In this document: piece by piece, positions 1 through 64,000 of the stretch
How positions within the stretch are numbered: the first letter of the stretch is position 1
Layout of the letters: each line of letters opens with the position of its first letter
Assembly: GCA_964538615.1 (NCBI GenBank)
Contig: CAZIGK010000002.1
Location: 72,655-136,654 of the forward strand
Length of the DNA: 64,000 nucleotides
Direction: 5' to 3'
Source: an uncultured Rickettsiales bacterium
GTDB taxonomy: Bacteria; Pseudomonadota; Alphaproteobacteria; Rickettsiales; RI-342
Made by a program: the position numbers and the translations under genes
Notes under the pieces: model-generated
What the model saw: only the letters and a program-made list of their open reading frames with translations
Told to the model about the DNA's origin: nothing
Database searches by the model: none

Positions 1-905
1 TGCGCTATATCGGCACCTGCGATGGCGATATGGAAAAGGGTAATATGCGGGCGGATGCCAATATTTCCGTACGCAAGTTTGGCGCCCCACTGGGTACCCG
101 CTGTGAGATTAAAAACCTGAACTCCATGCGATTCCTGATGAAAGCGATTGAATATGAAGCGCAGCGTCAGGTGGAAATTCTGGAAGCTGGCGGCACCATT
201 GATCAGGAAACCCGTCTGTTCGATACCGCGACAGGGGAAACCCGAACCATGCGCAGCAAAGAAGACGCGCATGATTACCGTTATTTCCCGGATCCGGATT
301 TGCTGCCGCTGGTGTTAGAGCAATCGTTTGTGGATGGTATCCGCGCCACGATGCCTGAATTGCCAGACGCTAAAAAGCAACGCTACATGGATAGCTATGG
401 CTTGAGTGCTTATGATGCGGGCGTACTGACGGCAGATAAAGCCTATGCAGATTATTTCGATGCCTTGATTGCGGAAGGAGCCGATGCGAAGCTTGCGACC
501 GTCTGGATGACCGGAGAGCTGTTTGGTCGCCTGAACAAACTGGAAAAAACGCTGGAGGAAAGCCCCATCAGCGCCACACAACTGGCTGGACTGGTGAAGC
601 TGATTCAGGACAATACTATCAGTGGTAAAATTGCCAAAGATGTGTTTGACAAAATGCTGGAAACAGGCCGCAGTGCTGCGGAAATTGTGGAAAGTGAAGG
701 CCTGAAACAAGTCACCGATACCGGTGCCATTGAGCAGGCCATTGCAGACATTCTGGCCGTCAATGCGGATAAAGTGGCGGAATACCGCAGCGGTAAAGAT
801 AAGTTGTTTGGCTTCTTTGTCGGGCAGGTAATGAAAGCCACACAAGGTAAAGCCAACCCGCAAATGCTGAATGATTTGCTGAAAAGTAAGCTTGCCGGGG
901 AATAA
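1..905 (+). CDS. gatB: Asp/Glu-tRNA(Asn/Gln) amidotransferase subunit B, C-terminal part (5' end outside window)
   Basis: Frame is open from base 3 with no start in the window. [24 protein letters not shown] and the C-terminal tail [16 protein letters not shown] are GatB-like. The ORF-track piece is 30..905. Confidence 0.9.
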
Positions 906-926
906 TCAACCTTTTCAACCACGTTT

Positions 927-963
927 AAGGCCGTGCGCTATGGATTAGGGCACGGCCTTTTTG
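927..963 (+). terminator. Rho-independent terminator after gatB
   Basis: Stem AAGGCCGTGC (927-936) pairs with GCACGGCCTT (950-959), followed by TTTTT. Confidence 0.6.
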
Positions 964-1067
964 CGTTGCTACCGGATACAGCGGCATAGGTCATACCCAA
1001 TACCCATACGGAAGATGGTGTTTTTAGTCGCGTTTCAGGGTTTCACCAGAAAAGCGAAAGGGGCTGC

Positions 1068-3980
1068 CTAACGTCCCTTTTTACCGCCAAAGCCGCCCTT
1101 ACCGCCAGAGGATTTACTACCACTTCTACCCGCAGGCTTACCGCTAAAAGAAGCGCCAGGCGCTTTACCACCGCCCGTACGCCCTTTGGCACTGGTAGTG
1201 TATTTAGCGGCTTTGTCAGCCCGTGCGGCGCGTGGAGCATCACCTTTGCTGTAGGTTTTCTTGCCAGAAGCCTGGTCATCCCTAGGGGGTTTTTCGCCAC
1301 GGTAAGGCTTTCTCTTGTCAAAATAGCCATCATCTTCCGCACGTTCCACCCGTGGTTTACTACCCTTGTAGGATCGAGGGGTGCGTTCCCCACCTTCGTG
1401 TGGTGCATGGCTTTGACGCTGCGGGCGTGGTGTATGATCCTCCCGCGTATCGTTGCGCTCATCCCGACGGAAGGGAGGTCGCTTCTCTTTGCGTTCATAG
1501 TCACCACGGGGGGCTTCTTCATCCCGACGGAAGGCCGAAGCCACGCCCTTGCGCTTACGTTCTCCCCGGTAAGGTTCGCTGTAGGGGTTGTCTTTGTGGA
1601 AAGAGCGCGCTGCCGCATGGCGGCCAGAGCCTTCACGCGCAGATTCGGCATCCTCTTCCGTGAAATCGCGCACGTATTTCTGGTATTTCCGATCAGTTTT
1701 TTGTTGTTTGTAGCGGTCTTTCGGGTTACCGGCACGACGGCCAGCATATGAGTCATCCCGTTGCTTGCGCTCGCCACCTTTCCGTGCTTTGTGGCCACTG
1801 CCTGTATCCTCTCGCAGCAGTTCCAGTTTCAGGCTACCGGTCGCGGGGCTTGCTTCCAACAGACGCGTCACCACTTGCTGCCCCAGATGAAAGCTTCCTC
1901 CCCTGCGGCGTCCGGTCAGGGTTTGGCTGCCTTTGTCATAGACATAAAAATCATCTGACAGGGTACGCAGCGGTATCAGTCCGGTTGCGCCAAGTCCCTT
2001 CAGGGTGACGAACATACCAAATTCCGTCACGCCGGAAATAACCCCTTCAAACACTTCATCCAAATGGTTTTGCAGGTATTTCGCCATATAGCGATCCAGC
2101 GTGTCACGCTCTGCCATCATCGCACGTCGCTCCGTCATGGAGATATGCTCACCGATGGTCTCCAGTTCCTGCATGTCAATATCGCTCAGGCCATCATCCC
2201 CCAGATGATACGCCCGAATAAGCGCACGATGCAAAATCAGGTCACTATACCGCCGGATAGGGGAGGTGAAATGCGCGTAATCCTGTAAGCCCAGTCCAAA
2301 ATGCCCAATCAGATCCGTACCATAAAAAGCCTGCATTTGTGCGCGCAATACGGCCATATTAATGACGGGAGCAATCTCGGATTCCGCGACTTTTTCCAGC
2401 AACTTGTTAAAATGTCTGGCCTGCACTCCATCCCCTGCGAAGATAGAAAGTTCAAACCCTTCCAGAAAACGGTTCAGGTCATGGATTTTTTGGGTATCCG
2501 GTGCTTCATGCACGCGGTGTAAGGCTGGTATCTTGCTGTTTTTAATCAATTGCGCCGCAGCAACGTTGGCACATATCATAAACTCTTCAATCAGCTTATG
2601 GCTATCCAGACGCTCCCGCGTGCCAATTTGGGTAATATTGCCCGCATCATCCAAAATCACTTTCATTTCCGGTAAATCCAGATCCAGCGCCCCCCGATCC
2701 ATACGGAAACGGTTCAGGCAGGCATAGGCACCATAGAGCGGACGAATGACCGTATCCAGCAGCGGGGTCGTCAGTTCCGCATCTTTTCCGGTAGCGGTGC
2801 CATCCATGGCGGCCTGCACCTGTTCATAGGTCAGGCGGGCGCGGCTATGCATCAGTCCGCGTACCAGTTTTTTGTCCAGCAGCCGGCCGCGCTTATCAAT
2901 CCACATGTGAATGGCCATGCAATAGCGCGGTTCATGCGGACGCAGAGAGCATAAACCGTTAGAAAGAGCCTCCGGCAGCATCGGCACCACCCGATCCGGA
3001 AAATAGACAGAGTTTCCGCGTAGGAAGGCTTCTTCATCCAGCGCACTGCCGGAGAGGACATAATGCGCCACATCTGCAATGGCAACCAGCAGGTGCCAGC
3101 CTCCGGCATTGTTCGGGTTGCTGTCTGGCTCAGCAAAGACGGCATCATCAAAATCCCGCGCGTCGATGCCGTCAATGGTCACCAGAGGGTATTCCCTCAG
3201 GTCGGTGCGATCAGCGGTCAGGGTGGGTTCTTCGGCGGCTTCAGCTTCCTGTAACGCATCCTCCGGGAAAGCGTGGGGGATTTCCCGCTCGGTCATAGCA
3301 ATGGAACTAATGGCGCGACCGGAGGCAATGTCTCCCAGATTTTCCACCACTTTCGCATCTGCCATGCCTAAACGTCGGCTGGCTTTTCCGGGGTTGAGCA
3401 CTTCAATCCACACCAACGCGCCATCTTGCGCGCCCATGCGGTCACGCTCTGCAATGGCATAGCTTTGACGCAACCGCTTACTCACAGGTTCCACAATGCC
3501 ATGTGCCCCCTGTTGCAGGTACACACCCAGAATAGGCTCTTGTTTTTCATGCTTGTGCAATAGCTTAATGGCATCTGCAATATACAGGTCGTCAATGGAA
3601 TCATCGGCAGTCAGGCGTACCAGCACATGATCGCCTTCACCAGGAGCTTCTCCCTTGCCGGGGTTGCCCAGAATAATGACCGGTTCTGGCAGGTTCAGCG
3701 GCCATGGCTCCACCGGAACGCAGCGCATTTCTCCATCTGCATCCAGCCCGGTACATTCGACAATCAGGGTGGTTGGTGCTGTAGCCACTCCAACCCGGTA
3801 ACGGCCTTTGTTACGGGTAATGGCTTGCTCTGCTTCCAGCTCCCGCAGTATTTCTTTCAGAATGACCCGCGCACCACCTTTTACGGCATAGGTTTTGGCA
3901 ATATCCTGCTTAGTGATACCGGGGTTTTGTTCAATGAATGCCAAAATGCTTTCACGGGTAGGGAAGGTGGGAGAATTCAT
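1068..3980 (-). CDS. rnr: Ribonuclease R with a very long basic low-complexity C-terminal tail
   Basis: RNB core motifs DFDDAVFAE, YFPDRVVPMLPE and HFGLGLQDYAHFTSPIRRYSDL, plus an S1 domain (FEGVISGVTEFGMFVTL). Likely start is the internal Met MNSPTFP at 3980; the longest ORF reaches 4028. Confidence 0.9.
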   Translation of the reverse strand: MNSPTFPTRESILAFIEQNPGITKQDIAKTYAVKGGARVILKEILRELEAEQAITRNKGRYRVGVATAPTTLIVECTGLDADGEMRCVPVEPWPLNLPEPVIILGNPGKGEAPGEGDHVLVRLTADDSIDDLYIADAIKLLHKHEKQEPILGVYLQQGAHGIVEPVSKRLRQSYAIAERDRMGAQDGALVWIEVLNPGKASRRLGMADAKVVENLGDIASGRAISSIAMTEREIPHAFPEDALQEAEAAEEPTLTADRTDLREYPLVTIDGIDARDFDDAVFAEPDSNPNNAGGWHLLVAIADVAHYVLSGSALDEEAFLRGNSVYFPDRVVPMLPEALSNGLCSLRPHEPRYCMAIHMWIDKRGRLLDKKLVRGLMHSRARLTYEQVQAAMDGTATGKDAELTTPLLDTVIRPLYGAYACLNRFRMDRGALDLDLPEMKVILDDAGNITQIGTRERLDSHKLIEEFMICANVAAAQLIKNSKIPALHRVHEAPDTQKIHDLNRFLEGFELSIFAGDGVQARHFNKLLEKVAESEIAPVINMAVLRAQMQAFYGTDLIGHFGLGLQDYAHFTSPIRRYSDLILHRALIRAYHLGDDGLSDIDMQELETIGEHISMTERRAMMAERDTLDRYMAKYLQNHLDEVFEGVISGVTEFGMFVTLKGLGATGLIPLRTLSDDFYVYDKGSQTLTGRRRGGSFHLGQQVVTRLLEASPATGSLKLELLREDTGSGHKARKGGERKQRDDSYAGRRAGNPKDRYKQQKTDRKYQKYVRDFTEEDAESAREGSGRHAAARSFHKDNPYSEPYRGERKRKGVASAFRRDEEAPRGDYERKEKRPPFRRDERNDTREDHTPRPQRQSHAPHEGGERTPRSYKGSKPRVERAEDDGYFDKRKPYRGEKPPRDDQASGKKTYSKGDAPRAARADKAAKYTTSAKGRTGGGKAPGASFSGKPAGRSGSKSSGGKGGFGGKKGR

Positions 3981-4135
3981 GCGCCTGCAGTTCAATCTAT
4001 AAGGTGAAGGTGGGGTACAAGACCCCATGATACAGGAAATGTTACCAGCAAGACCGCCAACATTTCCCTAAGTTCCATGATGGTTTAGCACAGAGTCAGA
4101 TAAAACACCATGCGACATATTGCGCATGGGTTTGC

Positions 4136-6334
4136 TTACTGCGCGGAACAGGCTGCAATAGCCAGCGCCGGAGGCACAGGCTGTTGCAGCCAAAGGGCTT
4201 CATCCGGCGTGGGAGAAGATGTCGCTTCAGCATGTTCCGCCGTTTCATCCGTTGTCATACGCAGTGCCAAATTCGTCAGCAATGCTAGTTTTTCGGCTGG
4301 TGTTGCCTCCATATGCTGCCATTGCTGGTAGGCTTCATCCCACTTTTGCTGGTGTAGAGCAGCAGTGAACATCGCCTTGCGTGCTCCGGGGCTTGGGCTG
4401 GCCAATAGTTTATCACTATCAGACCACTGTTGTTCGTCAAATTGCACAATGGCCTGCATCACAGGTTGTAAGGCTGACCATTGTTTATCTTCCACCAAGG
4501 CCTGAAAGCCTTTCCACAGCCATAGTCGTTTTTGCTTGTCGGTGCGCATTTTTTTTATCACATCCAGCAGGGCATCCATTTGTTGGGTATCTGCTGCCAG
4601 CATAAACGCAGCATCCGGCAGCAGTAATTCTGTCACGGGTAGCCACTGATTACGTTCTGCAAGTGTACGTGCCAGATTAAGCGCATCTTGCTTTTTAGGG
4701 TTTTTGACACGTCGTGCATCCTGCATGGCCAGCATGATTTCGCCGACACGGGCTTCTTCCCGCGCCAGAAACAGGGTGAGATGTTCAATGGTTTCTGCCA
4801 AAGCTGCGGCTGGCAGGTCTATGGCACCCAGATGTTCAATATCCCCCCTCAGGTCGGCAAAAGCATTCAGCGCGGCTTTTTTATTTTCCAGTTCTGCCTG
4901 AACAGCGGCAAACATGGCGCGCAATTTGGCGCGGTGAACCACATCGTGAAAACGCTCAACCTGATCGGCCACCTGTTGCAAATGGCTTTCTGCTGATTCA
5001 GACTGAATGTGAGGCGATGGCCTTAACTCTGCCAGCTTGTAAATCATTTTTTCTCGCACCGCCGGGCTATTGAGCGTGGTTATTTGCCCTATCAGGCGGG
5101 CGCGGTCATTGAGGGAAAGCCGTTCATCCAGATTACCCAACAGGCGACCGAGTTCACCACTGTGGTTGCTATTATCAATTTCCTTCAGCAAACCCTTGGC
5201 AAAGGCATCGAACACGGTTTGACGGGTGCCTTTGTCATCTCCTACGGTACGTTGCATTTCCACCACCCCAATCACGGCGCTCACTTTTCTCTCCAGATTA
5301 GACATGGAAAGCGCCGCCGCCAATGCCTGTTGAAAAATAGCACGGGCTGCGTTGATTTTCTCCAGCTTCCAATAGAGTTCTGCTGTAAAGCGTAGGGCAG
5401 CCGAGCGGGCATATCCTTCCGGTATCTGGTTGGCGAAATCCCGTGCAAACTCTGCCAGATGCAACGCATTAGTGACTTCGCCACGGCTTAGGTAATCTGC
5501 CACCATCAGACGGAAGGTGGCGGCTTTTGTCTCCAGAGTAGGAATCTGGTGTGCATATTCCAGCGCACGGGCACTTTGCCCGGCTTTTTGCAGGGCAAGG
5601 GGAAGGTGTTGTTGTTGCCATTCCTGTCTGGCCTCGTGGGTTTTAAAACGGCTTTCGGCTTGTTGCAGTGCCGTTTCATCCATACTGGCGGCTTGTATTT
5701 GCAGTTGCGCCGTGAGAGCCACGTCATGCCAATGGGGAATGCTGAGGCCGGACAGATGGTGCGCTAACAGGCTTTTGCCCGTGGTTTCATATTGCCGTTG
5801 TATGGTGAGAGCCAGGGCTGCCTCCCGAATGGGGGAGGGCAGGCGATTCGTCACCTGATCCAGACCGTTAATCGCCGCCCCCAGCCCCACATGAAACCGC
5901 CCGGCAAGGGCAGCGGAGCATTGCAATGGTTGCAAGGCTTGCATGGCCTGTTGTAGCAGTGCTTTGGCTTTGTGCTGTTCTCCCTGATGACGGTAGAGTG
6001 CAGCCACCTGTGTCAGGGCTTCTGCCTGTCGTGCCGGGGTGCGAATATGCCGCGCACTGCTCCAGCCTAAAGCGGGTTGACGCAAGCGCACATACCCTTC
6101 CGCAATTTGCTGCCAGATATGGGAGGCAGCTTCCACATCCTGCACGTCGGAGGCTTGCTCCTCGGCCATTTCCAGAAGACAATCCGCCTGAATGGGCGCA
6201 GGACAGGTCAAAGCATCTTCTTCCGCGTGAGAGGGAGAAGGAAACGAAAGCACAGAGAAGAAATGGCACAGGATTGCGCAACAGGCCGTCACTTTCGCAG
6301 CAGAGGAAGAAACATTGTTTAGGGGCATAGACAC
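4136..6334 (-). CDS. Secreted, predominantly alpha-helical repeat protein of unknown function
   Basis: 732-aa ORF with an N-terminal hydrophobic signal-like segment (CCAILCHFFSVLSFPSPSHA/EE). The rest is Ala/Leu/Gln-rich with TPR-like helical character. I recognise no catalytic motif. Confidence 0.5.
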   Translation of the reverse strand: MSMPLNNVSSSAAKVTACCAILCHFFSVLSFPSPSHAEEDALTCPAPIQADCLLEMAEEQASDVQDVEAASHIWQQIAEGYVRLRQPALGWSSARHIRTPARQAEALTQVAALYRHQGEQHKAKALLQQAMQALQPLQCSAALAGRFHVGLGAAINGLDQVTNRLPSPIREAALALTIQRQYETTGKSLLAHHLSGLSIPHWHDVALTAQLQIQAASMDETALQQAESRFKTHEARQEWQQQHLPLALQKAGQSARALEYAHQIPTLETKAATFRLMVADYLSRGEVTNALHLAEFARDFANQIPEGYARSAALRFTAELYWKLEKINAARAIFQQALAAALSMSNLERKVSAVIGVVEMQRTVGDDKGTRQTVFDAFAKGLLKEIDNSNHSGELGRLLGNLDERLSLNDRARLIGQITTLNSPAVREKMIYKLAELRPSPHIQSESAESHLQQVADQVERFHDVVHRAKLRAMFAAVQAELENKKAALNAFADLRGDIEHLGAIDLPAAALAETIEHLTLFLAREEARVGEIMLAMQDARRVKNPKKQDALNLARTLAERNQWLPVTELLLPDAAFMLAADTQQMDALLDVIKKMRTDKQKRLWLWKGFQALVEDKQWSALQPVMQAIVQFDEQQWSDSDKLLASPSPGARKAMFTAALHQQKWDEAYQQWQHMEATPAEKLALLTNLALRMTTDETAEHAEATSSPTPDEALWLQQPVPPALAIAACSAQ

Positions 6335-6409
6335 GGTTTAAGTCTCATGTTTCAGTGGTCAGGAAGGTATTTTGCAGGCATTATGCGAAGATATTGCTAA
6401 GAAAAGATT

Positions 6410-7726
6410 GTGTTTTTCTGTTCCATGCCGGCCACCAGCTCTGATATGACATTGGTTCCTTTGCTTGTTCATGCGCTTTCCCCTCATGGGGATGGTCTGG
6501 CAGAATGGCAGGGAAAACCTGTCCACATTGCCAAAACCGTGCCGGGAGATGAAGTGCGTGTGGCTCTGCACCCAATGAAAGATTATCTGCGCGGGCAGGT
6601 GCTTGAGATCGTCCGCCCATCCCCAGAACGGGTAGAACCTGCCTGCCGTCATTTTCAGGACTGTGGGGGATGTCAGCTACAGGCACTCTCTCCACGAGAC
6701 TATCTGAACCATAAGCAACAACAGTTACAGCAGCAACTTCAGCCACTGGCGCAACACCCCCCTCAGTCTGGCATACCGGTACATCATCTATTGACCGTCC
6801 CCCACGCCAGCCGCCGCCGGGTGGAATGGCGCCTCTGGCAGCAGGCGGGGCGTTGGCAGGTGGGCTACCAGGCTTTTCGTAGTCATGCAGGCGTTAGTAT
6901 TACGGAATGCCCTGTACTGGAACCCGCCCTGCAAAAGCTGATGTGGGCATTGCCGCAAGCATTGGCAGCATTGCCTTTGGCCTGCCAACCGCAATCCGCA
7001 CAGGCGACGTTATTGGATACCGGGCTGGAACTGATTTTACGTGGAGAGACCATAGATTGTGCCTCTCAGAATCAGCATATATGGGGGGTATGGGCGGCAC
7101 AGATAAAGGTGCAGCGCCTGATTTGGGAAGGGGGGATCGCGCCTGCGCGCTATCTCTTGCATACAGAGGGAACCCCCGCCATGCAACTGGGAGACTATTC
7201 TGTCCCTGTGCCGCCAGGCGCATTTCTTCAGGCTGCCCGCATGGGGCAGATGATTTTGACGCAGGAAGTGCTGAAAATTTGTGGCGAGAGCCGCCTGGTG
7301 GCAGATGTATTTTCCGGCATCGGCACCTACAGCTTTCCGTTGCTTGCGCAGGCACAGCACGTGGATGCACTGGAAGGGGATATGGAGATGGTGAAAGCTG
7401 TGCACAGCGCCATCCGGCAGCATGGCCTGAAAAAGCGTCTGACGGCCCAATGGCGGGATTTGTTTGCTAAACCCCTCACTGTGGAAGAACTGAACCGCTA
7501 TGATGCCGTGGTGCTGAACCCTCCTCGCGCAGGGGCGGGGAACCAGTGCAGGCAACTGGCGCGCAGCGGCGTGCCGACCATCGCCTACGTATCCTGCAAC
7601 CCGGAACGTTTTGTGCGAGATGCCAGTCTGTTATTGGCAGGGGGCTATCAATTACGTTCGGTACAGCCGATAGATCAATTCGTCTGGAGCCATCATCTGG
7701 AATTGGTGGCACATTTCAGCCGTTAG
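6410..7726 (+). CDS. TRAM/Fe-S class I SAM-dependent RNA (uracil-5)-methyltransferase, RumA/RlmD family
   Basis: Cys cluster CRHFQDCGGCQLQ and SAM-binding region DVFSGIGTYSF, with a C-terminal VSCNPERF...HHLE pattern typical of the TrmA/RumA family. Start is ambiguous: GTG 6410, ATG 6425 or ATG 6446. Confidence 0.75.
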   Translation: MFFCSMPATSSDMTLVPLLVHALSPHGDGLAEWQGKPVHIAKTVPGDEVRVALHPMKDYLRGQVLEIVRPSPERVEPACRHFQDCGGCQLQALSPRDYLNHKQQQLQQQLQPLAQHPPQSGIPVHHLLTVPHASRRRVEWRLWQQAGRWQVGYQAFRSHAGVSITECPVLEPALQKLMWALPQALAALPLACQPQSAQATLLDTGLELILRGETIDCASQNQHIWGVWAAQIKVQRLIWEGGIAPARYLLHTEGTPAMQLGDYSVPVPPGAFLQAARMGQMILTQEVLKICGESRLVADVFSGIGTYSFPLLAQAQHVDALEGDMEMVKAVHSAIRQHGLKKRLTAQWRDLFAKPLTVEELNRYDAVVLNPPRAGAGNQCRQLARSGVPTIAYVSCNPERFVRDASLLLAGGYQLRSVQPIDQFVWSHHLELVAHFSR

Positions 7727-8985
7727 ATGAGGGATGATTGCGTTTGCGCCTGCCGATAGACATCCAGATACAATTCCATCGCAGATTCCGGTAAAGGATA
7801 ATGATCGCCCCCTTTGGGAATCAGAGCTTTGTGATGGTGCAATTTGCCGATACGTAGTTGTATTTGCAGGCACATACGTGCGGAAATACCGGCCTTCCAA
7901 CACAGAGAGGTCAGCACTTTCGGGTTGCCGGAAGCCAACATACGTTCCGTGACCGCCATGGGAAAACCACTATGGACGGAGAGATATTTACCCACAAATC
8001 CTCTATCCGCTTTTTGAATGGCTTTCTCCAGCATGGCCTCATCCAAAATATCCAGATCATAGAGTGCCTGTGCATGGGCGGCTGCTTCGCGCTGGCGGTT
8101 CAGGCTGGGGCGGGTGAGCCGCTTGCGCAATAGATCCTGTAATTTTTCCCGTGTTTCTTCCGGTAATTGTTGGTGTTCACACAATTGCTCAATCAACGCA
8201 TCGGAGAGAATACGCGCCAGCCGGTTAACTGTGCCTAATGGCAGATCTGGCCTCTGCACCAAAGCTTCCTGCCATTCCGGGTGTGATTCCAATTGCTGTA
8301 GAATGGTTCGATACCCTCGCGGAGAAATGGCGGCATCATTATTTTGCAACAAGGCGGCAACCGCGTCTTTTTCCGGATGACGAATAATCTTCTGACTCAC
8401 TTTCGGGGTCACTCCAAGTCGCCGTTGGGCAATGGCCGTTGCCACGCCGGGCACCGGGCAATGCTGTAAGATTTCCAACAAATCCTGCTCATTCAAAACG
8501 GGGGAATATTGCAACACCGGAGCAGAGACCGCAAACTCCGTGTCCCACGCCAGTTTCAGCATGGTATCATGCGCAGCCAGTGTGCTATCCTTCAATTCCT
8601 CCGCTACCATACGGCGCACCCGTACCAGTTGATCCTGACTCAGGATATGCAGGACAAGCAACGTATATTCAAGCAGGAGCTGCTGTTCTTCTGCCTGAAG
8701 GTGAGGCAGCAACCGCGCTATACGGCTGGCCAGTAGTTCCCGTGCTTCTGCTGTAATATCGACCGTGAGCCGGTGATCCCGTACCAGAGGCACTTTGCGT
8801 TGTTGTTCATCCACCCAGAGTATCTGGTCATGCTCCAACGTTAAATCAACCGCTTTGCCTGTTTCGGATGGGGGGGAGGTGAGGGGAGCCAGCACTTCCT
8901 CTGGTGGACGAAACCGCAAAAGGGCTTTTTTGTCCTGCCTGTCAGGTCTGTTCTGTCGCTGTCGAAACCATGAAAACATCGGCAT
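7723..8985 (-). CDS. DUF2336-family helical repeat protein
   Basis: The central region DTEFAVSAPVLQYSPVLNEQDLLEIL...AIAQRRLGVTPKVSQKII...LLQNNDAAISPRGYRTIL follows the DUF2336 pattern as I remember it from alphaproteobacterial proteins. A GGAGG RBS lies 9 nt before the ATG. Confidence 0.6.
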   Translation of the reverse strand: MPMFSWFRQRQNRPDRQDKKALLRFRPPEEVLAPLTSPPSETGKAVDLTLEHDQILWVDEQQRKVPLVRDHRLTVDITAEARELLASRIARLLPHLQAEEQQLLLEYTLLVLHILSQDQLVRVRRMVAEELKDSTLAAHDTMLKLAWDTEFAVSAPVLQYSPVLNEQDLLEILQHCPVPGVATAIAQRRLGVTPKVSQKIIRHPEKDAVAALLQNNDAAISPRGYRTILQQLESHPEWQEALVQRPDLPLGTVNRLARILSDALIEQLCEHQQLPEETREKLQDLLRKRLTRPSLNRQREAAAHAQALYDLDILDEAMLEKAIQKADRGFVGKYLSVHSGFPMAVTERMLASGNPKVLTSLCWKAGISARMCLQIQLRIGKLHHHKALIPKGGDHYPLPESAMELYLDVYRQAQTQSSLI

Positions 8986-9118
8986 ATATCCCTCCTGAAG
9001 CGTTTAATTCCAACGGTAGGGCACATAAAAACCAACATTTTCATGTGCCGCTACGCCGTGCGCCTTCAGTGCGCGTGCCCTTGCGGTATATGCAATACAG
9101 CAGAGAGCCACAACATTG

Positions 9119-9134
9119 AGCAATAATAATGCCA
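9119..9134 (-). promoter_or_regulatory. Candidate sigma54 (-24/-12) promoter upstream of the DUF2336 gene
   Basis: Minus strand reads TGGCATTATTATTGCT. GG and GC are at exact consensus spacing (TGGCAC-N5-TTGC). It lies between the EAL gene stop (9183) and the DUF2336 start (8985). Confidence 0.5.
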
Positions 9135-9182
9135 AACCCGCAAAATATTGTTAATTATATCGCATATCCGTAACCGTGCAAG

Positions 9183-11018
9183 CTACGCTTCCACAATATG
9201 CTCTGACCAGCGGCGGCTTAAGCCTTTCCGGTGTCGCTCTGAGCGGCGTTTAGGCAGCGTGAGGCATGGTAATTCCCGATGCGGAAAACTGCGAATTAAC
9301 GGCTCTATGTCCGTCGTCGGCTTGCCCAAATAATACCCCTGGCCAAATTCAACACCGCAATCTGCCAGAAAAAGTGCTACTTTTTCGTCCTCAATCATTT
9401 CACCAATGGTGGTGATATCCAGATCATTGCATAAATCAATCATCGCCTTGCACAGATGCATGCCACGGGGGCTGTTCAGACAATCGCGGACATAGCTACC
9501 GTCAATTTTTACGAAGTCAATTTCCAGTTTGCGCAAATAATCAAAGGAGGATTCGCCAACGCCAAAATCATCCAGACAACAGAGGTTACCGCTTTTGCGC
9601 AGTTGTTGTAAAAATTTATTGGCTACGTCCAAATCATGAATTTTAGCAGATTCCGTCACTTCAAAAATAATTTGCCGCCGTACAGTGTCATGCATGTCCA
9701 GAATACGCAGCAATGTATCCCGAAACAGGTCGCTACTAATGGAATTGCCCGAAAGATTTATGGAAATAAAAGGCTTGCGCCCAACCTCATAGGCTTTTTC
9801 CAGAATGCTGATGCTACGCTGGCACATGGCGAGGTCAAAATCGGCAATGATGCCAGCTTCTTCGCCAAAGGTAATGAACTGAAAAGGGTTTTGGAACTCT
9901 GTTTGCTCCTTAAAGCGTACCAACACCTCATAATGGTGCACACTGCGATCTTTCAGATCCGCAATCGGCTGAAACGCAACTTCAAAAGAGTTATCATGTA
10001 TTGTTTTTTTGAAGACGGTAATTTTTCGCACGGTTTCATCCAGCATAGCTTTGTAACCATCGCTTAAAGAGGCAAGGTCAAAATCTCCATGGTTATTCTG
10101 CGAAAAACGATTGATGGTATATTGAATGGCACGCGCACCATCTTGATGGCTAAGCCCCGGCGTATCCATCAGTAATGACTTCAAGCGAAACGAGGGCATA
10201 TCCCCACTTGCATTGGTGTGTTTTTCCGCAATAGCTTGAATATCTGTCAATATTTGACGCGTACTGAGCTGCTGGTCATGCAGCAGACCATACGTTCCGG
10301 TTTCAAAATTACCCGCCGCATCTTTTTCCAGCGCATGGCCTTTCAGGTAATGGCAAATTTCGTCTAACAAGGCTTCTGCCTGCTGCTGCGTGGCGTGTTG
10401 CAACCATTCTTCAATTTCCGGAAAATCCACCATGGTCAGAAGCACCGATTTTTCAGATCCCTGATGATGCTTCAGACACTCAATAGCCGCTTCCGCAAAC
10501 GCTTTTTCTTTTAACAAGCCACTGTAGAGATCACGCTTACCAATTTCTTCCACATTCATATCCGCCCGAAGTAGGCTGAAGGTGAGGAAAATATGGTTTT
10601 CCATATAGGGTAATTTGTAGCCAGAAACAGCAAAGGCCGAAACTTTATTATCCCTACCTTTCAGGCGGATTTTCAGTCGGTCTATCCGTTGCAGCATGCG
10701 CATCTGGGTCACCAGTTGCTCAGCATGCTTGCGGTCAGAATCATCAATAAAACCAAGTAGTGAGGCTTTTTTCATTTCCTGCGGCGAAACCCCAAGCAGA
10801 GATGACGTCGCACCATCCGCAAAAAGAATGTCCGCTTTATCATTGATTTCCAATAAAATATCCGCGCTAGCAAAAGCAAATGCCACAAATCTGTCTCTAT
10901 CTTGCCGCATGAGGGTCGCCATATCCACGCCGGTGCCGTGTGCCGTCATCTGGTCGTCTCCATCCCCGTTTTCGTTCCTTGCCAGTTCTTTGTTGCGAAA
11001 GGCCAATAAAAGCATCAT
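9183..11018 (-). CDS. PAS / degenerate GGDEF / EAL-domain protein (c-di-GMP phosphodiesterase type)
   Basis: EAL-domain motifs EVLVRF, FEVTES, DDFGVGESSF, KIDGSYV, GEMIEDE and GQGYYLGKP. No GG(D/E)EF motif is present in the middle domain. The N-terminal segment is PAS-like. The true start may be an internal Met. Confidence 0.8.
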   Translation of the reverse strand: MMLLLAFRNKELARNENGDGDDQMTAHGTGVDMATLMRQDRDRFVAFAFASADILLEINDKADILFADGATSSLLGVSPQEMKKASLLGFIDDSDRKHAEQLVTQMRMLQRIDRLKIRLKGRDNKVSAFAVSGYKLPYMENHIFLTFSLLRADMNVEEIGKRDLYSGLLKEKAFAEAAIECLKHHQGSEKSVLLTMVDFPEIEEWLQHATQQQAEALLDEICHYLKGHALEKDAAGNFETGTYGLLHDQQLSTRQILTDIQAIAEKHTNASGDMPSFRLKSLLMDTPGLSHQDGARAIQYTINRFSQNNHGDFDLASLSDGYKAMLDETVRKITVFKKTIHDNSFEVAFQPIADLKDRSVHHYEVLVRFKEQTEFQNPFQFITFGEEAGIIADFDLAMCQRSISILEKAYEVGRKPFISINLSGNSISSDLFRDTLLRILDMHDTVRRQIIFEVTESAKIHDLDVANKFLQQLRKSGNLCCLDDFGVGESSFDYLRKLEIDFVKIDGSYVRDCLNSPRGMHLCKAMIDLCNDLDITTIGEMIEDEKVALFLADCGVEFGQGYYLGKPTTDIEPLIRSFPHRELPCLTLPKRRSERHRKGLSRRWSEHIVEA

Positions 11019-11090
11019 AAAGTGGGAGTGTTTACTTACGGTTAATTTGCTGAAGATTAAGCGTTAATTTTAATAAAATTGGAGAGAATT

Positions 11091-11972
11091 ATGGTTAACA
11101 TCGCCCCAACCGCTGACAGCCGTTGCGCTATGGAAGCCACCATTGAGCAAGCGTGGGAGCAACGGATGCAGCTAACGCCTGCGACGCAGGGCGATGTTCG
11201 CGATGCTGTGAATACCGTCATTCAATGGCTGGATAGCGGAGTGCTGCGTGTTGCAGAAAAAAAACACGGGCAATGGCAAGTCAACCAATGGGTCAAAAAA
11301 GCCGTGCTGCTGTATTTCCGCCTGTATGATATGGACTTGATGTATGGTGGACCGGGACTGGAAGGCTTTCAAACCCCATGGTTTGACAAAGTGCCATCCA
11401 AGTTTCAGGGGTGGGGCTTGCAGGAGTTTCGCCAGGCGGGATTCCGGGCAGTGCCGGGCTGTTTTGTACGCAAATCCGCTTACATTGCCAAGGATGTGGT
11501 GCTGATGCCTTCCTTTGTTAATATTGGCGCTTATGTGGATGAAGGCACCATGGTGGATACCTGGGCAACGGTGGGGAGCTGCGCGCAAATTGGAAAAAAC
11601 TGTCATATCTCCGGTGGGGCAGGGATTGGCGGCGTGCTGGAGCCACTGCAAGCCGGGCCAGTCATTATTGAAGACCATTGTTTTATTGGGGCACGGGCGG
11701 AAGTTGCGGAAGGCGTGGTGGTGGAAGAAGGCTCTGTCTTATCCATGGGGGTATATTTGGGCGCCTCCACCAAAATTGTGGATCGCACCACAGGTGAGGT
11801 GTTCATCGGGCGTGTTCCCGCTTATTCAGTGGTTGTCCCCGGTAGCTTGCCGGGTAAAGTCATGGCCGATGGTAGCATGGGGCCTTCGCTTTATTGTGCC
11901 GTGATTGTCAAACGTGTGGATGAGCAAACACGTTCCAAAACCTCCATTAATGAACTACTACGCGCTGCTTAG
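11091..11972 (+). CDS. dapD: 2,3,4,5-tetrahydropyridine-2,6-dicarboxylate N-succinyltransferase
   Basis: N-terminal IEQAWEQR and left-handed beta-helix hexapeptide repeats ([39 protein letters not shown]). ATG 11091 is preceded by GGAGAG; the ORF track begins at TTG 11079. Confidence 0.9.
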
Positions 11973-12001
11973 TCGCTGTTCATCACGAAAATATCTATAG
12001 C

Positions 12002-12044
12002 CCATCCATTTCCCTGCCTTCAGGTAAAGAAAGGAAATGGATGG
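12002..12044. terminator. Stem-loop between convergent dapD and the HD-GYP-like gene
   Basis: CCATCCATTTCC (12002-12013) pairs with GGAAATGGATGG (12033-12044). The loop is 19 nt and there is no strong T-run. Confidence 0.35.
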
Positions 12045-12092
12045 ATGGCTATTGGTTGTCGTCCCGTTCCTGTTTTTTGTCGTGAGAGTGGC

Positions 12093-14240
12093 TTATTCCA
12101 TAATGTGCTTGCCGCGTTTGGCGACAACATTGGCTAATGCCAGCACCACCCGACGGTCGTAGCGGCTTTCCATCTCCTTTAGCAGCGTATTGATGGCTTC
12201 TTCACTGGTGAGTGCTTCCCGGAAGGCGCGGGGACTCACCATGCTGACAAAGGCGTTACAAGCAGAAATAATACGTGCGGTCAGCAGAATAGCTTCTCCG
12301 CACAACCCCAACACACCACTACCATCCCATAGTTCTTTGCATTGGCGTATGGTTTCTGCCACATCCCCTTCAAACTCGACATCCTGAAGCATATCTGCCG
12401 TCTCTACAATAGAATGGCGTATTTGCTGTAATTCCATGGCGGATAATGTACCCGGCTGAAGCAACAGCTCTTCCGGTACAAATATTTTACCCAAATTCAT
12501 CAGGTTACCCGCAATTTCCACCGTTTTAACCTGCTGCACTGGCAGTTCCATTTCTTCCGCCACATGACGCGCCAGTTTCGCCACACGGCCAGAATGCCCG
12601 GCTGTGAAAGGATCGCGGCGATCAATCAGGCGCATCAGGGTTTGCACCAATTGCTGAGAGAGGCGCTCTGTTTTTTCTTTTTCCTGTACCACCTCGGTAA
12701 TATCCTGTGCGACAACCAGCACGCCTTCTGTGGTATGGTCGGCTTCTCCGGTTGGGAAAGCCGCAATAGGGATATAGCTGGTGTGGTAAATTACCCGTTT
12801 CTCCTGCTCATATTGCTCCCATATACGCTGGCAGGGTTGCTGCTCATCTAGTACTTGCTGTACCTGAGGCAAATGACGTTGCGCTTCATGACTGCCCAGC
12901 ACAGCAAGCAGGCTTTTGCCCGCAATATCGTCCGCCTGTACCTGCAAGCGGGTCGCAAATTGTCGGTTGGCAAACAGGCAGGTACCGGAAGCTGTGGTGA
13001 GAAACATTTGTGCTGGCTCGTGAGACGAAATAGCATCCAGTGCGGCCTGATGCTCCGCTAAATGCGAGGCGAGCAACGCCACTTCATCCGCCCGTTGCAG
13101 AGTCATATGACGCCACCACCAGATAATGCCGCTTAACAGCAGGGTCAAAATAAGCCCTCCCGCCAGCACCATCCGCTGGATACGCAGGCTGGATTCCGCC
13201 AACATGCTACTTTGCGGAATCTGGCTGACCAGAAACCAGCCCGTTGCAGCAACCTGATGTGTCAGAGCAAAACTGCGCTCCCCCGTGTGGCTGTAGCCTG
13301 CCTTCAGGCGCCCCGGCTGTTGCAAGGCACGATACGCAGCCGTAGAAGAGGGAAGGTCAGGCCATTCCTGCAAGGCAGGACGACCCGATCCCCCAAGTAC
13401 CAGCATATGTTTGTCCGGCAGACGATACATCAGCTGATGGGTTAAGCCTGCTAAAGCACCTGCTGCGGGTTGCAGGTGCTTTAGCAATTCCTCTTCCAGT
13501 GGCTGAATCCCCAGTAACCAGCCGTTTTGATCCTCTGCACGGGGTAGCCCCTGCACGGTATAGACGGGAACAGCAAACAACAACACATGCTGCTTGCGAA
13601 ACATGACGTGATCCAGCACATGGGCTTCGGCCAAGGGCAGGCGGCGTAACTGGCTTTTCACGGCGTCTGGCAGAGGCTGCACCTGACGCGAAAAAATGAG
13701 CGGATTCCAATGCTTGTCATATAACCCAATGCCTGAAACATGTGTCTGGATAGGGGTGGGGTTATGCGGCAGCCCCATCTGCGATGATTCTGTCTCGAAT
13801 CCACCTTTGCTGGCTGCCAGTTGTAATTGCAGCCGCAGGTAGGCCAGTTCAGGTGAGCTATAACTGGTGTCAGGTGCACGGGTCTCTGTGGGGGTGATCT
13901 CTGGGGATGGTGTGGTGGCCTCTGCTGCTGGGGACGCGACATCCGGTTGCGGCAGAGCTTCCGAGAGGTAGAGGGTGAAACTATCCTGTCGGGCAAGGGT
14001 TTGCAGCACATTCATGCGGGAAGCCAGCCATTCTTCCAGATGCAGGCTGTGGGAATGGTTGACCGTATTCAGATAATCATAAACGGTTAGGCGATCCCGT
14101 TGATGCGCTTCCCGCATCAGGTAAGCCATGAGCGCCATGGCCAGCAGCGTCACCAGCAACAGCACGACCAATAACGTGCGTACCGTCGCAGGCATTTTAT
14201 GCAATTGGCGCAGGCTGAGCAGGGCACGGTAGCTGGGCAT
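12093..14240 (-). CDS. Membrane sensor: TM, ~300-aa periplasmic domain, TM, PAS, catalytically degenerate HD-GYP domain
   Basis: Hydrophobic segments VRTLLVVLLLVTLLAMALMAYL and MVLAGGLILTLLLSGIIWWW, followed by a PAS-like block. The HD-GYP fold is recognisable (DPFTAGHSGRVAKLA). However, LHDIGK reads LMNLGK and HHExxDGSGYP reads CKELWDGSGVL. Confidence 0.8.
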   Translation of the reverse strand: MPSYRALLSLRQLHKMPATVRTLLVVLLLVTLLAMALMAYLMREAHQRDRLTVYDYLNTVNHSHSLHLEEWLASRMNVLQTLARQDSFTLYLSEALPQPDVASPAAEATTPSPEITPTETRAPDTSYSSPELAYLRLQLQLAASKGGFETESSQMGLPHNPTPIQTHVSGIGLYDKHWNPLIFSRQVQPLPDAVKSQLRRLPLAEAHVLDHVMFRKQHVLLFAVPVYTVQGLPRAEDQNGWLLGIQPLEEELLKHLQPAAGALAGLTHQLMYRLPDKHMLVLGGSGRPALQEWPDLPSSTAAYRALQQPGRLKAGYSHTGERSFALTHQVAATGWFLVSQIPQSSMLAESSLRIQRMVLAGGLILTLLLSGIIWWWRHMTLQRADEVALLASHLAEHQAALDAISSHEPAQMFLTTASGTCLFANRQFATRLQVQADDIAGKSLLAVLGSHEAQRHLPQVQQVLDEQQPCQRIWEQYEQEKRVIYHTSYIPIAAFPTGEADHTTEGVLVVAQDITEVVQEKEKTERLSQQLVQTLMRLIDRRDPFTAGHSGRVAKLARHVAEEMELPVQQVKTVEIAGNLMNLGKIFVPEELLLQPGTLSAMELQQIRHSIVETADMLQDVEFEGDVAETIRQCKELWDGSGVLGLCGEAILLTARIISACNAFVSMVSPRAFREALTSEEAINTLLKEMESRYDRRVVLALANVVAKRGKHIME

Positions 14241-14288
14241 GGAAAATACGCCTGTTCTTTACGTTTCAGAAACTGCCGTCACTCTAGA

Positions 14289-14966
14289 ATGCACCCTATG
14301 AAGACGCAATCATTTCGAACCATAGCCATGCTTTTTTTATGCCCCACAATATATAGTGTCGGGCTTGGCATATTTTTGTTGTTTGCCATAGTGGCATCGC
14401 CCGTATGGGCGGCTTTTCCGACCTATTTTTCCGCTCCGCATCGGGAATCGGAAGATTTGTCTATTTTTAAAAAATGGGGCAGGGTGATGCATACTCACCC
14501 CAAAGATTTGCAAGCCGCCAGCCCCTTGTGCAGCAGCACGCAACTATGCCCGCCGGATATGTGGCAGCGGTATCTAGCTCAGCTACAGGGGCTTTCCCGC
14601 AGAGCGCAAATCGAACAGGCGCACCGTATGTTAAATCGCTCCGCATATATAACCGACATGGTGAACTGGGGAATGCAGGATTACTGGGAAACCCCGCTGG
14701 AGTTCATGCTGAATCAGGGCGATTGCGAAGATTATGCGATTGCCAAATACATGTTACTACGGGCAGCAGGGCTACCCGCAGAACAGATGCGCATTGTGAT
14801 TCTACAAGATATAAACCTGAATGAAATGCACGCTATTTTAGTGGTATCCCACGAGGGGAGGGCACTGGTGCTGGATAATTTTCAGCCTAACGTGGTGGAT
14901 AGTCGCCGTATTGTGCATTACCGCCCGATTTATGCTCTAAACGAAGCTAAATGGTGGCGGCATTAA
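14289..14966 (+). CDS. Periplasmic transglutaminase-like cysteine peptidase (BTLCP / LapG family)
   Basis: Signal/TM segment FRTIAMLFLCPTIYSVGLGIFLLFAIVASPVWA. Catalytic context is GDCEDYAIAKYMLL (Cys), NEMHAILVV (His) and LVLDNF (Asp). I prefer the start at ATG 14289 over the longest ORF start at 14199, which would overlap the divergent gene. Confidence 0.8.
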   Translation: MHPMKTQSFRTIAMLFLCPTIYSVGLGIFLLFAIVASPVWAAFPTYFSAPHRESEDLSIFKKWGRVMHTHPKDLQAASPLCSSTQLCPPDMWQRYLAQLQGLSRRAQIEQAHRMLNRSAYITDMVNWGMQDYWETPLEFMLNQGDCEDYAIAKYMLLRAAGLPAEQMRIVILQDINLNEMHAILVVSHEGRALVLDNFQPNVVDSRRIVHYRPIYALNEAKWWRH

Positions 14967-14987
14967 GCCATGCCTCACCCTATATCA

Positions 14988-15695
14988 TCAACATCCACCT
15001 AATACCGCCTCAACCTGACCCGCACGTGCCTGCTCATCGTGTGCTTTGGCCGCCTGCAGCAAATCAGAGTATTGGTGTGGGTTTAAAATGTTGCGCCCCT
15101 TTTCATTGGTCGCCGTCATCAGCAGGTTCATGGCCGGTTCAATCTCTCCGTGAATGACGACCGTCGTATCCGGACACAGCACGGCAGCGGCTTCATCCAC
15201 CTGCAGGCGACTGAACGGAGAACCCAGCGGATGAGTGGAAATACGTTGCTGCAACTGCGCGCGCACATGTGCCGCCAAATTCACGTCCTGCATATCAATG
15301 ACTAGCATACCATGCTCTTGATGGTATTGCATAGGATAGACGGGTGGTGGTGCAGTAAGCTGTGCAGTAAGGGACTGCACATGCAGCTTGGCCGCAGCAG
15401 CATCTTCTTGTGCTAGAAGTGTGTATCCCTCTGCCATCGCATGGGATAACGACAGGGCAGAAGCCACATCTACCACAGTTTCCAGATAAGGCCCTACAAT
15501 ATCCACCGTAAACTGGTTGTTGCCTTGCCCCTGTCTAATGACATAAGAATCATGCTTGAAGATATCCATTAGAGCAGGCGTCCATTTTTCTGCGTCTGCA
15601 ACGGTGTTAAATACCAAGCGTAGGCGATCGGCCTCCAGAATAATCATTTCCTGAAGATCGCGTGAGTGTGGAGTGGCAACGCCATGACCGAACAT
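14988..15695 (-). CDS. Hypothetical protein, no recognisable family
   Basis: 235-aa ORF that fills the gap between flanking genes without overlap. I recognise no motifs. Confidence 0.45.
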   Translation of the reverse strand: MFGHGVATPHSRDLQEMIILEADRLRLVFNTVADAEKWTPALMDIFKHDSYVIRQGQGNNQFTVDIVGPYLETVVDVASALSLSHAMAEGYTLLAQEDAAAAKLHVQSLTAQLTAPPPVYPMQYHQEHGMLVIDMQDVNLAAHVRAQLQQRISTHPLGSPFSRLQVDEAAAVLCPDTTVVIHGEIEPAMNLLMTATNEKGRNILNPHQYSDLLQAAKAHDEQARAGQVEAVLGGC

Positions 15696-15787
15696 AAATG
15701 TCTCTCTATTTGTGCATTCAATTAGGTTATGACGTTTATACCCCTCAAATATGACAAATACATGACAATACAGTGATTTTTTACGCT

Positions 15788-17065
15788 CTATTCTGAAAAC
15801 TCTTCTCGATCCGGAATGCGGGTAAAGGCAATGCGGGTACCGGAAAAACTTTTTCCCTGCGCAGGGAGCGTACCCATCAGAATTGTATCACGTCCGTATT
15901 TCTGGTTCAGCGCGTCCATGGCATGGGAAAGCTTTTCCGCACGTTCACGCGCTTGTTGTTCGCCCAGATGCAGGCTATCCAGCAGTTCTGGTTGCAGGCT
16001 TTGTGCAGGCACCAGCCCATGCAACAGAACGGAAACTTTCTTCAAACGGTGATGAGGATGCAAAGGGGACATCAACTCTTGCCAGGCGGATTCTGCGATA
16101 GCTAAGAGTGCCGGGGTATCCTGCACCCGTCGAAAGCGACGCTCCGTAGCAAAACGATGTCCACTTTCCAGACGGATAGAGAGGCTATAGGCACTGCAAT
16201 AATAGCCAAAGCGTCGCAACCGGCTGGCGGCCTTTGCGGTCAGGCGTCTGGCGACATGCCGCGCTTCTGGAGCTGGGCGTAGTTCCGGCGGCAGAACATG
16301 GCTATGCCCGACTGTGCGTTTTTCCGTGGCTGGTTCATCCAACCGATAGCCGCGCAGGTGATACCACAATCGTTCCCCCGCAACGGAATGCCAAATGCAA
16401 CGCATTTGTTTCGGGCTAAGCTGGTATAGCTGCGGTGTGGTAAAAACACCCGCTGCATACAGCCTGCGCGCCATGTTGCGGCCAATACCGGGAAAATCCT
16501 GCAGAGGCAGAGCAAGCAGGCGGGTTGGAATATCGTCGGGAGAGAGTAGGGTCAGGCCATCCGGTTTTTGCATATCACTGGCCACTTTAGCCAGATAGCG
16601 GTTGCTGGCAATCCCCACGGAGCAGGTGAGAGCATCGCCCACCCGTTGACGAATACCCTGTTTAATGGCCTGTGCGATACGCAACGCCTCCTCCGGTTGG
16701 CATTCATTATCCATTAATTGGCAGGCGACTTCATCAATAGACAAAACCGCACTCACCGGTATGTGGCGCTCTACCTCCTCAATAATACGATGATGATATT
16801 CTACATAGGCATCGTGGCGGGCAGGGGCGCAAATAATCTCCGGGCATAGGTGCCGGGCATCCCGCACGGAGGTATTGGTTTTAATACCCAACGCTTTTGC
16901 TTCATAGCTGGCGGCAATTGCACAGGTATACTCCGTCATGACGGGTAGCACAATTAACGGCCTGCCGCGCCATTCCGGTTGAAGCTGTTGTTCCACACTG
17001 GCGAAGTAACTATTCAGGTCCACATACAGCCAGCGTAGATCCTGTGGAGGGAGAGGGGAGGCCAT
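15788..17065 (-). CDS. Y-family (translesion) DNA polymerase
   Basis: LYVDLNSYFASVEQ (catalytic Asp region) and SIDEVACQL (Asp-Glu pair), with little-finger-type C-terminal region. The probable start is MASPLPP at 17065. Confidence 0.85.
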   Translation of the reverse strand: MASPLPPQDLRWLYVDLNSYFASVEQQLQPEWRGRPLIVLPVMTEYTCAIAASYEAKALGIKTNTSVRDARHLCPEIICAPARHDAYVEYHHRIIEEVERHIPVSAVLSIDEVACQLMDNECQPEEALRIAQAIKQGIRQRVGDALTCSVGIASNRYLAKVASDMQKPDGLTLLSPDDIPTRLLALPLQDFPGIGRNMARRLYAAGVFTTPQLYQLSPKQMRCIWHSVAGERLWYHLRGYRLDEPATEKRTVGHSHVLPPELRPAPEARHVARRLTAKAASRLRRFGYYCSAYSLSIRLESGHRFATERRFRRVQDTPALLAIAESAWQELMSPLHPHHRLKKVSVLLHGLVPAQSLQPELLDSLHLGEQQARERAEKLSHAMDALNQKYGRDTILMGTLPAQGKSFSGTRIAFTRIPDREEFSE

Positions 17066-17219
17066 GGAACCCGCGCATGATAAGCGTGTGAAGGGGAGTG
17101 AAACCGCATTATAGGACAGTCTTAAGCCGTACACCAGAGGATGCACAGAACAGAGTGTGTTTTCTCGTTGGCAGAGGAAGGGAGTGGGTTTATACTACTA
17201 GTATCTGTCTTAACAGGGC

Positions 17220-17606
17220 ATGCGGAGGCTTGTGATGCTGATATCCCGTTCTATCCACCGTTCACTCACCATACTAAGCCTGCCGTTTTTGCTGGCTGCC
17301 TGTGGCCATATTACCCCCATTGCCAAGGTGCAAAACCCACCCATGACACGCATTGCCGGTACTGTGGTGGATATGGAAGGGGAGAGCCTGACCCTGAAAG
17401 ATGATACCGGCACCATGGAAGTGGATATTGAAGATGCTAAAGGTATCTGCGGCCTGAGGCTCGGACAAAAAATTATCGTGGAAGGGGTGCTGGATTCCGA
17501 AGGCGATGAGTTTGAGGCCTATCGCGTCATGAACCCTAAGCCTTGCTGTAACAAAGGCAAAGAAGTGCCATGCCACAGCAAAGGCACCCGTAAGTCTGTT
17601 GAATAA
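17220..17606 (+). CDS. Small lipoprotein with an OB-fold (YgiW/BOF-like) core and a Cys-rich C-terminal tail
   Basis: Lipobox LLAAC. AGTVVDMEGESLTLKDDTGTMEVDIED...IIVEGVLD resembles BOF/YgiW-type OB folds. The tail reads KPCCNKGKEVPCHSKG. Confidence 0.55.
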   Translation: MRRLVMLISRSIHRSLTILSLPFLLAACGHITPIAKVQNPPMTRIAGTVVDMEGESLTLKDDTGTMEVDIEDAKGICGLRLGQKIIVEGVLDSEGDEFEAYRVMNPKPCCNKGKEVPCHSKGTRKSVE

Positions 17607-17992
17607 ACCTGCTGCCTTGGGGCTGCTCTGCATCAACGAACATCGACTGACGATGAGTGGAACGACGACACCGGCGTTGTGGACGCATGGTGTCGTGCCC
17701 ACATGTTAGGCTGTGAAGGCTTCTGACGGAAGGAAGAAATGACACAACCCTTCAAAGCAAACAACATCACGATGACAGAGAGAGAACGTCACAGGCTTTT
17801 TTAGGATAGCTGCATTGCTGTATGCGCTATCATTACGTACGCAAAGCGTTTTAAGATGAAATCCCCGATACAGAATAGTCTTATAATGTATATTATGGAA
17901 AATAATTATCCGCACCAGAAATCGCTACCGGATATCACAACCCCACGGACATCTCACATACCGCACAAATAAATATGATTTTTTTGAGCATC

Positions 17993-19423
17993 TTATGCCT
18001 GTAACTTACGGTAAAAGGTTGATTTTGCCATACCCAACCGTTTGGCAGCCTGAGTGATATTGCCGCCGCACTGCGCCAGCGTTATTTCCATCGCGTCCTG
18101 CTCAAGTTGCTGCATGGTTTTATAGCGGCCATCCGCATCTTGCAGCGGGATATAGACACCACTTTGATTGGTATGCCGACCTGGGATAGTCACATTGCTG
18201 CTTTGTGCGGCCGTTCCTGCATCAATCGGCGTAGGCTCTGGATGCAAATGCGCCAGTAAATCCGGGGTAATTGCCTGCACATCACTGAGCACCAATGCCC
18301 GATGCAGCAAATTTTCCATCTCCCTCACATTTCCCGGCCATGGTTGACGTTGTAGAAAAACTTCGGCGTCCGGCGTCAGGTAACGTGGCGGCAGCATATC
18401 ACTGGCGGAAATACGCTGAATAAAATAATGCGCCAGCGGCAGAATATCCTGAGGTCGTTGACGCAGCGGCGGCAAGGTAATAGGCAGCACATGCACCCGA
18501 AAGAATAAATCTTCCCGAAAACGGCCAGCCCGCACTTCTTCCTGCAAATCCCGGTGTGTAGCGGCAATCAGACGAATATTCACCTTCACAGGACGACTGG
18601 CGCCCACAGGTTCCACCTCGCGTTGTTGCAGCGCACGCAGCAATTTCACCTGCGCATCCGGTGGCAACTCGCCAATTTCATCCAGAAACAGAGTACCACC
18701 CTCTGCTTCCCGTAGCTTACCAATGCTACGGGCAATAGCGCCTGTAAATGCCCCTTTTTCGTGTCCAAACAATGTGCTTTCCACCAAATGCTCAGGGATA
18801 GCACCACAGTTAATAGCAATGAATGGTGCGCCTTGCCGACGTGATTCCCCATGGATAGCACGTGCGAAAAGCTCCTTCCCGGCCCCTGTCTCGCCGCTTA
18901 TCAATACCGGAATATCGGATGCAGCAGCCTTACGCCCCATGTTCACAACTTCAGCCAAACCCGCATCATGCCCGATGAGATCATGGAACGAGAGCGCACC
19001 TTCCCGGTCACGCCGCAAACGGGACACCTCCCGCGTGAGAGCAGAAAAACGAATGGCATTTTGCAATACCATCTCTAATTGATCCGATTGCACAGGTTTG
19101 ACCAGATATTCATATGCCCCTTGCTTAATGGCACGCACAGCCTGCGCGGTATCTTCCTCACCGGTCAGCATAATCACCGGAATATCCGGGCGGTATTTGC
19201 GTAGATGCTCCAATGTTTCAAAACCGTTCATGACAGGCATATGAATATCCAGCAAAATAGCAGATATAGCATCGGCAGGTGCGGCTTGCAGGCAGCTTAA
19301 AGCCTCGCGGCCATGATTGGCACACTTCACTGAATAACCGAGTTTATTGGACAGCAAAGCCTGTGCAATGCGTTGCTGAATGGCATCATCTTCTACCAAC
19401 AAAATACAACCACCGGTACTCAT
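17993..19423 (-). CDS. Sigma54-dependent response regulator (NtrC-family bacterial enhancer-binding protein)
   Basis: REC domain (ILLVEDD ... ILLDIHMP ... LVKP). AAA+ domain with Walker A GETGAGKE and the sigma54-contact motif GAFTGA. C-terminal HTH GNITQAAKRLGMAKSTFYRKL. Confidence 0.9.
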   Translation of the reverse strand: MSTGGCILLVEDDAIQQRIAQALLSNKLGYSVKCANHGREALSCLQAAPADAISAILLDIHMPVMNGFETLEHLRKYRPDIPVIMLTGEEDTAQAVRAIKQGAYEYLVKPVQSDQLEMVLQNAIRFSALTREVSRLRRDREGALSFHDLIGHDAGLAEVVNMGRKAAASDIPVLISGETGAGKELFARAIHGESRRQGAPFIAINCGAIPEHLVESTLFGHEKGAFTGAIARSIGKLREAEGGTLFLDEIGELPPDAQVKLLRALQQREVEPVGASRPVKVNIRLIAATHRDLQEEVRAGRFREDLFFRVHVLPITLPPLRQRPQDILPLAHYFIQRISASDMLPPRYLTPDAEVFLQRQPWPGNVREMENLLHRALVLSDVQAITPDLLAHLHPEPTPIDAGTAAQSSNVTIPGRHTNQSGVYIPLQDADGRYKTMQQLEQDAMEITLAQCGGNITQAAKRLGMAKSTFYRKLQA

Positions 19424-19489
19424 GCCACTCCCCTTCTCTATGCGACATCTTACATGGCTGAGCATACAACAAATGAATGCTTGTGCGTA

Positions 19490-19507
19490 GCAATTTGAGA
19501 AAATTGC
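19490..19507. promoter_or_regulatory. 18-bp palindrome, candidate enhancer/operator site in the divergent promoter region
   Basis: GCAATTT-GAGA-AAATTGC. It lies about 90-105 bp upstream of the sigma54-like element at 19598. Confidence 0.3.
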
Positions 19508-19597
19508 GTACCAATATTCTCATATCGAAACGCTTTACGCAAGTACAATCCACATGCTGATGCACCTATCCTACTGTTATAACAAAATTATGCCCGT

Positions 19598-19613
19598 TGG
19601 CACAGGGCATGCA
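19598..19613 (+). promoter_or_regulatory. Candidate sigma54 (-24/-12) promoter for the pseudo-receiver operon
   Basis: TGGCACAGGGCATGCA has GG/GC at exact consensus spacing, with the -12 element ATGC instead of TTGC. It lies about 55 bp upstream of ATG 19668. Confidence 0.4.
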
Positions 19614-19667
19614 CTTATTTTCATACCATGCAAAAGAGTGACGGCATTAGGTGAAGGAGTAAACGAG

Positions 19668-20504
19668 ATGCATAGCATAGACCACACCACCCTGCCCCAT
19701 CTGATTCCCCTGATTGAAGATGCACAGGCTCTTGGCACGCCTCTTCGCGGCATTCTTCTCTGCTTCAGCCATTTACCACGCCTTCCTTTCTCTCTGGAGG
19801 AAATGGCCGCCAAAGCAGTACAAACAGCTCGGCAAACCCTGCCAACCACAGAACTGGCGGCCTATTGTTCTCAGGATGGTGATATCCTGTTATTGGCTGC
19901 GACATTGGGAAAAACAGACGCAGAAACCATACTGCAAAGCATTGCTTCACTGGCTGAACAACCTCTTAAACCGTATTGGGCAGATTACTTTTACGTCGCA
20001 ACCCGCGCCAGTGGGCTTATTTCATGGCTGGAGAGCAAAGCCACAATGCTACGGCAACAGCCCTCAAGAGAGATAATCTTACCCCTCATGGAGCCAGAGG
20101 TCTGGCAATGTATGCGCAGCAACCGTAGCCGTGCAGTGGTGCTGCTGGTTTCCCCATCCCTGCCCCAGCAACAGGCGCTAGAGAATGCTTTCCACCATGA
20201 TGCCGATGTGCATTGGGTGCAGGATAGCCAGCACATCATGGCCTACTACCGAAGCTACGTACCGGACATGGTGTTGCTGGATATGGCACTCCCTGAAGAA
20301 AGCGCTGAAAAAACGCTTCGGCATTTGCTTAGCAAAGATAGTGCGGCCTACGTACTCATGCTGGGCAGCGAAGCGCAACGTGAAGCCATGGCCACCTGCT
20401 TGCAGCACGGGGCTGCCGGATTTCTTCTTCCCCCCTATCAAACCGAAAAACTGATGTTTTATCTGGCGGAAAGCCGCACACATCATCAGCAAGCAGCGTT
20501 GTAG
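19668..20504 (+). CDS. Protein with a C-terminal degenerate receiver (pseudo-receiver) domain
   Basis: GAAGGAG RBS before ATG 19668. The C-terminal REC-like fold keeps the central Asp (MVLLDMALPE). It lacks the N-terminal acidic pair (VVLLVSPS) and the conserved Lys (GFLLPPY instead of ..KP.). Confidence 0.6.
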   Translation: MHSIDHTTLPHLIPLIEDAQALGTPLRGILLCFSHLPRLPFSLEEMAAKAVQTARQTLPTTELAAYCSQDGDILLLAATLGKTDAETILQSIASLAEQPLKPYWADYFYVATRASGLISWLESKATMLRQQPSREIILPLMEPEVWQCMRSNRSRAVVLLVSPSLPQQQALENAFHHDADVHWVQDSQHIMAYYRSYVPDMVLLDMALPEESAEKTLRHLLSKDSAAYVLMLGSEAQREAMATCLQHGAAGFLLPPYQTEKLMFYLAESRTHHQQAAL

Positions 20505-20570
20505 CAGAGCGGATATCTGGTGGCTCGCCACTTTATCCACAACAAGACGCCCCTGAGAAGGAGTACACCT

Positions 20571-20765
20571 ATGAAACAAGAACTATTTCTCATCTGGCTG
20601 TGCGCCAATATGGTTGCCATCTCTCTCATTCTGCTGGGCTGGGCAGCGCAGGCAGAATGGTTTGACGCAATGGATGGTGTTTTGGATATATCACAAATCT
20701 TTGTCGCGCAGTTTGTTTTGGGCATATACATGTTCTTTGGTGGAAAACCCGCTTGCCATATATAA
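20571..20765 (+). CDS. Small (64 aa) two-TM membrane protein
   Basis: GAAGGAG RBS before ATG 20571. Two hydrophobic helices are present (LFLIWLCANMVAISLILLGWAA and IFVAQFVLGIYMFFGG). Confidence 0.45.
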   Translation: MKQELFLIWLCANMVAISLILLGWAAQAEWFDAMDGVLDISQIFVAQFVLGIYMFFGGKPACHI

Positions 20766-20985
20766 TAGCAACGAAAAAGGCTCGTATTAGAGATACCCCC
20801 CACTGCAAGGCTTTCTTACCTTGCTTGCCATTTATGCCGTAAAAAGAAAAATACACGCCATAGTTTTAATTTATTCTACACCAACTCTCCTGCAAAATAC
20901 AAAGAAGCCTTAGTGATTGTTTTCGCAAAATCCAAAAAATGTGACAACACTGCTCAGGCCGTCAATGCAGAGAGGCCGTTGCAAG

Positions 20986-23900
20986 ATGAAGGCACCCCGA
21001 ACCAACCACTCTACGGATAACGGCTCGCCAATTGCTTCAGAATGGGCAGACATGCAGTACCCATTACTGAACTCTATTATTGCTTCTTCCCATGATGCTA
21101 TTATAGCCCGAACGCTGGATGGGACGGTGACCTTCTGGAACCATGGAGCAGAATTGCTCTATGGTTACACAGCGAACGAGATGCTCGGTCACCCTATTGA
21201 ACGCTTGTTTGTGGACGAACAGGCGGATGAAGAAAACGCCATGCTCTCCAGAATACTGGCAGGAGAACGCATCAACCAGTGGCACGCACGTCGTAAAACA
21301 CGTGATGGGCAGTTGTTGAATGTATCCCTGACTGTTTCTCCCATTCACAATGCTGAAGGCCACGTGATTGGTATCTCCAAAATTGCGCATGATATTACGC
21401 GCATCAAGCAGACAGAAGATCACCTGCGTGAAACAAAAAACATGCTGGAACTAGCGGGAGAAATGGCAGGTCTGGGGTACTGGCGGGTGGATTTACAAAC
21501 GGGGGTGCCGTTCTGGTCATCCCAAACCTATCGGATTCATGGCGTACCTGAAGACAAACCTCAGCCGGATATGCAACAGGCGCTTGCGTTTTATCATCCG
21601 GAAGACCGGGCAGATGTCCAGACCGTTGTACGTGAAGCTTTGGAGTGCGGCAGAGATTTTCACTTTCGTAAGCGCATCCTCCGCGCAGATAACGGAGCTG
21701 TTCGCGTGGTGGAAGCTATTGGGCGAATTGAAACAAAACAGGATGGCACACCTTACAGTCTGATTGGCACCCTACAGGATGTCACCGAGCAGGAAGCAGA
21801 ACGGCAGGCATTGGCAGAAAGTGAAGAACGCTTTGCTCTGGCCGTCAAAGGATCCGCCGGTGGGGTGTGGGATTGGAATATTCAAAAAGACACCATGTAT
21901 TACTCTCCGCGATTCAAGGAAATGCTGGGATATGCCGAGCATGAATTCCCTAACCGCTTTTCCGCGCTGGTAGAACGACTCTACCCGGAGGATGAGTGCC
22001 TGTTCCACAATGCGCTACGCAATCACCTGGAAGCACAGGAACCCTATGACATTGAATATCGCCTGCGCCTGAAAGATGGGCATTACCGCTGGTTTCGTGC
22101 CCGTGGGCAAGCCTTATGGCGCGAAGGAAAGCCTGTACGAATGTGCGGCCACATGGCGGATATCAGCCAACGCAAACTCTCCGAAAGCAGACTACAAGAG
22201 TCATACCGAAAGTTGGAATGGCAGCAGGTAGAGCTGGAAGCCGCCAAAGAAAAAGCAGAAGAGGCCGCACGTCTGAAAGCAGAGTTTCTGGCCAATATGA
22301 GTCATGAGCTACGCACACCGATGAATGGTATCATTGGCATGACCAGCCTGCTACTTAGCACAGAGCTGCAACCCACCCAGCAACTGTATGCCGAGACGGT
22401 CGCGCAATCCGCGGAGAACTTGCTGCAACTACTGAATGACATACTGGACTTCTCTAAAATTGAAGCAGGGAAGATGCAGCTAGAGATCATCCCGTTTGAT
22501 CTGTATCTATTGCTGGAAGAAGTCGCCCGCCTGACTCTGGCGCGTTCTCTGGAAAAAGGGGTGGAAACCCTGCTACGCATCGCCCCCAATACGCCACGCT
22601 ATGTCATGGGGGATCCAAGCCGCCTGCGGCAAATATTGCATAACCTTGCCAGCAATGCGCTGAAATTCACAGAAAAAGGGCATATTATCCTTAACGTGGA
22701 ATGGCAACAGACCCCCAAAGGAGAGCGTTTTCTGTTCGAGGTAGAAGATACGGGCATCGGCATACCGGATGATAAATTAGACTATATTTTCAATAAGTTC
22801 AGTCAGGCAGATAGCTCAACTTCCCGCAAATTCGGCGGCACCGGCCTAGGGCTGGCCATATGTAAAGAACTGGCACACATGATGCAGGGTAGCATTGGGG
22901 TAGATAGCCAGTTAGGGCAAGGCTCCCGCTTCTGGTTTACCGCACATTTGCAGGAAGACGCAAACATTGTGCATCTGAATGCACGCAACCAGCCAGAACT
23001 ACTGGCGGGTTGTCGCCTGCTTATAGTGGATGATAACGCCACTGCCCGTATCATCATGCAGGAATATCTATCCGCTTATCATGCGGAGGTGATACTGGCA
23101 GAATCCGGCAGAGAGGCGCTGGATCTGCTGTCCAGCCATCCTTCAGATTATTTTGATATTGTGATTGTGGATTACCGCATGCCGGAAATGGACGGTAAAG
23201 AGCTGGCCGGGCATATCCGCCAAAACCCGCAGTGGCAACGCATGCGGCTGCTGATGGTATCCTCCTCTCCCATGCGTGGGGACGGAGCGGAAATGCGAGA
23301 ATTGGGCTTTGATGCCTACCTGACCAAACCGCTGCAAGCAGCAGACCTGACCCAGACAGTCGCCCTCCTGCTACAGGCACGCGCACAAGAGGCCACCCTG
23401 CCCATGGTCACCAGCCACCACCTGCGGGAAGCACAGGCATATCAGGTACAAAGGCTGAGCCAAAGCTGCTTTACAGGGCGGCATATTCTGCTGGTAGAAG
23501 ATTACCCTGTCAATCAGATGGTGGCAAAAACCATGCTGGAACAACTGGGCTGTACGGTCAGCATCGCCAATCATGGACGGGAAGCACTCGCAGCATGCAC
23601 CCCGGAGAACCATGGCTATGACCTGATACTGATGGATTGTCAAATGCCAGAGATGGATGGATATGAAGCAACCCGACGCATTCGGCAGTTAGAGGCGGCG
23701 CAGCAACGCCCTCCGGTTCCCATCATTGCTTTCACAGCGAATGCAATGAAAGGGGACAATGATAAATGCTTTGCCGCCGGAATGGACGATTACCTGACCA
23801 AACCCATCCGGAAACTGGACATGACCGTGATGCTGGAACGCTGGTTAACCGGATACGAGCCAAAGGGACAGATGACAGCGGATACTACACCCCTGACACC

Positions 23901-24276
23901 GTCCCCGCAGCCATCGGCGGAACTCTCCCTCCCCCGCTTGCAGTTAGAAACCTATCGCTACCTATGCGATGTGTTGGGCGCCGCCGCTGCCGAGCTAACC
24001 GCACAGTTTTTGCGGCAAACCCATCAGCAGTTGGAAACCCTGTCCGGACTGCTGCAAACCAGCCCCTACCCATATTCGGAGATTGCCGATGTGGTACACC
24101 CGGTCAAATCCTCTGCTTCACAATTCGGCGCAGAACGCCTGAGCGCCCTCGCCCGCCGTATAGAGCAAGCTGCCAGAGCTGCAGAAGAAGGGTTTAGCTT
24201 CCTTGCTGCTTATGAACAACTGCAACAGGAATATGAGGCATTGGCCATGGAGTTAAGCCGCTATCAACAGGATTAG
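20986..24276 (+). CDS. Hybrid sensor histidine kinase: PAS x3, HisKA, HATPase, REC, REC, Hpt
   Basis: H-box SHELRTPMNGIIGM, with G-boxes DTGIGI and GGTGLGLAICK. Two receivers are present (LLIVDDN...VIVDYRMPEMDG...LTKP and ILLVEDY...LILMDCQMPEMDG...LTKP). C-terminal Hpt is VVHPVKSSASQFGAERL. The start could be 20917, 20965 or 20986. Confidence 0.9.
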   Translation: MKAPRTNHSTDNGSPIASEWADMQYPLLNSIIASSHDAIIARTLDGTVTFWNHGAELLYGYTANEMLGHPIERLFVDEQADEENAMLSRILAGERINQWHARRKTRDGQLLNVSLTVSPIHNAEGHVIGISKIAHDITRIKQTEDHLRETKNMLELAGEMAGLGYWRVDLQTGVPFWSSQTYRIHGVPEDKPQPDMQQALAFYHPEDRADVQTVVREALECGRDFHFRKRILRADNGAVRVVEAIGRIETKQDGTPYSLIGTLQDVTEQEAERQALAESEERFALAVKGSAGGVWDWNIQKDTMYYSPRFKEMLGYAEHEFPNRFSALVERLYPEDECLFHNALRNHLEAQEPYDIEYRLRLKDGHYRWFRARGQALWREGKPVRMCGHMADISQRKLSESRLQESYRKLEWQQVELEAAKEKAEEAARLKAEFLANMSHELRTPMNGIIGMTSLLLSTELQPTQQLYAETVAQSAENLLQLLNDILDFSKIEAGKMQLEIIPFDLYLLLEEVARLTLARSLEKGVETLLRIAPNTPRYVMGDPSRLRQILHNLASNALKFTEKGHIILNVEWQQTPKGERFLFEVEDTGIGIPDDKLDYIFNKFSQADSSTSRKFGGTGLGLAICKELAHMMQGSIGVDSQLGQGSRFWFTAHLQEDANIVHLNARNQPELLAGCRLLIVDDNATARIIMQEYLSAYHAEVILAESGREALDLLSSHPSDYFDIVIVDYRMPEMDGKELAGHIRQNPQWQRMRLLMVSSSPMRGDGAEMRELGFDAYLTKPLQAADLTQTVALLLQARAQEATLPMVTSHHLREAQAYQVQRLSQSCFTGRHILLVEDYPVNQMVAKTMLEQLGCTVSIANHGREALAACTPENHGYDLILMDCQMPEMDGYEATRRIRQLEAAQQRPPVPIIAFTANAMKGDNDKCFAAGMDDYLTKPIRKLDMTVMLERWLTGYEPKGQMTADTTPLTPSPQPSAELSLPRLQLETYRYLCDVLGAAAAELTAQFLRQTHQQLETLSGLLQTSPYPYSEIADVVHPVKSSASQFGAERLSALARRIEQAARAAEEGFSFLAAYEQLQQEYEALAMELSRYQQD

Positions 24277-26189
24277 GCTGCTTTTAACCCCCGCTCCAGA
24301 TATTTGGAAAGACGACGGGCAAAACTGCCGGGATCTTTCAGGTCTTCTCCCTCAATAATGCGCGCCTGATCCAGCAGCAGATATGCCACATCGCGGAAAT
24401 CCTCTGCCTGATCCGGCTTGCTGGCCATATCACACAAATGCTGGACAACCGGATGTCTTGCATTGATTTCCAGAATCTTCGCAGCAGAACCGGGGAGCTG
24501 ATTATTTTCAATCAGAAACCGCTCCATGCGGATATCCATATCCCCTTCATCCAACGCCAGACATGCGGGTGTCTGCGTGAGCTTTTCCGTGGTGCGAACA
24601 TTCTTCACTTCCTGCCCGAAAAGGGTTTTCAGTTCCGTCATCAGTTTCTCTACGGCGTTTTCTTGCGCAATTTCTGCATCCGTCTTGTCTTTGTCGTCTT
24701 TAGGAGCCGTATCGCTGGTCAGTTTAGCCTTGGTAACGGAAAGCAATTTTTTGCCTTTATATTCATGCACCACGTTGGTCCAGAAACTATCCACCTGATC
24801 GGTGAAGAACAGCACTTCATATCCCCGCTGGTTGAAACCCTCCAGTTGCGGGTTGTTCTGCATCGCTTCCGCATCGTCACCCGTCAGGTAATAAATAGCA
24901 TCCTGCCCATCTTTCATCCGCTCGATATATCCATCCAGATCCATCCATGTCCCATGGCTTTGGCTCGACTGGAAACGGCAAATTTCCAAAAGGGTGTCTT
25001 TTTCCGTATCAAATTCGCATAGCCCTTCCTTCACGACCGCGCCAAAGTTTTTCCAAAACGTGGCATAGGCTTCCGCGTCTTTCCCCTTTTTCTTCAATTC
25101 GGAGAGAATTTTTTTGGTCAGGGATTTTTTAATTTTCTCCAGCAAGGCGTTATGTTGCAACGATTCGCGGGAAATATTCAACGGTAAATCTTCAGAATCC
25201 ACCACCCCACGCAGGAAACGTAGCCAGGACGGAATCAACTCCACCCCTTCCTCCGCAATAAAGACCTTTTTGACATAAAGCTTGACGCGACGCATCCGAT
25301 CCGGGTGGAACAGGTCAAACGGGCGCATGCTGGGCACATACAGCAGATAGCGGTAAGAAACCGTACCCTCCAAATGATTATGCAGGGTCAGCCAAGGGCT
25401 ATCCGGCAGGTGCGAAACCTGCTTGTAGAACTCTTTGTATTGCTCCTCGCTCACCTCGGTTTTCGGGCGCATCCATAGCGCACTTCCTTTGTTCAACTGG
25501 CGAGGGGTTGCCTCTTCATCTCCCGTTTCTTCTACATAGATGGGAAACGGAATATGATCCGAATAGGTTTTAATAATATGCTCAAGACGGAAACTATCCA
25601 GATACACACTATCTTCTTTTTTCAGGTGCAGTGTGATGCGGGTACCGCGTGGCAGGGGTTTGCGGGAGGGTTCAATCTCAAATTCGCCCATACCATCAGA
25701 CAACCAGACCCACCCCTGCTCCTCTCCGGCGCGGCGGGTTTTCACCTCTACCCGATCTGCCACCATGAAGGCGGAATAAAAACCTACCCCAAACTGACCA
25801 ATCAGGTTCACATCCTTGCTAACGTCTCCGGTCAGACGGCTGGCGAATTCCTGCGTGCCAGAGCGGGCAATCGTGCCGAGATTTTCAATCAATTCGTCAT
25901 GATTCATCCCAATGCCATTATCCACAATGGTCAGGGTGCGTTTTTTTTCGTCAATCGAAAGGTGAATCGCCAAATCCGGAGCATCTTTCATCAGGCTATC
26001 GTCTGTGCGCGCTTCAAAGCGCAGTTTATCCAACGCATCAGACGCATTAGAGACCAGTTCGCGCAGAAAAATATCCCGGTTGGTATAAAGCGCATGAATC
26101 ATCAGATGCAGCACCTTACTGGTTTCCGCACCAAAACGATGTTTCTCACCTTTTGGGGTGGCTGTTTTTTCTGCTGTGGTGGTTGCCAT
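24273..26189 (-). CDS. htpG: Molecular chaperone HtpG (Hsp90)
   Basis: [37 protein letters not shown] and [15 protein letters not shown] are classic Hsp90 N-domain motifs. Length is 638 aa. Confidence 0.95.
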
Positions 26190-26273
26190 GTGTTATCCTC
26201 TTTTTAAGAAGCCGTTTCTAATCTGGTATCACCTGCGGCATAGACTGCGACTTGCAGGTGTGATGAGGTATAT

Positions 26274-27281
26274 ATGAGTATGCAATACGGTTTTTTCAAT
26301 ACGGGACGATGGATGTTTTTTGCCTGCACAGCATGCACTAGTTATCTGCTGCTGGCGATATATAGCCCTATCCGGGCGGAAACACCCCCTCCCCCCATGC
26401 CCGCTGTACCACAAGCCGTACCCGTATTGGGAGAAGCAGGGGCAGAAAAAACCTCTGACGATCAGGAGTTGCTCTACCGCATCAACGCCGGTCGGCCAGA
26501 GGATGTAAAATTGCTGCTGGAACGTGGCGCCAACCCCAATACCACCAATGCATCCGGCCTGCCCGCATTGGCCATTGCCGCCGAACAGGAGCCGGATATT
26601 GGCTATCCCATGGCCTTTTATCTGATTGAAAAAGGAGCGGATATCAACGCTAATCTGCCACAAGGCACCAGCGCCTATGGCGATACGATTCTGCATATTG
26701 CCATCAACCGTGGCAATCATTCTCTGGTGTGGTACCTGCTGACGAAGGGAGCAGATTTCCTAACCGCCAAAACCCGCAATATGAACGCAGTGGAACTGGC
26801 ACAACAAACCGGCAATGCCGCTATCGCTAAACTGCTACTGGACGCCAAAGCCATTGTCGATCAACGGGAAGCCTACGAAAAAAGTGATGAAGCCCGCATG
26901 AAAATGCTACAGCAATATGCCTATTATGTCTGCGCGCAGGCCTATATGCGCTATTATGCCGCCTCCGGGCAGGATCCGGATATCGTGAAAGCGGATACGC
27001 GCTACAGCGAAGAGGCATTCAACCAGCGGCAAGAGCAAATCAATGCCTTTGCCGGACAATTTATCAGTCGTTACAATCCCTGGCCGTTTCAGCCGACACA
27101 GCAAATGCAGACCATTGCAGAGGCTACGCAGACATTGATAAAAGAAGAGCTGGATCGCTATGTGCGTAACCGTGCCCGACGCGCCGCAGGGGTCGGAAAG
27201 ATGGAGGATTTGCAAAAACGCTGTATGGAGATCAGTCATGGCAAGCTGAATCTGCAAAGCTATCTGGTGAATAAAAAATAG
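26274..27281 (+). CDS. Secreted ankyrin-repeat protein
   Basis: N-terminal hydrophobic signal-like region. Ankyrin repeats are visible (LLLERGANPNTTNASGLPALAIAA; LIEKGADINA...GDTILHIAINRGNHSLVWYLLTKGADF; NAVELAQQTGNAAIAKLLL). Confidence 0.8.
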   Translation: MSMQYGFFNTGRWMFFACTACTSYLLLAIYSPIRAETPPPPMPAVPQAVPVLGEAGAEKTSDDQELLYRINAGRPEDVKLLLERGANPNTTNASGLPALAIAAEQEPDIGYPMAFYLIEKGADINANLPQGTSAYGDTILHIAINRGNHSLVWYLLTKGADFLTAKTRNMNAVELAQQTGNAAIAKLLLDAKAIVDQREAYEKSDEARMKMLQQYAYYVCAQAYMRYYAASGQDPDIVKADTRYSEEAFNQRQEQINAFAGQFISRYNPWPFQPTQQMQTIAEATQTLIKEELDRYVRNRARRAAGVGKMEDLQKRCMEISHGKLNLQSYLVNKK

Positions 27282-27383
27282 TCGCCAAGTGAAGGCGCCG
27301 CAGCCATTGCACCATACACCGAAACAGCGTATAGCTACGGCGTTATATTCAGCCGTGCTTGTGTACTTAACAGGATACCCCTG

Positions 27384-27623
27384 ATGCAGGAAACTCTGAC
27401 CCCGCTAACGGATGCCACCCCCTATATTCTGGCGGCGTATGCCCTGACCGTTGCTATCTTCGGCTGGCTGTTCATCAGTCGCATACTAAAGCTGCAACGG
27501 CTACGCAAACAGTTACACCAATTACAGAGGGATATCCCCTCCCTGAGAGACGCATTGCACACGTCTTCTCCCCCTGCCTCCCCCTCTAACCGCCCCCTAA
27601 CAGGAGAGCATCATGACGCCTAA
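27384..27623 (+). CDS. ccmD: Heme exporter protein D (CcmD-like small membrane protein)
   Basis: Single TM PYILAAYALTVAIFGWLFI followed by a basic stretch RILKLQRLRKQL. It overlaps the ccmE start by 11 nt. Confidence 0.6.
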   Translation: MQETLTPLTDATPYILAAYALTVAIFGWLFISRILKLQRLRKQLHQLQRDIPSLRDALHTSSPPASPSNRPLTGEHHDA

Positions 27624-28119
27624 AACCAAGCGCATCATGTGGCTGGCTGTGGCACTGGCGGTCAGTGCCGGTGGGGTATTTATGGTCTTGCGCTCCTTCA
27701 ATGAGCAGTTGGTGTTTTTTTTCAGCCCGACAGAGCTGCAACAAAAAATTGACCAGCAGGAGGATACGCTTCTCAGACGTACTATCCGTATCGGAGGGCT
27801 GGTAGAAGCGGGAAGCCTGCAACAGGGAACTGACCCGCTGGATCTGATATTCGTCATCACCGATATGCAACAACGCGTGCATGTGACCTACCATGGCATT
27901 CCTCCGCAATTATTTCGGGAAGGACAAGGCGTGGTCGCGGAAGGACAATGGAACCCGGAGAAAAAACAATTTCAGGCGCGTAACTTGCTTGCCAAACATG
28001 ATGAAAACTACATGCCACCGGAAGTGAGTAAAGCCCTGAAACAATCCGGTCAGTGGCAACAGAACGGTTCACCATCCACCACGGAGCCAACGGCTCCCTC
28101 AACGCCTGAGGCAAAGTAA
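27613..28119 (+). CDS. ccmE: Cytochrome c-type biogenesis heme chaperone CcmE
   Basis: N-terminal anchor, OB-fold and the heme-binding motif LAKHDENYMPPEV. Confidence 0.9.
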   Translation: MTPKTKRIMWLAVALAVSAGGVFMVLRSFNEQLVFFFSPTELQQKIDQQEDTLLRRTIRIGGLVEAGSLQQGTDPLDLIFVITDMQQRVHVTYHGIPPQLFREGQGVVAEGQWNPEKKQFQARNLLAKHDENYMPPEVSKALKQSGQWQQNGSPSTTEPTAPSTPEAK

Positions 28120-28122
28120 CCG

Positions 28123-30048
28123 ATGCTGGCGGAGCTTGGAAGTTTTCTGTTGTTACTGCTCATGGTAATAGCTGGATTGCAAACGCTGGCTTCAGCTCGC
28201 ATTTCCAGCCTTCCGGAAGCAGCGGCGTCGTCTGCGGCGGTGCGTCTCTCTTGCCATATGAGTTACGGTTTGTGGGGCGTTGCCACAGCATCGCTGCTAC
28301 TCCTTTTTGCCTTGTTTGTTTGCGATGATTTTTCCGTTTTATCGGTCGCCACTCATTCACATCAGCATAAACCACTACTGTATAAATTATCGGCATCCTG
28401 GGGGCATCATGAAGGCTCTCTGTTGCTATGGCTCTGGGTATTAACCAGCTACGGGGCATTTCTGGCTAAAACCGGCCGTAAACTCCCGGCGCCCATCTAT
28501 CATCGCGCACTGGCTGTGCAAGCTGGTATCATTTTGTGCATCACAGGATTTGTCATTTTCACGTCCTCTCCCTTTGCGCGCCTCTGGCCTGCGGCGGTGG
28601 ATGGTCATGGCCTGAACCCCTTGCTACAGGATGTCGGTCTGGCCATTCACCCTCCAATGCTCTACATGGGCTATGTGGGGTATTCTCTGCTGTTTTCTCT
28701 GGCCTGCGCAGGGTTATCTGTTCCCGGTGCTATGGCACAACACTACTGGCGCTATATGCGGGCCTGTAATCTGTTGGCATGGGCTTTTTTAAGTCTGGGG
28801 ATTATGCTGGGCGCATGGTGGGCACACCGGGAGTTAGGCTGGGGCGGCTGGTGGTTCTGGGATCCGGTGGAAAATGCATCCCTCATGCCATGGCTGGCTG
28901 GTACGGCGTTGCTGCACCTTCTGCCAGTGGCGGAAAAACGCAGCCTGTGGCGCAAAGGGTGTTTGTTCTTTGCCATGCTCACGTTTATTCTTAGTTTGCT
29001 CGGCACATTTTTGGTGCGTTCTGGCCTCCTGACATCGGTGCATGCCTTCGCCAGTGACCCTGCCCGTGGTGTGGTAATCCTGTTGGTCATTGGCTTATTA
29101 GGTGGCTATGGCCTGTGGCAATTTGCCCGTAGCACACACCCCATGCAAGCCACCATCGTGCGCCCCCCTGCCCCCCTCAGTCGGGAGCATGCGCTTCTGT
29201 TGAATAGCCTGCTGTTTACGCTGGCGCTGCTGGTGGTCGTGCTGGGCGTAGGCTACCCGATGGTGACTCAGGCCATCTGGCAAAACGGGGTTTCCATTGG
29301 CCCGGCCTATTACCATGGGCTGATGTTGCCATTATCTGCCGTGGCTATGCTGGCGCTGCTGTTTTTATCGGAAACCCGCTGGCAACGCGATGCTTTGCCA
29401 CGTTTGCTGCGAAGCCATGCCCGTAGCCTGTTTCTAACAGGCGTACTTGCGGCAGCAATCAGTCTGGATGCCACCTCCGATCTGTCGCAAGCACAAGCAA
29501 ACTGGCCGGGAGGATGGTATGTTTTTCCTGCATTATGGTTGGCGCTGCATCAACTGGCGTTATTGCGCTTAAAAATAAACCGCAAGCAGTTCCCAACCTA
29601 TCTGGCACATGCCTGCTTTGCCCTGTTGTGTATGGGCGCGGCGGGAACCTATTTCGGGCAACAACAGACGGAAGCGATTTTAAAACCGGGAGAGTCGATG
29701 ACTCTGGGACGCTATACCATCACCTATCAGGCGCTACAGACCGGTACCGAACAGGATTATACCTTCGCCCGCGCACGTCTGGAGGTGAAACACCCGCAAC
29801 AGGATAGCACCACGCTTCTGCCAGAGCGCCGTTATTACACGGTACAAGGCAAAGATACCGCCGAATCTGAGCGTCACTGGCATGGCCTGACCGAGTTACA
29901 TGCCGTGGTGGCAGATGTGAACCAAGAGCAACACATCAGCCTGCGCTTCTACCTCACTCCGTGGATAATGGCCGTCTGGCTGGGAGGAAGTGGCTTGGCA
30001 CTGCTGGCGGCTCTATCGGCGGCACGACGATTGGCAAAGCTTTCTTAA
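28123..30048 (+). CDS. ccmF: Cytochrome c heme lyase subunit CcmF
   Basis: WWD motif WGGWWFWDPVENASLMPWL. It is a polytopic membrane protein of 641 aa. Confidence 0.9.
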   Translation: MLAELGSFLLLLLMVIAGLQTLASARISSLPEAAASSAAVRLSCHMSYGLWGVATASLLLLFALFVCDDFSVLSVATHSHQHKPLLYKLSASWGHHEGSLLLWLWVLTSYGAFLAKTGRKLPAPIYHRALAVQAGIILCITGFVIFTSSPFARLWPAAVDGHGLNPLLQDVGLAIHPPMLYMGYVGYSLLFSLACAGLSVPGAMAQHYWRYMRACNLLAWAFLSLGIMLGAWWAHRELGWGGWWFWDPVENASLMPWLAGTALLHLLPVAEKRSLWRKGCLFFAMLTFILSLLGTFLVRSGLLTSVHAFASDPARGVVILLVIGLLGGYGLWQFARSTHPMQATIVRPPAPLSREHALLLNSLLFTLALLVVVLGVGYPMVTQAIWQNGVSIGPAYYHGLMLPLSAVAMLALLFLSETRWQRDALPRLLRSHARSLFLTGVLAAAISLDATSDLSQAQANWPGGWYVFPALWLALHQLALLRLKINRKQFPTYLAHACFALLCMGAAGTYFGQQQTEAILKPGESMTLGRYTITYQALQTGTEQDYTFARARLEVKHPQQDSTTLLPERRYYTVQGKDTAESERHWHGLTELHAVVADVNQEQHISLRFYLTPWIMAVWLGGSGLALLAALSAARRLAKLS

Positions 30049-30216
30049 TAAAGAGTGGTTTATACTTGTTTTGTACGTTAAGGGTTGCTTGCCGAAAGGA
30101 CGCATCAATGTTATACGCCGCAATCCATGGTTTTGTTTGACACACACAGGTAATCTATGACAGGTGAATGGTATCATCGTGTTTCAGCGGAACCTCACGC
30201 GAGGGTGATTAATCCC

Positions 30217-30708
30217 ATGTTGCAAGACATCCATATCCTCATAGCGGAAGATGACAATATGATGCAGCGACTGCTGCGTGATATGTTGACCGCTATTGGC
30301 TTCACCAATATCACGGGGGTGAATAACGGGGAAAAAGCGCTGCAACACCTGAAGTTCAATGCTGTTGATATTCTGATTGCCGATTGGGCCATGCAGCCCA
30401 TGGATGGGCTGACCCTGACCAAGCGAATCCGGGAAGAGATTGAGGGGGGCAACCGCTATGTTCCCATTGTCATGCTGACCGGTAGAGGGGAACGGCAGGA
30501 TGTGCTGGCCGCACGCGATGCGGGCGTGACAGAATATATTGTCAAGCCATTCAATGCCGGAACCTTGTTTAAACGTATTGAGTCTGTCATTGAAAATCCA
30601 CGCAGTTTTGTCATTTCCAAAAGCTTTAAAGGTCCTGACAGGCGGCGCAAGAAGGACTCTCCCCCAGACGGCAGGCTCAAGCGAAAATCGGATTCAAAAA
30701 ATGCCTGA
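30217..30708 (+). CDS. Single-domain CheY-like response regulator with a basic C-terminal tail
   Basis: ILIAEDD ... ILIADWAMQPMDG ... MLTG ... IVKPF, then GPDRRRKKDSPPDGRLKRKSDSKNA. Start chosen at MLQDIHI (30217). Confidence 0.85.
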   Translation: MLQDIHILIAEDDNMMQRLLRDMLTAIGFTNITGVNNGEKALQHLKFNAVDILIADWAMQPMDGLTLTKRIREEIEGGNRYVPIVMLTGRGERQDVLAARDAGVTEYIVKPFNAGTLFKRIESVIENPRSFVISKSFKGPDRRRKKDSPPDGRLKRKSDSKNA

Positions 30709-30749
30709 TGTACCGTTTTATTAACCAAGATGACAAAAATATAAAACCG

Positions 30750-30778
30750 TTTACATATTCAGCGTCCAATTGCATAAT
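30750..30778 (+). promoter_or_regulatory. Sigma70-like promoter candidate
   Basis: TTTACA, 17-nt spacer, CATAAT. It lies about 40 bp upstream of ATG 30818. Confidence 0.35.
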
Positions 30779-30817
30779 GCACTGCATATAAAACGCCCAT
30801 CACGCGAAGATTATGCT

Positions 30818-31309
30818 ATGAACACGAATAATGACGAACTGCCGATACTCATCCCCCCCAATGAAAACCTACAACGCAAAGTGGGGCGCGGTATTAAGCT
30901 GCGCAGTCTGGTCACAGATAAAAAACTGGAAGAAGCCGAACAGGTTCTAAAGACCACCACCGAAGAGTTTTTGGATCTGACGCGTCTGGATTTGAAGAAT
31001 ATGCAACATGCTTTGTTGCATCTGGATGACCCGCAAATATTAGAGATGCTGCGCGCCTCGGTGTTTAGCGTCAAAAGCCGCGCCGGAATGTTTGACTATA
31101 ATCTGGCCTCCACTGTCTGCCGCCAACTGTATAATTTTCTACAGGATAAAGAGCGGCTGGACGAAATGGACAAAGACACCGTGACCGCTCATGTCAACGC
31201 ACTGCGCGCTATTTTTCATGCCAACATTGTGGGAGACGGCGGAAAAGTAGGTTATGAACTGCTGGAAGGCCTGATTCAATTGCTGCACCGCCATACAAAA
31301 AACCTGTAA
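30818..31309 (+). CDS. Hypothetical helical protein, possibly an Hpt-like fold lacking the phospho-His
   Basis: LRASVFSVKSRAGMFDYNLASTVCRQLYNFL resembles the Hpt signature (aHsLKGsag.fGy..la..c..lE..l), with Phe where the His should be. The assignment is weak. Confidence 0.5.
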   Translation: MNTNNDELPILIPPNENLQRKVGRGIKLRSLVTDKKLEEAEQVLKTTTEEFLDLTRLDLKNMQHALLHLDDPQILEMLRASVFSVKSRAGMFDYNLASTVCRQLYNFLQDKERLDEMDKDTVTAHVNALRAIFHANIVGDGGKVGYELLEGLIQLLHRHTKNL

Positions 31310-31397
31310 TTCTGCGTACTGGAGTCCTGTTTCTGGCTGGTTGAAAGTTGGGTAATATGCTAAAGAGCATGTGAGGATTCAAAGAGGTTCACCCGCC

Positions 31398-34300
31398 ATG
31401 CCTTACAGCCAACCACATGCCACCGCGACCCTACAGAATACGGATACGCCAGACTTTTTAACGGCTCTGCGGCAAGCCATTACCCACCATAGTTTTGTGG
31501 ATGAAGAAACCGCCGCCACCCAGCTATTGCACAGCACCCATATTGCGGAGCATACGCGCCAGCGTATCCGTCAGCAGGCAGCTCAGTTGATAGAGGTGAT
31601 GCGGGACAGGCATACGCTGGGCGTGGAAAGTTTTATGCAGCAATTCCCTTTAAGTGAAAAAGAGGGCGTGCTGATTATGTGTCTGGCGGAGGCGCTGTTG
31701 CGTATCCCCGATACGGAAACCATGGATAAACTGATCCGTGATAAGTTCACCGATGCTCAGTGGAATAAACATCTGGGAGATACAGACCACTTTTTAGTGA
31801 ATGCTTCGTCCTGGGGGTTAATGCTAACAGGTAAAATTTTGCAATATGAGCAGGATGACGCCCCCGGCTTAATGCGTAACTTACTCAACCGCGCCGGAGA
31901 ACCTGTTATTCGTCAGGCATTGCAATATGCCATGCGTTGGATGGGTAGCCAGTTCATTTTGGGGCAAACCATTGAAGAAGGCATTGCCAACGCCGCAAAA
32001 CAGCAAAAAAGAGGCTATACTCATTCCTATGATATGTTGGGTGAAGGCGCACGCAATGACCAGTTTGCACAGGGCTACCTGCAAAAATACCAACATGCCA
32101 TTGCCGCCATCGGGAAAGCCGCCAAAGGGGATAACCTGTTCCGCCGTCCCAGTATTTCCATTAAACTGTCTGCACTACATCCGCGCTATGAATCCCGCCA
32201 GAAAGAACGGGTCATGGCAGAGCTGTTACCGCGTTTGAAGCAACTGCTGCTGGACGCCAAAAAACACAACATTATGGCCGCCATTGACGCAGAAGAAGCA
32301 CGCCGTCTGGATGTGTCGCTGGATCTGTTTGAAATGCTCTACCGTGATGCTGATTTTGCTGATTGGGAAGGCATTTCCATTGTGGTGCAAGCCTACCAGA
32401 AACGCGCTATCCATGTAGTGCGATGGCTGTCTGAACTGGCAGCGGATGTTGGCAAGCGTATTCCCGTGCGGCTGGTGAAAGGTGCTTATTGGGATTCGGA
32501 AATTAAAGAAGCACAAATCAAAGGCGCGCAAGACTATCCGGTCTTTACCCGCAAAGTCACCACCGATCTCTCCTATATCGCCTGTGCGCAGGAAATGCTG
32601 CGCCATGCCAAAGACCGCTTTTATCCCCAGTTTGCCACCCACAACGCCAATACCGTCGCCACCATTATGCAACTGGCTCCGGAAGGCGTAGCCTACGAAT
32701 TTCAGCGCTTGCATGGCATGGGGGAAAACCTGCATGACCAACTGGTGGATCGGAAGCAAAACCCGGTTCCTGTGCGTATTTATGCCCCTATTGGGGTACA
32801 TAAAGACCTGCTGGCGTATCTGGTGCGCCGTTTGCTGGAAAATGGGGCGAACAGTTCCTTCATTCACCAGCTGGCGGATAAACGCATCCCTATCGATGCA
32901 CTTACCAGTGACCCATTGAATGAAGTCCTGCATTTTAACGGCCAGTTCCAGAATCCAGAGATTCCCCTGCCTGCCCATATTTACAGCGTAGGCCGCCCTA
33001 ATTCCCAAGGGTTGGATATGAATTACCCGCAACATCTGCAACGCTTTGCAGAAGAAGCGCGCCCTTACCAATACCATGCCTATGCGGTGACAAGCCTGAT
33101 TCATGGACATAAAGCACTGGGGGAAGCACATGCTGTACGCAACCCCGCGAATGGCAATGATGCTGTGGGGCAATGGATGCAGGCATCCGAAGAAGATTGT
33201 GCCAAAGCTCTGGCCATAACCTGTGGCTATCAGAGCACATGGGCAACGACCCGCGTCAGTCAGCGTGCGGATATACTCCGTCGTTGCGCGGAATTGCTGG
33301 AGAGAGAGCGCTTCCGGCTCATGGCGCTGCTAGTGCGCGAAGCAGGAAAAACCCTGCAGGATGCCGTGGATGAAGTGCGGGAAGCTGTAGATTTTTGCCA
33401 TTATTATGCGCTACATGCGGAAAAATTGATGGCGCACCCACAGCGAATGGACGGCCCCACCGGAGAACACAACAGCCTGAGCCTGCACCCACGCGGCACC
33501 TTCTTTTGCGTTAGCCCGTGGAACTTCCCGCTCGCCATCTTTACCGGACAAATAATGGCGGCCTTGGTCTGCGGCAATACAGTGATTGCCAAACCCGCAG
33601 AGCAAACCAGCCTGATTGCCCATGAAGCGGTGCGCCTGTTCTATGAAGCGGGCATTCCGGAGCAGGCACTCAGCCTGCTGCTGGGAGATGGCGCAGCCAT
33701 TGGCAAATCTGTTTTACAGGACACGCGCATTGCTGGCGTTGCCTTTACGGGGTCACTGGCAACGGCTCGCGCTATTCAGCAAGCACTGTTCAACCGTGGT
33801 GGTGCCCTGCCCCACCTTATCGCGGAAACAGGTGGCCAGAACTGCATGATTGTGGATAGCTCTGCCCTGCATGAACAGGTAGTGGATGACGTGCTGTTTT
33901 CAGCGTTTGGCAGTGCGGGGCAGCGTTGTTCCGCCCTGCGTATTCTCTGTGTGCAGGAAGATGTGGCCGATGAGGTAGAAACCATGCTACAGGGTGCCAT
34001 GCGGGAAATGACCCTTGGCAACCCATGGCATGCGGCAACGGATATCGGGCCGATTATTGATGCGGAAGCCAAAGCCAATCTGCAAAAACATCAACAAGCC
34101 ATGCGGGATAAAGGCCGTGTGGTGTTTGAACTGCCACTGCCGGATGCCCTGATGAGCGCCGGGCATTTTGTAGCACCTTCGGTGTATCGTATTGATAGCA
34201 TTGCCGAACTGCCGGAAGAGCATTTTGGCCCCATACTGCACATCCTGCGCTTCAAAGCGATGGAATTGGATGGGCTGATTGAGCAGATTAACGCTTCCGG

Positions 34301-34562
34301 CTACGGCCTGACACTGGGCGTGCATAGCCGTATTGATGCCACCATTCACCATATTTCCAGCCGGGCACATGTGGGCAATATCTACATCAACCGTGGCATG
34401 ACAGGTGCCGTAGTTGGGGTGCAGCCCTTTGGCGGCGAAAATCTTTCCGGCACTGGCTTTAAAGCTGGTGGCCCGTATTACCTATTGAAATTCCTCTCTG
34501 AACGCACCCTGACAGTCAACACCGCAGCCATTGGGGGTAATTTGGATTTGTTTACCAGTTGA
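31398..34562 (+). CDS. putA: Bifunctional proline dehydrogenase / L-glutamate gamma-semialdehyde dehydrogenase PutA
   Basis: PRODH barrel (YDMLGEGAR, VRLVKGAYWDSE) plus an ALDH domain (FTGSLATARAI, ETGGQNCMIVDSSAL, GQRCSALR). There is no N-terminal RHH DNA-binding domain. Confidence 0.95.
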   Translation: MPYSQPHATATLQNTDTPDFLTALRQAITHHSFVDEETAATQLLHSTHIAEHTRQRIRQQAAQLIEVMRDRHTLGVESFMQQFPLSEKEGVLIMCLAEALLRIPDTETMDKLIRDKFTDAQWNKHLGDTDHFLVNASSWGLMLTGKILQYEQDDAPGLMRNLLNRAGEPVIRQALQYAMRWMGSQFILGQTIEEGIANAAKQQKRGYTHSYDMLGEGARNDQFAQGYLQKYQHAIAAIGKAAKGDNLFRRPSISIKLSALHPRYESRQKERVMAELLPRLKQLLLDAKKHNIMAAIDAEEARRLDVSLDLFEMLYRDADFADWEGISIVVQAYQKRAIHVVRWLSELAADVGKRIPVRLVKGAYWDSEIKEAQIKGAQDYPVFTRKVTTDLSYIACAQEMLRHAKDRFYPQFATHNANTVATIMQLAPEGVAYEFQRLHGMGENLHDQLVDRKQNPVPVRIYAPIGVHKDLLAYLVRRLLENGANSSFIHQLADKRIPIDALTSDPLNEVLHFNGQFQNPEIPLPAHIYSVGRPNSQGLDMNYPQHLQRFAEEARPYQYHAYAVTSLIHGHKALGEAHAVRNPANGNDAVGQWMQASEEDCAKALAITCGYQSTWATTRVSQRADILRRCAELLERERFRLMALLVREAGKTLQDAVDEVREAVDFCHYYALHAEKLMAHPQRMDGPTGEHNSLSLHPRGTFFCVSPWNFPLAIFTGQIMAALVCGNTVIAKPAEQTSLIAHEAVRLFYEAGIPEQALSLLLGDGAAIGKSVLQDTRIAGVAFTGSLATARAIQQALFNRGGALPHLIAETGGQNCMIVDSSALHEQVVDDVLFSAFGSAGQRCSALRILCVQEDVADEVETMLQGAMREMTLGNPWHAATDIGPIIDAEAKANLQKHQQAMRDKGRVVFELPLPDALMSAGHFVAPSVYRIDSIAELPEEHFGPILHILRFKAMELDGLIEQINASGYGLTLGVHSRIDATIHHISSRAHVGNIYINRGMTGAVVGVQPFGGENLSGTGFKAGGPYYLLKFLSERTLTVNTAAIGGNLDLFTS

Positions 34563-34653
34563 TGTCATTTTTTTGCTACGTTGTCACAGAAACTTCATAT
34601 AACTTCAGTACAACAGTAGATGAGGTTATTTTTCTGCTAGGGAAACTGCGCGT

Positions 34654-35076
34654 ATGGCCAATAAACCCCCCCAAGAACCCCGTGTCATGTCACCGGATAA
34701 AGCAAAGTACGCTTTATCCAAATTATTTGCCGAAGGCGGGCAGACGCTGGTTGAGTCATCAAGGGAAGTATTTGAACTGGCCGCCACTGCTGGCTTGATT
34801 AGCCGTGATGTCGCGCAAACAGCCGCCCAATTTGCAGGTGGACTGGTAGGAGTTGGCGCTGTCTTGGGGTTAGGTGCCACCTTATCAGAAAACCGCCAGC
34901 GTCTTGCTGATGTCGCCGCAGGGGTTGCAGGCGCTCTGGGACATGATAAAGGAGCCATACGGGGTCGCATTCAAAGTATTATGGCCGTCTTGGATGGTGT
35001 TGCGGAAGGAGCTCTCGCCGAAAGAGCCGCCAACGTCGCCAATGCGATTGAGGCACACCAGGCACAAGCGCGCTAA
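34654..35076 (+). CDS. Hypothetical protein with a Gly/Ala-rich hydrophobic (glycine-zipper-like) segment
   Basis: 140-aa ORF in an otherwise empty gap, containing AAQFAGGLVGVGAVLGLGATL. No family recognised. Confidence 0.45.
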   Translation: MANKPPQEPRVMSPDKAKYALSKLFAEGGQTLVESSREVFELAATAGLISRDVAQTAAQFAGGLVGVGAVLGLGATLSENRQRLADVAAGVAGALGHDKGAIRGRIQSIMAVLDGVAEGALAERAANVANAIEAHQAQAR

Positions 35077-35099
35077 CCCTTGCCGATTAAGGTTTTATC

Positions 35100-35444
35100 A
35101 TGATGGGCACGCCCGGCGGATCATCGTTCTTCTCAGATTTTGTGACGAAGCATATCGCCCGCAAAACGCCGATTGTGATTTTGCACTACAGCAATGACCG
35201 TTTGGGTTTTTTGCATTTCTGGTATCTGGCCATGTATGCGTCCGATGCAGAGAAATACGCCAAACTGGCAGAGCGGGATGATTTCAACCCAACGGATCAC
35301 TTTGCCGTACTGGCCGAAGGTGCCGGCACCCCAACAGAAGAGATGCTGGAATATATGTACACCTACTATGGTGCCATTCCGCCAGAAGATTTACGCCATC
35401 TCTGGTGCCCACCAGAATTAAAAGCTCTGGCTCTGCATAGCTGA
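35100..35444 (+). CDS. Hypothetical small cytoplasmic protein
   Basis: 114-aa ORF starting 24 nt after the previous stop, on the same strand. No family recognised. Confidence 0.45.
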   Translation: MMGTPGGSSFFSDFVTKHIARKTPIVILHYSNDRLGFLHFWYLAMYASDAEKYAKLAERDDFNPTDHFAVLAEGAGTPTEEMLEYMYTYYGAIPPEDLRHLWCPPELKALALHS

Positions 35445-35587
35445 ATTTCCTGTACCATGGCATAGAGAACGCACCCGAATATGCTCACGGGATTTCGTGA
35501 TCGTGAAGATGCTTTATAGACTGTTAGCCCCCCCTGTCGTCTTGATTCCCTTAATAACGCACGCTACTGCCATGTAAAATAACGGCT

Positions 35588-35617
35588 AAAAAAAGGGCTG
35601 GCAGTTGCCTGCCAGCC
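35588..35617 (-). terminator. Rho-independent terminator downstream of flgE
   Basis: GGCTGGCAG-TTGC-CTGCCAGCC hairpin (35596-35617). The A7 run at 35588-35594 is a T-run on the minus strand. Confidence 0.6.
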
Positions 35618-35736
35618 AAGTTCACGGGAAACTCATGGGGACAAGGACACCACTTATAGCGGTTCCTTGTGGGGGCAATTGTCTCCTTTTTCGGGCGCGA
35701 TGTGCGCCTAGCTGAATAGATTGCCCTCAGAGAAAA

Positions 35737-37968
35737 TTAGCCCACTAGACGGTTCAGCTCTTCCAGCAGGGTATCTGCGGTAGAGATGACCTTGGTGTTA
35801 GATTGATACGCACGCTGCGCCACAATCATATCGGTTAGTTCTTCAGAAAGCTCAACATTGGATGCCTCTACCACTCCGGCACGGACGTTACCGACCCCGT
35901 TGGTTTTGGCTTCACGCAGGTTGAAGTCTCCGGCTTCCTGCGTGGCGGCCCATACGTTACCGGTAAGCGCCTCCAGACCATTGTAGTTAGGGAAATCAGC
36001 CAATGGAAGCTTGTACAGTTTTTGGTTTTCACCATTGCTGTAGTTCGCAATCACATATCCTTCTTCATCAATGGTGACATTGATAAGAGAGCCAACTTCT
36101 GCACCATTCTGGTTAATGAAGGCAACGTTGTAATCTGCGGCAAACTGGCTGAGGCCTGAGGTGTCCCCAAACTCATCGACACCGGTTGTACCTGCCGGAA
36201 AGCCTGCATTCCCCCAGTCCATCGTTATCTCACTGGGAGACGCACCATTGTTCCAGATGATGTTGATGGGGTTACTCAAGCCGGAGGAAATACTCCGCAA
36301 GCTACCATCCCCGTTGAAGACGATATTGCCGCGTGCAATCTGATTCCCCACCAGTGCCCCATTAATATCCCCATCATCGGATGCATAGACTTCCGCTGCC
36401 CAGGTATTATCCGCCACTTTCAGGTAACTGATGGTAATGTTGTGGCCAGTCCCTAAGGCATCGTAGATACGTACATTTCGGCTGAAGTGCGGGGTTACTG
36501 CACCGTCAGACATATTTTTGTCAATATTGGCAGGGTCATAGAGTTCGGAGAAGATGTTCTCCCCCACATCGAAGGCGCTATCCGCATCCGCATCAGCCCA
36601 AAGCCCCATCTCCTGCACCAAATCATAGGCAGCACCACCGTTGGCCACCATATTCACGTCCGTAAAGGTAACCGTTCCCAGCGGATCTTCCGTATAAATC
36701 CCCAGTGCTGTATCAGACAGCGGGTTTTCCAGCACAAAGGTAATACCATCGGATTCACCCACTTTGTTGGCCAAATCCCGCAACGTACCAAAACGAGGGG
36801 TAGAACCTGCGGCCACCGTATCATACATACCCAGACTGCCCACAAAATCTGTTGCGCCGGCATTGGTGAAGGTCATGGCGGAATTAGCGTCATCTGGCAC
36901 AATCACCAACTGATCGTTGACAATGCGCGCATTCAAACCCGGTGTATTGGAAATAGCCTGTGCCAGTGTTTGCATGTTATTAAACTGAGGCACATCCGCC
37001 AACGGATTGGGTGAGGATTGTTTATATTCAAAGGTGTAGGGGGTTCCATCCACATCAATAATAAACTGAGAATCCACACCGGAAGCCGGAGCAGAACCAG
37101 AGGTAAAGAAGGTTTGAGTGGTGGAGGTGATATCCACACCACCCGCACCAGAGAAATCCACACCACCCGCGCCCGTAATCGCACCAGAGGTACTAAAACC
37201 ACCATATTCAAAGTCATAAATCAGACCGCCGCTGGTCGTAACTCTTAGGGTAGTTCCCAAACCATCTGTGACACCGCTACCGTTATCCACGTTATCCTGC
37301 ACCAGAGTACCCGCAATGGGGGCAATCGGGTCATCAGCACTAATACTGCTGTTGAGACCAGAAGAAAAGTTGATAATTTGCCCATTACCACGTGCGACTG
37401 GCTGACGTGCATCCAAATTAGTGCCGACGTCAATTTGGGTGGTTGCGGCGACCACACCATTGCCAAACTCAATATTCACCGTTTCCAGTGATTGGGTGGT
37501 GGAAAAGGGCACCGTATTGACGTTACCGGGCTGCCCAGGCAGACGCCCTTCACGATCCAGTGGCCAGCCTTGCAGGTAAAATCCACCCTGACGACTATAC
37601 ATATTGCCCAGCGCATCCACTTCAAACTGGCCAGCACGGGTAAACATCATGCGGGCATCGCTGGCCTGACTGTCTGGCCGCTGGCTGACCACAAACATAC
37701 CACTGCCCTGAATAGCAATATCCGTATTGGAATCGGTCGAGGTCAGCAACCCCTGCTTAGAAACCAACTGACGCACTCCGGCCAGCACCCCGCCCGGATT
37801 GTACGAAACTGAGGAAGCCGAGTTGTTCACCAACGTTTCAAAGTACGCTTTATTGGCTTTATAGCCGACGGTATTGACGTTGGAAATATTGTCGGAGATG
37901 GCACCGATTTTGGTACCTTGCCCCTTAATGCCGGAAACGCCTGAATAGAGAGAACCGTAAATGGACAT
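35737..37968 (-). CDS. flgE: Flagellar hook protein FlgE (large, 743 aa)
   Basis: N-terminus MSIYGSLYSGVSGIKGQGTKIGAISDNISNVNTVGYK. C-terminus VEASNVELSEELTDMIVAQRAYQSNTKVISTADTLLEELNRL. Confidence 0.9.
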   Translation of the reverse strand: MSIYGSLYSGVSGIKGQGTKIGAISDNISNVNTVGYKANKAYFETLVNNSASSVSYNPGGVLAGVRQLVSKQGLLTSTDSNTDIAIQGSGMFVVSQRPDSQASDARMMFTRAGQFEVDALGNMYSRQGGFYLQGWPLDREGRLPGQPGNVNTVPFSTTQSLETVNIEFGNGVVAATTQIDVGTNLDARQPVARGNGQIINFSSGLNSSISADDPIAPIAGTLVQDNVDNGSGVTDGLGTTLRVTTSGGLIYDFEYGGFSTSGAITGAGGVDFSGAGGVDITSTTQTFFTSGSAPASGVDSQFIIDVDGTPYTFEYKQSSPNPLADVPQFNNMQTLAQAISNTPGLNARIVNDQLVIVPDDANSAMTFTNAGATDFVGSLGMYDTVAAGSTPRFGTLRDLANKVGESDGITFVLENPLSDTALGIYTEDPLGTVTFTDVNMVANGGAAYDLVQEMGLWADADADSAFDVGENIFSELYDPANIDKNMSDGAVTPHFSRNVRIYDALGTGHNITISYLKVADNTWAAEVYASDDGDINGALVGNQIARGNIVFNGDGSLRSISSGLSNPINIIWNNGASPSEITMDWGNAGFPAGTTGVDEFGDTSGLSQFAADYNVAFINQNGAEVGSLINVTIDEEGYVIANYSNGENQKLYKLPLADFPNYNGLEALTGNVWAATQEAGDFNLREAKTNGVGNVRAGVVEASNVELSEELTDMIVAQRAYQSNTKVISTADTLLEELNRLVG

Positions 37969-38055
37969 GACGTTTACTCCTTTATAATGCCTCTGGAAAT
38001 GGATGCTGTATTTGGCTTACTGGGTTGAATAAAAATGATGGCTAACCATGTGTCC

Positions 38056-38760
38056 CTAACTGGTGACCGCAGGTTTAGTGGCTTTAATGGAGGTGATGGA
38101 ACTCATGGGTACGCCGTATTTGCCAATGAGCAGCACTGGCTCTTCGGATTCCATGTAGACACCATCTATGATGCCACTGACCGTAGTGGAAAGTTCTTTG
38201 GGGCTGCCGTTACTATCCAGTATAGAGACAGTCACGCTATACATGCCATCCGGCTGCTGGTTGCCATCCGTTCCTTTGCCATCCCAGGTGAAACGATGCA
38301 CACCAGGGCCATACCATGCCGGGTCATCGAAGGCTTTTTTGTACACCAGTGCGCCTTTTTCGTTGTAGACAAAGATTTCGCCCTGACGGACGGCTTCTTC
38401 TACGGTGAAGCTGATATCGGTCGAGCCATTGTACAGTTGCGTGACATTGCCCACCGTCTCTACGGATTTGCCAATATAACTAACGGGATCGTAATTACCT
38501 TTTGAGCTTAGCTCGATCAGGTCATCCAGTTTTTTATTGGTATTGATGCTTTGTTCCACCTCCGTGAAGGCGACAATCTGGTTGGTGAATTCCGAGGCAT
38601 CCTGAGGATCTGTGGGATCCTGATTTTTCAATTGTGTGGTAAAAAGCGTCAGAAAGCTGCTGAAATCCTCCGCCAATTGGGAAAGTCCGGCATCCGAAAC
38701 TTTTTTAGCGGTTTCCTGTGTTTGCTGGGTTGTCAGGCCTGTTGCGACTGAAGTGACCAT
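38056..38760 (-). CDS. flgD: Flagellar hook assembly/capping protein FlgD
   Basis: FLTLFTTQLKNQDPTDPQDASEFTNQIVAFTEVEQ, plus a C-terminal FlgD Ig-like region. Confidence 0.9.
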   Translation of the reverse strand: MVTSVATGLTTQQTQETAKKVSDAGLSQLAEDFSSFLTLFTTQLKNQDPTDPQDASEFTNQIVAFTEVEQSINTNKKLDDLIELSSKGNYDPVSYIGKSVETVGNVTQLYNGSTDISFTVEEAVRQGEIFVYNEKGALVYKKAFDDPAWYGPGVHRFTWDGKGTDGNQQPDGMYSVTVSILDSNGSPKELSTTVSGIIDGVYMESEEPVLLIGKYGVPMSSITSIKATKPAVTS

Positions 38761-38775
38761 ATACCGTTCCTTCCT

Positions 38776-40440
38776 TTATACCCGAATATCCACGTTGCCT
38801 TGCGTACTGAAGGCGTACAATGCTTCTGCAACCGAGAGAACGGGTGCATCCAAATCCATGCCACTGTTGGCGGATGATTGTTGCATCATATGAGCAAAAT
38901 CATCCTGCTGTGCGGAAGCCTGATGCTGCGAGCCATGGTGACCAAACTCACCACCAGATTGACTGCCGCTGCTAAAACTAAACTCCGCCTGCTGATTTTC
39001 AAATTTCAGCCCGGCATCCTGCAACATGCGTTGCAGTTCTTTGCTATCCCGTTGCAGCATGTCCATAGTATCTACACTATCGGCATGAATGCTGATGCTG
39101 CGAATGGTATCATCCCGCATGCTGATACGAATATCTACACCGCCCAGCTCTTCAGGATGCAATTGCAAACGAATGCTATCCTGCCCAGTGGCCGCCGCAT
39201 GGCGAATATGCATAAGCACCTGATCGCTGGGGGCAGCATAACTATACAACGGACGGCTATGGCTTTGCGCTGCTTCCGGCATGGTGCGCGCCATAGCTTC
39301 CAGCGTGTGGGCAGCCGGTGGTAGTTGTATGGCTTGTGTAGGTTCCGTCGCCAGCGGCAGGTTGTGCTGCTTGGCTATGTGTTGCAGATGATCCGTAAAA
39401 CCAGCGGTGTTATCCGTGGTTGCTGCTGTTTGCGCCCCTTGAAAAGCATCCGCACCATCCTGCGCAAAGGACTGCAACAGAGAATCCCCCCCCTGCCCTT
39501 GCTGCTGCTGACTGGTGGAGGCATCATGCTGGGCAGAGGTCACGGCTGGCACATCAAGGGTAGGAGCTTGTTGCCCCTGCTGCCCTGAGGGAGCGGTAGC
39601 ACTGCCGGAAGCATATTTAGCGGTTTCCGCCACCATCACGGCAGTGGGCTGCTGCACAGCGATCCATTGCGGCAATACAGAAGCGGTTTCCACCATCATT
39701 TCTGTGGGCATGGATTCTGCTGCCGATAATTCTGCGGCCTGCTTCACATTCGCTGTCCCCATAGGCTGGCTGGCCGACTGAGGAGCGGAATCGGCGGCAA
39801 AAAGTTTCTGGCCTAGCTGCTGTTTGCGCTGCTGTATTTGCTGAATGAATGATTGGATAGCGCCATCATCCACACCGGACGCCGCCTCTGCCGGAACCAC
39901 ACCCGTTGCCACTACCTGCGGCTGCACTGCATCCGCCATTGTTTGCAACCACTGCTGGGTTTGCAGCCAATGATGACTGGTGACATCCGATAACGTGGCC
40001 GCACGATTATCCGTAAGATCGGTCGGTGCAGCGGCAGGCACCGCCGCATCTTTTTGCGCAAAAGCCGCTTGTAGCTGGCTTTGCACCTCCTGCGGCAATG
40101 TTTGCCACTGCTCTTGCGAAAGCATGCCTTGCAAAGCATCCGGCATGACAGGGGATACAGTTTCCGCTGGCAGCGCATTAGGAGCGGCAATTTCTGCCGG
40201 CAATGCATCCGCACCATGGAGAGAGAGCCATTGCCCGGCATTCCAGACGCTTTGATTCCCATCGGCTGGCACAGCTTGCCCGGCACTAGCATCCCCCATC
40301 AACAACCCAAGCAATCCGGCAAAGCCACCTGCCTGCCCCACACTCTCGCCCTGCCCGAACAGCCCTTGCTGTCCGGCAGCAAACGAGCCGGTGGCACCGA
40401 CCTTTTGCTGGCTGAGAAGTGAGTTGAGAATGGCGCTCAT
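38776..40440 (-). CDS. fliK: Flagellar hook-length control protein FliK
   Basis: Gln/Ala-rich disordered N-terminal two thirds. The C-terminal Flg_hook-type domain reads IRLQLHPEELGGVDIRISMRDDTIRSISIHADS...LQDAGLKF. Position is immediately upstream of flgD. Confidence 0.8.
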   Translation of the reverse strand: MSAILNSLLSQQKVGATGSFAAGQQGLFGQGESVGQAGGFAGLLGLLMGDASAGQAVPADGNQSVWNAGQWLSLHGADALPAEIAAPNALPAETVSPVMPDALQGMLSQEQWQTLPQEVQSQLQAAFAQKDAAVPAAAPTDLTDNRAATLSDVTSHHWLQTQQWLQTMADAVQPQVVATGVVPAEAASGVDDGAIQSFIQQIQQRKQQLGQKLFAADSAPQSASQPMGTANVKQAAELSAAESMPTEMMVETASVLPQWIAVQQPTAVMVAETAKYASGSATAPSGQQGQQAPTLDVPAVTSAQHDASTSQQQQGQGGDSLLQSFAQDGADAFQGAQTAATTDNTAGFTDHLQHIAKQHNLPLATEPTQAIQLPPAAHTLEAMARTMPEAAQSHSRPLYSYAAPSDQVLMHIRHAAATGQDSIRLQLHPEELGGVDIRISMRDDTIRSISIHADSVDTMDMLQRDSKELQRMLQDAGLKFENQQAEFSFSSGSQSGGEFGHHGSQHQASAQQDDFAHMMQQSSANSGMDLDAPVLSVAEALYAFSTQGNVDIRV

Positions 40441-40490
40441 GAAGCAGGTTCCAATAAAGGGTTAGAAACAAAAAGACTCAGGTTTATGAA

Positions 40491-40506
40491 AGCAATAACT
40501 ATGCCA
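40491..40506 (-). promoter_or_regulatory. Candidate sigma54 (-24/-12) promoter for fliK-flgD-flgE
   Basis: Minus strand reads TGGCATAGTTATTGCT with exact spacing. It lies about 50 bp upstream of the fliK ATG and directly after the flaG stop. Confidence 0.6.
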
Positions 40507-40512
40507 AAGTGA

Positions 40513-40902
40513 CTAGCTAACGAGGTTGACCAAATTCTGCTGCCCCAAAACATTCCGCACGTAGGAAGGAACAAGGCGAGGTTCCGGTATTTCCGTCACG
40601 GTACCGTCGATCATATTGCGAAAGCGTGTGATTAACTGCCCATCTGCATCGCGGAAAATGGTGAATTTCAAATCCCCAACCGGCATTTGCGCGGCATAGT
40701 AAGTCGCTGCCTGCCGTACCAGTTCCCGGCGTTCCTGCTCACTGGCGGGAAATTGGAAATCCTGCCCTGCATCCGGTAAAGACACGGGCTGCTGCGGCAA
40801 ATTTTGCTGCGACTGGGCCGTGGTTGCCAGATCATTGGCGGCAGAATTTTCCTTCTGGCGACCGGCAGTAAACAGACTAAGCAGAGAAGACTGGATTTGC
40901 AT
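40513..40902 (-). CDS. flaG: FlaG-family flagellar protein (copy 1)
   Basis: LKFTIFRDADGQLITRFRNMIDGTVTEIPEPRLV matches the FlaG core. It lies directly downstream of a flagellin gene. Confidence 0.75.
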   Translation of the reverse strand: MQIQSSLLSLFTAGRQKENSAANDLATTAQSQQNLPQQPVSLPDAGQDFQFPASEQERRELVRQAATYYAAQMPVGDLKFTIFRDADGQLITRFRNMIDGTVTEIPEPRLVPSYVRNVLGQQNLVNLVS

Positions 40903-40984
40903 GAAAATGGTTCCTAAGGCATGTAATGGCGCGGTGCGGTTACTGCGGGGGAGAAAGCCGTAGCCCCCTCCCTACCCGTAAGGC

Positions 40985-42688
40985 TTAACCCAGCAGCTTG
41001 AGCAGGTTTTGCGGTAGCTGGTTGGCCTGCGCCAACACCGAGATAGACGCCTGAATTTTCACCTGTTGCGTGGCATATTCGGTGGATTCTTTCTCAATAT
41101 CCGCATCCAGGAAGGAACCGCGCGCTGCGTCCTGATTCTGAATGGCGGTTTGCAGGTTATTGGCCGTGTAATCAAAGCGAGATTGCAGCGCCCCCACATC
41201 TGCCCGCACCGAGGTAAGATAATTAATAGCATTATCAATGACGGTGCTGGCAGCTTGCGCGGATTCTACGGTGAGGATGTTCAGACTCTCCCCCCCATAG
41301 AGAGAGTCCGTATCGCTATTACGGATCTGCACATCAATTTTATCATCCACCTTGGATCCCGTCTGGAAGGTCAGGCGGGTATCGCCCGTATTAACGCGGA
41401 ATGCCACCTTCAGTGCATCTTCCAGCTTGGTCGCATTACTCGTGTTGGTGATGGCGCCAATAGTCGCTGTGGAACCCAATACCCACTGGAAGTAGATGCG
41501 ACGATCGGCTGTGGCAATCCCCCCTTCCGTGAAGGTCATAATATCCCCAGGTGCCGGTGGATCAATGTTCCCGGTCGCGGGAATGGTATAAGTAAATTTG
41601 GCGCCATCAATCACAATATCAATCAGGCCGGTATTGACACCATCCGCAGGTCGAACCTGAACATCGGTCACCAGATTATCTTCAAACCCAAAATCCCGCA
41701 TGTAGGCGACACCGCCTGCCAGAATACCGGACATATCCACATCCAGTTGCCTGTTTTGGGCAAACTCTACCTTGCTCAGCACATTGTTCAGGCGGTTGGC
41801 ATAAGTATCCGCATCATCCTGGTTGGCAACACCGGGAGATACAGCAAGGTTCAGCCCCAGCGTCCCCCCTTCTGCCACACCCGTTTCCAGATTATACCCG
41901 GTCAACGCTTGCGAAGCTGCCAATGCCGTAGGATCAACCACCCCACGATATTCAATATTACCAACAACAAGGCGAATGGTCAGTTGTGTTGCACTGACAT
42001 AGGTCACTTCAAAGCCCGTGCTTTGGCTCAAGTCACCAACAAAGGCCGGATTATTGGCAATGGCACTGGTATTCAGACCGCTGGTGGGAGCCGCAGCAGG
42101 AGTGATGGCATCTAGCAGAGGGTCAATCTCTGCCTGAATCACACCATCTTTCAGTTCCGCAACGGTTCCCAGAAACTCGCTGTTCGCTAACAAACCGATT
42201 GCCGCAATAGCCGTGTTGTTGTCACCAATGGTCAACTCATCTGTCTGAATATTCGCGGCGTCATACAGGCTGCCGTTCAGCAATACCACATCATTAAAAC
42301 GGGTATTGGCAACCAGACGATCAATTTCCTGCGTCAGATTTTGAAACTCCTGATTCAGGAACCCGCGCTCGGATGCGGAGAGCGTCCCGGAGGTGGATTG
42401 AACCGCCAACGATTTTTGCCGCTGTAGAATCTCTCCGATATTGGCCAAACCACCATCCGCAATATTCAACAGGGTGTTGGCCTGAAAGGTATTGGTCAGG
42501 GCGGTACGCAAGGTATTCACACTGGTACGCAGCACCGTACCAATGGACAGACCGGCCACATCGTCCGCAGAACGTACAATACGGTTACCACTGGAGAGGC
42601 GACCGATAGCGTTGGTTGTTTTGTCATTTGCCGTACGCAGATTGTTCTGCGAAAAATATGCGGCAATATTTGTATTGATGCCTACCAT
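40985..42688 (-). CDS. Flagellin (copy 1, 567 aa)
   Basis: N-terminal D0/D1 region MVGINTNI...LSSGNRIVRSADDVAGLSIG...LQRQKSLAVQS. C-terminus SISVLAQANQLPQNLLKLLG. The central variable domain is large. Confidence 0.95.
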   Translation of the reverse strand: MVGINTNIAAYFSQNNLRTANDKTTNAIGRLSSGNRIVRSADDVAGLSIGTVLRTSVNTLRTALTNTFQANTLLNIADGGLANIGEILQRQKSLAVQSTSGTLSASERGFLNQEFQNLTQEIDRLVANTRFNDVVLLNGSLYDAANIQTDELTIGDNNTAIAAIGLLANSEFLGTVAELKDGVIQAEIDPLLDAITPAAAPTSGLNTSAIANNPAFVGDLSQSTGFEVTYVSATQLTIRLVVGNIEYRGVVDPTALAASQALTGYNLETGVAEGGTLGLNLAVSPGVANQDDADTYANRLNNVLSKVEFAQNRQLDVDMSGILAGGVAYMRDFGFEDNLVTDVQVRPADGVNTGLIDIVIDGAKFTYTIPATGNIDPPAPGDIMTFTEGGIATADRRIYFQWVLGSTATIGAITNTSNATKLEDALKVAFRVNTGDTRLTFQTGSKVDDKIDVQIRNSDTDSLYGGESLNILTVESAQAASTVIDNAINYLTSVRADVGALQSRFDYTANNLQTAIQNQDAARGSFLDADIEKESTEYATQQVKIQASISVLAQANQLPQNLLKLLG

Positions 42689-42747
42689 GGCGTCTACTCC
42701 CGAGGTTGAGGGTGCTACTGCACCGATGTTTCAACTGACAGAGTAGA

Positions 42748-42763
42748 AGCGAGAAGCGTGCCA
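42748..42763 (-). promoter_or_regulatory. Candidate sigma54 (-24/-12) promoter for flagellin copy 1
   Basis: Minus strand reads TGGCACGCTTCTCGCT. The -24 element is perfect and the -12 element is TCGC, at exact spacing. It lies about 60 bp upstream of the ATG. Confidence 0.45.
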
Positions 42764-42874
42764 AAATGTAATAAACATTATAAAACAAAAGAATAAACAT
42801 TTATTGAGACAGAATTTTCCCAACTTTCATAGGCAGACCATATGAACAGAACGGTCTGGGCAGACAGAACAAAG

Positions 42875-42908
42875 AAAAAACTGCCGACTCTGCAATCGGC
42901 AGTTTTTT
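42875..42908. terminator. Bidirectional rho-independent terminator after fliS
   Basis: AAAAAA-CTGCCGA-CTCTGCAA-TCGGCAG-TTTTTT. Confidence 0.65.
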
Positions 42909-42950
42909 CTTTCTTTGAAGCTTTGTTGTCTTTGCTTAGGCTTAATCGCC

Positions 42951-43445
42951 TTAAACGGTTGCCCCCAGCAGGCTACCAATATTCGGCGCATGATCCATCA
43001 GTGCAGAAGAAGACGCGATACCAGAATAGACAGACGGGGCGGCATTGTGCGAACCCGCCGCTTTTTCACGGGCATATTCCGCATCCACCTGACGCCAGGC
43101 GGCTGCCATTTCCTGTAATTGACGGATAATTTCATCACAGTCATTCAGACTATTGCTCTGCTGTACATTCATCAGCAGGAACATCAGGTCATTATAATAT
43201 TCATACAGCACTTCTGCCACATGGCCGCCCTGCGCAAAATCCAGAGACCCTTGCAAGCCAATCAATACATCATTTACTTTATTACATAAATGGAAGCGTT
43301 CTTCAATTTTACCGCATTCAATAGCCACTTTAACCTGCTGCATGAACTTTACCATACCATCATACAGCATCACCACCTGACGGGTTTTGCTTAAGGTCGT
43401 TGCATTTGCCGTTTTATAGGCATTATAGGCATTAAAATGGTTCAT
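42951..43445 (-). CDS. fliS: Flagellar export chaperone FliS (with ~35-aa C-terminal extension)
   Basis: AYNAYKTANATTLSKTRQVVMLYDGMVKFMQQ and a four-helix-bundle pattern. Length is 164 aa versus about 125-135 typical. Confidence 0.85.
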   Translation of the reverse strand: MNHFNAYNAYKTANATTLSKTRQVVMLYDGMVKFMQQVKVAIECGKIEERFHLCNKVNDVLIGLQGSLDFAQGGHVAEVLYEYYNDLMFLLMNVQQSNSLNDCDEIIRQLQEMAAAWRQVDAEYAREKAAGSHNAAPSVYSGIASSSALMDHAPNIGSLLGATV

Positions 43446-43525
43446 TTGCGTCTCCTTTCCCTACTTGGGGCCACGTTCTGTGGCGTCTCCTCATACCTTG
43501 AGGAACGGTACGTATTCACCTGCGC

Positions 43526-45286
43526 TTACTGCGCGTTACGGGCATTTGCCTGTGCATCCAGATATTGCAGGATGGAGTTCACTTTAGCAATGGCCTGCTC
43601 CAGCGCAGAAAACTTATCTAATAGAGTTTGCCTGTAATTCTCTATTTGTTCGTTAATACGGCCAATTTCTTCTTCCAGACGGACCGAATTTTCTTGAAGG
43701 GTCGTTTTTTCCGTATCAATCAAACCAGTGCCATCTGCCGTAATATCGCGGGCTGCCACGAAACTCATATCGGCCAGCCCTTGGGTCAGTTTCACATTGA
43801 TACTAGCATCCACAGTATTGGCATAAATAAATGTCAGGCCTTCAAACTCTGTCCCTGCCTGCCCTTTCAGGGTGACACCACCGGAATAGGTTGAATAATC
43901 CAGTGCGACGGTTTTGAGTACTCCGCCGACGGTAAAGACCGCTTCTGCCGTGCCTGCTACTGTATCCACATTCACGGTGAATTCATTGACCTGCACCCCT
44001 TTTTGACTTTCAAACACATAAAAGTCACTGTTGTTGGATGTCATTTGTAACTCAAACAGGCTTCTGACGCCACTCATATTGGTGCTAAGAGCATCACGAA
44101 GAGCGTCCGTATCTATTTCCAGCAGGTTGGTTGCGGGGGGATTTTCCGCATCGCCTTCAAAAGCTACGAAATTAATGCCAATATCCCGCAAGTTTTTAGG
44201 GGCACTTGCCTCTAATCCGCCGACAATAGAGTTAATGGCGTTGTTAATTTTGGTAGAAATAGTGCGCAACATGGAATCATTGGCTAACACAGCATCTTCT
44301 GTTGGCAGCCCTTCTTCATTACGCTCTGTCTGCCGTCCGAGAAACAAACGAAACTCATTGTAGGCATTCACAAAATTGACGATGCCATTTTCCATTATTT
44401 CGGTATCGGCTTCAATTTTGGCAGTAACGGTGGTGCCACCGGTCGGTTGCTTAATGGTAAAGGACAGGCCATTTACCGCATCGGTAATGGTGTTGCTCTG
44501 GCTTTCAATCGCAATGCCATTTAGGGTAAATAATGCATTGGAAGCCGCTTGTGTATTATTGAAGCCGATATTTTCCAACACACCACCTGCCCCATTGTTG
44601 GAGGCGATGTTCACATCAAAATCAGACTCAAGCCCGGTGGTGGTGGCCGAAAATTGCAGCCTGTAACTATCTGTACCGGTTTTAATGACAGTGGCTTCTA
44701 CACCTGTTGTGGCTTTTTGAGCATTCACTTTGCTGAGAATATCATTCAGCGTATCGCCAGCTTCCAGCGTAATGAGTGTGCCGTTGATATCCAGATCACC
44801 TGCGGTAAAACGACCTGCTGTAGATGTTGGTTCCACCACAGAAGTATTAAGGTCTGTTACCGTAATGGCATCGGAGGTTTGGATTTTCGCCTTTGCCACA
44901 GTGCTAACGGTAATATCATAGTTAGATTGCGCAGCACCCGGCTGGGCCGTGACGCTGATAAAATTTTCGGCAGCGCTGGCGCTATTAGAGCTTAAAGATA
45001 CGGTGCGATATTCAAAAATATTGTCCTTGGCTGTATTCACACCGGGTTTATTACGCAAAAAACTGGCCGCCTGCTCAAAATTATCCAGAATGGATTTCAA
45101 CTCGTCATAGGCGGCAATGCGCTTACTATTCACATCCAGCTTGGTTTCTACAGAGGTGACGCTGACTTTTTTAATGGAGACCAGATCATTCACCACTTTT
45201 TCCGTATCCAGGCCGGACGCCCCACCACCGAAGACGGTTTTACCGTTGGATTGAAATGTGCTACCTAAATTGATGGAGGTAACCAT
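43526..45286 (-). CDS. fliD: Flagellar filament cap protein FliD
   Basis: N-terminal GLDTEKVVNDLVSIKK and C-terminal coiled-coil LEEEIGRINEQIENYRQTLLDKFSALEQAIAKVNSILQYL. It lies upstream of fliS. Confidence 0.85.
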   Translation of the reverse strand: MVTSINLGSTFQSNGKTVFGGGASGLDTEKVVNDLVSIKKVSVTSVETKLDVNSKRIAAYDELKSILDNFEQAASFLRNKPGVNTAKDNIFEYRTVSLSSNSASAAENFISVTAQPGAAQSNYDITVSTVAKAKIQTSDAITVTDLNTSVVEPTSTAGRFTAGDLDINGTLITLEAGDTLNDILSKVNAQKATTGVEATVIKTGTDSYRLQFSATTTGLESDFDVNIASNNGAGGVLENIGFNNTQAASNALFTLNGIAIESQSNTITDAVNGLSFTIKQPTGGTTVTAKIEADTEIMENGIVNFVNAYNEFRLFLGRQTERNEEGLPTEDAVLANDSMLRTISTKINNAINSIVGGLEASAPKNLRDIGINFVAFEGDAENPPATNLLEIDTDALRDALSTNMSGVRSLFELQMTSNNSDFYVFESQKGVQVNEFTVNVDTVAGTAEAVFTVGGVLKTVALDYSTYSGGVTLKGQAGTEFEGLTFIYANTVDASINVKLTQGLADMSFVAARDITADGTGLIDTEKTTLQENSVRLEEEIGRINEQIENYRQTLLDKFSALEQAIAKVNSILQYLDAQANARNAQ

Positions 45287-45384
45287 GTGAATGTCTCCTT
45301 CGCCATGTTAAAGCGTACAACCAGCCATGGCTGCGCTACCCGCTTTATTGGGGCATGTTAAACTTCTTGCAGGAACTTAGATAC

Positions 45385-45400
45385 AGCAAAAACTATGCCA
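45385..45400 (-). promoter_or_regulatory. Candidate sigma54 (-24/-12) promoter for fliD-fliS
   Basis: Minus strand reads TGGCATAGTTTTTGCT with exact spacing. It lies about 100 bp upstream of the fliD ATG. Confidence 0.6.
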
Positions 45401-45410
45401 GCAAAAAGTT

Positions 45411-45800
45411 TCAGCTTTCCAAACGCACCAGCGGGGCTTCCCCCCCCTGACTGCGTACGTAGAAATCAATCAGCTCTGGTTCCGGTATCTGCGTGACCGT
45501 ACCATCCGCCAAATTGGTGAAGCGCGTAATATATTCCCCGGAGCTGCTGTCCTTAAAAATAGCAAAGCTAACCCCACTCATGGGAAACATCGCCCGGTAG
45601 CTCTCCGCCGCTCGTTCCACATACTCCTGACGAGCTTGCTCGCCTTCCGGAATGCGCGGCTCTTCTTTTGCGGATTCAACTACGGGTACGGCAGCTTTTT
45701 TAGGCTCGACATAGGCTGAGGTATTACGTGCCTGCGGCTTCTGCACCGTGGTGGATGCAAATGCCTGTAATCCCGAACTGATATTTATTGTATTTTCCAT
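45411..45800 (-). CDS. flaG: FlaG-family flagellar protein (copy 2)
   Basis: VSFAIFKDSSSGEYITRFTNLADGTVTQIPEPELI. It is colinear with copy 1 and also 129 aa. Confidence 0.75.
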   Translation of the reverse strand: MENTINISSGLQAFASTTVQKPQARNTSAYVEPKKAAVPVVESAKEEPRIPEGEQARQEYVERAAESYRAMFPMSGVSFAIFKDSSSGEYITRFTNLADGTVTQIPEPELIDFYVRSQGGEAPLVRLES

Positions 45801-45829
45801 TGCTCAATCTCCTGCCCTAAAGGGAGGAA

Positions 45830-45853
45830 GGTGAGGAGCCTAAGCCCCTCACC
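45830..45853 (-). terminator. Intercistronic stem-loop between flagellin copy 2 and flaG copy 2 (attenuator or stabiliser candidate)
   Basis: GGTGAGG (45830-45836) pairs with CCTCACC (45847-45853). It is followed on the minus strand by a pyrimidine-rich CTTCCTCCCTTT rather than a clean U-run. Confidence 0.35.
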
Positions 45854-45867
45854 CAACCCTATCGGTA

Positions 45868-47556
45868 TTACCCGATCAGCTTCAGCAGGTTCTGCGGCAG
45901 CTGGTTCGCCTGAGCCAATACAGAGATAGAGGCCTGCAGGGTTACCTGAGCAGTCGCATACTTGGTGGATTCCTCGGAGATATCCGCATCCAGGAAGGTG
46001 GACTTCGCAGCGTCCGTATTCTGAATGGTGGTCTCGAGGTTGGCTGCCGCATAATCGAAGCGAGATTGCAGCGCACCGACATCCGCACGGATAGCCGTCA
46101 CCTTGTTGATGGCTACATCCAGAGCAGCAGAAGCCGCCTGAGCACTAGCCACATCAAGGATATTCAATGATGAGGTGCCTAAAGCAGTGGAATCCACAGA
46201 TTTCACCTGCACTTCAATATTATCTGCCACTTGGTTGCCAGTTTGGAAAGTCAGAGATGTGTTACCAGTACCAACACGGAATGCCGCTTTCAAAGCATCC
46301 TCGAAATCCTTAGCAGCGGTACCGTTCGTCAAGTTGCCGGTTGTTGCTGCAGAACCAGCCACCCAGTCAAACACAATACGCTCATTCGAAGCAGCATCTG
46401 CATTCTTAAGAAGCGTAATGTTTGCATCCGCAGCATAGGTACCGTTGGCAGGAATGGTGGCGCGATAAGAATCACCGTTGATGATGAATTCAATCGTTCC
46501 CGTATTCGTACCATCAGCAGCATCAACCCGGATATCTTCAACACGAACATCCTCAAAGTTATCCAGACGAACAACAGCGGTTGTACCAGCCAGTGCACCA
46601 GACTCATCGAGATCAAGTGTACGCGTCTGGAAAAAGCTGACTTTAGACAGAGCAGAATTGAGTCGGGTTTCAAAGGTTTCCGCCCCAGCAGGATCCGCCA
46701 CAGCAAGCGCGGCCAAGTTCAATTCAAAGGTGCCGCCACCAGCGGTTGCGGGATCACCCACCTCAAAGCCCGTCAACACGGTAGCACCAGCAGCCGCAGT
46801 GTTGGCAATGTTTCCGCGATAGACGAAGTCTCCGACAGTGATTGAGACGGATACGTTGTTGGCCGCAACAAATTCAACCTCGAACTTAGCACCACCCAAA
46901 TCACCAACAAACGCTGGATTGTTAATAACCGCATCCGCATTGAAACCGCTAGTACCAGCAGCAGCCGGCGTAATGGCGTTCACCAGAGCATCAACTTCAC
47001 CCGCAGCGACACCCGCTTTTAACTCTGCGTTTGTACCGTTGTACTCGTCGTTGGCAGCAATAGCAAGAGTCGCAATGGCTGCTGTACCTGCGGTAATGGT
47101 ATTCGTGTTGGTCTTAATATTTGCATCATCATAAATGCTGCCATTCAACAGGGTCACCTGGTTGAACTTGGTATTTTCCACCAGACGGTCAATCTCCGCC
47201 GTCAGGTTTTGAAACTCCTGATTCAGGAACCCACGCTCTGACGCAGACAGAGTACCGGAGGTTGCTTGCACCGCCAGAGATTTTTGACGCTGCAGAATTT
47301 CCCCGATGTTTTTCAAACCACCATCCGCAACAGACAGCAGGCTATTCGCTTGCTGAGTGTTACTTAATGCGGTTTTCAGGGTGCTTACCGTTGTACGCAA
47401 AATGGTACCAACAGACAAGCCCGCCACATCATCCGCTGCACGGGTAATGCGATTACCGCTAGACAGCTTGGAGATAGAGGCAGAAGAAGCTGTATTGGAA
47501 GAAGAAAGGTTTTTCTGCGCAAACATAGCAGAAATATTGGTATTGATACCTACCAT
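45868..47556 (-). CDS. Flagellin (copy 2, 562 aa)
   Basis: MVGINTNISAMFAQKNL...LSSGNRITRAADDVAGLSVG...LQRQKSLAVQA, with C-terminus SISVLAQANQLPQNLLKLIG. It is colinear with copy 1 through the variable domain. Confidence 0.95.
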   Translation of the reverse strand: MVGINTNISAMFAQKNLSSSNTASSASISKLSSGNRITRAADDVAGLSVGTILRTTVSTLKTALSNTQQANSLLSVADGGLKNIGEILQRQKSLAVQATSGTLSASERGFLNQEFQNLTAEIDRLVENTKFNQVTLLNGSIYDDANIKTNTNTITAGTAAIATLAIAANDEYNGTNAELKAGVAAGEVDALVNAITPAAAGTSGFNADAVINNPAFVGDLGGAKFEVEFVAANNVSVSITVGDFVYRGNIANTAAAGATVLTGFEVGDPATAGGGTFELNLAALAVADPAGAETFETRLNSALSKVSFFQTRTLDLDESGALAGTTAVVRLDNFEDVRVEDIRVDAADGTNTGTIEFIINGDSYRATIPANGTYAADANITLLKNADAASNERIVFDWVAGSAATTGNLTNGTAAKDFEDALKAAFRVGTGNTSLTFQTGNQVADNIEVQVKSVDSTALGTSSLNILDVASAQAASAALDVAINKVTAIRADVGALQSRFDYAAANLETTIQNTDAAKSTFLDADISEESTKYATAQVTLQASISVLAQANQLPQNLLKLIG

Positions 47557-47749
47557 GGGTCGTCTCCTACTTGGATAACATTAAATAACCGGGCTACCTG
47601 CCCAAACTACATGCTTAGATTATAAAATTAGCATGACATAATTAACGTAAGATTAATGCAGTTCCATCATTCGCGCAACTGTATTTTGATTGCATCAACC
47701 AGCGGGAGCATCGCTTGACCATCCACCGTGGCAAGTGGCCGCTTAAGCG

Positions 47750-49690
47750 TCAGCCTGCCTGCTTCATCGCACGTGGCTTGCTTTGTAACAGTGCGTGTAA
47801 GGTTTTGACCATTGCCTCCCTATCTACACCTGCTTGATTGAGCATATCGGTAGGCTTACCGTGATCCTGATAGATATCCGGAAAATGCAGACTGCGTATT
47901 TTTAGACCGTGATCCAGCAGCCCGGCGCCAGCCAGCCATTGCAGCACATGCGCACCAAATCCACCGGAGGATCCCTCCTCTACCGTCAGCAGAATAGCGT
48001 GTTGTGTGGCCAGTTGGTGCAGCAATTCGGTATCGAGCGGCTTGGCAAAACGGGCATCCGCCACCGTGATAGAATATCCCTGTTCAGCCAGAATATCCGC
48101 TGCACGCAAACTATCCCCCAACCGTGTCCCCAGAGAAAAAATTGCTGCATCCTGCCCCTGCCGAAGGATACGCCCCTTCCCAATAGGCAGGACATCGCCA
48201 CGTTCGGGCAACGTCACGCCCTCGCCCTCACCACGAGGGAAACGGAAGGCAATGGGTCCGGTGTCATAAGCGGTTGCCGTGGCTACCATGTGCATCAGTT
48301 CAGCTTCATCAGCAGGCGCCATCACCGCCATATTGGGTAATGTGCAAAGATATGCGAGGTCAAAACTACCGGCATGGGTTGCACCATCCGCTCCCACCAG
48401 CCCTGCCCTATCCAGTGCAAAGCGCACCGGCAGGTTTTGAATGGCGACATCGTGAATCACCTGATCATAGGCGCGCTGCAAGAAGGTGGAATAGATGGCG
48501 CAAAAAGGCTTCATGCCTTCCGCTGCCAGTCCCGCAGCAAAGGTGACAGCATGCTGCTCCGCAATTCCCACATCAAACGTGCGTTCAGGGTATGCTTTGG
48601 CAAACGCATCAATGCCTGTACCGGAAGGCATGGCCGCCGTAATGCCTACAATGCTATCATCTAGCGCCGCTTCTGCCAGTAATGCTTTCGCAAACACAGA
48701 TGTATAGGTCGGGGCTTGTGTCGTCGCTTTTTTTTGCACGCCAGTCGCTACATCAAACTGGCTGACACCGTGGTATTTTTCCGCCGCACCTTCCGCTGGG
48801 GCATACCCCTTGCCTTTCTGGGTGACCACATGCAGTAGAAAAGGCCCCTGATGTTTACTGTCCCGAATATTTTTCAACACCGGCAACAGATGCTCCAACT
48901 GGTGACCGTCTATCGGCCCAACATAATAAAAGCCCATTTCCTCAAACAATGTGCCGCCCACGGCTAATTCCCGCGCAGTTTGCTCTGCTTTGCGGGCAGC
49001 GTTAGCCAGAGGGCGGGGCAAATGCTGAATGACCTGTTTCCCTATATCCCGCAGTTGATGATACGGACGGGAAGAAACCAGACGGGAAAAATACGTACTC
49101 ATGGCTCCGGTCGGTGGGGCAATGGACATATCATTATCGTTCAGAATGACTATCAGACGGCTATCCAATGCACCGGCATTATTCATCGCTTCATAGGCCA
49201 TGCCCGCACTCATGGCGCCGTCTCCAATCACGGCAATGATATTCCGTTGTTCCTGCTTCAGGTCACGCGCAACCGCCATGCCCAACGCTGCGGAAATAGA
49301 CGTGGAACTATGCCCTGCCCCAAACGGATCATATTCACTTTCCGACCGTTTGGTAAAGCCAGACAAGCCGCCGGGCTGACGCAGGGTCAGGATGCGCTCT
49401 CGCCGTCCGGTCAGTATTTTGTGCGGATAGGCCTGATGCCCGACATCCCAAATAATGCGGTCATGTGGGGTGTGAAACAAATAATGCAGCGCAACGGTCA
49501 GTTCCACCACCCCTAACCCCGCCCCTAAATGCCCCCCCGTATGGGAAACAGCGCGAATCACATCCTGACGCAATTCCGCGGCCAGTTGGGGTAATTGTTC
49601 CTCAGGCAAGCGGCGCAGATCCTCCGGCAAGTGAATCGTATCCAGCAGCGGAGTCGCCGAAACAGGGGAGGAAGTATCATCGCGCGTCAT
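47750..49690 (-). CDS. dxs: 1-deoxy-D-xylulose-5-phosphate synthase
   Basis: [19 protein letters not shown] and the TPP motif [18 protein letters not shown]. Probable start is MTRDDTSS at 49690. Confidence 0.95.
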
Positions 49691-49771
49691 GATGGTATGG
49701 CATCTCGTCTGGTCATGAGAGTGGGAAGTTGTTATATACCCCATAGTCAGGAATTGCTAGGGGATTTCACC

Positions 49772-50566
49772 ATGCCGCCATTGTCTGAGCCTATACCGCA
49801 CTCTTCGCTATACCACATTCTTCCCGTTTGGTGGAACCGCAAGCTTTGGCTGTCTGTGCTGGGGGTGGTATGGATAGCCTGTATCGGTTACCATAGCATC
49901 CAGCCAGTCTGGGCACTGCCAGCGCATATTGTTGTAGATACGCCGGAAACGCTGGCAACTTTTCATTGCCGGCAAATCTACGCATCCGCCAAAGATAACA
50001 TGTTGCTAACGACCGATAGCCTGAATAGTCTGGCCGGGGAAGGACAATTGGAAACCCTGCTGTCACCAGAAGAGGTCAATAAGTTGCGGCAGGAATTTGG
50101 GATAGCACCGGATTTTGGCTTTCTCTTACCCGGTCGCTGGAATGCCATGACACGCGATGAACGGCTGCGCTTTAACCTGCTTATGGCTGCTTTTTTGCGA
50201 CATATCTACCATTTGCCCACCGATGGTACGGTGGTTGATAAATGCCACGCCAAACGCCTGACCCCTGTTGCCGCAGGGAATCCTAATCAGCCAATGCAGC
50301 ACGTGCGCTTTGCCAAAACCGCACTCACAACCCTTGGGCTGAATGGAAACCCCGGCTTTGTCCCGGTAGTCTACCTGTTCAACCGTGCGGATGCTTCGGA
50401 ACGCTGGCAGATGAGCGATATGCAAATAGCGGGTGTCAGCCTGCGTCAACATATGGAAACCTTGTTACCTGAACGCATGGCAAAAGGAGGTTTCAGCCAA
50501 TTATTTGATGATTTGCAAGACATTGTGGACGAAAAACGGGAGGTGGGGGAATATTTCCCCCGCTAG
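49772..50566 (+). CDS. Membrane-anchored MlaC/Ttg2D-like lipid-binding protein (tentative)
   Basis: N-terminal anchor LWLSVLGVVWIACIGY. RWNAMTRDERLRFNLLMAAFLRHIY and RWQMSDMQIAGVSLRQHM resemble the MlaC-family pattern (W..ls..q...F ... Wkv.Dv.ieGvSl). No other mla genes lie adjacent. Confidence 0.5.
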   Translation: MPPLSEPIPHSSLYHILPVWWNRKLWLSVLGVVWIACIGYHSIQPVWALPAHIVVDTPETLATFHCRQIYASAKDNMLLTTDSLNSLAGEGQLETLLSPEEVNKLRQEFGIAPDFGFLLPGRWNAMTRDERLRFNLLMAAFLRHIYHLPTDGTVVDKCHAKRLTPVAAGNPNQPMQHVRFAKTALTTLGLNGNPGFVPVVYLFNRADASERWQMSDMQIAGVSLRQHMETLLPERMAKGGFSQLFDDLQDIVDEKREVGEYFPR

Positions 50567-50720
50567 CCCGCTGTGAGGTGACTTGCGCCATACAGAAAAC
50601 TGTGCATACTGCACTCGGTATATGTGGCAATGCTGCACATACCATATATCGTGATGATGCGTTCCCGCGCATGATCTCATAACATACAATTGTTCGCTAA
50701 AAACCAAAAGGAAACGGCCT

Positions 50721-51242
50721 ATGCAGCCCGTGACCGCAGTGATATCGCTGGTGATGCTACTGGCTCTGTGCTGGCTGGTGTGGTCTGGCATGTGGAGTTA
50801 CCCGTTTTTAATGGGGTGTGGGGTTGTGAGTATCCTGCTGGTGCTCGCAGCCACCCGCTGGCTGGGTTTGCAAGACCGGGAGGCACATGCCGGTCAGCTC
50901 GGCCCACGCTTCTGGCTTTATGCGCTGTGGCTACTGAAGGAAATGTTCGTGAGTTCCATTCGGGTCATTGGCCGCGTGTTATCAATACAGGGGGCTATTT
51001 CTCCAACCTTTGGGTGGGTCGTATCCCGCGTGCGGCATCCGTTTGGACACGCAGTCTACGCCAATTCCATCACCCTCACCCCCGGTACTGTAACCGTAGC
51101 GCTGGAAAAAACACCGACGCTGAATCAGACTGAAAATGAGACCCGGCTTTACATCCATGCGCTGGAGCATGCCAGCCTGTCCGATTTGCGGCAAGGCCAC
51201 ATGCAAGCCATGCAAAAGCGCCTGACAGGAGATGCGTCATGA
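50721..51242 (+). CDS. mrpE: Mrp-type cation/proton antiporter subunit E
   Basis: LLKEMFVSSIRVIGRVL and ANSITLTPGTVTVALE are MnhE-like. Confidence 0.8.
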   Translation: MQPVTAVISLVMLLALCWLVWSGMWSYPFLMGCGVVSILLVLAATRWLGLQDREAHAGQLGPRFWLYALWLLKEMFVSSIRVIGRVLSIQGAISPTFGWVVSRVRHPFGHAVYANSITLTPGTVTVALEKTPTLNQTENETRLYIHALEHASLSDLRQGHMQAMQKRLTGDAS

Positions 51243-51598
51243 ATGAGATAGGGGTGCATCATCTGCTGGTTGCTGCCTTACTGCTGGTTGTAACCAGCAT
51301 GATACTCGTCCTGATACGCGCTCTGCGTGGCCCCACCGCGCATGATCGTATTCTGGCTGGCAATGCCTTTGGCTCCAACACGGTACTCGCCATTATTTTA
51401 TTGGCGTATGTGGTGGATAACCCCATGTTTCTGGATATTGCACTGGTCTATGCCACCATCAATTTCATCGGTACTATCGCCTTGTTAAAGCTGTTTCGTT
51501 TTGGCCGGTTTGATGCAGTCTGGACAGAGCAACCCTCCGTGGAAAGAGACCACAAAGCAGCGTCTTCTCACCCTCACTCTCATCCCCAGCAAGGGTAG
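51239..51598 (+). CDS. mrpF: Mrp-type antiporter subunit F
   Basis: Three-TM small subunit (RALRGPTAHDRILAGNAFGSNT...) with an ATGA overlap to mrpE. Confidence 0.75.
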   Translation: MNEIGVHHLLVAALLLVVTSMILVLIRALRGPTAHDRILAGNAFGSNTVLAIILLAYVVDNPMFLDIALVYATINFIGTIALLKLFRFGRFDAVWTEQPSVERDHKAASSHPHSHPQQG

Positions 51599-51603
51599 GC
51601 CCT

Positions 51604-52008
51604 ATGGTATTGTCTGAATCTTTGCTCGCGTCCATTGGTGCATGTCTGGCATTTCTGGCCGCGTTGATTTCGCTGGTGGGAGCCATTGGTATGTTACGCT
51701 TCCCTGATTTTTTCAGCCGCCTTCATCCGGCATCCCTGAAAGATTCGTTAGCCTTGCCATGCCTTATTGTGGGTTTGATATGCGTAACGGGTCTGGAGTT
51801 GGAATCCGCCAAGTTAGTCCTTGTTCTGGTGTTCGTACTGGCAACCGGCCCTGCCGCAGCCCATGCACTGGCGCATTCCGCTCTGATTGTGCAGCATGAG
51901 GCGGAGGCCGATGTTGTCGCCAACGAAACGTTGAATGAAGCCCTGCATCTAGGCAGGCATGAACGTATGCAAGACTCCCCAGGCCACCGTGACGGAGACG
52001 CCATATGA
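51604..52008 (+). CDS. mrpG: Mrp-type antiporter subunit G
   Basis: GMLRFPDFFSRLHPASLKDSL is the MnhG signature region. Confidence 0.8.
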   Translation: MVLSESLLASIGACLAFLAALISLVGAIGMLRFPDFFSRLHPASLKDSLALPCLIVGLICVTGLELESAKLVLVLVFVLATGPAAAHALAHSALIVQHEAEADVVANETLNEALHLGRHERMQDSPGHRDGDAI

Positions 52009-53063
52009 CCGATTTTCTGGCCGATCCCCACGGGCTGCTAAGCCTGATGTTATTTGCCATTTTGCTGGTGACAACGCTTGGGGTTATTTATATCCGCGAT
52101 TTGCTTGGATCTGTGCTGCTATTCGGCATTTTCAGCCTGATTATGGCTTTGCTGTATCTGGTGATGGAGGCCCCCGATGTCGCCATTACGGAAGCGGCTG
52201 TTGGCGCAGGTATCAGCAGTATTATTTTTCTGACCGCTATTGTTTTTACCGGACGCAACAGCATTCAGGCGCGGCATCGCACCTGGCCTGCGAAATTACT
52301 GGTCACTCTGCTGGGGTTATGCCTGCTCTATGCCACGCAGGATATGCCTGTCTATGGAGATATAGAAGCCCCGATCCACCAGCATGTTGCCCCCTATTAT
52401 CTGCGGGAAACCATGGCGGAAATTGGCATTCCCAACGTGGTGACGGCTGTGCTGGCCAGTTATCGGGGGTTTGATACGCTGGGGGAAGTCAGTGTGGTCT
52501 TTACCGCTATGGCGGCCGTGTTGCTATTGCTTTGGCCGCAGGGAAGTAGCAACACAGCCCAGACAGGGGCAAACCCCGCACCAGCGGATGCCACCCCCAA
52601 GGGCGCCATGCACGATATGCTGGTGCTGCGCATTGTCAGCAAATTGACGATACCGTTTATTCTCCTGTTTGGCCTCTATGTCCTGACACATGGGGAGTAT
52701 AGTCCGGGTGGCGGTTTTCAGGCAGGGGTCATTGTCGCTGCTGGGTTCCTTCTGTACGCCCTTATTTTCGGAGCGGATACTCTACTACAGAAATGTGGCT
52801 TCCCCACCCTCCAGAAATTAGCCGCGCTAGGAGCCATGATGTTTGGTGGCACGGGCGTGATTGCTGTCTTGCGAGGAGGAAATTTTCTGGAGTTTTCCAG
52901 CCTGCATGTGAACCCTCTTACCGGACAATTTTTGGGTATTTTCACGGCAGAAGTAGGCATCGGCCTGACAGTTTGCGCGGTGATGATGGCGTTGTATCTG
53001 CGTTTTGCCACCCATCAAACGGATGCCGGGGAACATTCCATCCGGCAAACCGAGGAGGATTAA
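52005..53063 (+). CDS. mrpB: Fused MbhD-like (DUF4040) + MnhB subunit
   Basis: DVAITEAAVGAGISSIIFL (DUF4040/MbhD-like) followed by NVVTAVLASYRGFDTLGEVSVVFTA (MnhB). It has an ATGA overlap with mrpG. Confidence 0.75.
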   Translation: MTDFLADPHGLLSLMLFAILLVTTLGVIYIRDLLGSVLLFGIFSLIMALLYLVMEAPDVAITEAAVGAGISSIIFLTAIVFTGRNSIQARHRTWPAKLLVTLLGLCLLYATQDMPVYGDIEAPIHQHVAPYYLRETMAEIGIPNVVTAVLASYRGFDTLGEVSVVFTAMAAVLLLLWPQGSSNTAQTGANPAPADATPKGAMHDMLVLRIVSKLTIPFILLFGLYVLTHGEYSPGGGFQAGVIVAAGFLLYALIFGADTLLQKCGFPTLQKLAALGAMMFGGTGVIAVLRGGNFLEFSSLHVNPLTGQFLGIFTAEVGIGLTVCAVMMALYLRFATHQTDAGEHSIRQTEED

Positions 53064-53067
53064 CTCT

Positions 53068-53514
53068 ATGATTTATTGGCAGGAGTGGCTGGATTCCCTC
53101 AACATTGCCGGGCATGCAAACCAGTGGGCAGCTATCTTGCTCATGATGCTTGGTTTTTATGTGGTATTATCCAGTCGGCATCTGGTGAAAAAACTGATTG
53201 GGCTGGGTATTTTTCAAACATCGGTGCTGCTGTTGTATATATCCGGCGCATGGATTAAGGGAACCGTTGCCCCCATTTTGCAGGAAAACCCGACCATCAC
53301 CTACAGTAATCCCGTACCCCACGTGCTCATGTTGACCGCCATTGTCGTCGGGGTCGCAACGCTTGCTGTGGGCTTGGCGCTGGTGGTGCGTATTCGGAGC
53401 TGCTATGGCACAGTGGAAGAAGACCTGCTAGTTGCCATGGATAACGCCGACAGTGAGCGCGGCAATGCGGCTGTATTACGCCAGCTCAAGGATCATCGCG
53501 GAGGGGAATGGTAA
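53068..53514 (+). CDS. mrpC: Mrp-type antiporter subunit C (NuoK-like)
   Basis: Three-TM NuoK-like subunit LIGLGIFQTSVLLLYIS...HVLMLTAIVVGVATLAVGLALV. Start chosen at MIYWQEW (53068). Confidence 0.75.
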   Translation: MIYWQEWLDSLNIAGHANQWAAILLMMLGFYVVLSSRHLVKKLIGLGIFQTSVLLLYISGAWIKGTVAPILQENPTITYSNPVPHVLMLTAIVVGVATLAVGLALVVRIRSCYGTVEEDLLVAMDNADSERGNAAVLRQLKDHRGGEW

Positions 53515-55202
53515 TGTTAGCGGCTCATTTTGCCATTCTGCCGGTCATTGCTCCGCTGTTCATGGCGCCTTTCTCTGCGCTCTTCCGCTGCGGCAAAATC
53601 AGTTGGGCTCTGGCGACGCTGGTAGCTGTGCTGGGTGCCTACGCCTCTCTGCACCTTGCAGGTGGCGTCTTGCGCGGAGAGGATATCCACTATTTCATGG
53701 GCGACTGGCAACCCCCATTTGGCATTGAATATCAAGTGGATGCGTTAAGCGCATTACTGCTGCTGGTGATTAATGGTATGGCGGCGGTCATGTTACCGTT
53801 TGCCTATGCCAGTATCCAACGGGAATTATTGCCGGGGCAACAGGCGTTATTCTACAGCCTGTTTTTGCTCTGTCTGGCCGGATTAAACGGCATGGTGCTT
53901 ACCTATGATACGTTTAACTTATATGTGTTTCTGGAAATATCATCCCTCGCCACCTATGCCATGATTGGTCTGGGCAGAGACAGACGCGCTCTGACTGCCG
54001 CCTTCCAATATCTGGTGTTGGGTACCATCGGGGCAACATTTTTCCTGATCGGGGTGGGATTGCTGTACCTGCAAACCGGAACCCTGAACATGGGAGATTT
54101 AGCAGCACGGCTACCAGCGGTGGCAACAACGCGCCCGGTTCTGGCAGCCTTTGCCTTTCTCACCGTTGGGCTGAGCATGAAATTTGCTCTGTTTCCCTTG
54201 CATATGTGGCTACCCAATGCCTACGCCTACGCACCATCTTTTGTTTCCTCTTTTCTGGCTGCCACAGCGACCAAAGTGGGTATTTATGCGTTACTACGCA
54301 TTACACTCACCGTGTTTGGCATCGATTTCAGTTTTGGGGAAATGCCGCTCGGTACTGCCCTGCTCATTCTCTCCACATTGGCGATTCTTATTGGTTCCTA
54401 CGTGGCGGTACATCAGTATAACGTCAAAAAATTACTGGCCTTTTCAAGTGTTGCCCAGATTGGCTATATCGCGATGGGGATTGGCCTTGGCAGTGTAGCG
54501 GGGCTGACAGCGGGCATGATTCACATCGCGAATCATGCGCTGGCAAAAGGCGCCTTGTTCCTGACTCTGGGGTGTATGGCTTATCGCCTTAACGAAGTGG
54601 GTATTGCCAGCTTGCGGCTGGATCATCTAAGCGGTCTGGCCAAACGTATGCCACTTACTGCCATGGCCTTTGTACTTTCTGGTCTGGCGTTGATTGGTAT
54701 TCCGCTTTCTGCAGGATTTATCAGCAAATGGTACCTGATTCTCGCCGCACTGGATAGCGGTGCCTGGGAGCTACTGGCCGTGATTATTGCGGGTTCCTTG
54801 CTGGCCATGATTTATATCTGGCGAGTAGTGGAAGTGCTGTATTTCCGCCCCTTGGGGGATGCGCAAATGCGCCTGAAAGAAGCCCCGCTCCTGTTGTTAA
54901 TACCGGCATGGCTGCTGGTCGCCGCTAGCTATTACTTTGGTCTGGATACCCGCTATACTATTGGTATTTCCAAACAAGCCGCCAGTAGCCTGTTTGAGCG
55001 GCATCTGGATATTCAACTCAGTGATCCTGCGTTGGAATCCGATGAAGTGCTGCCGGAAAATGGGGAATCAGACACAACCAGCGACACCACAGACACCACT
55101 GATCCGGAAGAGATGCTGGAAGAAGGTGCGGACTCTCTCTCCCCTCCCCCCTCCATCCCGTCAAAGAATCAACCGGCTTCCGCAGGAGAGGCGCAACCAT
55201 GA
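53508..55202 (+). CDS. mrpD: MrpD / NuoN-like proton-conducting antiporter subunit (copy 1) with an acidic C-terminal tail
   Basis: Polytopic protein. FLEISSLATYAMIG, LAFSSVAQIGYIAMG and HALAKGALFL are NuoL/M/N-family motifs. The start overlaps the mrpC stop. Confidence 0.85.
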   Translation: MVMLAAHFAILPVIAPLFMAPFSALFRCGKISWALATLVAVLGAYASLHLAGGVLRGEDIHYFMGDWQPPFGIEYQVDALSALLLLVINGMAAVMLPFAYASIQRELLPGQQALFYSLFLLCLAGLNGMVLTYDTFNLYVFLEISSLATYAMIGLGRDRRALTAAFQYLVLGTIGATFFLIGVGLLYLQTGTLNMGDLAARLPAVATTRPVLAAFAFLTVGLSMKFALFPLHMWLPNAYAYAPSFVSSFLAATATKVGIYALLRITLTVFGIDFSFGEMPLGTALLILSTLAILIGSYVAVHQYNVKKLLAFSSVAQIGYIAMGIGLGSVAGLTAGMIHIANHALAKGALFLTLGCMAYRLNEVGIASLRLDHLSGLAKRMPLTAMAFVLSGLALIGIPLSAGFISKWYLILAALDSGAWELLAVIIAGSLLAMIYIWRVVEVLYFRPLGDAQMRLKEAPLLLLIPAWLLVAASYYFGLDTRYTIGISKQAASSLFERHLDIQLSDPALESDEVLPENGESDTTSDTTDTTDPEEMLEEGADSLSPPPSIPSKNQPASAGEAQP

Positions 55203-56722
55203 TATTGCCTTATATCTACCCACAGCAAATCATGTTGATGGCCGTACTGATGCCGTTGGTGGCTTTCATGCTCAAGCCGTTTACTGCACGCACACCCAAC
55301 CTGCGTGATGGACTGGCATTTTTAGTCGGGCTTATTACTTTTGCACTGGTTCTCTGGTTGTGGAGTGACTTCCGACAAGGCATACGCCCCTCCATCACCC
55401 TGTGGCATATTCTGCCCGGCATGAGCATTACCTTCAAGCTGGAATCCGCGGGCATGATGTTTGCACTGGTGGCTGCCGGGCTGTGGCCTGTAACCCATCT
55501 CTATGCGGTTGGCTATATGCGTGCCAACCACGAAATACGGCAGACACGCTTTTTCAGCGCCTTCCCCATCGCCATCGCCTGCGCATTGGGCATCGCCTTT
55601 TCTGCTAACTTATTTACCACATTCATTTTTTATGAAATCATGACCCTCTGCACCTACCCGCTGGTCACGCACAAGGGCAATGAAGCGGCGCGTCAGGCGG
55701 GCAGAACATATCTGGGTGTCCTCATGGGGACATCTCTCACCTTACTGTTGCCAGCCATTTTGTGGGTCTGGCAAGTCACAGGGAGTATGGAATATACACA
55801 AGGTGGGTTGTTTGCCGGGTGGCAACATGGTCAAAGCCCCTTCATCATGGGGTTGATGCTGCTGTTTTTTGTCTTTGGTACGGCCAAGGCTGCGGTCATG
55901 CCGTTCCACCGCTGGCTACCCGCCGCGATGATCGCTCCTACGCCTGTCAGCGCCCTGTTACATGCGGTCGCAGTGGTCAAGGCCGGTATCTTTATCGTGT
56001 TTAAGGTGGTGGTCTATATTTTCGGTGCGGATTATCTGGATTCATTGGTGGTAGAAACCCCACTGATAAGCGCATGGCTACCGTATCTGGCCGGTGTAAC
56101 GGTGATTGCCGCCTCCGTCATTGCCCTACAGCAGGATGATTTGAAAAAACGTCTGGCCTATTCCACCATATCCCAGCTTTCTTACATCGTAATGGCTACT
56201 GGATTATTATCCCCCTACGCGTTGATGGGAGCCGTAGCACATCTGGTGGCGCATGCGGTCAGCAAAATTACCCTGTTTTTCGCCGCCGGGAATATCTATA
56301 CCGCCAGCGGCAAAAAAATGACCAAAGTCAGCCAAATGCAGGGCATTGGTCGCCTCATGCCTATCACCATGACCGCATTCGCGGTGGGTAGCCTGTCGCT
56401 TATTGGGCTGCCGCCCACCATTGGCTTTGTCAGCAAGTGGTTTATGGTGAAAGGCGCCATGCAGGAAGGACACATTTTCGCTCTGCTGGTGTTTGCCATC
56501 AGTACCCTGCTTAATGCCGCTTACCTGCTGCCGATTGTCGGTCAGGCCTTTTTAGCACCACCACAAAATGCCACGCAGGAGGCACCCCATGGGGAGGCTC
56601 CCTGGCCAATGCTGGTTGCTATCTGCATAAGCGCGCTGCTGGTGCTGGCACTTTTTGCCATGCCATGGCTATTGTTGGATAACCTGACCAGCTTCCTGCC
56701 GGAAGCATGGCCGGAATATTAA
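55199..56722 (+). CDS. MrpD / NuoM-like proton-conducting antiporter subunit (copy 2)
   Basis: FIFYEIMTLCTYPLV, LAYSTISQLSYIVMA and HAVSKITLFFAAG. It has an ATGA overlap with copy 1. Confidence 0.85.
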   Translation: MILPYIYPQQIMLMAVLMPLVAFMLKPFTARTPNLRDGLAFLVGLITFALVLWLWSDFRQGIRPSITLWHILPGMSITFKLESAGMMFALVAAGLWPVTHLYAVGYMRANHEIRQTRFFSAFPIAIACALGIAFSANLFTTFIFYEIMTLCTYPLVTHKGNEAARQAGRTYLGVLMGTSLTLLLPAILWVWQVTGSMEYTQGGLFAGWQHGQSPFIMGLMLLFFVFGTAKAAVMPFHRWLPAAMIAPTPVSALLHAVAVVKAGIFIVFKVVVYIFGADYLDSLVVETPLISAWLPYLAGVTVIAASVIALQQDDLKKRLAYSTISQLSYIVMATGLLSPYALMGAVAHLVAHAVSKITLFFAAGNIYTASGKKMTKVSQMQGIGRLMPITMTAFAVGSLSLIGLPPTIGFVSKWFMVKGAMQEGHIFALLVFAISTLLNAAYLLPIVGQAFLAPPQNATQEAPHGEAPWPMLVAICISALLVLALFAMPWLLLDNLTSFLPEAWPEY

Positions 56723-56744
56723 ACGAGGGGAAGGAAATAAGCCC

Positions 56745-57023
56745 ATGCAACGCCCAACCCGCAATAACCGCTTCAGTGATTTTTCAGCCAAACGTCTGCA
56801 ACGCTTGTGGATAGCTCTGATCAGCGTGCTGCTGGCGAGCCTGCTGGCAGAGATTTTCGTACCGCTGCACGGCTATTTCACATGGGATAGCGCACCGTTT
56901 TTTCATGCGGCCTTCGGCTTCGCTGCCTGCGCAGCGATCGTACTGGTATCCAACCTGTGGGGCTGGCTGGTAAAACGGCCTGAAGCCGCAGAAGTGCTGG
57001 AACATATGGAGAAAAATACATGA
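56745..57023 (+). CDS. Small two-TM membrane protein inside the mrp operon
   Basis: 92-aa ORF with hydrophobic helices LWIALISVLLASLLAEIFV and AAFGFAACAAIVLVSNLWGWL. Its stop overlaps the next start (ATGA). Confidence 0.5.
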   Translation: MQRPTRNNRFSDFSAKRLQRLWIALISVLLASLLAEIFVPLHGYFTWDSAPFFHAAFGFAACAAIVLVSNLWGWLVKRPEAAEVLEHMEKNT

Positions 57024-58795
57024 GCATGTTCTGGTTGCAAAGCCCCGGCTTGTGGGTGTTGTTGGGAGCCGTATTCTACAGCCTAATGCCAAACCGCTGG
57101 CGGGATACCTACGCCGTTGTGATTGCCTGCGGTGCTTTGGCGCTGTCCTGGAACTTTCCAGATGATGGGAGATTGCTCCTAACCCTCTTCCGTCACGAAT
57201 TTATTGTGCAGGAAGTGCGTCCATTTAGTCGCATTTTTGCGGTTGCTTTCAGCATCGCGCTACTGGGGGGCAGCGTCTTTGCCTTTGGTCAGCAACGCTA
57301 CCGCGAGGTGCAGGCCGCCCTCCTCTATGCCGGAAGCGCACTCATGATCTGCTTCTGTGGAGATTTATTGGTGCTATTACTGTTCTGGGAAGTGATGGCG
57401 ATTGGCTCTGCATTGGTGCTGTGGTTTGGCGGCATGGCCGCTTCCCGTACGGTCGCCATGCGCTATGTGCTGATGCACTTGCTGGGTGGAGTATTGATGC
57501 TGGAAGGCATCTCCCTGATGATCTACATGACGGATAGCACCAGTCTGCCAAGCCTTGCCATTGACTGGATCACCCTGCACGGAGCCGCCAGTGTTCCCAT
57601 GGATTCGGATAAGATTCTGCATGGCTATAGCTTTATGGCTGATATTAGCATCTGGTTGGTTTTCAGCGGCATTCTGGTCAATCTGGCCGCCCCGCCCTTC
57701 AGCGCATGGCTGGCGGATAGTTATCCGGAAGCCTCCCCCAGTGGCAGTGTGTTTCTCTCGGCTTTCACCACAAAAACAGCGGTTTATGTGCTATTGACCC
57801 TGTTTGCTGGCACCCCACTCCTGATTGCTGTGGGGCTGTTTATGGTCTTTTACGGTATTATTTACGCAATGCTGGAAAATGATTTCCGCCGGATATTATC
57901 CTACAGCATCGTTAATCAGGTGGGCTTTATGGTCGTCGGGATTGGTATTGGCAGCCCGCTGGCGTTATACGGTGCCGCAGCCCACGCATTTTGCCATATT
58001 ATTTACAAAGCCCTGCTCATGATGACAGCGGGAACCGTGGTGCAGGCGACAGGGCTTCGCCGTTGTACGGATGTAGGGGGGCTTTACCACTCTATGCCCT
58101 TCACCACCTTGTGCGCCATGATTGGTGCTCTGGCGATTTCTGCCTTTCCCCTCACCTCTGGTTTTGTCAGCAAATCTATGATCTCCGCTGCTGCGGCGGA
58201 AGGCGGACTAGACTGGGTATACGCCTTGCTATTGGCCGCCAGTGCCGGGGTGTTCCTGCATGCTGGGGTCAAATACCCATGGTTTGTGTTTTTCCAACGG
58301 GATAGTGGTCTTCGCCCTAAAGACCCCGCGTTCCCCATGAAACTGGCAATGGGAAGTTTTGCCCTGTTGTGCCTGTTACCCGGTATCGCGCCGGAATTGC
58401 TATATCAGTTATTACCCAGCCAGCCAGAGTTTGAACCCAACACGGCGGGGCATTGGGTTGGGCAATTACAATTATTACTTTTCTCTGGTCTGGCCTTTTT
58501 TGTGTTGCTCCCTTGGTTGCAGCGTACACACACGGTGACGCTGGATATGGACTGGCTCTATCGCAATGCGGGGCGTGCGGTGCTGGTGTACCTATGGTGG
58601 CTCTTGAACAGCGCCAAACAGGGCATTGTGTCAGGTGGACTGTGGCTTTTGCATGCCATCGGCCAACGCCTGCGCCATTGGCACCAGCCAACCGGTATTT
58701 TTGCCCGCAGTGTTGAAGTGGCCGATGCCACCATTTGGGTAGGCATAGCACTGGCTGTTTATTTACTGAGTTATTACAGCGCCATACCGCAATAA
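57020..58795 (+). CDS. MrpD/MrpA-like (NuoL/M/N family) antiporter subunit (copy 3)
   Basis: FWEVMAIGSALVLW, ILSYSIVNQVGFMVVG and HAFCHIIYKALLMM. Length is 591 aa and the protein is polytopic. Confidence 0.8.
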   Translation: MSMFWLQSPGLWVLLGAVFYSLMPNRWRDTYAVVIACGALALSWNFPDDGRLLLTLFRHEFIVQEVRPFSRIFAVAFSIALLGGSVFAFGQQRYREVQAALLYAGSALMICFCGDLLVLLLFWEVMAIGSALVLWFGGMAASRTVAMRYVLMHLLGGVLMLEGISLMIYMTDSTSLPSLAIDWITLHGAASVPMDSDKILHGYSFMADISIWLVFSGILVNLAAPPFSAWLADSYPEASPSGSVFLSAFTTKTAVYVLLTLFAGTPLLIAVGLFMVFYGIIYAMLENDFRRILSYSIVNQVGFMVVGIGIGSPLALYGAAAHAFCHIIYKALLMMTAGTVVQATGLRRCTDVGGLYHSMPFTTLCAMIGALAISAFPLTSGFVSKSMISAAAAEGGLDWVYALLLAASAGVFLHAGVKYPWFVFFQRDSGLRPKDPAFPMKLAMGSFALLCLLPGIAPELLYQLLPSQPEFEPNTAGHWVGQLQLLLFSGLAFFVLLPWLQRTHTVTLDMDWLYRNAGRAVLVYLWWLLNSAKQGIVSGGLWLLHAIGQRLRHWHQPTGIFARSVEVADATIWVGIALAVYLLSYYSAIPQ

Positions 58796-58850
58796 CGGCA
58801 TAACGTCATCACAATAGGCACACACCACATCCCCTTTGACGGTGGAACGG

Positions 58851-59621
58851 TCAGAACTGATCCTTCAACCGCCGCAACTCCGCCAGTACATCCACGGCAT
58901 TCGCTTCCGGGAGACCAAGGGCTGTGGCAAGTGCAGGCTCGTGGGTGCGTAAAAACAGGTTCACCTGCTTTTCCTGCCCCACGGTGGTAGGCACGGTCGG
59001 CTGCTGGTTCTGACGCAGGGTTTTCACCTCTTTTTCACGCTGTTGTAGGCCTTCATCCTGCGGCAGAATCTGTCGGGCAAAACGCAGGTTGGCCTCAGTA
59101 TATTCATGCGCGCAATAGACAAAGGTTTCATCTGGTAATTCGGCAATACGGGCAAGGCTTCTGGCCATTTGGCTGGCGGTGCCTTCAAACAACCGGCCAC
59201 AGCCGGAGGCAAACAGCACATCGCCACTAAACAGTGCGGCCTCCCCGGCGAAGTAATAGCCAATATGCCCCAATGTATGGCCGGGCAAGCACAGAATATG
59301 TGCCACACTATCCCCCAGAGAAAAACGATCCCCCTCTTGCAAGGGGATATCCAGCAGAGGAATTCTGCTCGCATCCTCCACGTAGCCAACCACCGAACAG
59401 TCCGTAAACTCGCGTTTCAGGCCATGGTTTCCCCCCACATGATCCGCATGATGGTGGGTATTCAAAATAAAATGCAAATCCCAACCGTGTATTGCCAGTT
59501 GATGCAACACCCCCTCCGTATCGGAAGGGTCCACCACCGCCGTTTTACCCGTAGCATCATCATGTAGCAGGTAATTGTAATTATCCTTTAGGGCTGCAAA
59601 TTGCACAATTCGCAGGGGCAT
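58851..59621 (-). CDS. gloB: Hydroxyacylglutathione hydrolase (glyoxalase II)
   Basis: DNYNYLLHD and the metallo-beta-lactamase motif THHHADHVGG, plus a C-terminal HAGH domain (CAHEYTEANLRFA). The start is MPLRIVQ at 59621. Confidence 0.9.
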   Translation of the reverse strand: MPLRIVQFAALKDNYNYLLHDDATGKTAVVDPSDTEGVLHQLAIHGWDLHFILNTHHHADHVGGNHGLKREFTDCSVVGYVEDASRIPLLDIPLQEGDRFSLGDSVAHILCLPGHTLGHIGYYFAGEAALFSGDVLFASGCGRLFEGTASQMARSLARIAELPDETFVYCAHEYTEANLRFARQILPQDEGLQQREKEVKTLRQNQQPTVPTTVGQEKQVNLFLRTHEPALATALGLPEANAVDVLAELRRLKDQF

Positions 59622-59726
59622 AATTTTCTCTCTCCAACAGACAAAACACGTCATCACCCTATAGCTTGTTCACAAACCTGTGAAGTTTCGATATGGTTGT
59701 ACCCACTTCTCTGGGGATTGCGTAGC

Positions 59727-60476
59727 ATGTTCTGGCCGGATATCGGGTGTTATCGTCAGTTTTATCAATCCCTGCACGGGCAACTAGCCTGTCGCAGGCT
59801 ACGACAGGTCATTACACGTTGCTGGCCAGATGTGCGTCATGATACGATTGCCGGTATCGGGTACACCATCCCTTACCTATTGGCGTTACAGGATAAAGCT
59901 CAACAAGTCATCGCCTGCATGCCTGCTCAGCAAGGGGCGCGATTATGGCCGGTTGGTCAGCCCTGCAAAACCATTCTCACCTACGAGGATGCACTTCCCT
60001 TCCCGGATCATAGTCTGGAGCGTGTACTGGTCGTACATGCGCTGGAACATACACAATTTGCACTCCCCATGCTGGAGGATATCTGGCGTGTACTGGTGCC
60101 CGGTGGCACATTGCTGGTCGTAGTCCCCAACCGCCGCGGCATCTGGGCACATATGGATAACACTCCGCTGGGTTCCGGCCATCCTTACAGCCGCCCACAA
60201 CTGGCACGGCTATTACAACAAGCCAGATTTTCTGCGGTTTTGGAGGGAAGCCTGCTGCATTTCCCTCCCACGGAAAAACGTATGTGGCTACGTCTCTCCG
60301 GCCTGCTGGATAAGCTTGGGGCATGGCTATGCCCTGCCTTTGGTGGCTGGTTATGGATGGAGGCAGAAAAACAACTTTATGCCACCAGCAAACAGCCCGT
60401 CAAACGCTTTGCCCCCGGCTGGGGACACCCAGAGCGCCTCCCCGCAGGGGTCAATCCCAGAGGTAAAACCCTCTAA
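59727..60476 (+). CDS. Class I SAM-dependent methyltransferase (divergent from gloB)
   Basis: VLVVHALEHTQFALPMLEDIWRVLVPGGTLLVVVPN is the Methyltransf_11-type post-I/II region. The start is chosen at MFWPD (59727). Confidence 0.65.
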   Translation: MFWPDIGCYRQFYQSLHGQLACRRLRQVITRCWPDVRHDTIAGIGYTIPYLLALQDKAQQVIACMPAQQGARLWPVGQPCKTILTYEDALPFPDHSLERVLVVHALEHTQFALPMLEDIWRVLVPGGTLLVVVPNRRGIWAHMDNTPLGSGHPYSRPQLARLLQQARFSAVLEGSLLHFPPTEKRMWLRLSGLLDKLGAWLCPAFGGWLWMEAEKQLYATSKQPVKRFAPGWGHPERLPAGVNPRGKTL

Positions 60477-60662
60477 AAATAAGAAGGCCTTTTGATACTT
60501 TGCCAAGACAGGTTCTTCCTGCCACTCCATCAGAACGGGGTGACATAACCTATACACCCGGCATTATCTTTTTTAGCGGCAGCTAATGGCGCATTTATGC
60601 GAAGCGCCATAGAGTGTTGGACATGGCACATGCCTATGGTTCAACCAGACAGGAAACTCGCT

Positions 60663-61385
60663 ATGAACGCGAAAAAAAATACCATCCTTATTGTCGATGA
60701 TGAAGTGCAAATCCGTAAATTATTAAAAATATCTCTGGAAAGCGATGGGTATAAAACCATTGACTGCGACAATGGCCGGGAAGCTGTACGGCTGGCGGCT
60801 TCCGTGAAACCTGAATTGATTATTCTGGATCTGGGCTTACCAGACATGGATGGTCAGGAGGTGATTGCGCAGGTGAGGGAATGGTCACAAGTGCCCATGA
60901 TTGTTTGCTCCGTGCGTAGCGGAGATAAAGATGTTGTCAAAGCACTAGGCAATGGTGCGGATGATTATGTCACCAAACCCTTCAATCCAGATGTATTATT
61001 AGCCCGTATTCAGGCTAACTTGCGTAAAGCCGCAACGCAGGAAGCCGGTGAACCGGAGCTGACCAATGGCGTGATTCGGATGGATCTGGTGCGCCATGAA
61101 GTCTTCCTGCGAGGCGAAAGTACCTTTTTCACTCCGAAAGAATATGCACTCCTACGTTATTTCATGACCCATCGTGGTAAAATGCTGACCCACCGTCAGA
61201 TACTCAAAGACGTCTGGGGGCCTGCGAATGTGGACGATATGCAATACCTGCGGGTGTATGTCAGCCAATTACGTGAAAAAATTGAGGAAAAACCCTCCGA
61301 CCCCACCTACATTGTCACAGAACCTGGTATTGGCTATCGTATGGAAATGATGGATACCCCTCAAACCAGCCAGCAAGCCGCCTAA
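60663..61385 (+). CDS. kdpE: OmpR-family response regulator, KdpE-like
   Basis: ILIVDDE...LIILDLGLPDMDG...VTKPF, then a winged helix with LRVYVSQLREKIEEKPSDPTYIVTEPGIGYR, which is very KdpE-like. No kdpD or kdpFABC lies adjacent. Confidence 0.75.
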   Translation: MNAKKNTILIVDDEVQIRKLLKISLESDGYKTIDCDNGREAVRLAASVKPELIILDLGLPDMDGQEVIAQVREWSQVPMIVCSVRSGDKDVVKALGNGADDYVTKPFNPDVLLARIQANLRKAATQEAGEPELTNGVIRMDLVRHEVFLRGESTFFTPKEYALLRYFMTHRGKMLTHRQILKDVWGPANVDDMQYLRVYVSQLREKIEEKPSDPTYIVTEPGIGYRMEMMDTPQTSQQAA

Positions 61386-61445
61386 AACGTCCTAATGCCT
61401 TCGTTGAGGGCTTATGGCATGACGTTCGACATATCATCAGCAGAA

Positions 61446-61477
61446 AAAGAGGGTGCCATGGGTGTCCTCTTTTTTTG
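61446..61477 (+). terminator. Rho-independent terminator after the kdpE-like gene
   Basis: AAGAGG-GTGCCATGGGTGT-CCTCTT followed by TTTTTT. Confidence 0.5.
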
Positions 61478-61557
61478 TGTTTTTGCGGAAATATTAACCC
61501 TCCCCTCTTATACTACAGATAGAAAATTGCCCCCTTATGCATGCGTGCAGGAGTTTC

Positions 61558-62973
61558 ATGTCTGTTTTTGTTCGTCTGGTATCTGTTTTGGGTACAGGTT
61601 TTTCGATAAAATGGCGAGGGACTCGCTCTGCCGTTGACACAAAAAACGCTGCCCGAAATACGCTTCGCCACGGCTTCAGTCTCATTGAATTAGCCATCAT
61701 CCTCACCGTGTCGGCCGTCATTATGGCTGGCGCTTTGGACTGGTTATCTCCCACTTCCGCAGACTATGTGCAGAAAATGGAACTCACGCAGCATCGGCTG
61801 AAAGTCATTCGCCATGCATTACTGCAATTCCGGTTGCTCAATAATCGTCTGCCCTGCCCTGCGGATAATCAGTTAAACCTCTACAGCTCCAACAGCAGTG
61901 GTGTCGAAAATTGCAACGTCGCCGGACAAAAAATCGGTACCATCCCTACCCGCACATTAGGGTTACCACTTGAGTTTCAAACCGATGGCTGGGACAGACG
62001 CTTCACCTACCATTTGGCCACGGCTGTTTGCGGCCAGACAGCCAGCCCCAGCACCTGCTCAGCTACGTATGTTGGGGCAGCGGATCTGGCAACCGCCGAA
62101 ACAGACACCAACTATCTGACCGTCTTTACCTCCTATCTGGGGGGAGACTACCCCACCGCCTCCACCGGCGTACGCCTGACCTACAGTGCAGTCGCCGTGG
62201 TGGTCAGCCATGGCGTGAACGGGCTTGGGGCTTGGAAAACGAATAACTCCGGCGGATGGCGCATGCCACTAACCAGCACCGATATTCGGGATCAATATAA
62301 TATTGCTGGCAGCGCGGCTTCAGCACCTTTCCCCAACATATTAAACGAAAGCCGGAATGCTTTTACCGCTCAGAATGCAGACAACGATACCCGCTATTGG
62401 CTGGATAAACCACATGGAGATATTAGCGGTGCCGCCAATACCGCCACGGATGATATGGGGTTTCACCTCACCCGAAGAGACATTGAGAAAGGCATTATCG
62501 AAGATTTTCCTCCTATCCCTCAAGCCGAATGCGTAAGCTTTTCTACCGCATTACAAACCATGCGGTCACTTACACAACTGCAACGCCGCATCATCAATGA
62601 CGCAGGCAACGCAAACCATGACACCACAGAAGTACCGGTACAGCCTTTCATGTATACGACCATCACCAATATCAGTGCAGGCACCCATACGGGAGAGTTT
62701 ACCAGTATCCCCACCGCACCACTCAATCAACGCCTGCCGCTGGCAGAAGGGCTGGCTGCTATTTTCTGGACCATGCAATCCGTCTGCTCCGCCTATTACA
62801 GCACTTACTACAGCGAAACAAATCCGAACTTTATGTGTCCGGTCGGGGCAGGTTTTATCAGTTCCAATACAGGCTGGTGGAATACCATTACCGGCGGTGC
62901 GGCACAGGATCCTTCGACACTACTCAATAATCCTGCCGGTCATCTGGGGGGGTACGCAAAATCATGCCAATAA
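61558..62973 (+). CDS. Large prepilin-type protein with a GspG-like pseudopilin core and a long C-terminal extension
   Basis: Prepilin cleavage/methylation motif RHG/FSLIELAIILTVSAVIMAGAL, with Glu at +5. GspG-like blocks are LLQFRLLNNRLPCPAD, GTIPTRTLGLPLEFQTDGWDRRFTY and VVVSHGVNGLG. AGGAG lies before ATG 61558; the longest ORF starts at 61537. Confidence 0.75.
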   Translation: MSVFVRLVSVLGTGFSIKWRGTRSAVDTKNAARNTLRHGFSLIELAIILTVSAVIMAGALDWLSPTSADYVQKMELTQHRLKVIRHALLQFRLLNNRLPCPADNQLNLYSSNSSGVENCNVAGQKIGTIPTRTLGLPLEFQTDGWDRRFTYHLATAVCGQTASPSTCSATYVGAADLATAETDTNYLTVFTSYLGGDYPTASTGVRLTYSAVAVVVSHGVNGLGAWKTNNSGGWRMPLTSTDIRDQYNIAGSAASAPFPNILNESRNAFTAQNADNDTRYWLDKPHGDISGAANTATDDMGFHLTRRDIEKGIIEDFPPIPQAECVSFSTALQTMRSLTQLQRRIINDAGNANHDTTEVPVQPFMYTTITNISAGTHTGEFTSIPTAPLNQRLPLAEGLAAIFWTMQSVCSAYYSTYYSETNPNFMCPVGAGFISSNTGWWNTITGGAAQDPSTLLNNPAGHLGGYAKSCQ

Positions 62974-64000
62974 CCTCTGTTTCATATCCCCGCCACGGCT
63001 ACACACTGATTGAACTGTCAGTGGTCATCGCCATTGTCAGCGTACTCATTGCGGGTGCCTTAGCAGGCTATCAGCAATTCAGCACCGCAGACAAAGTGAA
63101 GCTTACCAACAGCAAAATGGACCACATTGAGCAAGCTTTGGTGGAGTATTTTAACACCCACCGTTCCCTTCCCTGTCCTGCTGCGGGCAATGTGGCCATC
63201 ACGAGCAACGCCTTTGGACAGCCAGCATCCTCCGGCGTCACGACCTGTACCACACCGGATGGAGGACACGGCACCATTCCCACGCAAGCATTGAACTTGC
63301 AGCCAGAAGATGCTCTGGATGGTTGGGGTAACCTGATGAGCTATTATCTTTCCCCCGGCATGAACCTTTCCGGTGAAATACGCAATATTGTGGTACAAGG
63401 TGCTGGAGAGGCAGAAGTATACCCCACACTGGCAGACGCCTCTGCCAATACCAATAGCCTGACAGGTTTAGCGCAAACAACTCCGGCACGAAATTACGGT
63501 GCAGCCTACGTGATGGTGAGTCATGGACAAAACGGGGAGTTTGCCTACCGACGAAGCGGCAGTGGGCGTGCCCCCGGTACCGCAGGCACCGCAGAAGAAG
63601 AAAATGGAGATAATGACCTCCGCTTCGTACAGCAACAATATGGCGTCAATTTTGATGATATCGTCCGTTTTGGTAGCAAAATCATGCTGGGGGAAGGAGT
63701 GATGTTGAAAAATCCGCTACTGAAAGAGCGGGTTCCCTCGGAGTTAGTGACATACGCCACCAATATTGCTGAGGCCAATGGCTCGACAACCGGGCTTGAA
63801 GGCGTAAACCCGGCCGCCTTTACGGGGGTACAAGCCGGCATGTCGGCATTGCTGACTGCATTTGAACGTGCCGTGACCTGGCTGCAATTTTTGAATGGTC
63901 TGGACTCTGATACCGCGAGCGATTCTGTCTTCACGCAACAGACCGTCTGGAAATGCCCGGACAATCTGCTCTACATGACCTCTACGGGTACCGCCAACAC
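62964..64000 (+). CDS. Second large prepilin-type, GspG-like protein (3' end outside window)
   Basis: Not in the ORF track because there is no stop in the window. My hand translation from ATG 62964 stays open to base 64000: MPITSVSYPRHG/YTLIELSVVIAIVSVLIAGALAGYQQF... with LVEYFNTHRSLPCPAAG, GTIPTQALNLQPEDALDGWGNLMSYY and VMVSHGQNGEF. Its ATG overlaps the previous gene's stop (ATGCCAATAA). Confidence 0.7.
   Translation, partial: MPITSVSYPRHGYTLIELSVVIAIVSVLIAGALAGYQQFSTADKVKLTNSKMDHIEQALVEYFNTHRSLPCPAAGNVAITSNAFGQPASSGVTTCTTPDGGHGTIPTQALNLQPEDALDGWGNLMSYYLSPGMNLSGEIRNIVVQGAGEAEVYPTLADASANTNSLTGLAQTTPARNYGAAYVMVSHGQNGEFAYRRSGSGRAPGTAGTAEEENGDNDLRFVQQQYGVNFDDIVRFGSKIMLGEGVMLKNPLLKERVPSELVTYATNIAEANGSTTGLEGVNPAAFTGVQAGMSALLTAFERAVTWLQFLNGLDSDTASDSVFTQQTVWKCPDNLLYMTSTGTAN

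Follow-up and report, generated by a model that had tools for sequence, protein, structure and literature searches.

The closest described relative of the locus analysed here is the DvhD/DvhG system (DVU1020/DVU1019) of Desulfovibrio (Nitratidesulfovibrio) vulgaris Hildenborough (PDB 9RBZ, 9RC0, 9RC2), which was published in PNAS in 2024, with structures in Nat Commun in 2026 (PMC10990149; PMC13090378). DvhD was found experimentally to be a non-hydrolysing c-di-GMP receptor of sub-micromolar affinity (322 nM binding); no hydrolysis of c-di-GMP was detected with any metal tried, and 3'3'-cGAMP is accommodated as well (PMC10990149; PMC13090378). It governs the LapG-like protease DvhG and is functionally analogous to LapD. 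When c-di-GMP binds, the stalk helices that connect PAS with HD-GYP splay apart, and helix alpha1' lies at the DvhG interface in the AF3 model of the DvhD paper (PMC10990149; PMC13090378). For this pair it is established that the c-di-GMP receptor gating a LapG-type protease can be a dead HD-GYP domain in place of the dead GGDEF-EAL domains of LapD. Alphaproteobacteria such as Sneathiella, Kiloniella, Pelagibius and Fodinicurvata are among the published DvhDG neighbourhoods, and T1SS genes lie next to the pair there.

A gene pair in the window (the whole 64-kb stretch of DNA that was analysed) is proposed to follow the same logic as LapD/LapG of P. fluorescens, CdgS9/LapG of Legionella and BpfD/BpfG of Shewanella, in which a degenerate c-di-GMP-turnover domain serves as receptor, signalling runs inside-out, and a periplasmic BTLCP is controlled and a giant adhesin released. 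LapD docks LapG via a conserved Trp hairpin, which is absent from DvhD-type dCache domains (PMC10990149; PMC13090378). An initial annotation had suggested a LapD-like switch built on a dead HD-GYP domain and knew of no described example. The logic was supported by our analysis, with DvhD as a characterised precedent, whereas the claim of novelty fell: DvhD/DvhG appeared in 2024 and its structures in 2026, and alphaproteobacterial homologues were already listed. Because this type of system has been published, the window pair is a divergent new member and not a new kind.

The two open reading frames were recovered where the initial annotation had placed them. The minus-strand gene at 12093..14240 encodes a DvhD-like receptor of 715 aa (open reading frame, Pfam, PDB, AF2 and Foldseek), called the sensor below, with the order TM, dCache-like periplasmic domain, TM, PAS, degenerate HD-GYP. 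This layout had been read from the sequence with a periplasmic part of ~300 aa; Pfam and AF2 agree with it and give an extracytoplasmic region of ~310 aa between two hydrophobic helices. TM1 (aa ~22-42, 14115..14177) is the hydrophobic run LLVVLLLVTLLAMALMAYLM within AF2 helix 18-84 and is preceded by a basic cytoplasmic N-terminus, so that the positive-inside rule suggests the membrane topology. The periplasmic domain (aa ~43-354, 13179..14114) was delimited by AF2 secondary structure and by Foldseek comparison with 9RC2; a long helix, a disordered P/T/A/S-rich insert (96-129) and a helix (130-146) precede two alpha/beta lobes of dCache-like form. In an alignment of 60 family sequences, the periplasmic 15-mer with the highest conservation fell in the alpha1'-like helix at aa 130-148 (ELAYLRLQLQLAASKGGF, 13797..13853), followed by 82-96, and this helix is a candidate protease-docking surface. 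TM2 (aa ~355-378, 13107..13178, MVLAGGLILTLLLSGIIWWW) runs on into a juxtamembrane helix, both within the continuous AF2 helix 348-407. The cytoplasmic PAS domain (aa ~402-518, 12687..13037) was located by Pfam (PAS_4 at 413-518, 2e-9; PAS, 1.6e-6) and by alignment to the DvhD PAS domain in 9RC0, and no cofactor motif was recognised in it by inspection. The degenerate HD-GYP domain (aa 534-698, 12147..12641) was identified by a Pfam match to HD_5, the HD-GYP-type HD domain (8.7e-32), by ligand alignment and by comparison with DvhD.

The AF2 model of the sensor (pLDDT 86.2; helices 18-84 and 348-407) retrieved 9RC0, 9RBZ and 9RC2 as the top PDB matches in Foldseek, each with a probability of 1.00, with TM(target) values of 0.79 against 9RC0 and 0.85-0.87 against 9RBZ. 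The periplasmic part matched the DvhD dCache domain 9RC2 (E 1.2e-6, probability 1.00, TM(target) 0.72, 13% identity); the family sequence profile gave no match to 9RC2 for this domain, and the resemblance is one of predicted fold alone. By sequence, 9RC0 ranked first among solved structures, at E 9e-42 for the single sequence and 2.9e-79 for the family profile, and the active HD-GYPs followed well behind (5Z7C, 6.9e-39; 4MCW, 1.7e-24). Homology to DvhD was accompanied by a fold match in all three parts. The identity to DvhD is just 33.7% over PAS/HD-GYP and 38% (76/199) over HD-GYP alone, and the 13% in the periplasmic domain is similarity at the fold level only. The DvhD authors defined homologues by a coverage of ≥85% and E ≤1e-50; the sensor falls outside these limits, as only its cytoplasmic half aligned (query 396-712, E 9e-42). 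An assignment as LapD was rejected: no Pfam or NCBIfam match to LapD_MoxY_N, HAMP, GGDEF or EAL was obtained on the 715-aa protein, which is unrelated to LapD.

The degenerate motifs quoted in the initial annotation (GHSGRV, LMNLGKIFVPEELLLQPGTLS, CKELWDGSGVL and ACNAF) were all found in the sensor. For ligand mapping, it was aligned residue by residue to the active enzyme PmGH (4MCW), whose reported metal ligands (Bellini et al. 2014) are E185, H189, H221, D222, H250, H276, H277 and D305. The numbering of this list agrees with the chain offset in the 4MCW alignment. The first four ligands correspond to F545, H549, M581 and N582 of the sensor and the last four to S610, C634, K635 and N662. Seven of the eight are thus replaced, and the sole survivor is the first His (H549), as had been claimed; furthermore, GYP reads GVL. 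Since the ligands are lost to this extent, hydrolysis is not expected, and the domain is predicted to be a c-di-GMP-binding, non-hydrolysing module. The active HD-GYPs PmGH, PA4781 (4R8Z) and V-cGAP3 (5Z7C) have the same fold and overall motif spacing but differ in these seven positions. Classification of the sensor as a catalytically active HD-GYP phosphodiesterase was therefore discarded, the ligand set being incomplete, with H549 alone kept and GYP changed to GVL. P. aeruginosa PA2572 (YN-GYP) and Bdellovibrio Bd1817 (3TM8) are degenerate HD-GYP proteins with proposed regulatory rather than catalytic roles. They are cytoplasmic, differ from the sensor in their N-terminal domains, are not known to have a BTLCP partner and stand at a far greater distance; 3TM8 was a weaker structural match than 9RC0 with the family profile (E 7e-6 vs 3e-79).

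The plus-strand gene at 14289..14966 encodes a DvhG/LapG-like BTLCP cysteine protease of 225 aa, as judged from Pfam, NCBIfam, PDB and its orthologues. Its long open reading frame begins at 14199. Position 14289, 48 bp from where the sensor starts, is the first ATG clear of the sensor gene, and further ATGs lie at 14298 and about 14328. Membership of the LapG/BTLCP family, proposed in the initial annotation, was confirmed by Pfam Peptidase_C93/BTLCP (PF06035; 63.6 bits, gathering cutoff 27) and by matches to LapG structures from Legionella (4FGO, 4e-21) and P. fluorescens (4U65_E, 1e-18), so the protein is homologous to LapG. As the score for NCBIfam LapG (NF045674) was 95.9 bits, under the equivalog cutoff of 320, it is a LapG-like BTLCP and not a LapG equivalog. 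A hydrophobic segment of ~30 aa near the N-terminus (aa ~10-41, 14316..14411), ending in VWA/A, is on sequence grounds a putative export segment, which may be a cleaved signal peptide or a membrane anchor. The catalytic core (aa ~89-223, 14553..14957), defined by alignment to LapG structures, contains the intact triad Cys146/His181/Asp196 (numbered from ATG 14289), aligned with that of LapG, and the calcium motif G-D145-C-E147-D148 (GDCED). The triad was invariant in 69/69 orthologues, and D145 and E147 were each present in 60/69. If ATG 14289 is the start, both promoters must sit in the 48-bp divergent intergenic region 14241..14288, in which no consensus sigma-70 match was found.

The recurrence of the pairing, which the initial annotation had made a point to check, was evident from related loci: 69/80 carry an orthologous BTLCP directly upstream of the sensor (E 1e-26 to 1e-53), which places the association far beyond chance. 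In four of the 11 loci without a neighbouring BTLCP, the sequence ahead of the sensor amounts to <1 kb. The arrangement is divergent in ~54 of the 69 and the same as in the window in the nearest relative, P0010. P0010 also encodes a giant beta-helix protein that lacks RTX repeats. The sensor family itself comprises 505 representative clusters (50% identity, E ≤1e-30), is mostly alphaproteobacterial, and has at least 225 members among species-representative genomes. Close to the window pair, the gene at 9183-11018 on the minus strand, noted earlier as PAS/degenerate-GGDEF/EAL, has PAS and EAL domains and a GGDEF-like middle in which GGDEF reads ETGTY. The PAS-EAL phosphodiesterase that it encodes, ~1 kb away, is apparently active.

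Compared with DvhD/DvhG, the window pair shares the order TM, dCache, TM, PAS and HD-GYP without metal ligands, an adjoining BTLCP with intact triad and calcium motif, and Asn in place of the distal Asp. The HD motif is MN in the sensor and SQ in DvhD, the HH motif is CK and MN, respectively, and GYP is intact in DvhD but GVL in the sensor. DvhG has a TM anchor and a ~180-aa linker, whereas the window protease is short (225 aa). The two genes are, in our view, likely to constitute an inside-out adhesin-release switch of the Lap-like DvhD/DvhG type. The 715-aa inner-membrane protein would most likely be a dimeric receptor whose HD-GYP domain, devoid of a metal centre, binds cytoplasmic c-di-GMP without cleaving it. 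Binding would splay the stalk helices as in DvhD, and the juxtamembrane and TM helices would relay the change to the dCache-like domain in the periplasm. When c-di-GMP is high, this domain would restrain the calcium-dependent BTLCP, probably via helix 130-148, which is conserved and membrane-distal; when c-di-GMP is low, the freed protease would cut a giant surface adhesin at a TAAG-type di-alanine site just past the periplasmic retention module, whereupon the adhesin would be released and the cell detached. For this genome we infer c-di-GMP binding, non-hydrolysis, the direction of regulation and the identity of the substrate from homology to the experimentally characterised DvhD/DvhG.

The ligand was assessed from the canonical c-di-GMP contacts of DvhD (Y652, L577, M646, E668, Y621, K582, R650 and Y523). 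Four of the eight are identical in the sensor (L599, M667, R671, E689) and two are conservatively replaced (F673, F545). The remaining two are lost, Tyr621 (the GYP Tyr) being replaced by V643 and K582 by L604; in DvhD, both residues bind one phosphodiester (PMC10990149; PMC13090378). Additionally, the charge is reversed at the bridging site, where DvhD R569 corresponds to E591. These exchanges favour a reading that we regard as unlikely, in which the same protease is regulated but c-di-GMP is not the signal: the HD-GYP domain of the window's sub-branch would be a scaffold or dimerisation pseudoenzyme, with the cytoplasmic PAS, a periplasmic dCache ligand or 3'3'-cGAMP/pGpG as driver. Consistent with it, DvhD itself takes 3'3'-cGAMP, most dCache domains sense ligands, and the window sensor and P0010 have in common the unusual motif QCKE.WDGSG[VM]LG where the family has GSGP. 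However, six of the eight contacts are identical or conservative, no PAS cofactor motif was recognised by inspection, and the pocket residues belong to the best-conserved positions in the family (L599 56/59, M667 52/59, R671 59/59, aromatic or His at 673 59/59, R542 58/59, P589 53/59). The HD-GYP domain is also the most conserved segment of the sensor (mean top-residue frequency 0.61, 48 positions ≥0.8). The GYP tyrosine, a c-di-GMP contact in DvhD, is missing family-wide, which counts against the preferred reading. The dead-site residues are kept (N582 58/59, N662 59/59). Judged from the alignment, these conserved replacements and contacts mark a ligand pocket that has been maintained rather than left to decay.

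A more specific variant, likewise improbable in our estimate, is that the window sensor and P0010 form a DvhD sub-branch with changed input. It is suggested by their common reading QCKE.WDGSG[V/M]LG and by the absence of a DvhD Lys582 equivalent from the window sensor. The input may have shifted to another nucleotide (cGAMP, pGpG) or become independent of c-di-GMP under PAS/dCache control; the substrate may be a non-RTX protein encoded elsewhere, and coupling to the local PAS-EAL protein would be possible.

Regarding the substrate of the preferred adhesin-release switch, an RTX-repeat protein of ≥500 aa is encoded convergently just downstream of the sensor in 15/80 related loci, and these adhesin-like neighbours have Pfam RTX, cadherin-like, laminin-G and Big_9 domains. 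Three adhesin-like genes with intact N-termini encode a region resembling a retention module, with TAAG after it at about 331-350, and two of the three matched the LapA retention model (E 5e-10 and 2e-9). No adjacent RTX-repeat protein of ≥500 aa was found in the other 65/80 loci, and no T1SS, RTX or retention-module protein was found within the 64-kb window, where the pair is divergent and not embedded in an adhesin/T1SS operon. The DvhDG-type linkage to T1SS and a giant adhesin was accordingly not found within this window, and the receptor/protease pair usually lies outside an adhesin operon. This scarcity of adjacent RTX proteins, the RTX-free giant protein of P0010 and the disordered periplasmic insert unique to the window sensor would fit a BTLCP that processes the receptor, for example at its exposed P/T/A/S-rich loop 96-129, or another non-adhesin envelope or periplasmic protein, so that the module controls something besides attachment. 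We consider this very unlikely: the adjacent adhesins with intact N-termini resemble known LapG/DvhG substrates in their retention-module-like region and TAAG, and family members show no conservation of the insert (mean top-residue frequency 0.10). Moreover, the gene for a LapG substrate often lies at another place in the genome, as with CdrA in P. aeruginosa.

That the sensor is instead an active c-di-GMP/cGAMP phosphodiesterase with unconventional catalysis, acting as an outside-in sensor beside an unrelated protease, is scarcely credible, for although the HD-GYP enzyme fold, H549, E636 and the D639-G640 motif are kept, seven of eight ligands are replaced by residues unable to build a bi- or trinuclear centre, DvhD with equivalent losses showed no hydrolysis with any metal tried, and adjacency of the protease in 69/80 loci argues against an unrelated neighbour.

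The window pair itself opens no new question. What it adds, together with the survey, is a large family with conserved dead residues (MN, N), the absence of the GYP tyrosine, and a pair that is mostly not in one operon with an adhesin. The family helps to choose comparative targets for how the dCache domain restrains the protease. For annotation, its members are typically labelled HD-GYP phosphodiesterases and are better read as receptors.

The receptor gene occupies positions 12093-14240 of the minus strand and encodes a protein of 715 amino acids; the protease gene runs divergently from it, as proposed in the initial annotation. Pfam placed a PAS_4 domain at residues 413-518 (2e-9) and HD_5, an HD-GYP-type HD domain, at residues 534-698 (8.7e-32). 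Between two hydrophobic helices (approximately residues 22-42 and 355-378) lie about 310 amino acids. The basic N-terminus and a basic stretch past the second helix fit a predicted topology with the N-terminus inside and the middle domain in the periplasm, which the helices 18-84 and 348-407 of the AF2 model support. A terminator scan detected an inverted repeat of 15 pairs (8 G-C pairs, 8-nt loop) at 13449-13486 of the plus strand, within the receptor coding region but on the opposite strand.

Metal ligand positions were mapped by alignment to the active enzyme PmGH (4MCW). Relative to the published list of its eight metal ligands (Bellini et al. 2014), residue numbers in the aligned chain are shifted by six. 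H189 of PmGH is the only ligand kept (receptor H549). The remaining positions E185, H221, D222, H250, H276, H277, and D305 correspond to F545, M581, N582, S610, C634, K635, and N662, respectively, and the GYP position reads GVL. The residue-level description of a dead HD-GYP domain was thereby borne out, and the loss of ligands makes an active phosphodiesterase very unlikely. The receptor is not a LapD either, as no LapD domain is present according to Pfam and NCBIfam.

The best solved-structure match of the receptor was not a phosphodiesterase but the "HD domain/sensory box protein" 9RC0/9RBZ (E 9e-42, residues 396-712), which was identified through the literature as DvhD (DVU1020) from Desulfovibrio vulgaris. 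The two proteins share 33.7% identity over PAS and HD-GYP (105/312) and 38% over HD-GYP (76/199). [quoted passage not shown] The protein bound c-di-GMP with an affinity of 322 nM and showed no hydrolysis with any metal tested. In a reconstituted P. fluorescens system, its control of the neighboring LapG-like protease DvhG depended on c-di-GMP (PMC10990149; PMC13090378).

The receptor was searched exhaustively with HMMER against 1.84 billion cluster representatives, which yielded 505 proteins at E<=1e-30. Nearly all of the top 150 matches are ~650-735 amino acids long, and many aligned over their full length, periplasmic part included. The best match was the nearest relative P0010 (41% identity, 3e-138). 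Word-indexed protein searches with the single receptor sequence or with a 60-sequence alignment of the family returned only the query and distant HD-GYPs; the family was thus recovered by the exhaustive search only. The consensus of the 60 sequences reads AGxLMNLGKIxVP, QExWDGSGP, and AVANAF, and their profile matched 9RC0 with 2.9e-79, far above active HD-GYPs. The same profile gave no sequence-level match to the periplasmic structure 9RC2, which was matched by the predicted fold only. In a Foldseek search of the PDB with the AF2 model built on this alignment (mean pLDDT 86.2), 9RC0 ranked first (TM target 0.79), followed by four 9RBZ chains (TM target 0.85-0.87). For the periplasmic part, 9RC2 was the best experimentally solved match (E 1.2e-6, prob 1.00, TM target 0.72, 13% identity). 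With these matches to 9RC0, 9RBZ, and 9RC2, all three modules of DvhD were recovered in the receptor.

The positions contacting c-di-GMP were taken from the 1.8-Å DvhD complex. Compared to the eight canonical contacts of DvhD, four residues of the receptor are identical, two are conservative replacements (Y to F), and two are lost, namely Tyr621 of the GYP motif (V643) and K582 (L604). Additionally, the charge of a bridging residue is reversed (R569 in DvhD, E591 in the receptor), and the HD position reads MN in the receptor but SQ in DvhD. The GYP tyrosine is missing throughout the receptor family. Within the family alignment (n=59), the former ligand positions are conserved as replacements (M581 in 50/59, N582 in 58/59, N662 in 59/59), with S or A at position 610 across the family. 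Contact positions of DvhD are likewise kept: L599 in 56, M667 in 52, and R671 in all 59 members, an aromatic residue or His at position 673 in 59/59, and the bridging-site residues R542 and P589 in 58/59 and 53/59. Because most of the contact positions are kept and the replacements conserved, the receptor likely binds c-di-GMP, but its affinity or specificity may differ from that of DvhD.

The protease ORF on the plus strand was listed from 14199, overlapping the receptor start. The first non-overlapping ATG at 14289 yields a protein of 225 amino acids and leaves a divergent spacer of 48 bp. The assignment of this neighbor to the LapG/BTLCP family was confirmed by Pfam (Peptidase_C93/BTLCP, 63.6 bits versus a cutoff of 27) and by its relation to Legionella LapG 4FGO (4e-21) and P. 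fluorescens LapG 4U65_E (1e-18). With 95.9 bits against the NCBIfam LapG equivalog (cutoff 320), the protein is LapG-like and not a LapG equivalog. The catalytic residues Cys146, His181, and Asp196 match LapG and are invariant in 69/69 orthologues, and the calcium motif GDCED is present. Upstream of the catalytic core, receptor-linked BTLCPs have an N-terminal motif in common (14427-14549, plus strand; amino acids 47-87), in which F47, W63, C81, and C87 are shared by all 69 orthologues, while F60 is found in 67. C81 and C87 may form a disulfide in the periplasm.

The pairing recurs. A scan of the genome collection with the single receptor protein found nothing, and one with an 8-sequence alignment revealed 225 relatives in species-representative genomes, of which 80 loci were kept. 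These are overwhelmingly from Alphaproteobacteria (Rhodospirillales, Dongiaceae, Magnetovibrio, Thalassospiraceae, Sneathiellales, Emcibacter, and others). A protease orthologue (E 1e-26 to 1e-53) lies directly upstream of the receptor gene in 69/80 loci, mostly divergent and co-directional in ~15; in four of the 11 loci without it, the sequence extends less than 1 kb past the receptor gene on its upstream side. In P0010, the pair is likewise divergent, with 88 bp between the two genes. A few family members come from MAGs that carry the labels Bdellovibrionales, Terriglobia, and Candidatus Cybelea (loci L045, L074, and L021), which could be due to horizontal transfer or binning errors.

Periplasmic conservation in the family peaks at amino acids 134-148, corresponding to helix 130-146 of the AF2 model, and at 82-96. 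Between these two segments, the receptor carries a Pro/Thr/Ala/Ser-rich insert, PQPDVASPAAEATTPSPEITPTETRAPDTSYSS (13854-13955, minus strand; amino acids 96-129), which is predicted to be disordered (pLDDT below 50), is not conserved, and is absent from the closest family members aligned. The conservation pattern is in line with DvhD, in which a conserved patch distal to the membrane and helix alpha1' are placed against the back of DvhG in the AF3 model of the DvhD authors (PMC13090378). The protease may dock at the conserved periplasmic segments of the receptor.

No T1SS, RTX, or adhesin-like genes were found in the 64-kb window, the remaining genes being housekeeping, two-component, and flagellar. 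Among the 80 loci, 15 contain an ORF of at least 500 amino acids that has three or more GGxGxD repeats and lies directly downstream of the receptor gene in convergent orientation. Pfam detected RTX, cadherin-like, laminin-G, and Big_9 domains in these repeat ORFs. Three such proteins with intact N-termini have a common N-terminal module followed by TAAG at ~331-350. In two of the three, the module matches the NCBIfam LapA retention module with E values of 5e-10 and 2e-9, both short of the curated cutoff. This layout is that of LapG/DvhG substrates. At another locus (L019, 5811-11516, plus strand), the large neighbor of the pair is a TPS-domain (two-partner secretion) exoprotein, not RTX, and is reminiscent of CdrA, which in P. 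aeruginosa serves LapG as a type Vb substrate. The P0010 pair is adjoined by a SapC-family gene and a giant protein of at least 3,975 amino acids with beta-helix/NosD repeats (L081, 1-5714; GCA_016124905.1, contig WGMV01000009.1). With one GGxGxD match in its visible 1,632 C-terminal residues and no RTX array, it is not a classical RTX adhesin and was therefore left out of the adhesin evidence, although it may represent another type of substrate.

The PAS, degenerate GGDEF (ETGTY), and EAL protein noted earlier is present at 9183-11018 (minus strand, 611 amino acids), ~1 kb from the receptor gene with dapD between. Compared to RbdA/PA0861 (5XGB), it has the full EAL catalytic set (EVL, N, ExxE, DDFG, K, E..E, QG) and is therefore probably an active c-di-GMP phosphodiesterase. 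Its linkage to the pair is not conserved, as a homologue occurs in 2/80 loci only (L043, L066). Convergent with the protease, a 235-aa ORF (14988-15695, minus strand) has its stop 22 bp beyond the protease stop. Neither Pfam nor NCBIfam matched it, no homologue was found at the 80 loci, and it forms a singleton cluster within a collection of 15 billion proteins. A dense signalling neighborhood (17993-24276) comprises a sigma-54-type response regulator (17993-19465, minus strand), a response regulator whose N-terminal half is uncharacterised (19554-20504, plus strand), and a hybrid histidine kinase of 1,119 amino acids with several PAS domains, two receiver domains, and Hpt (20917-24276, plus strand). 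Synteny of the sigma-54 regulator was a false lead: what matched at other loci were REC domains, at ~55 bits, in short ORFs of ~160-270 aa. The flagellar cluster (35737-47556, minus strand) contains FlgE (743 aa), FlgD, FliK, FliD, and a pair of flagellin paralogues that are unusual in length (567 and 562 aa).

The mechanistic reading of the pair as a LapD-like switch is supported by homology to the experimentally characterised DvhD/DvhG. The initial annotation knew of no described example, and this view did not hold: since DvhD binds c-di-GMP without hydrolysis and controls DvhG, the concept is already in print. In the literature searched, the BTLCP/HD-GYP pair is described in the two Dvh papers only. 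Their discussion centres on Desulfovibrionales, and Supplementary Data 1 lists 78 DvhD homologs, including the alphaproteobacterial Sneathiella, Kiloniella, Pelagibius, Fodinicurvata, Denitrobaculum, and Oceanibacterium; T1SS genes occur in the neighborhoods (PMC10990149; PMC13090378). In contrast to DvhD/DvhG, the two genes of the present pair are divergent and have no linked adhesin or T1SS. As the system type and its alphaproteobacterial homologs are already covered by these papers, the pair is a divergent member of the known DvhD/DvhG system type.
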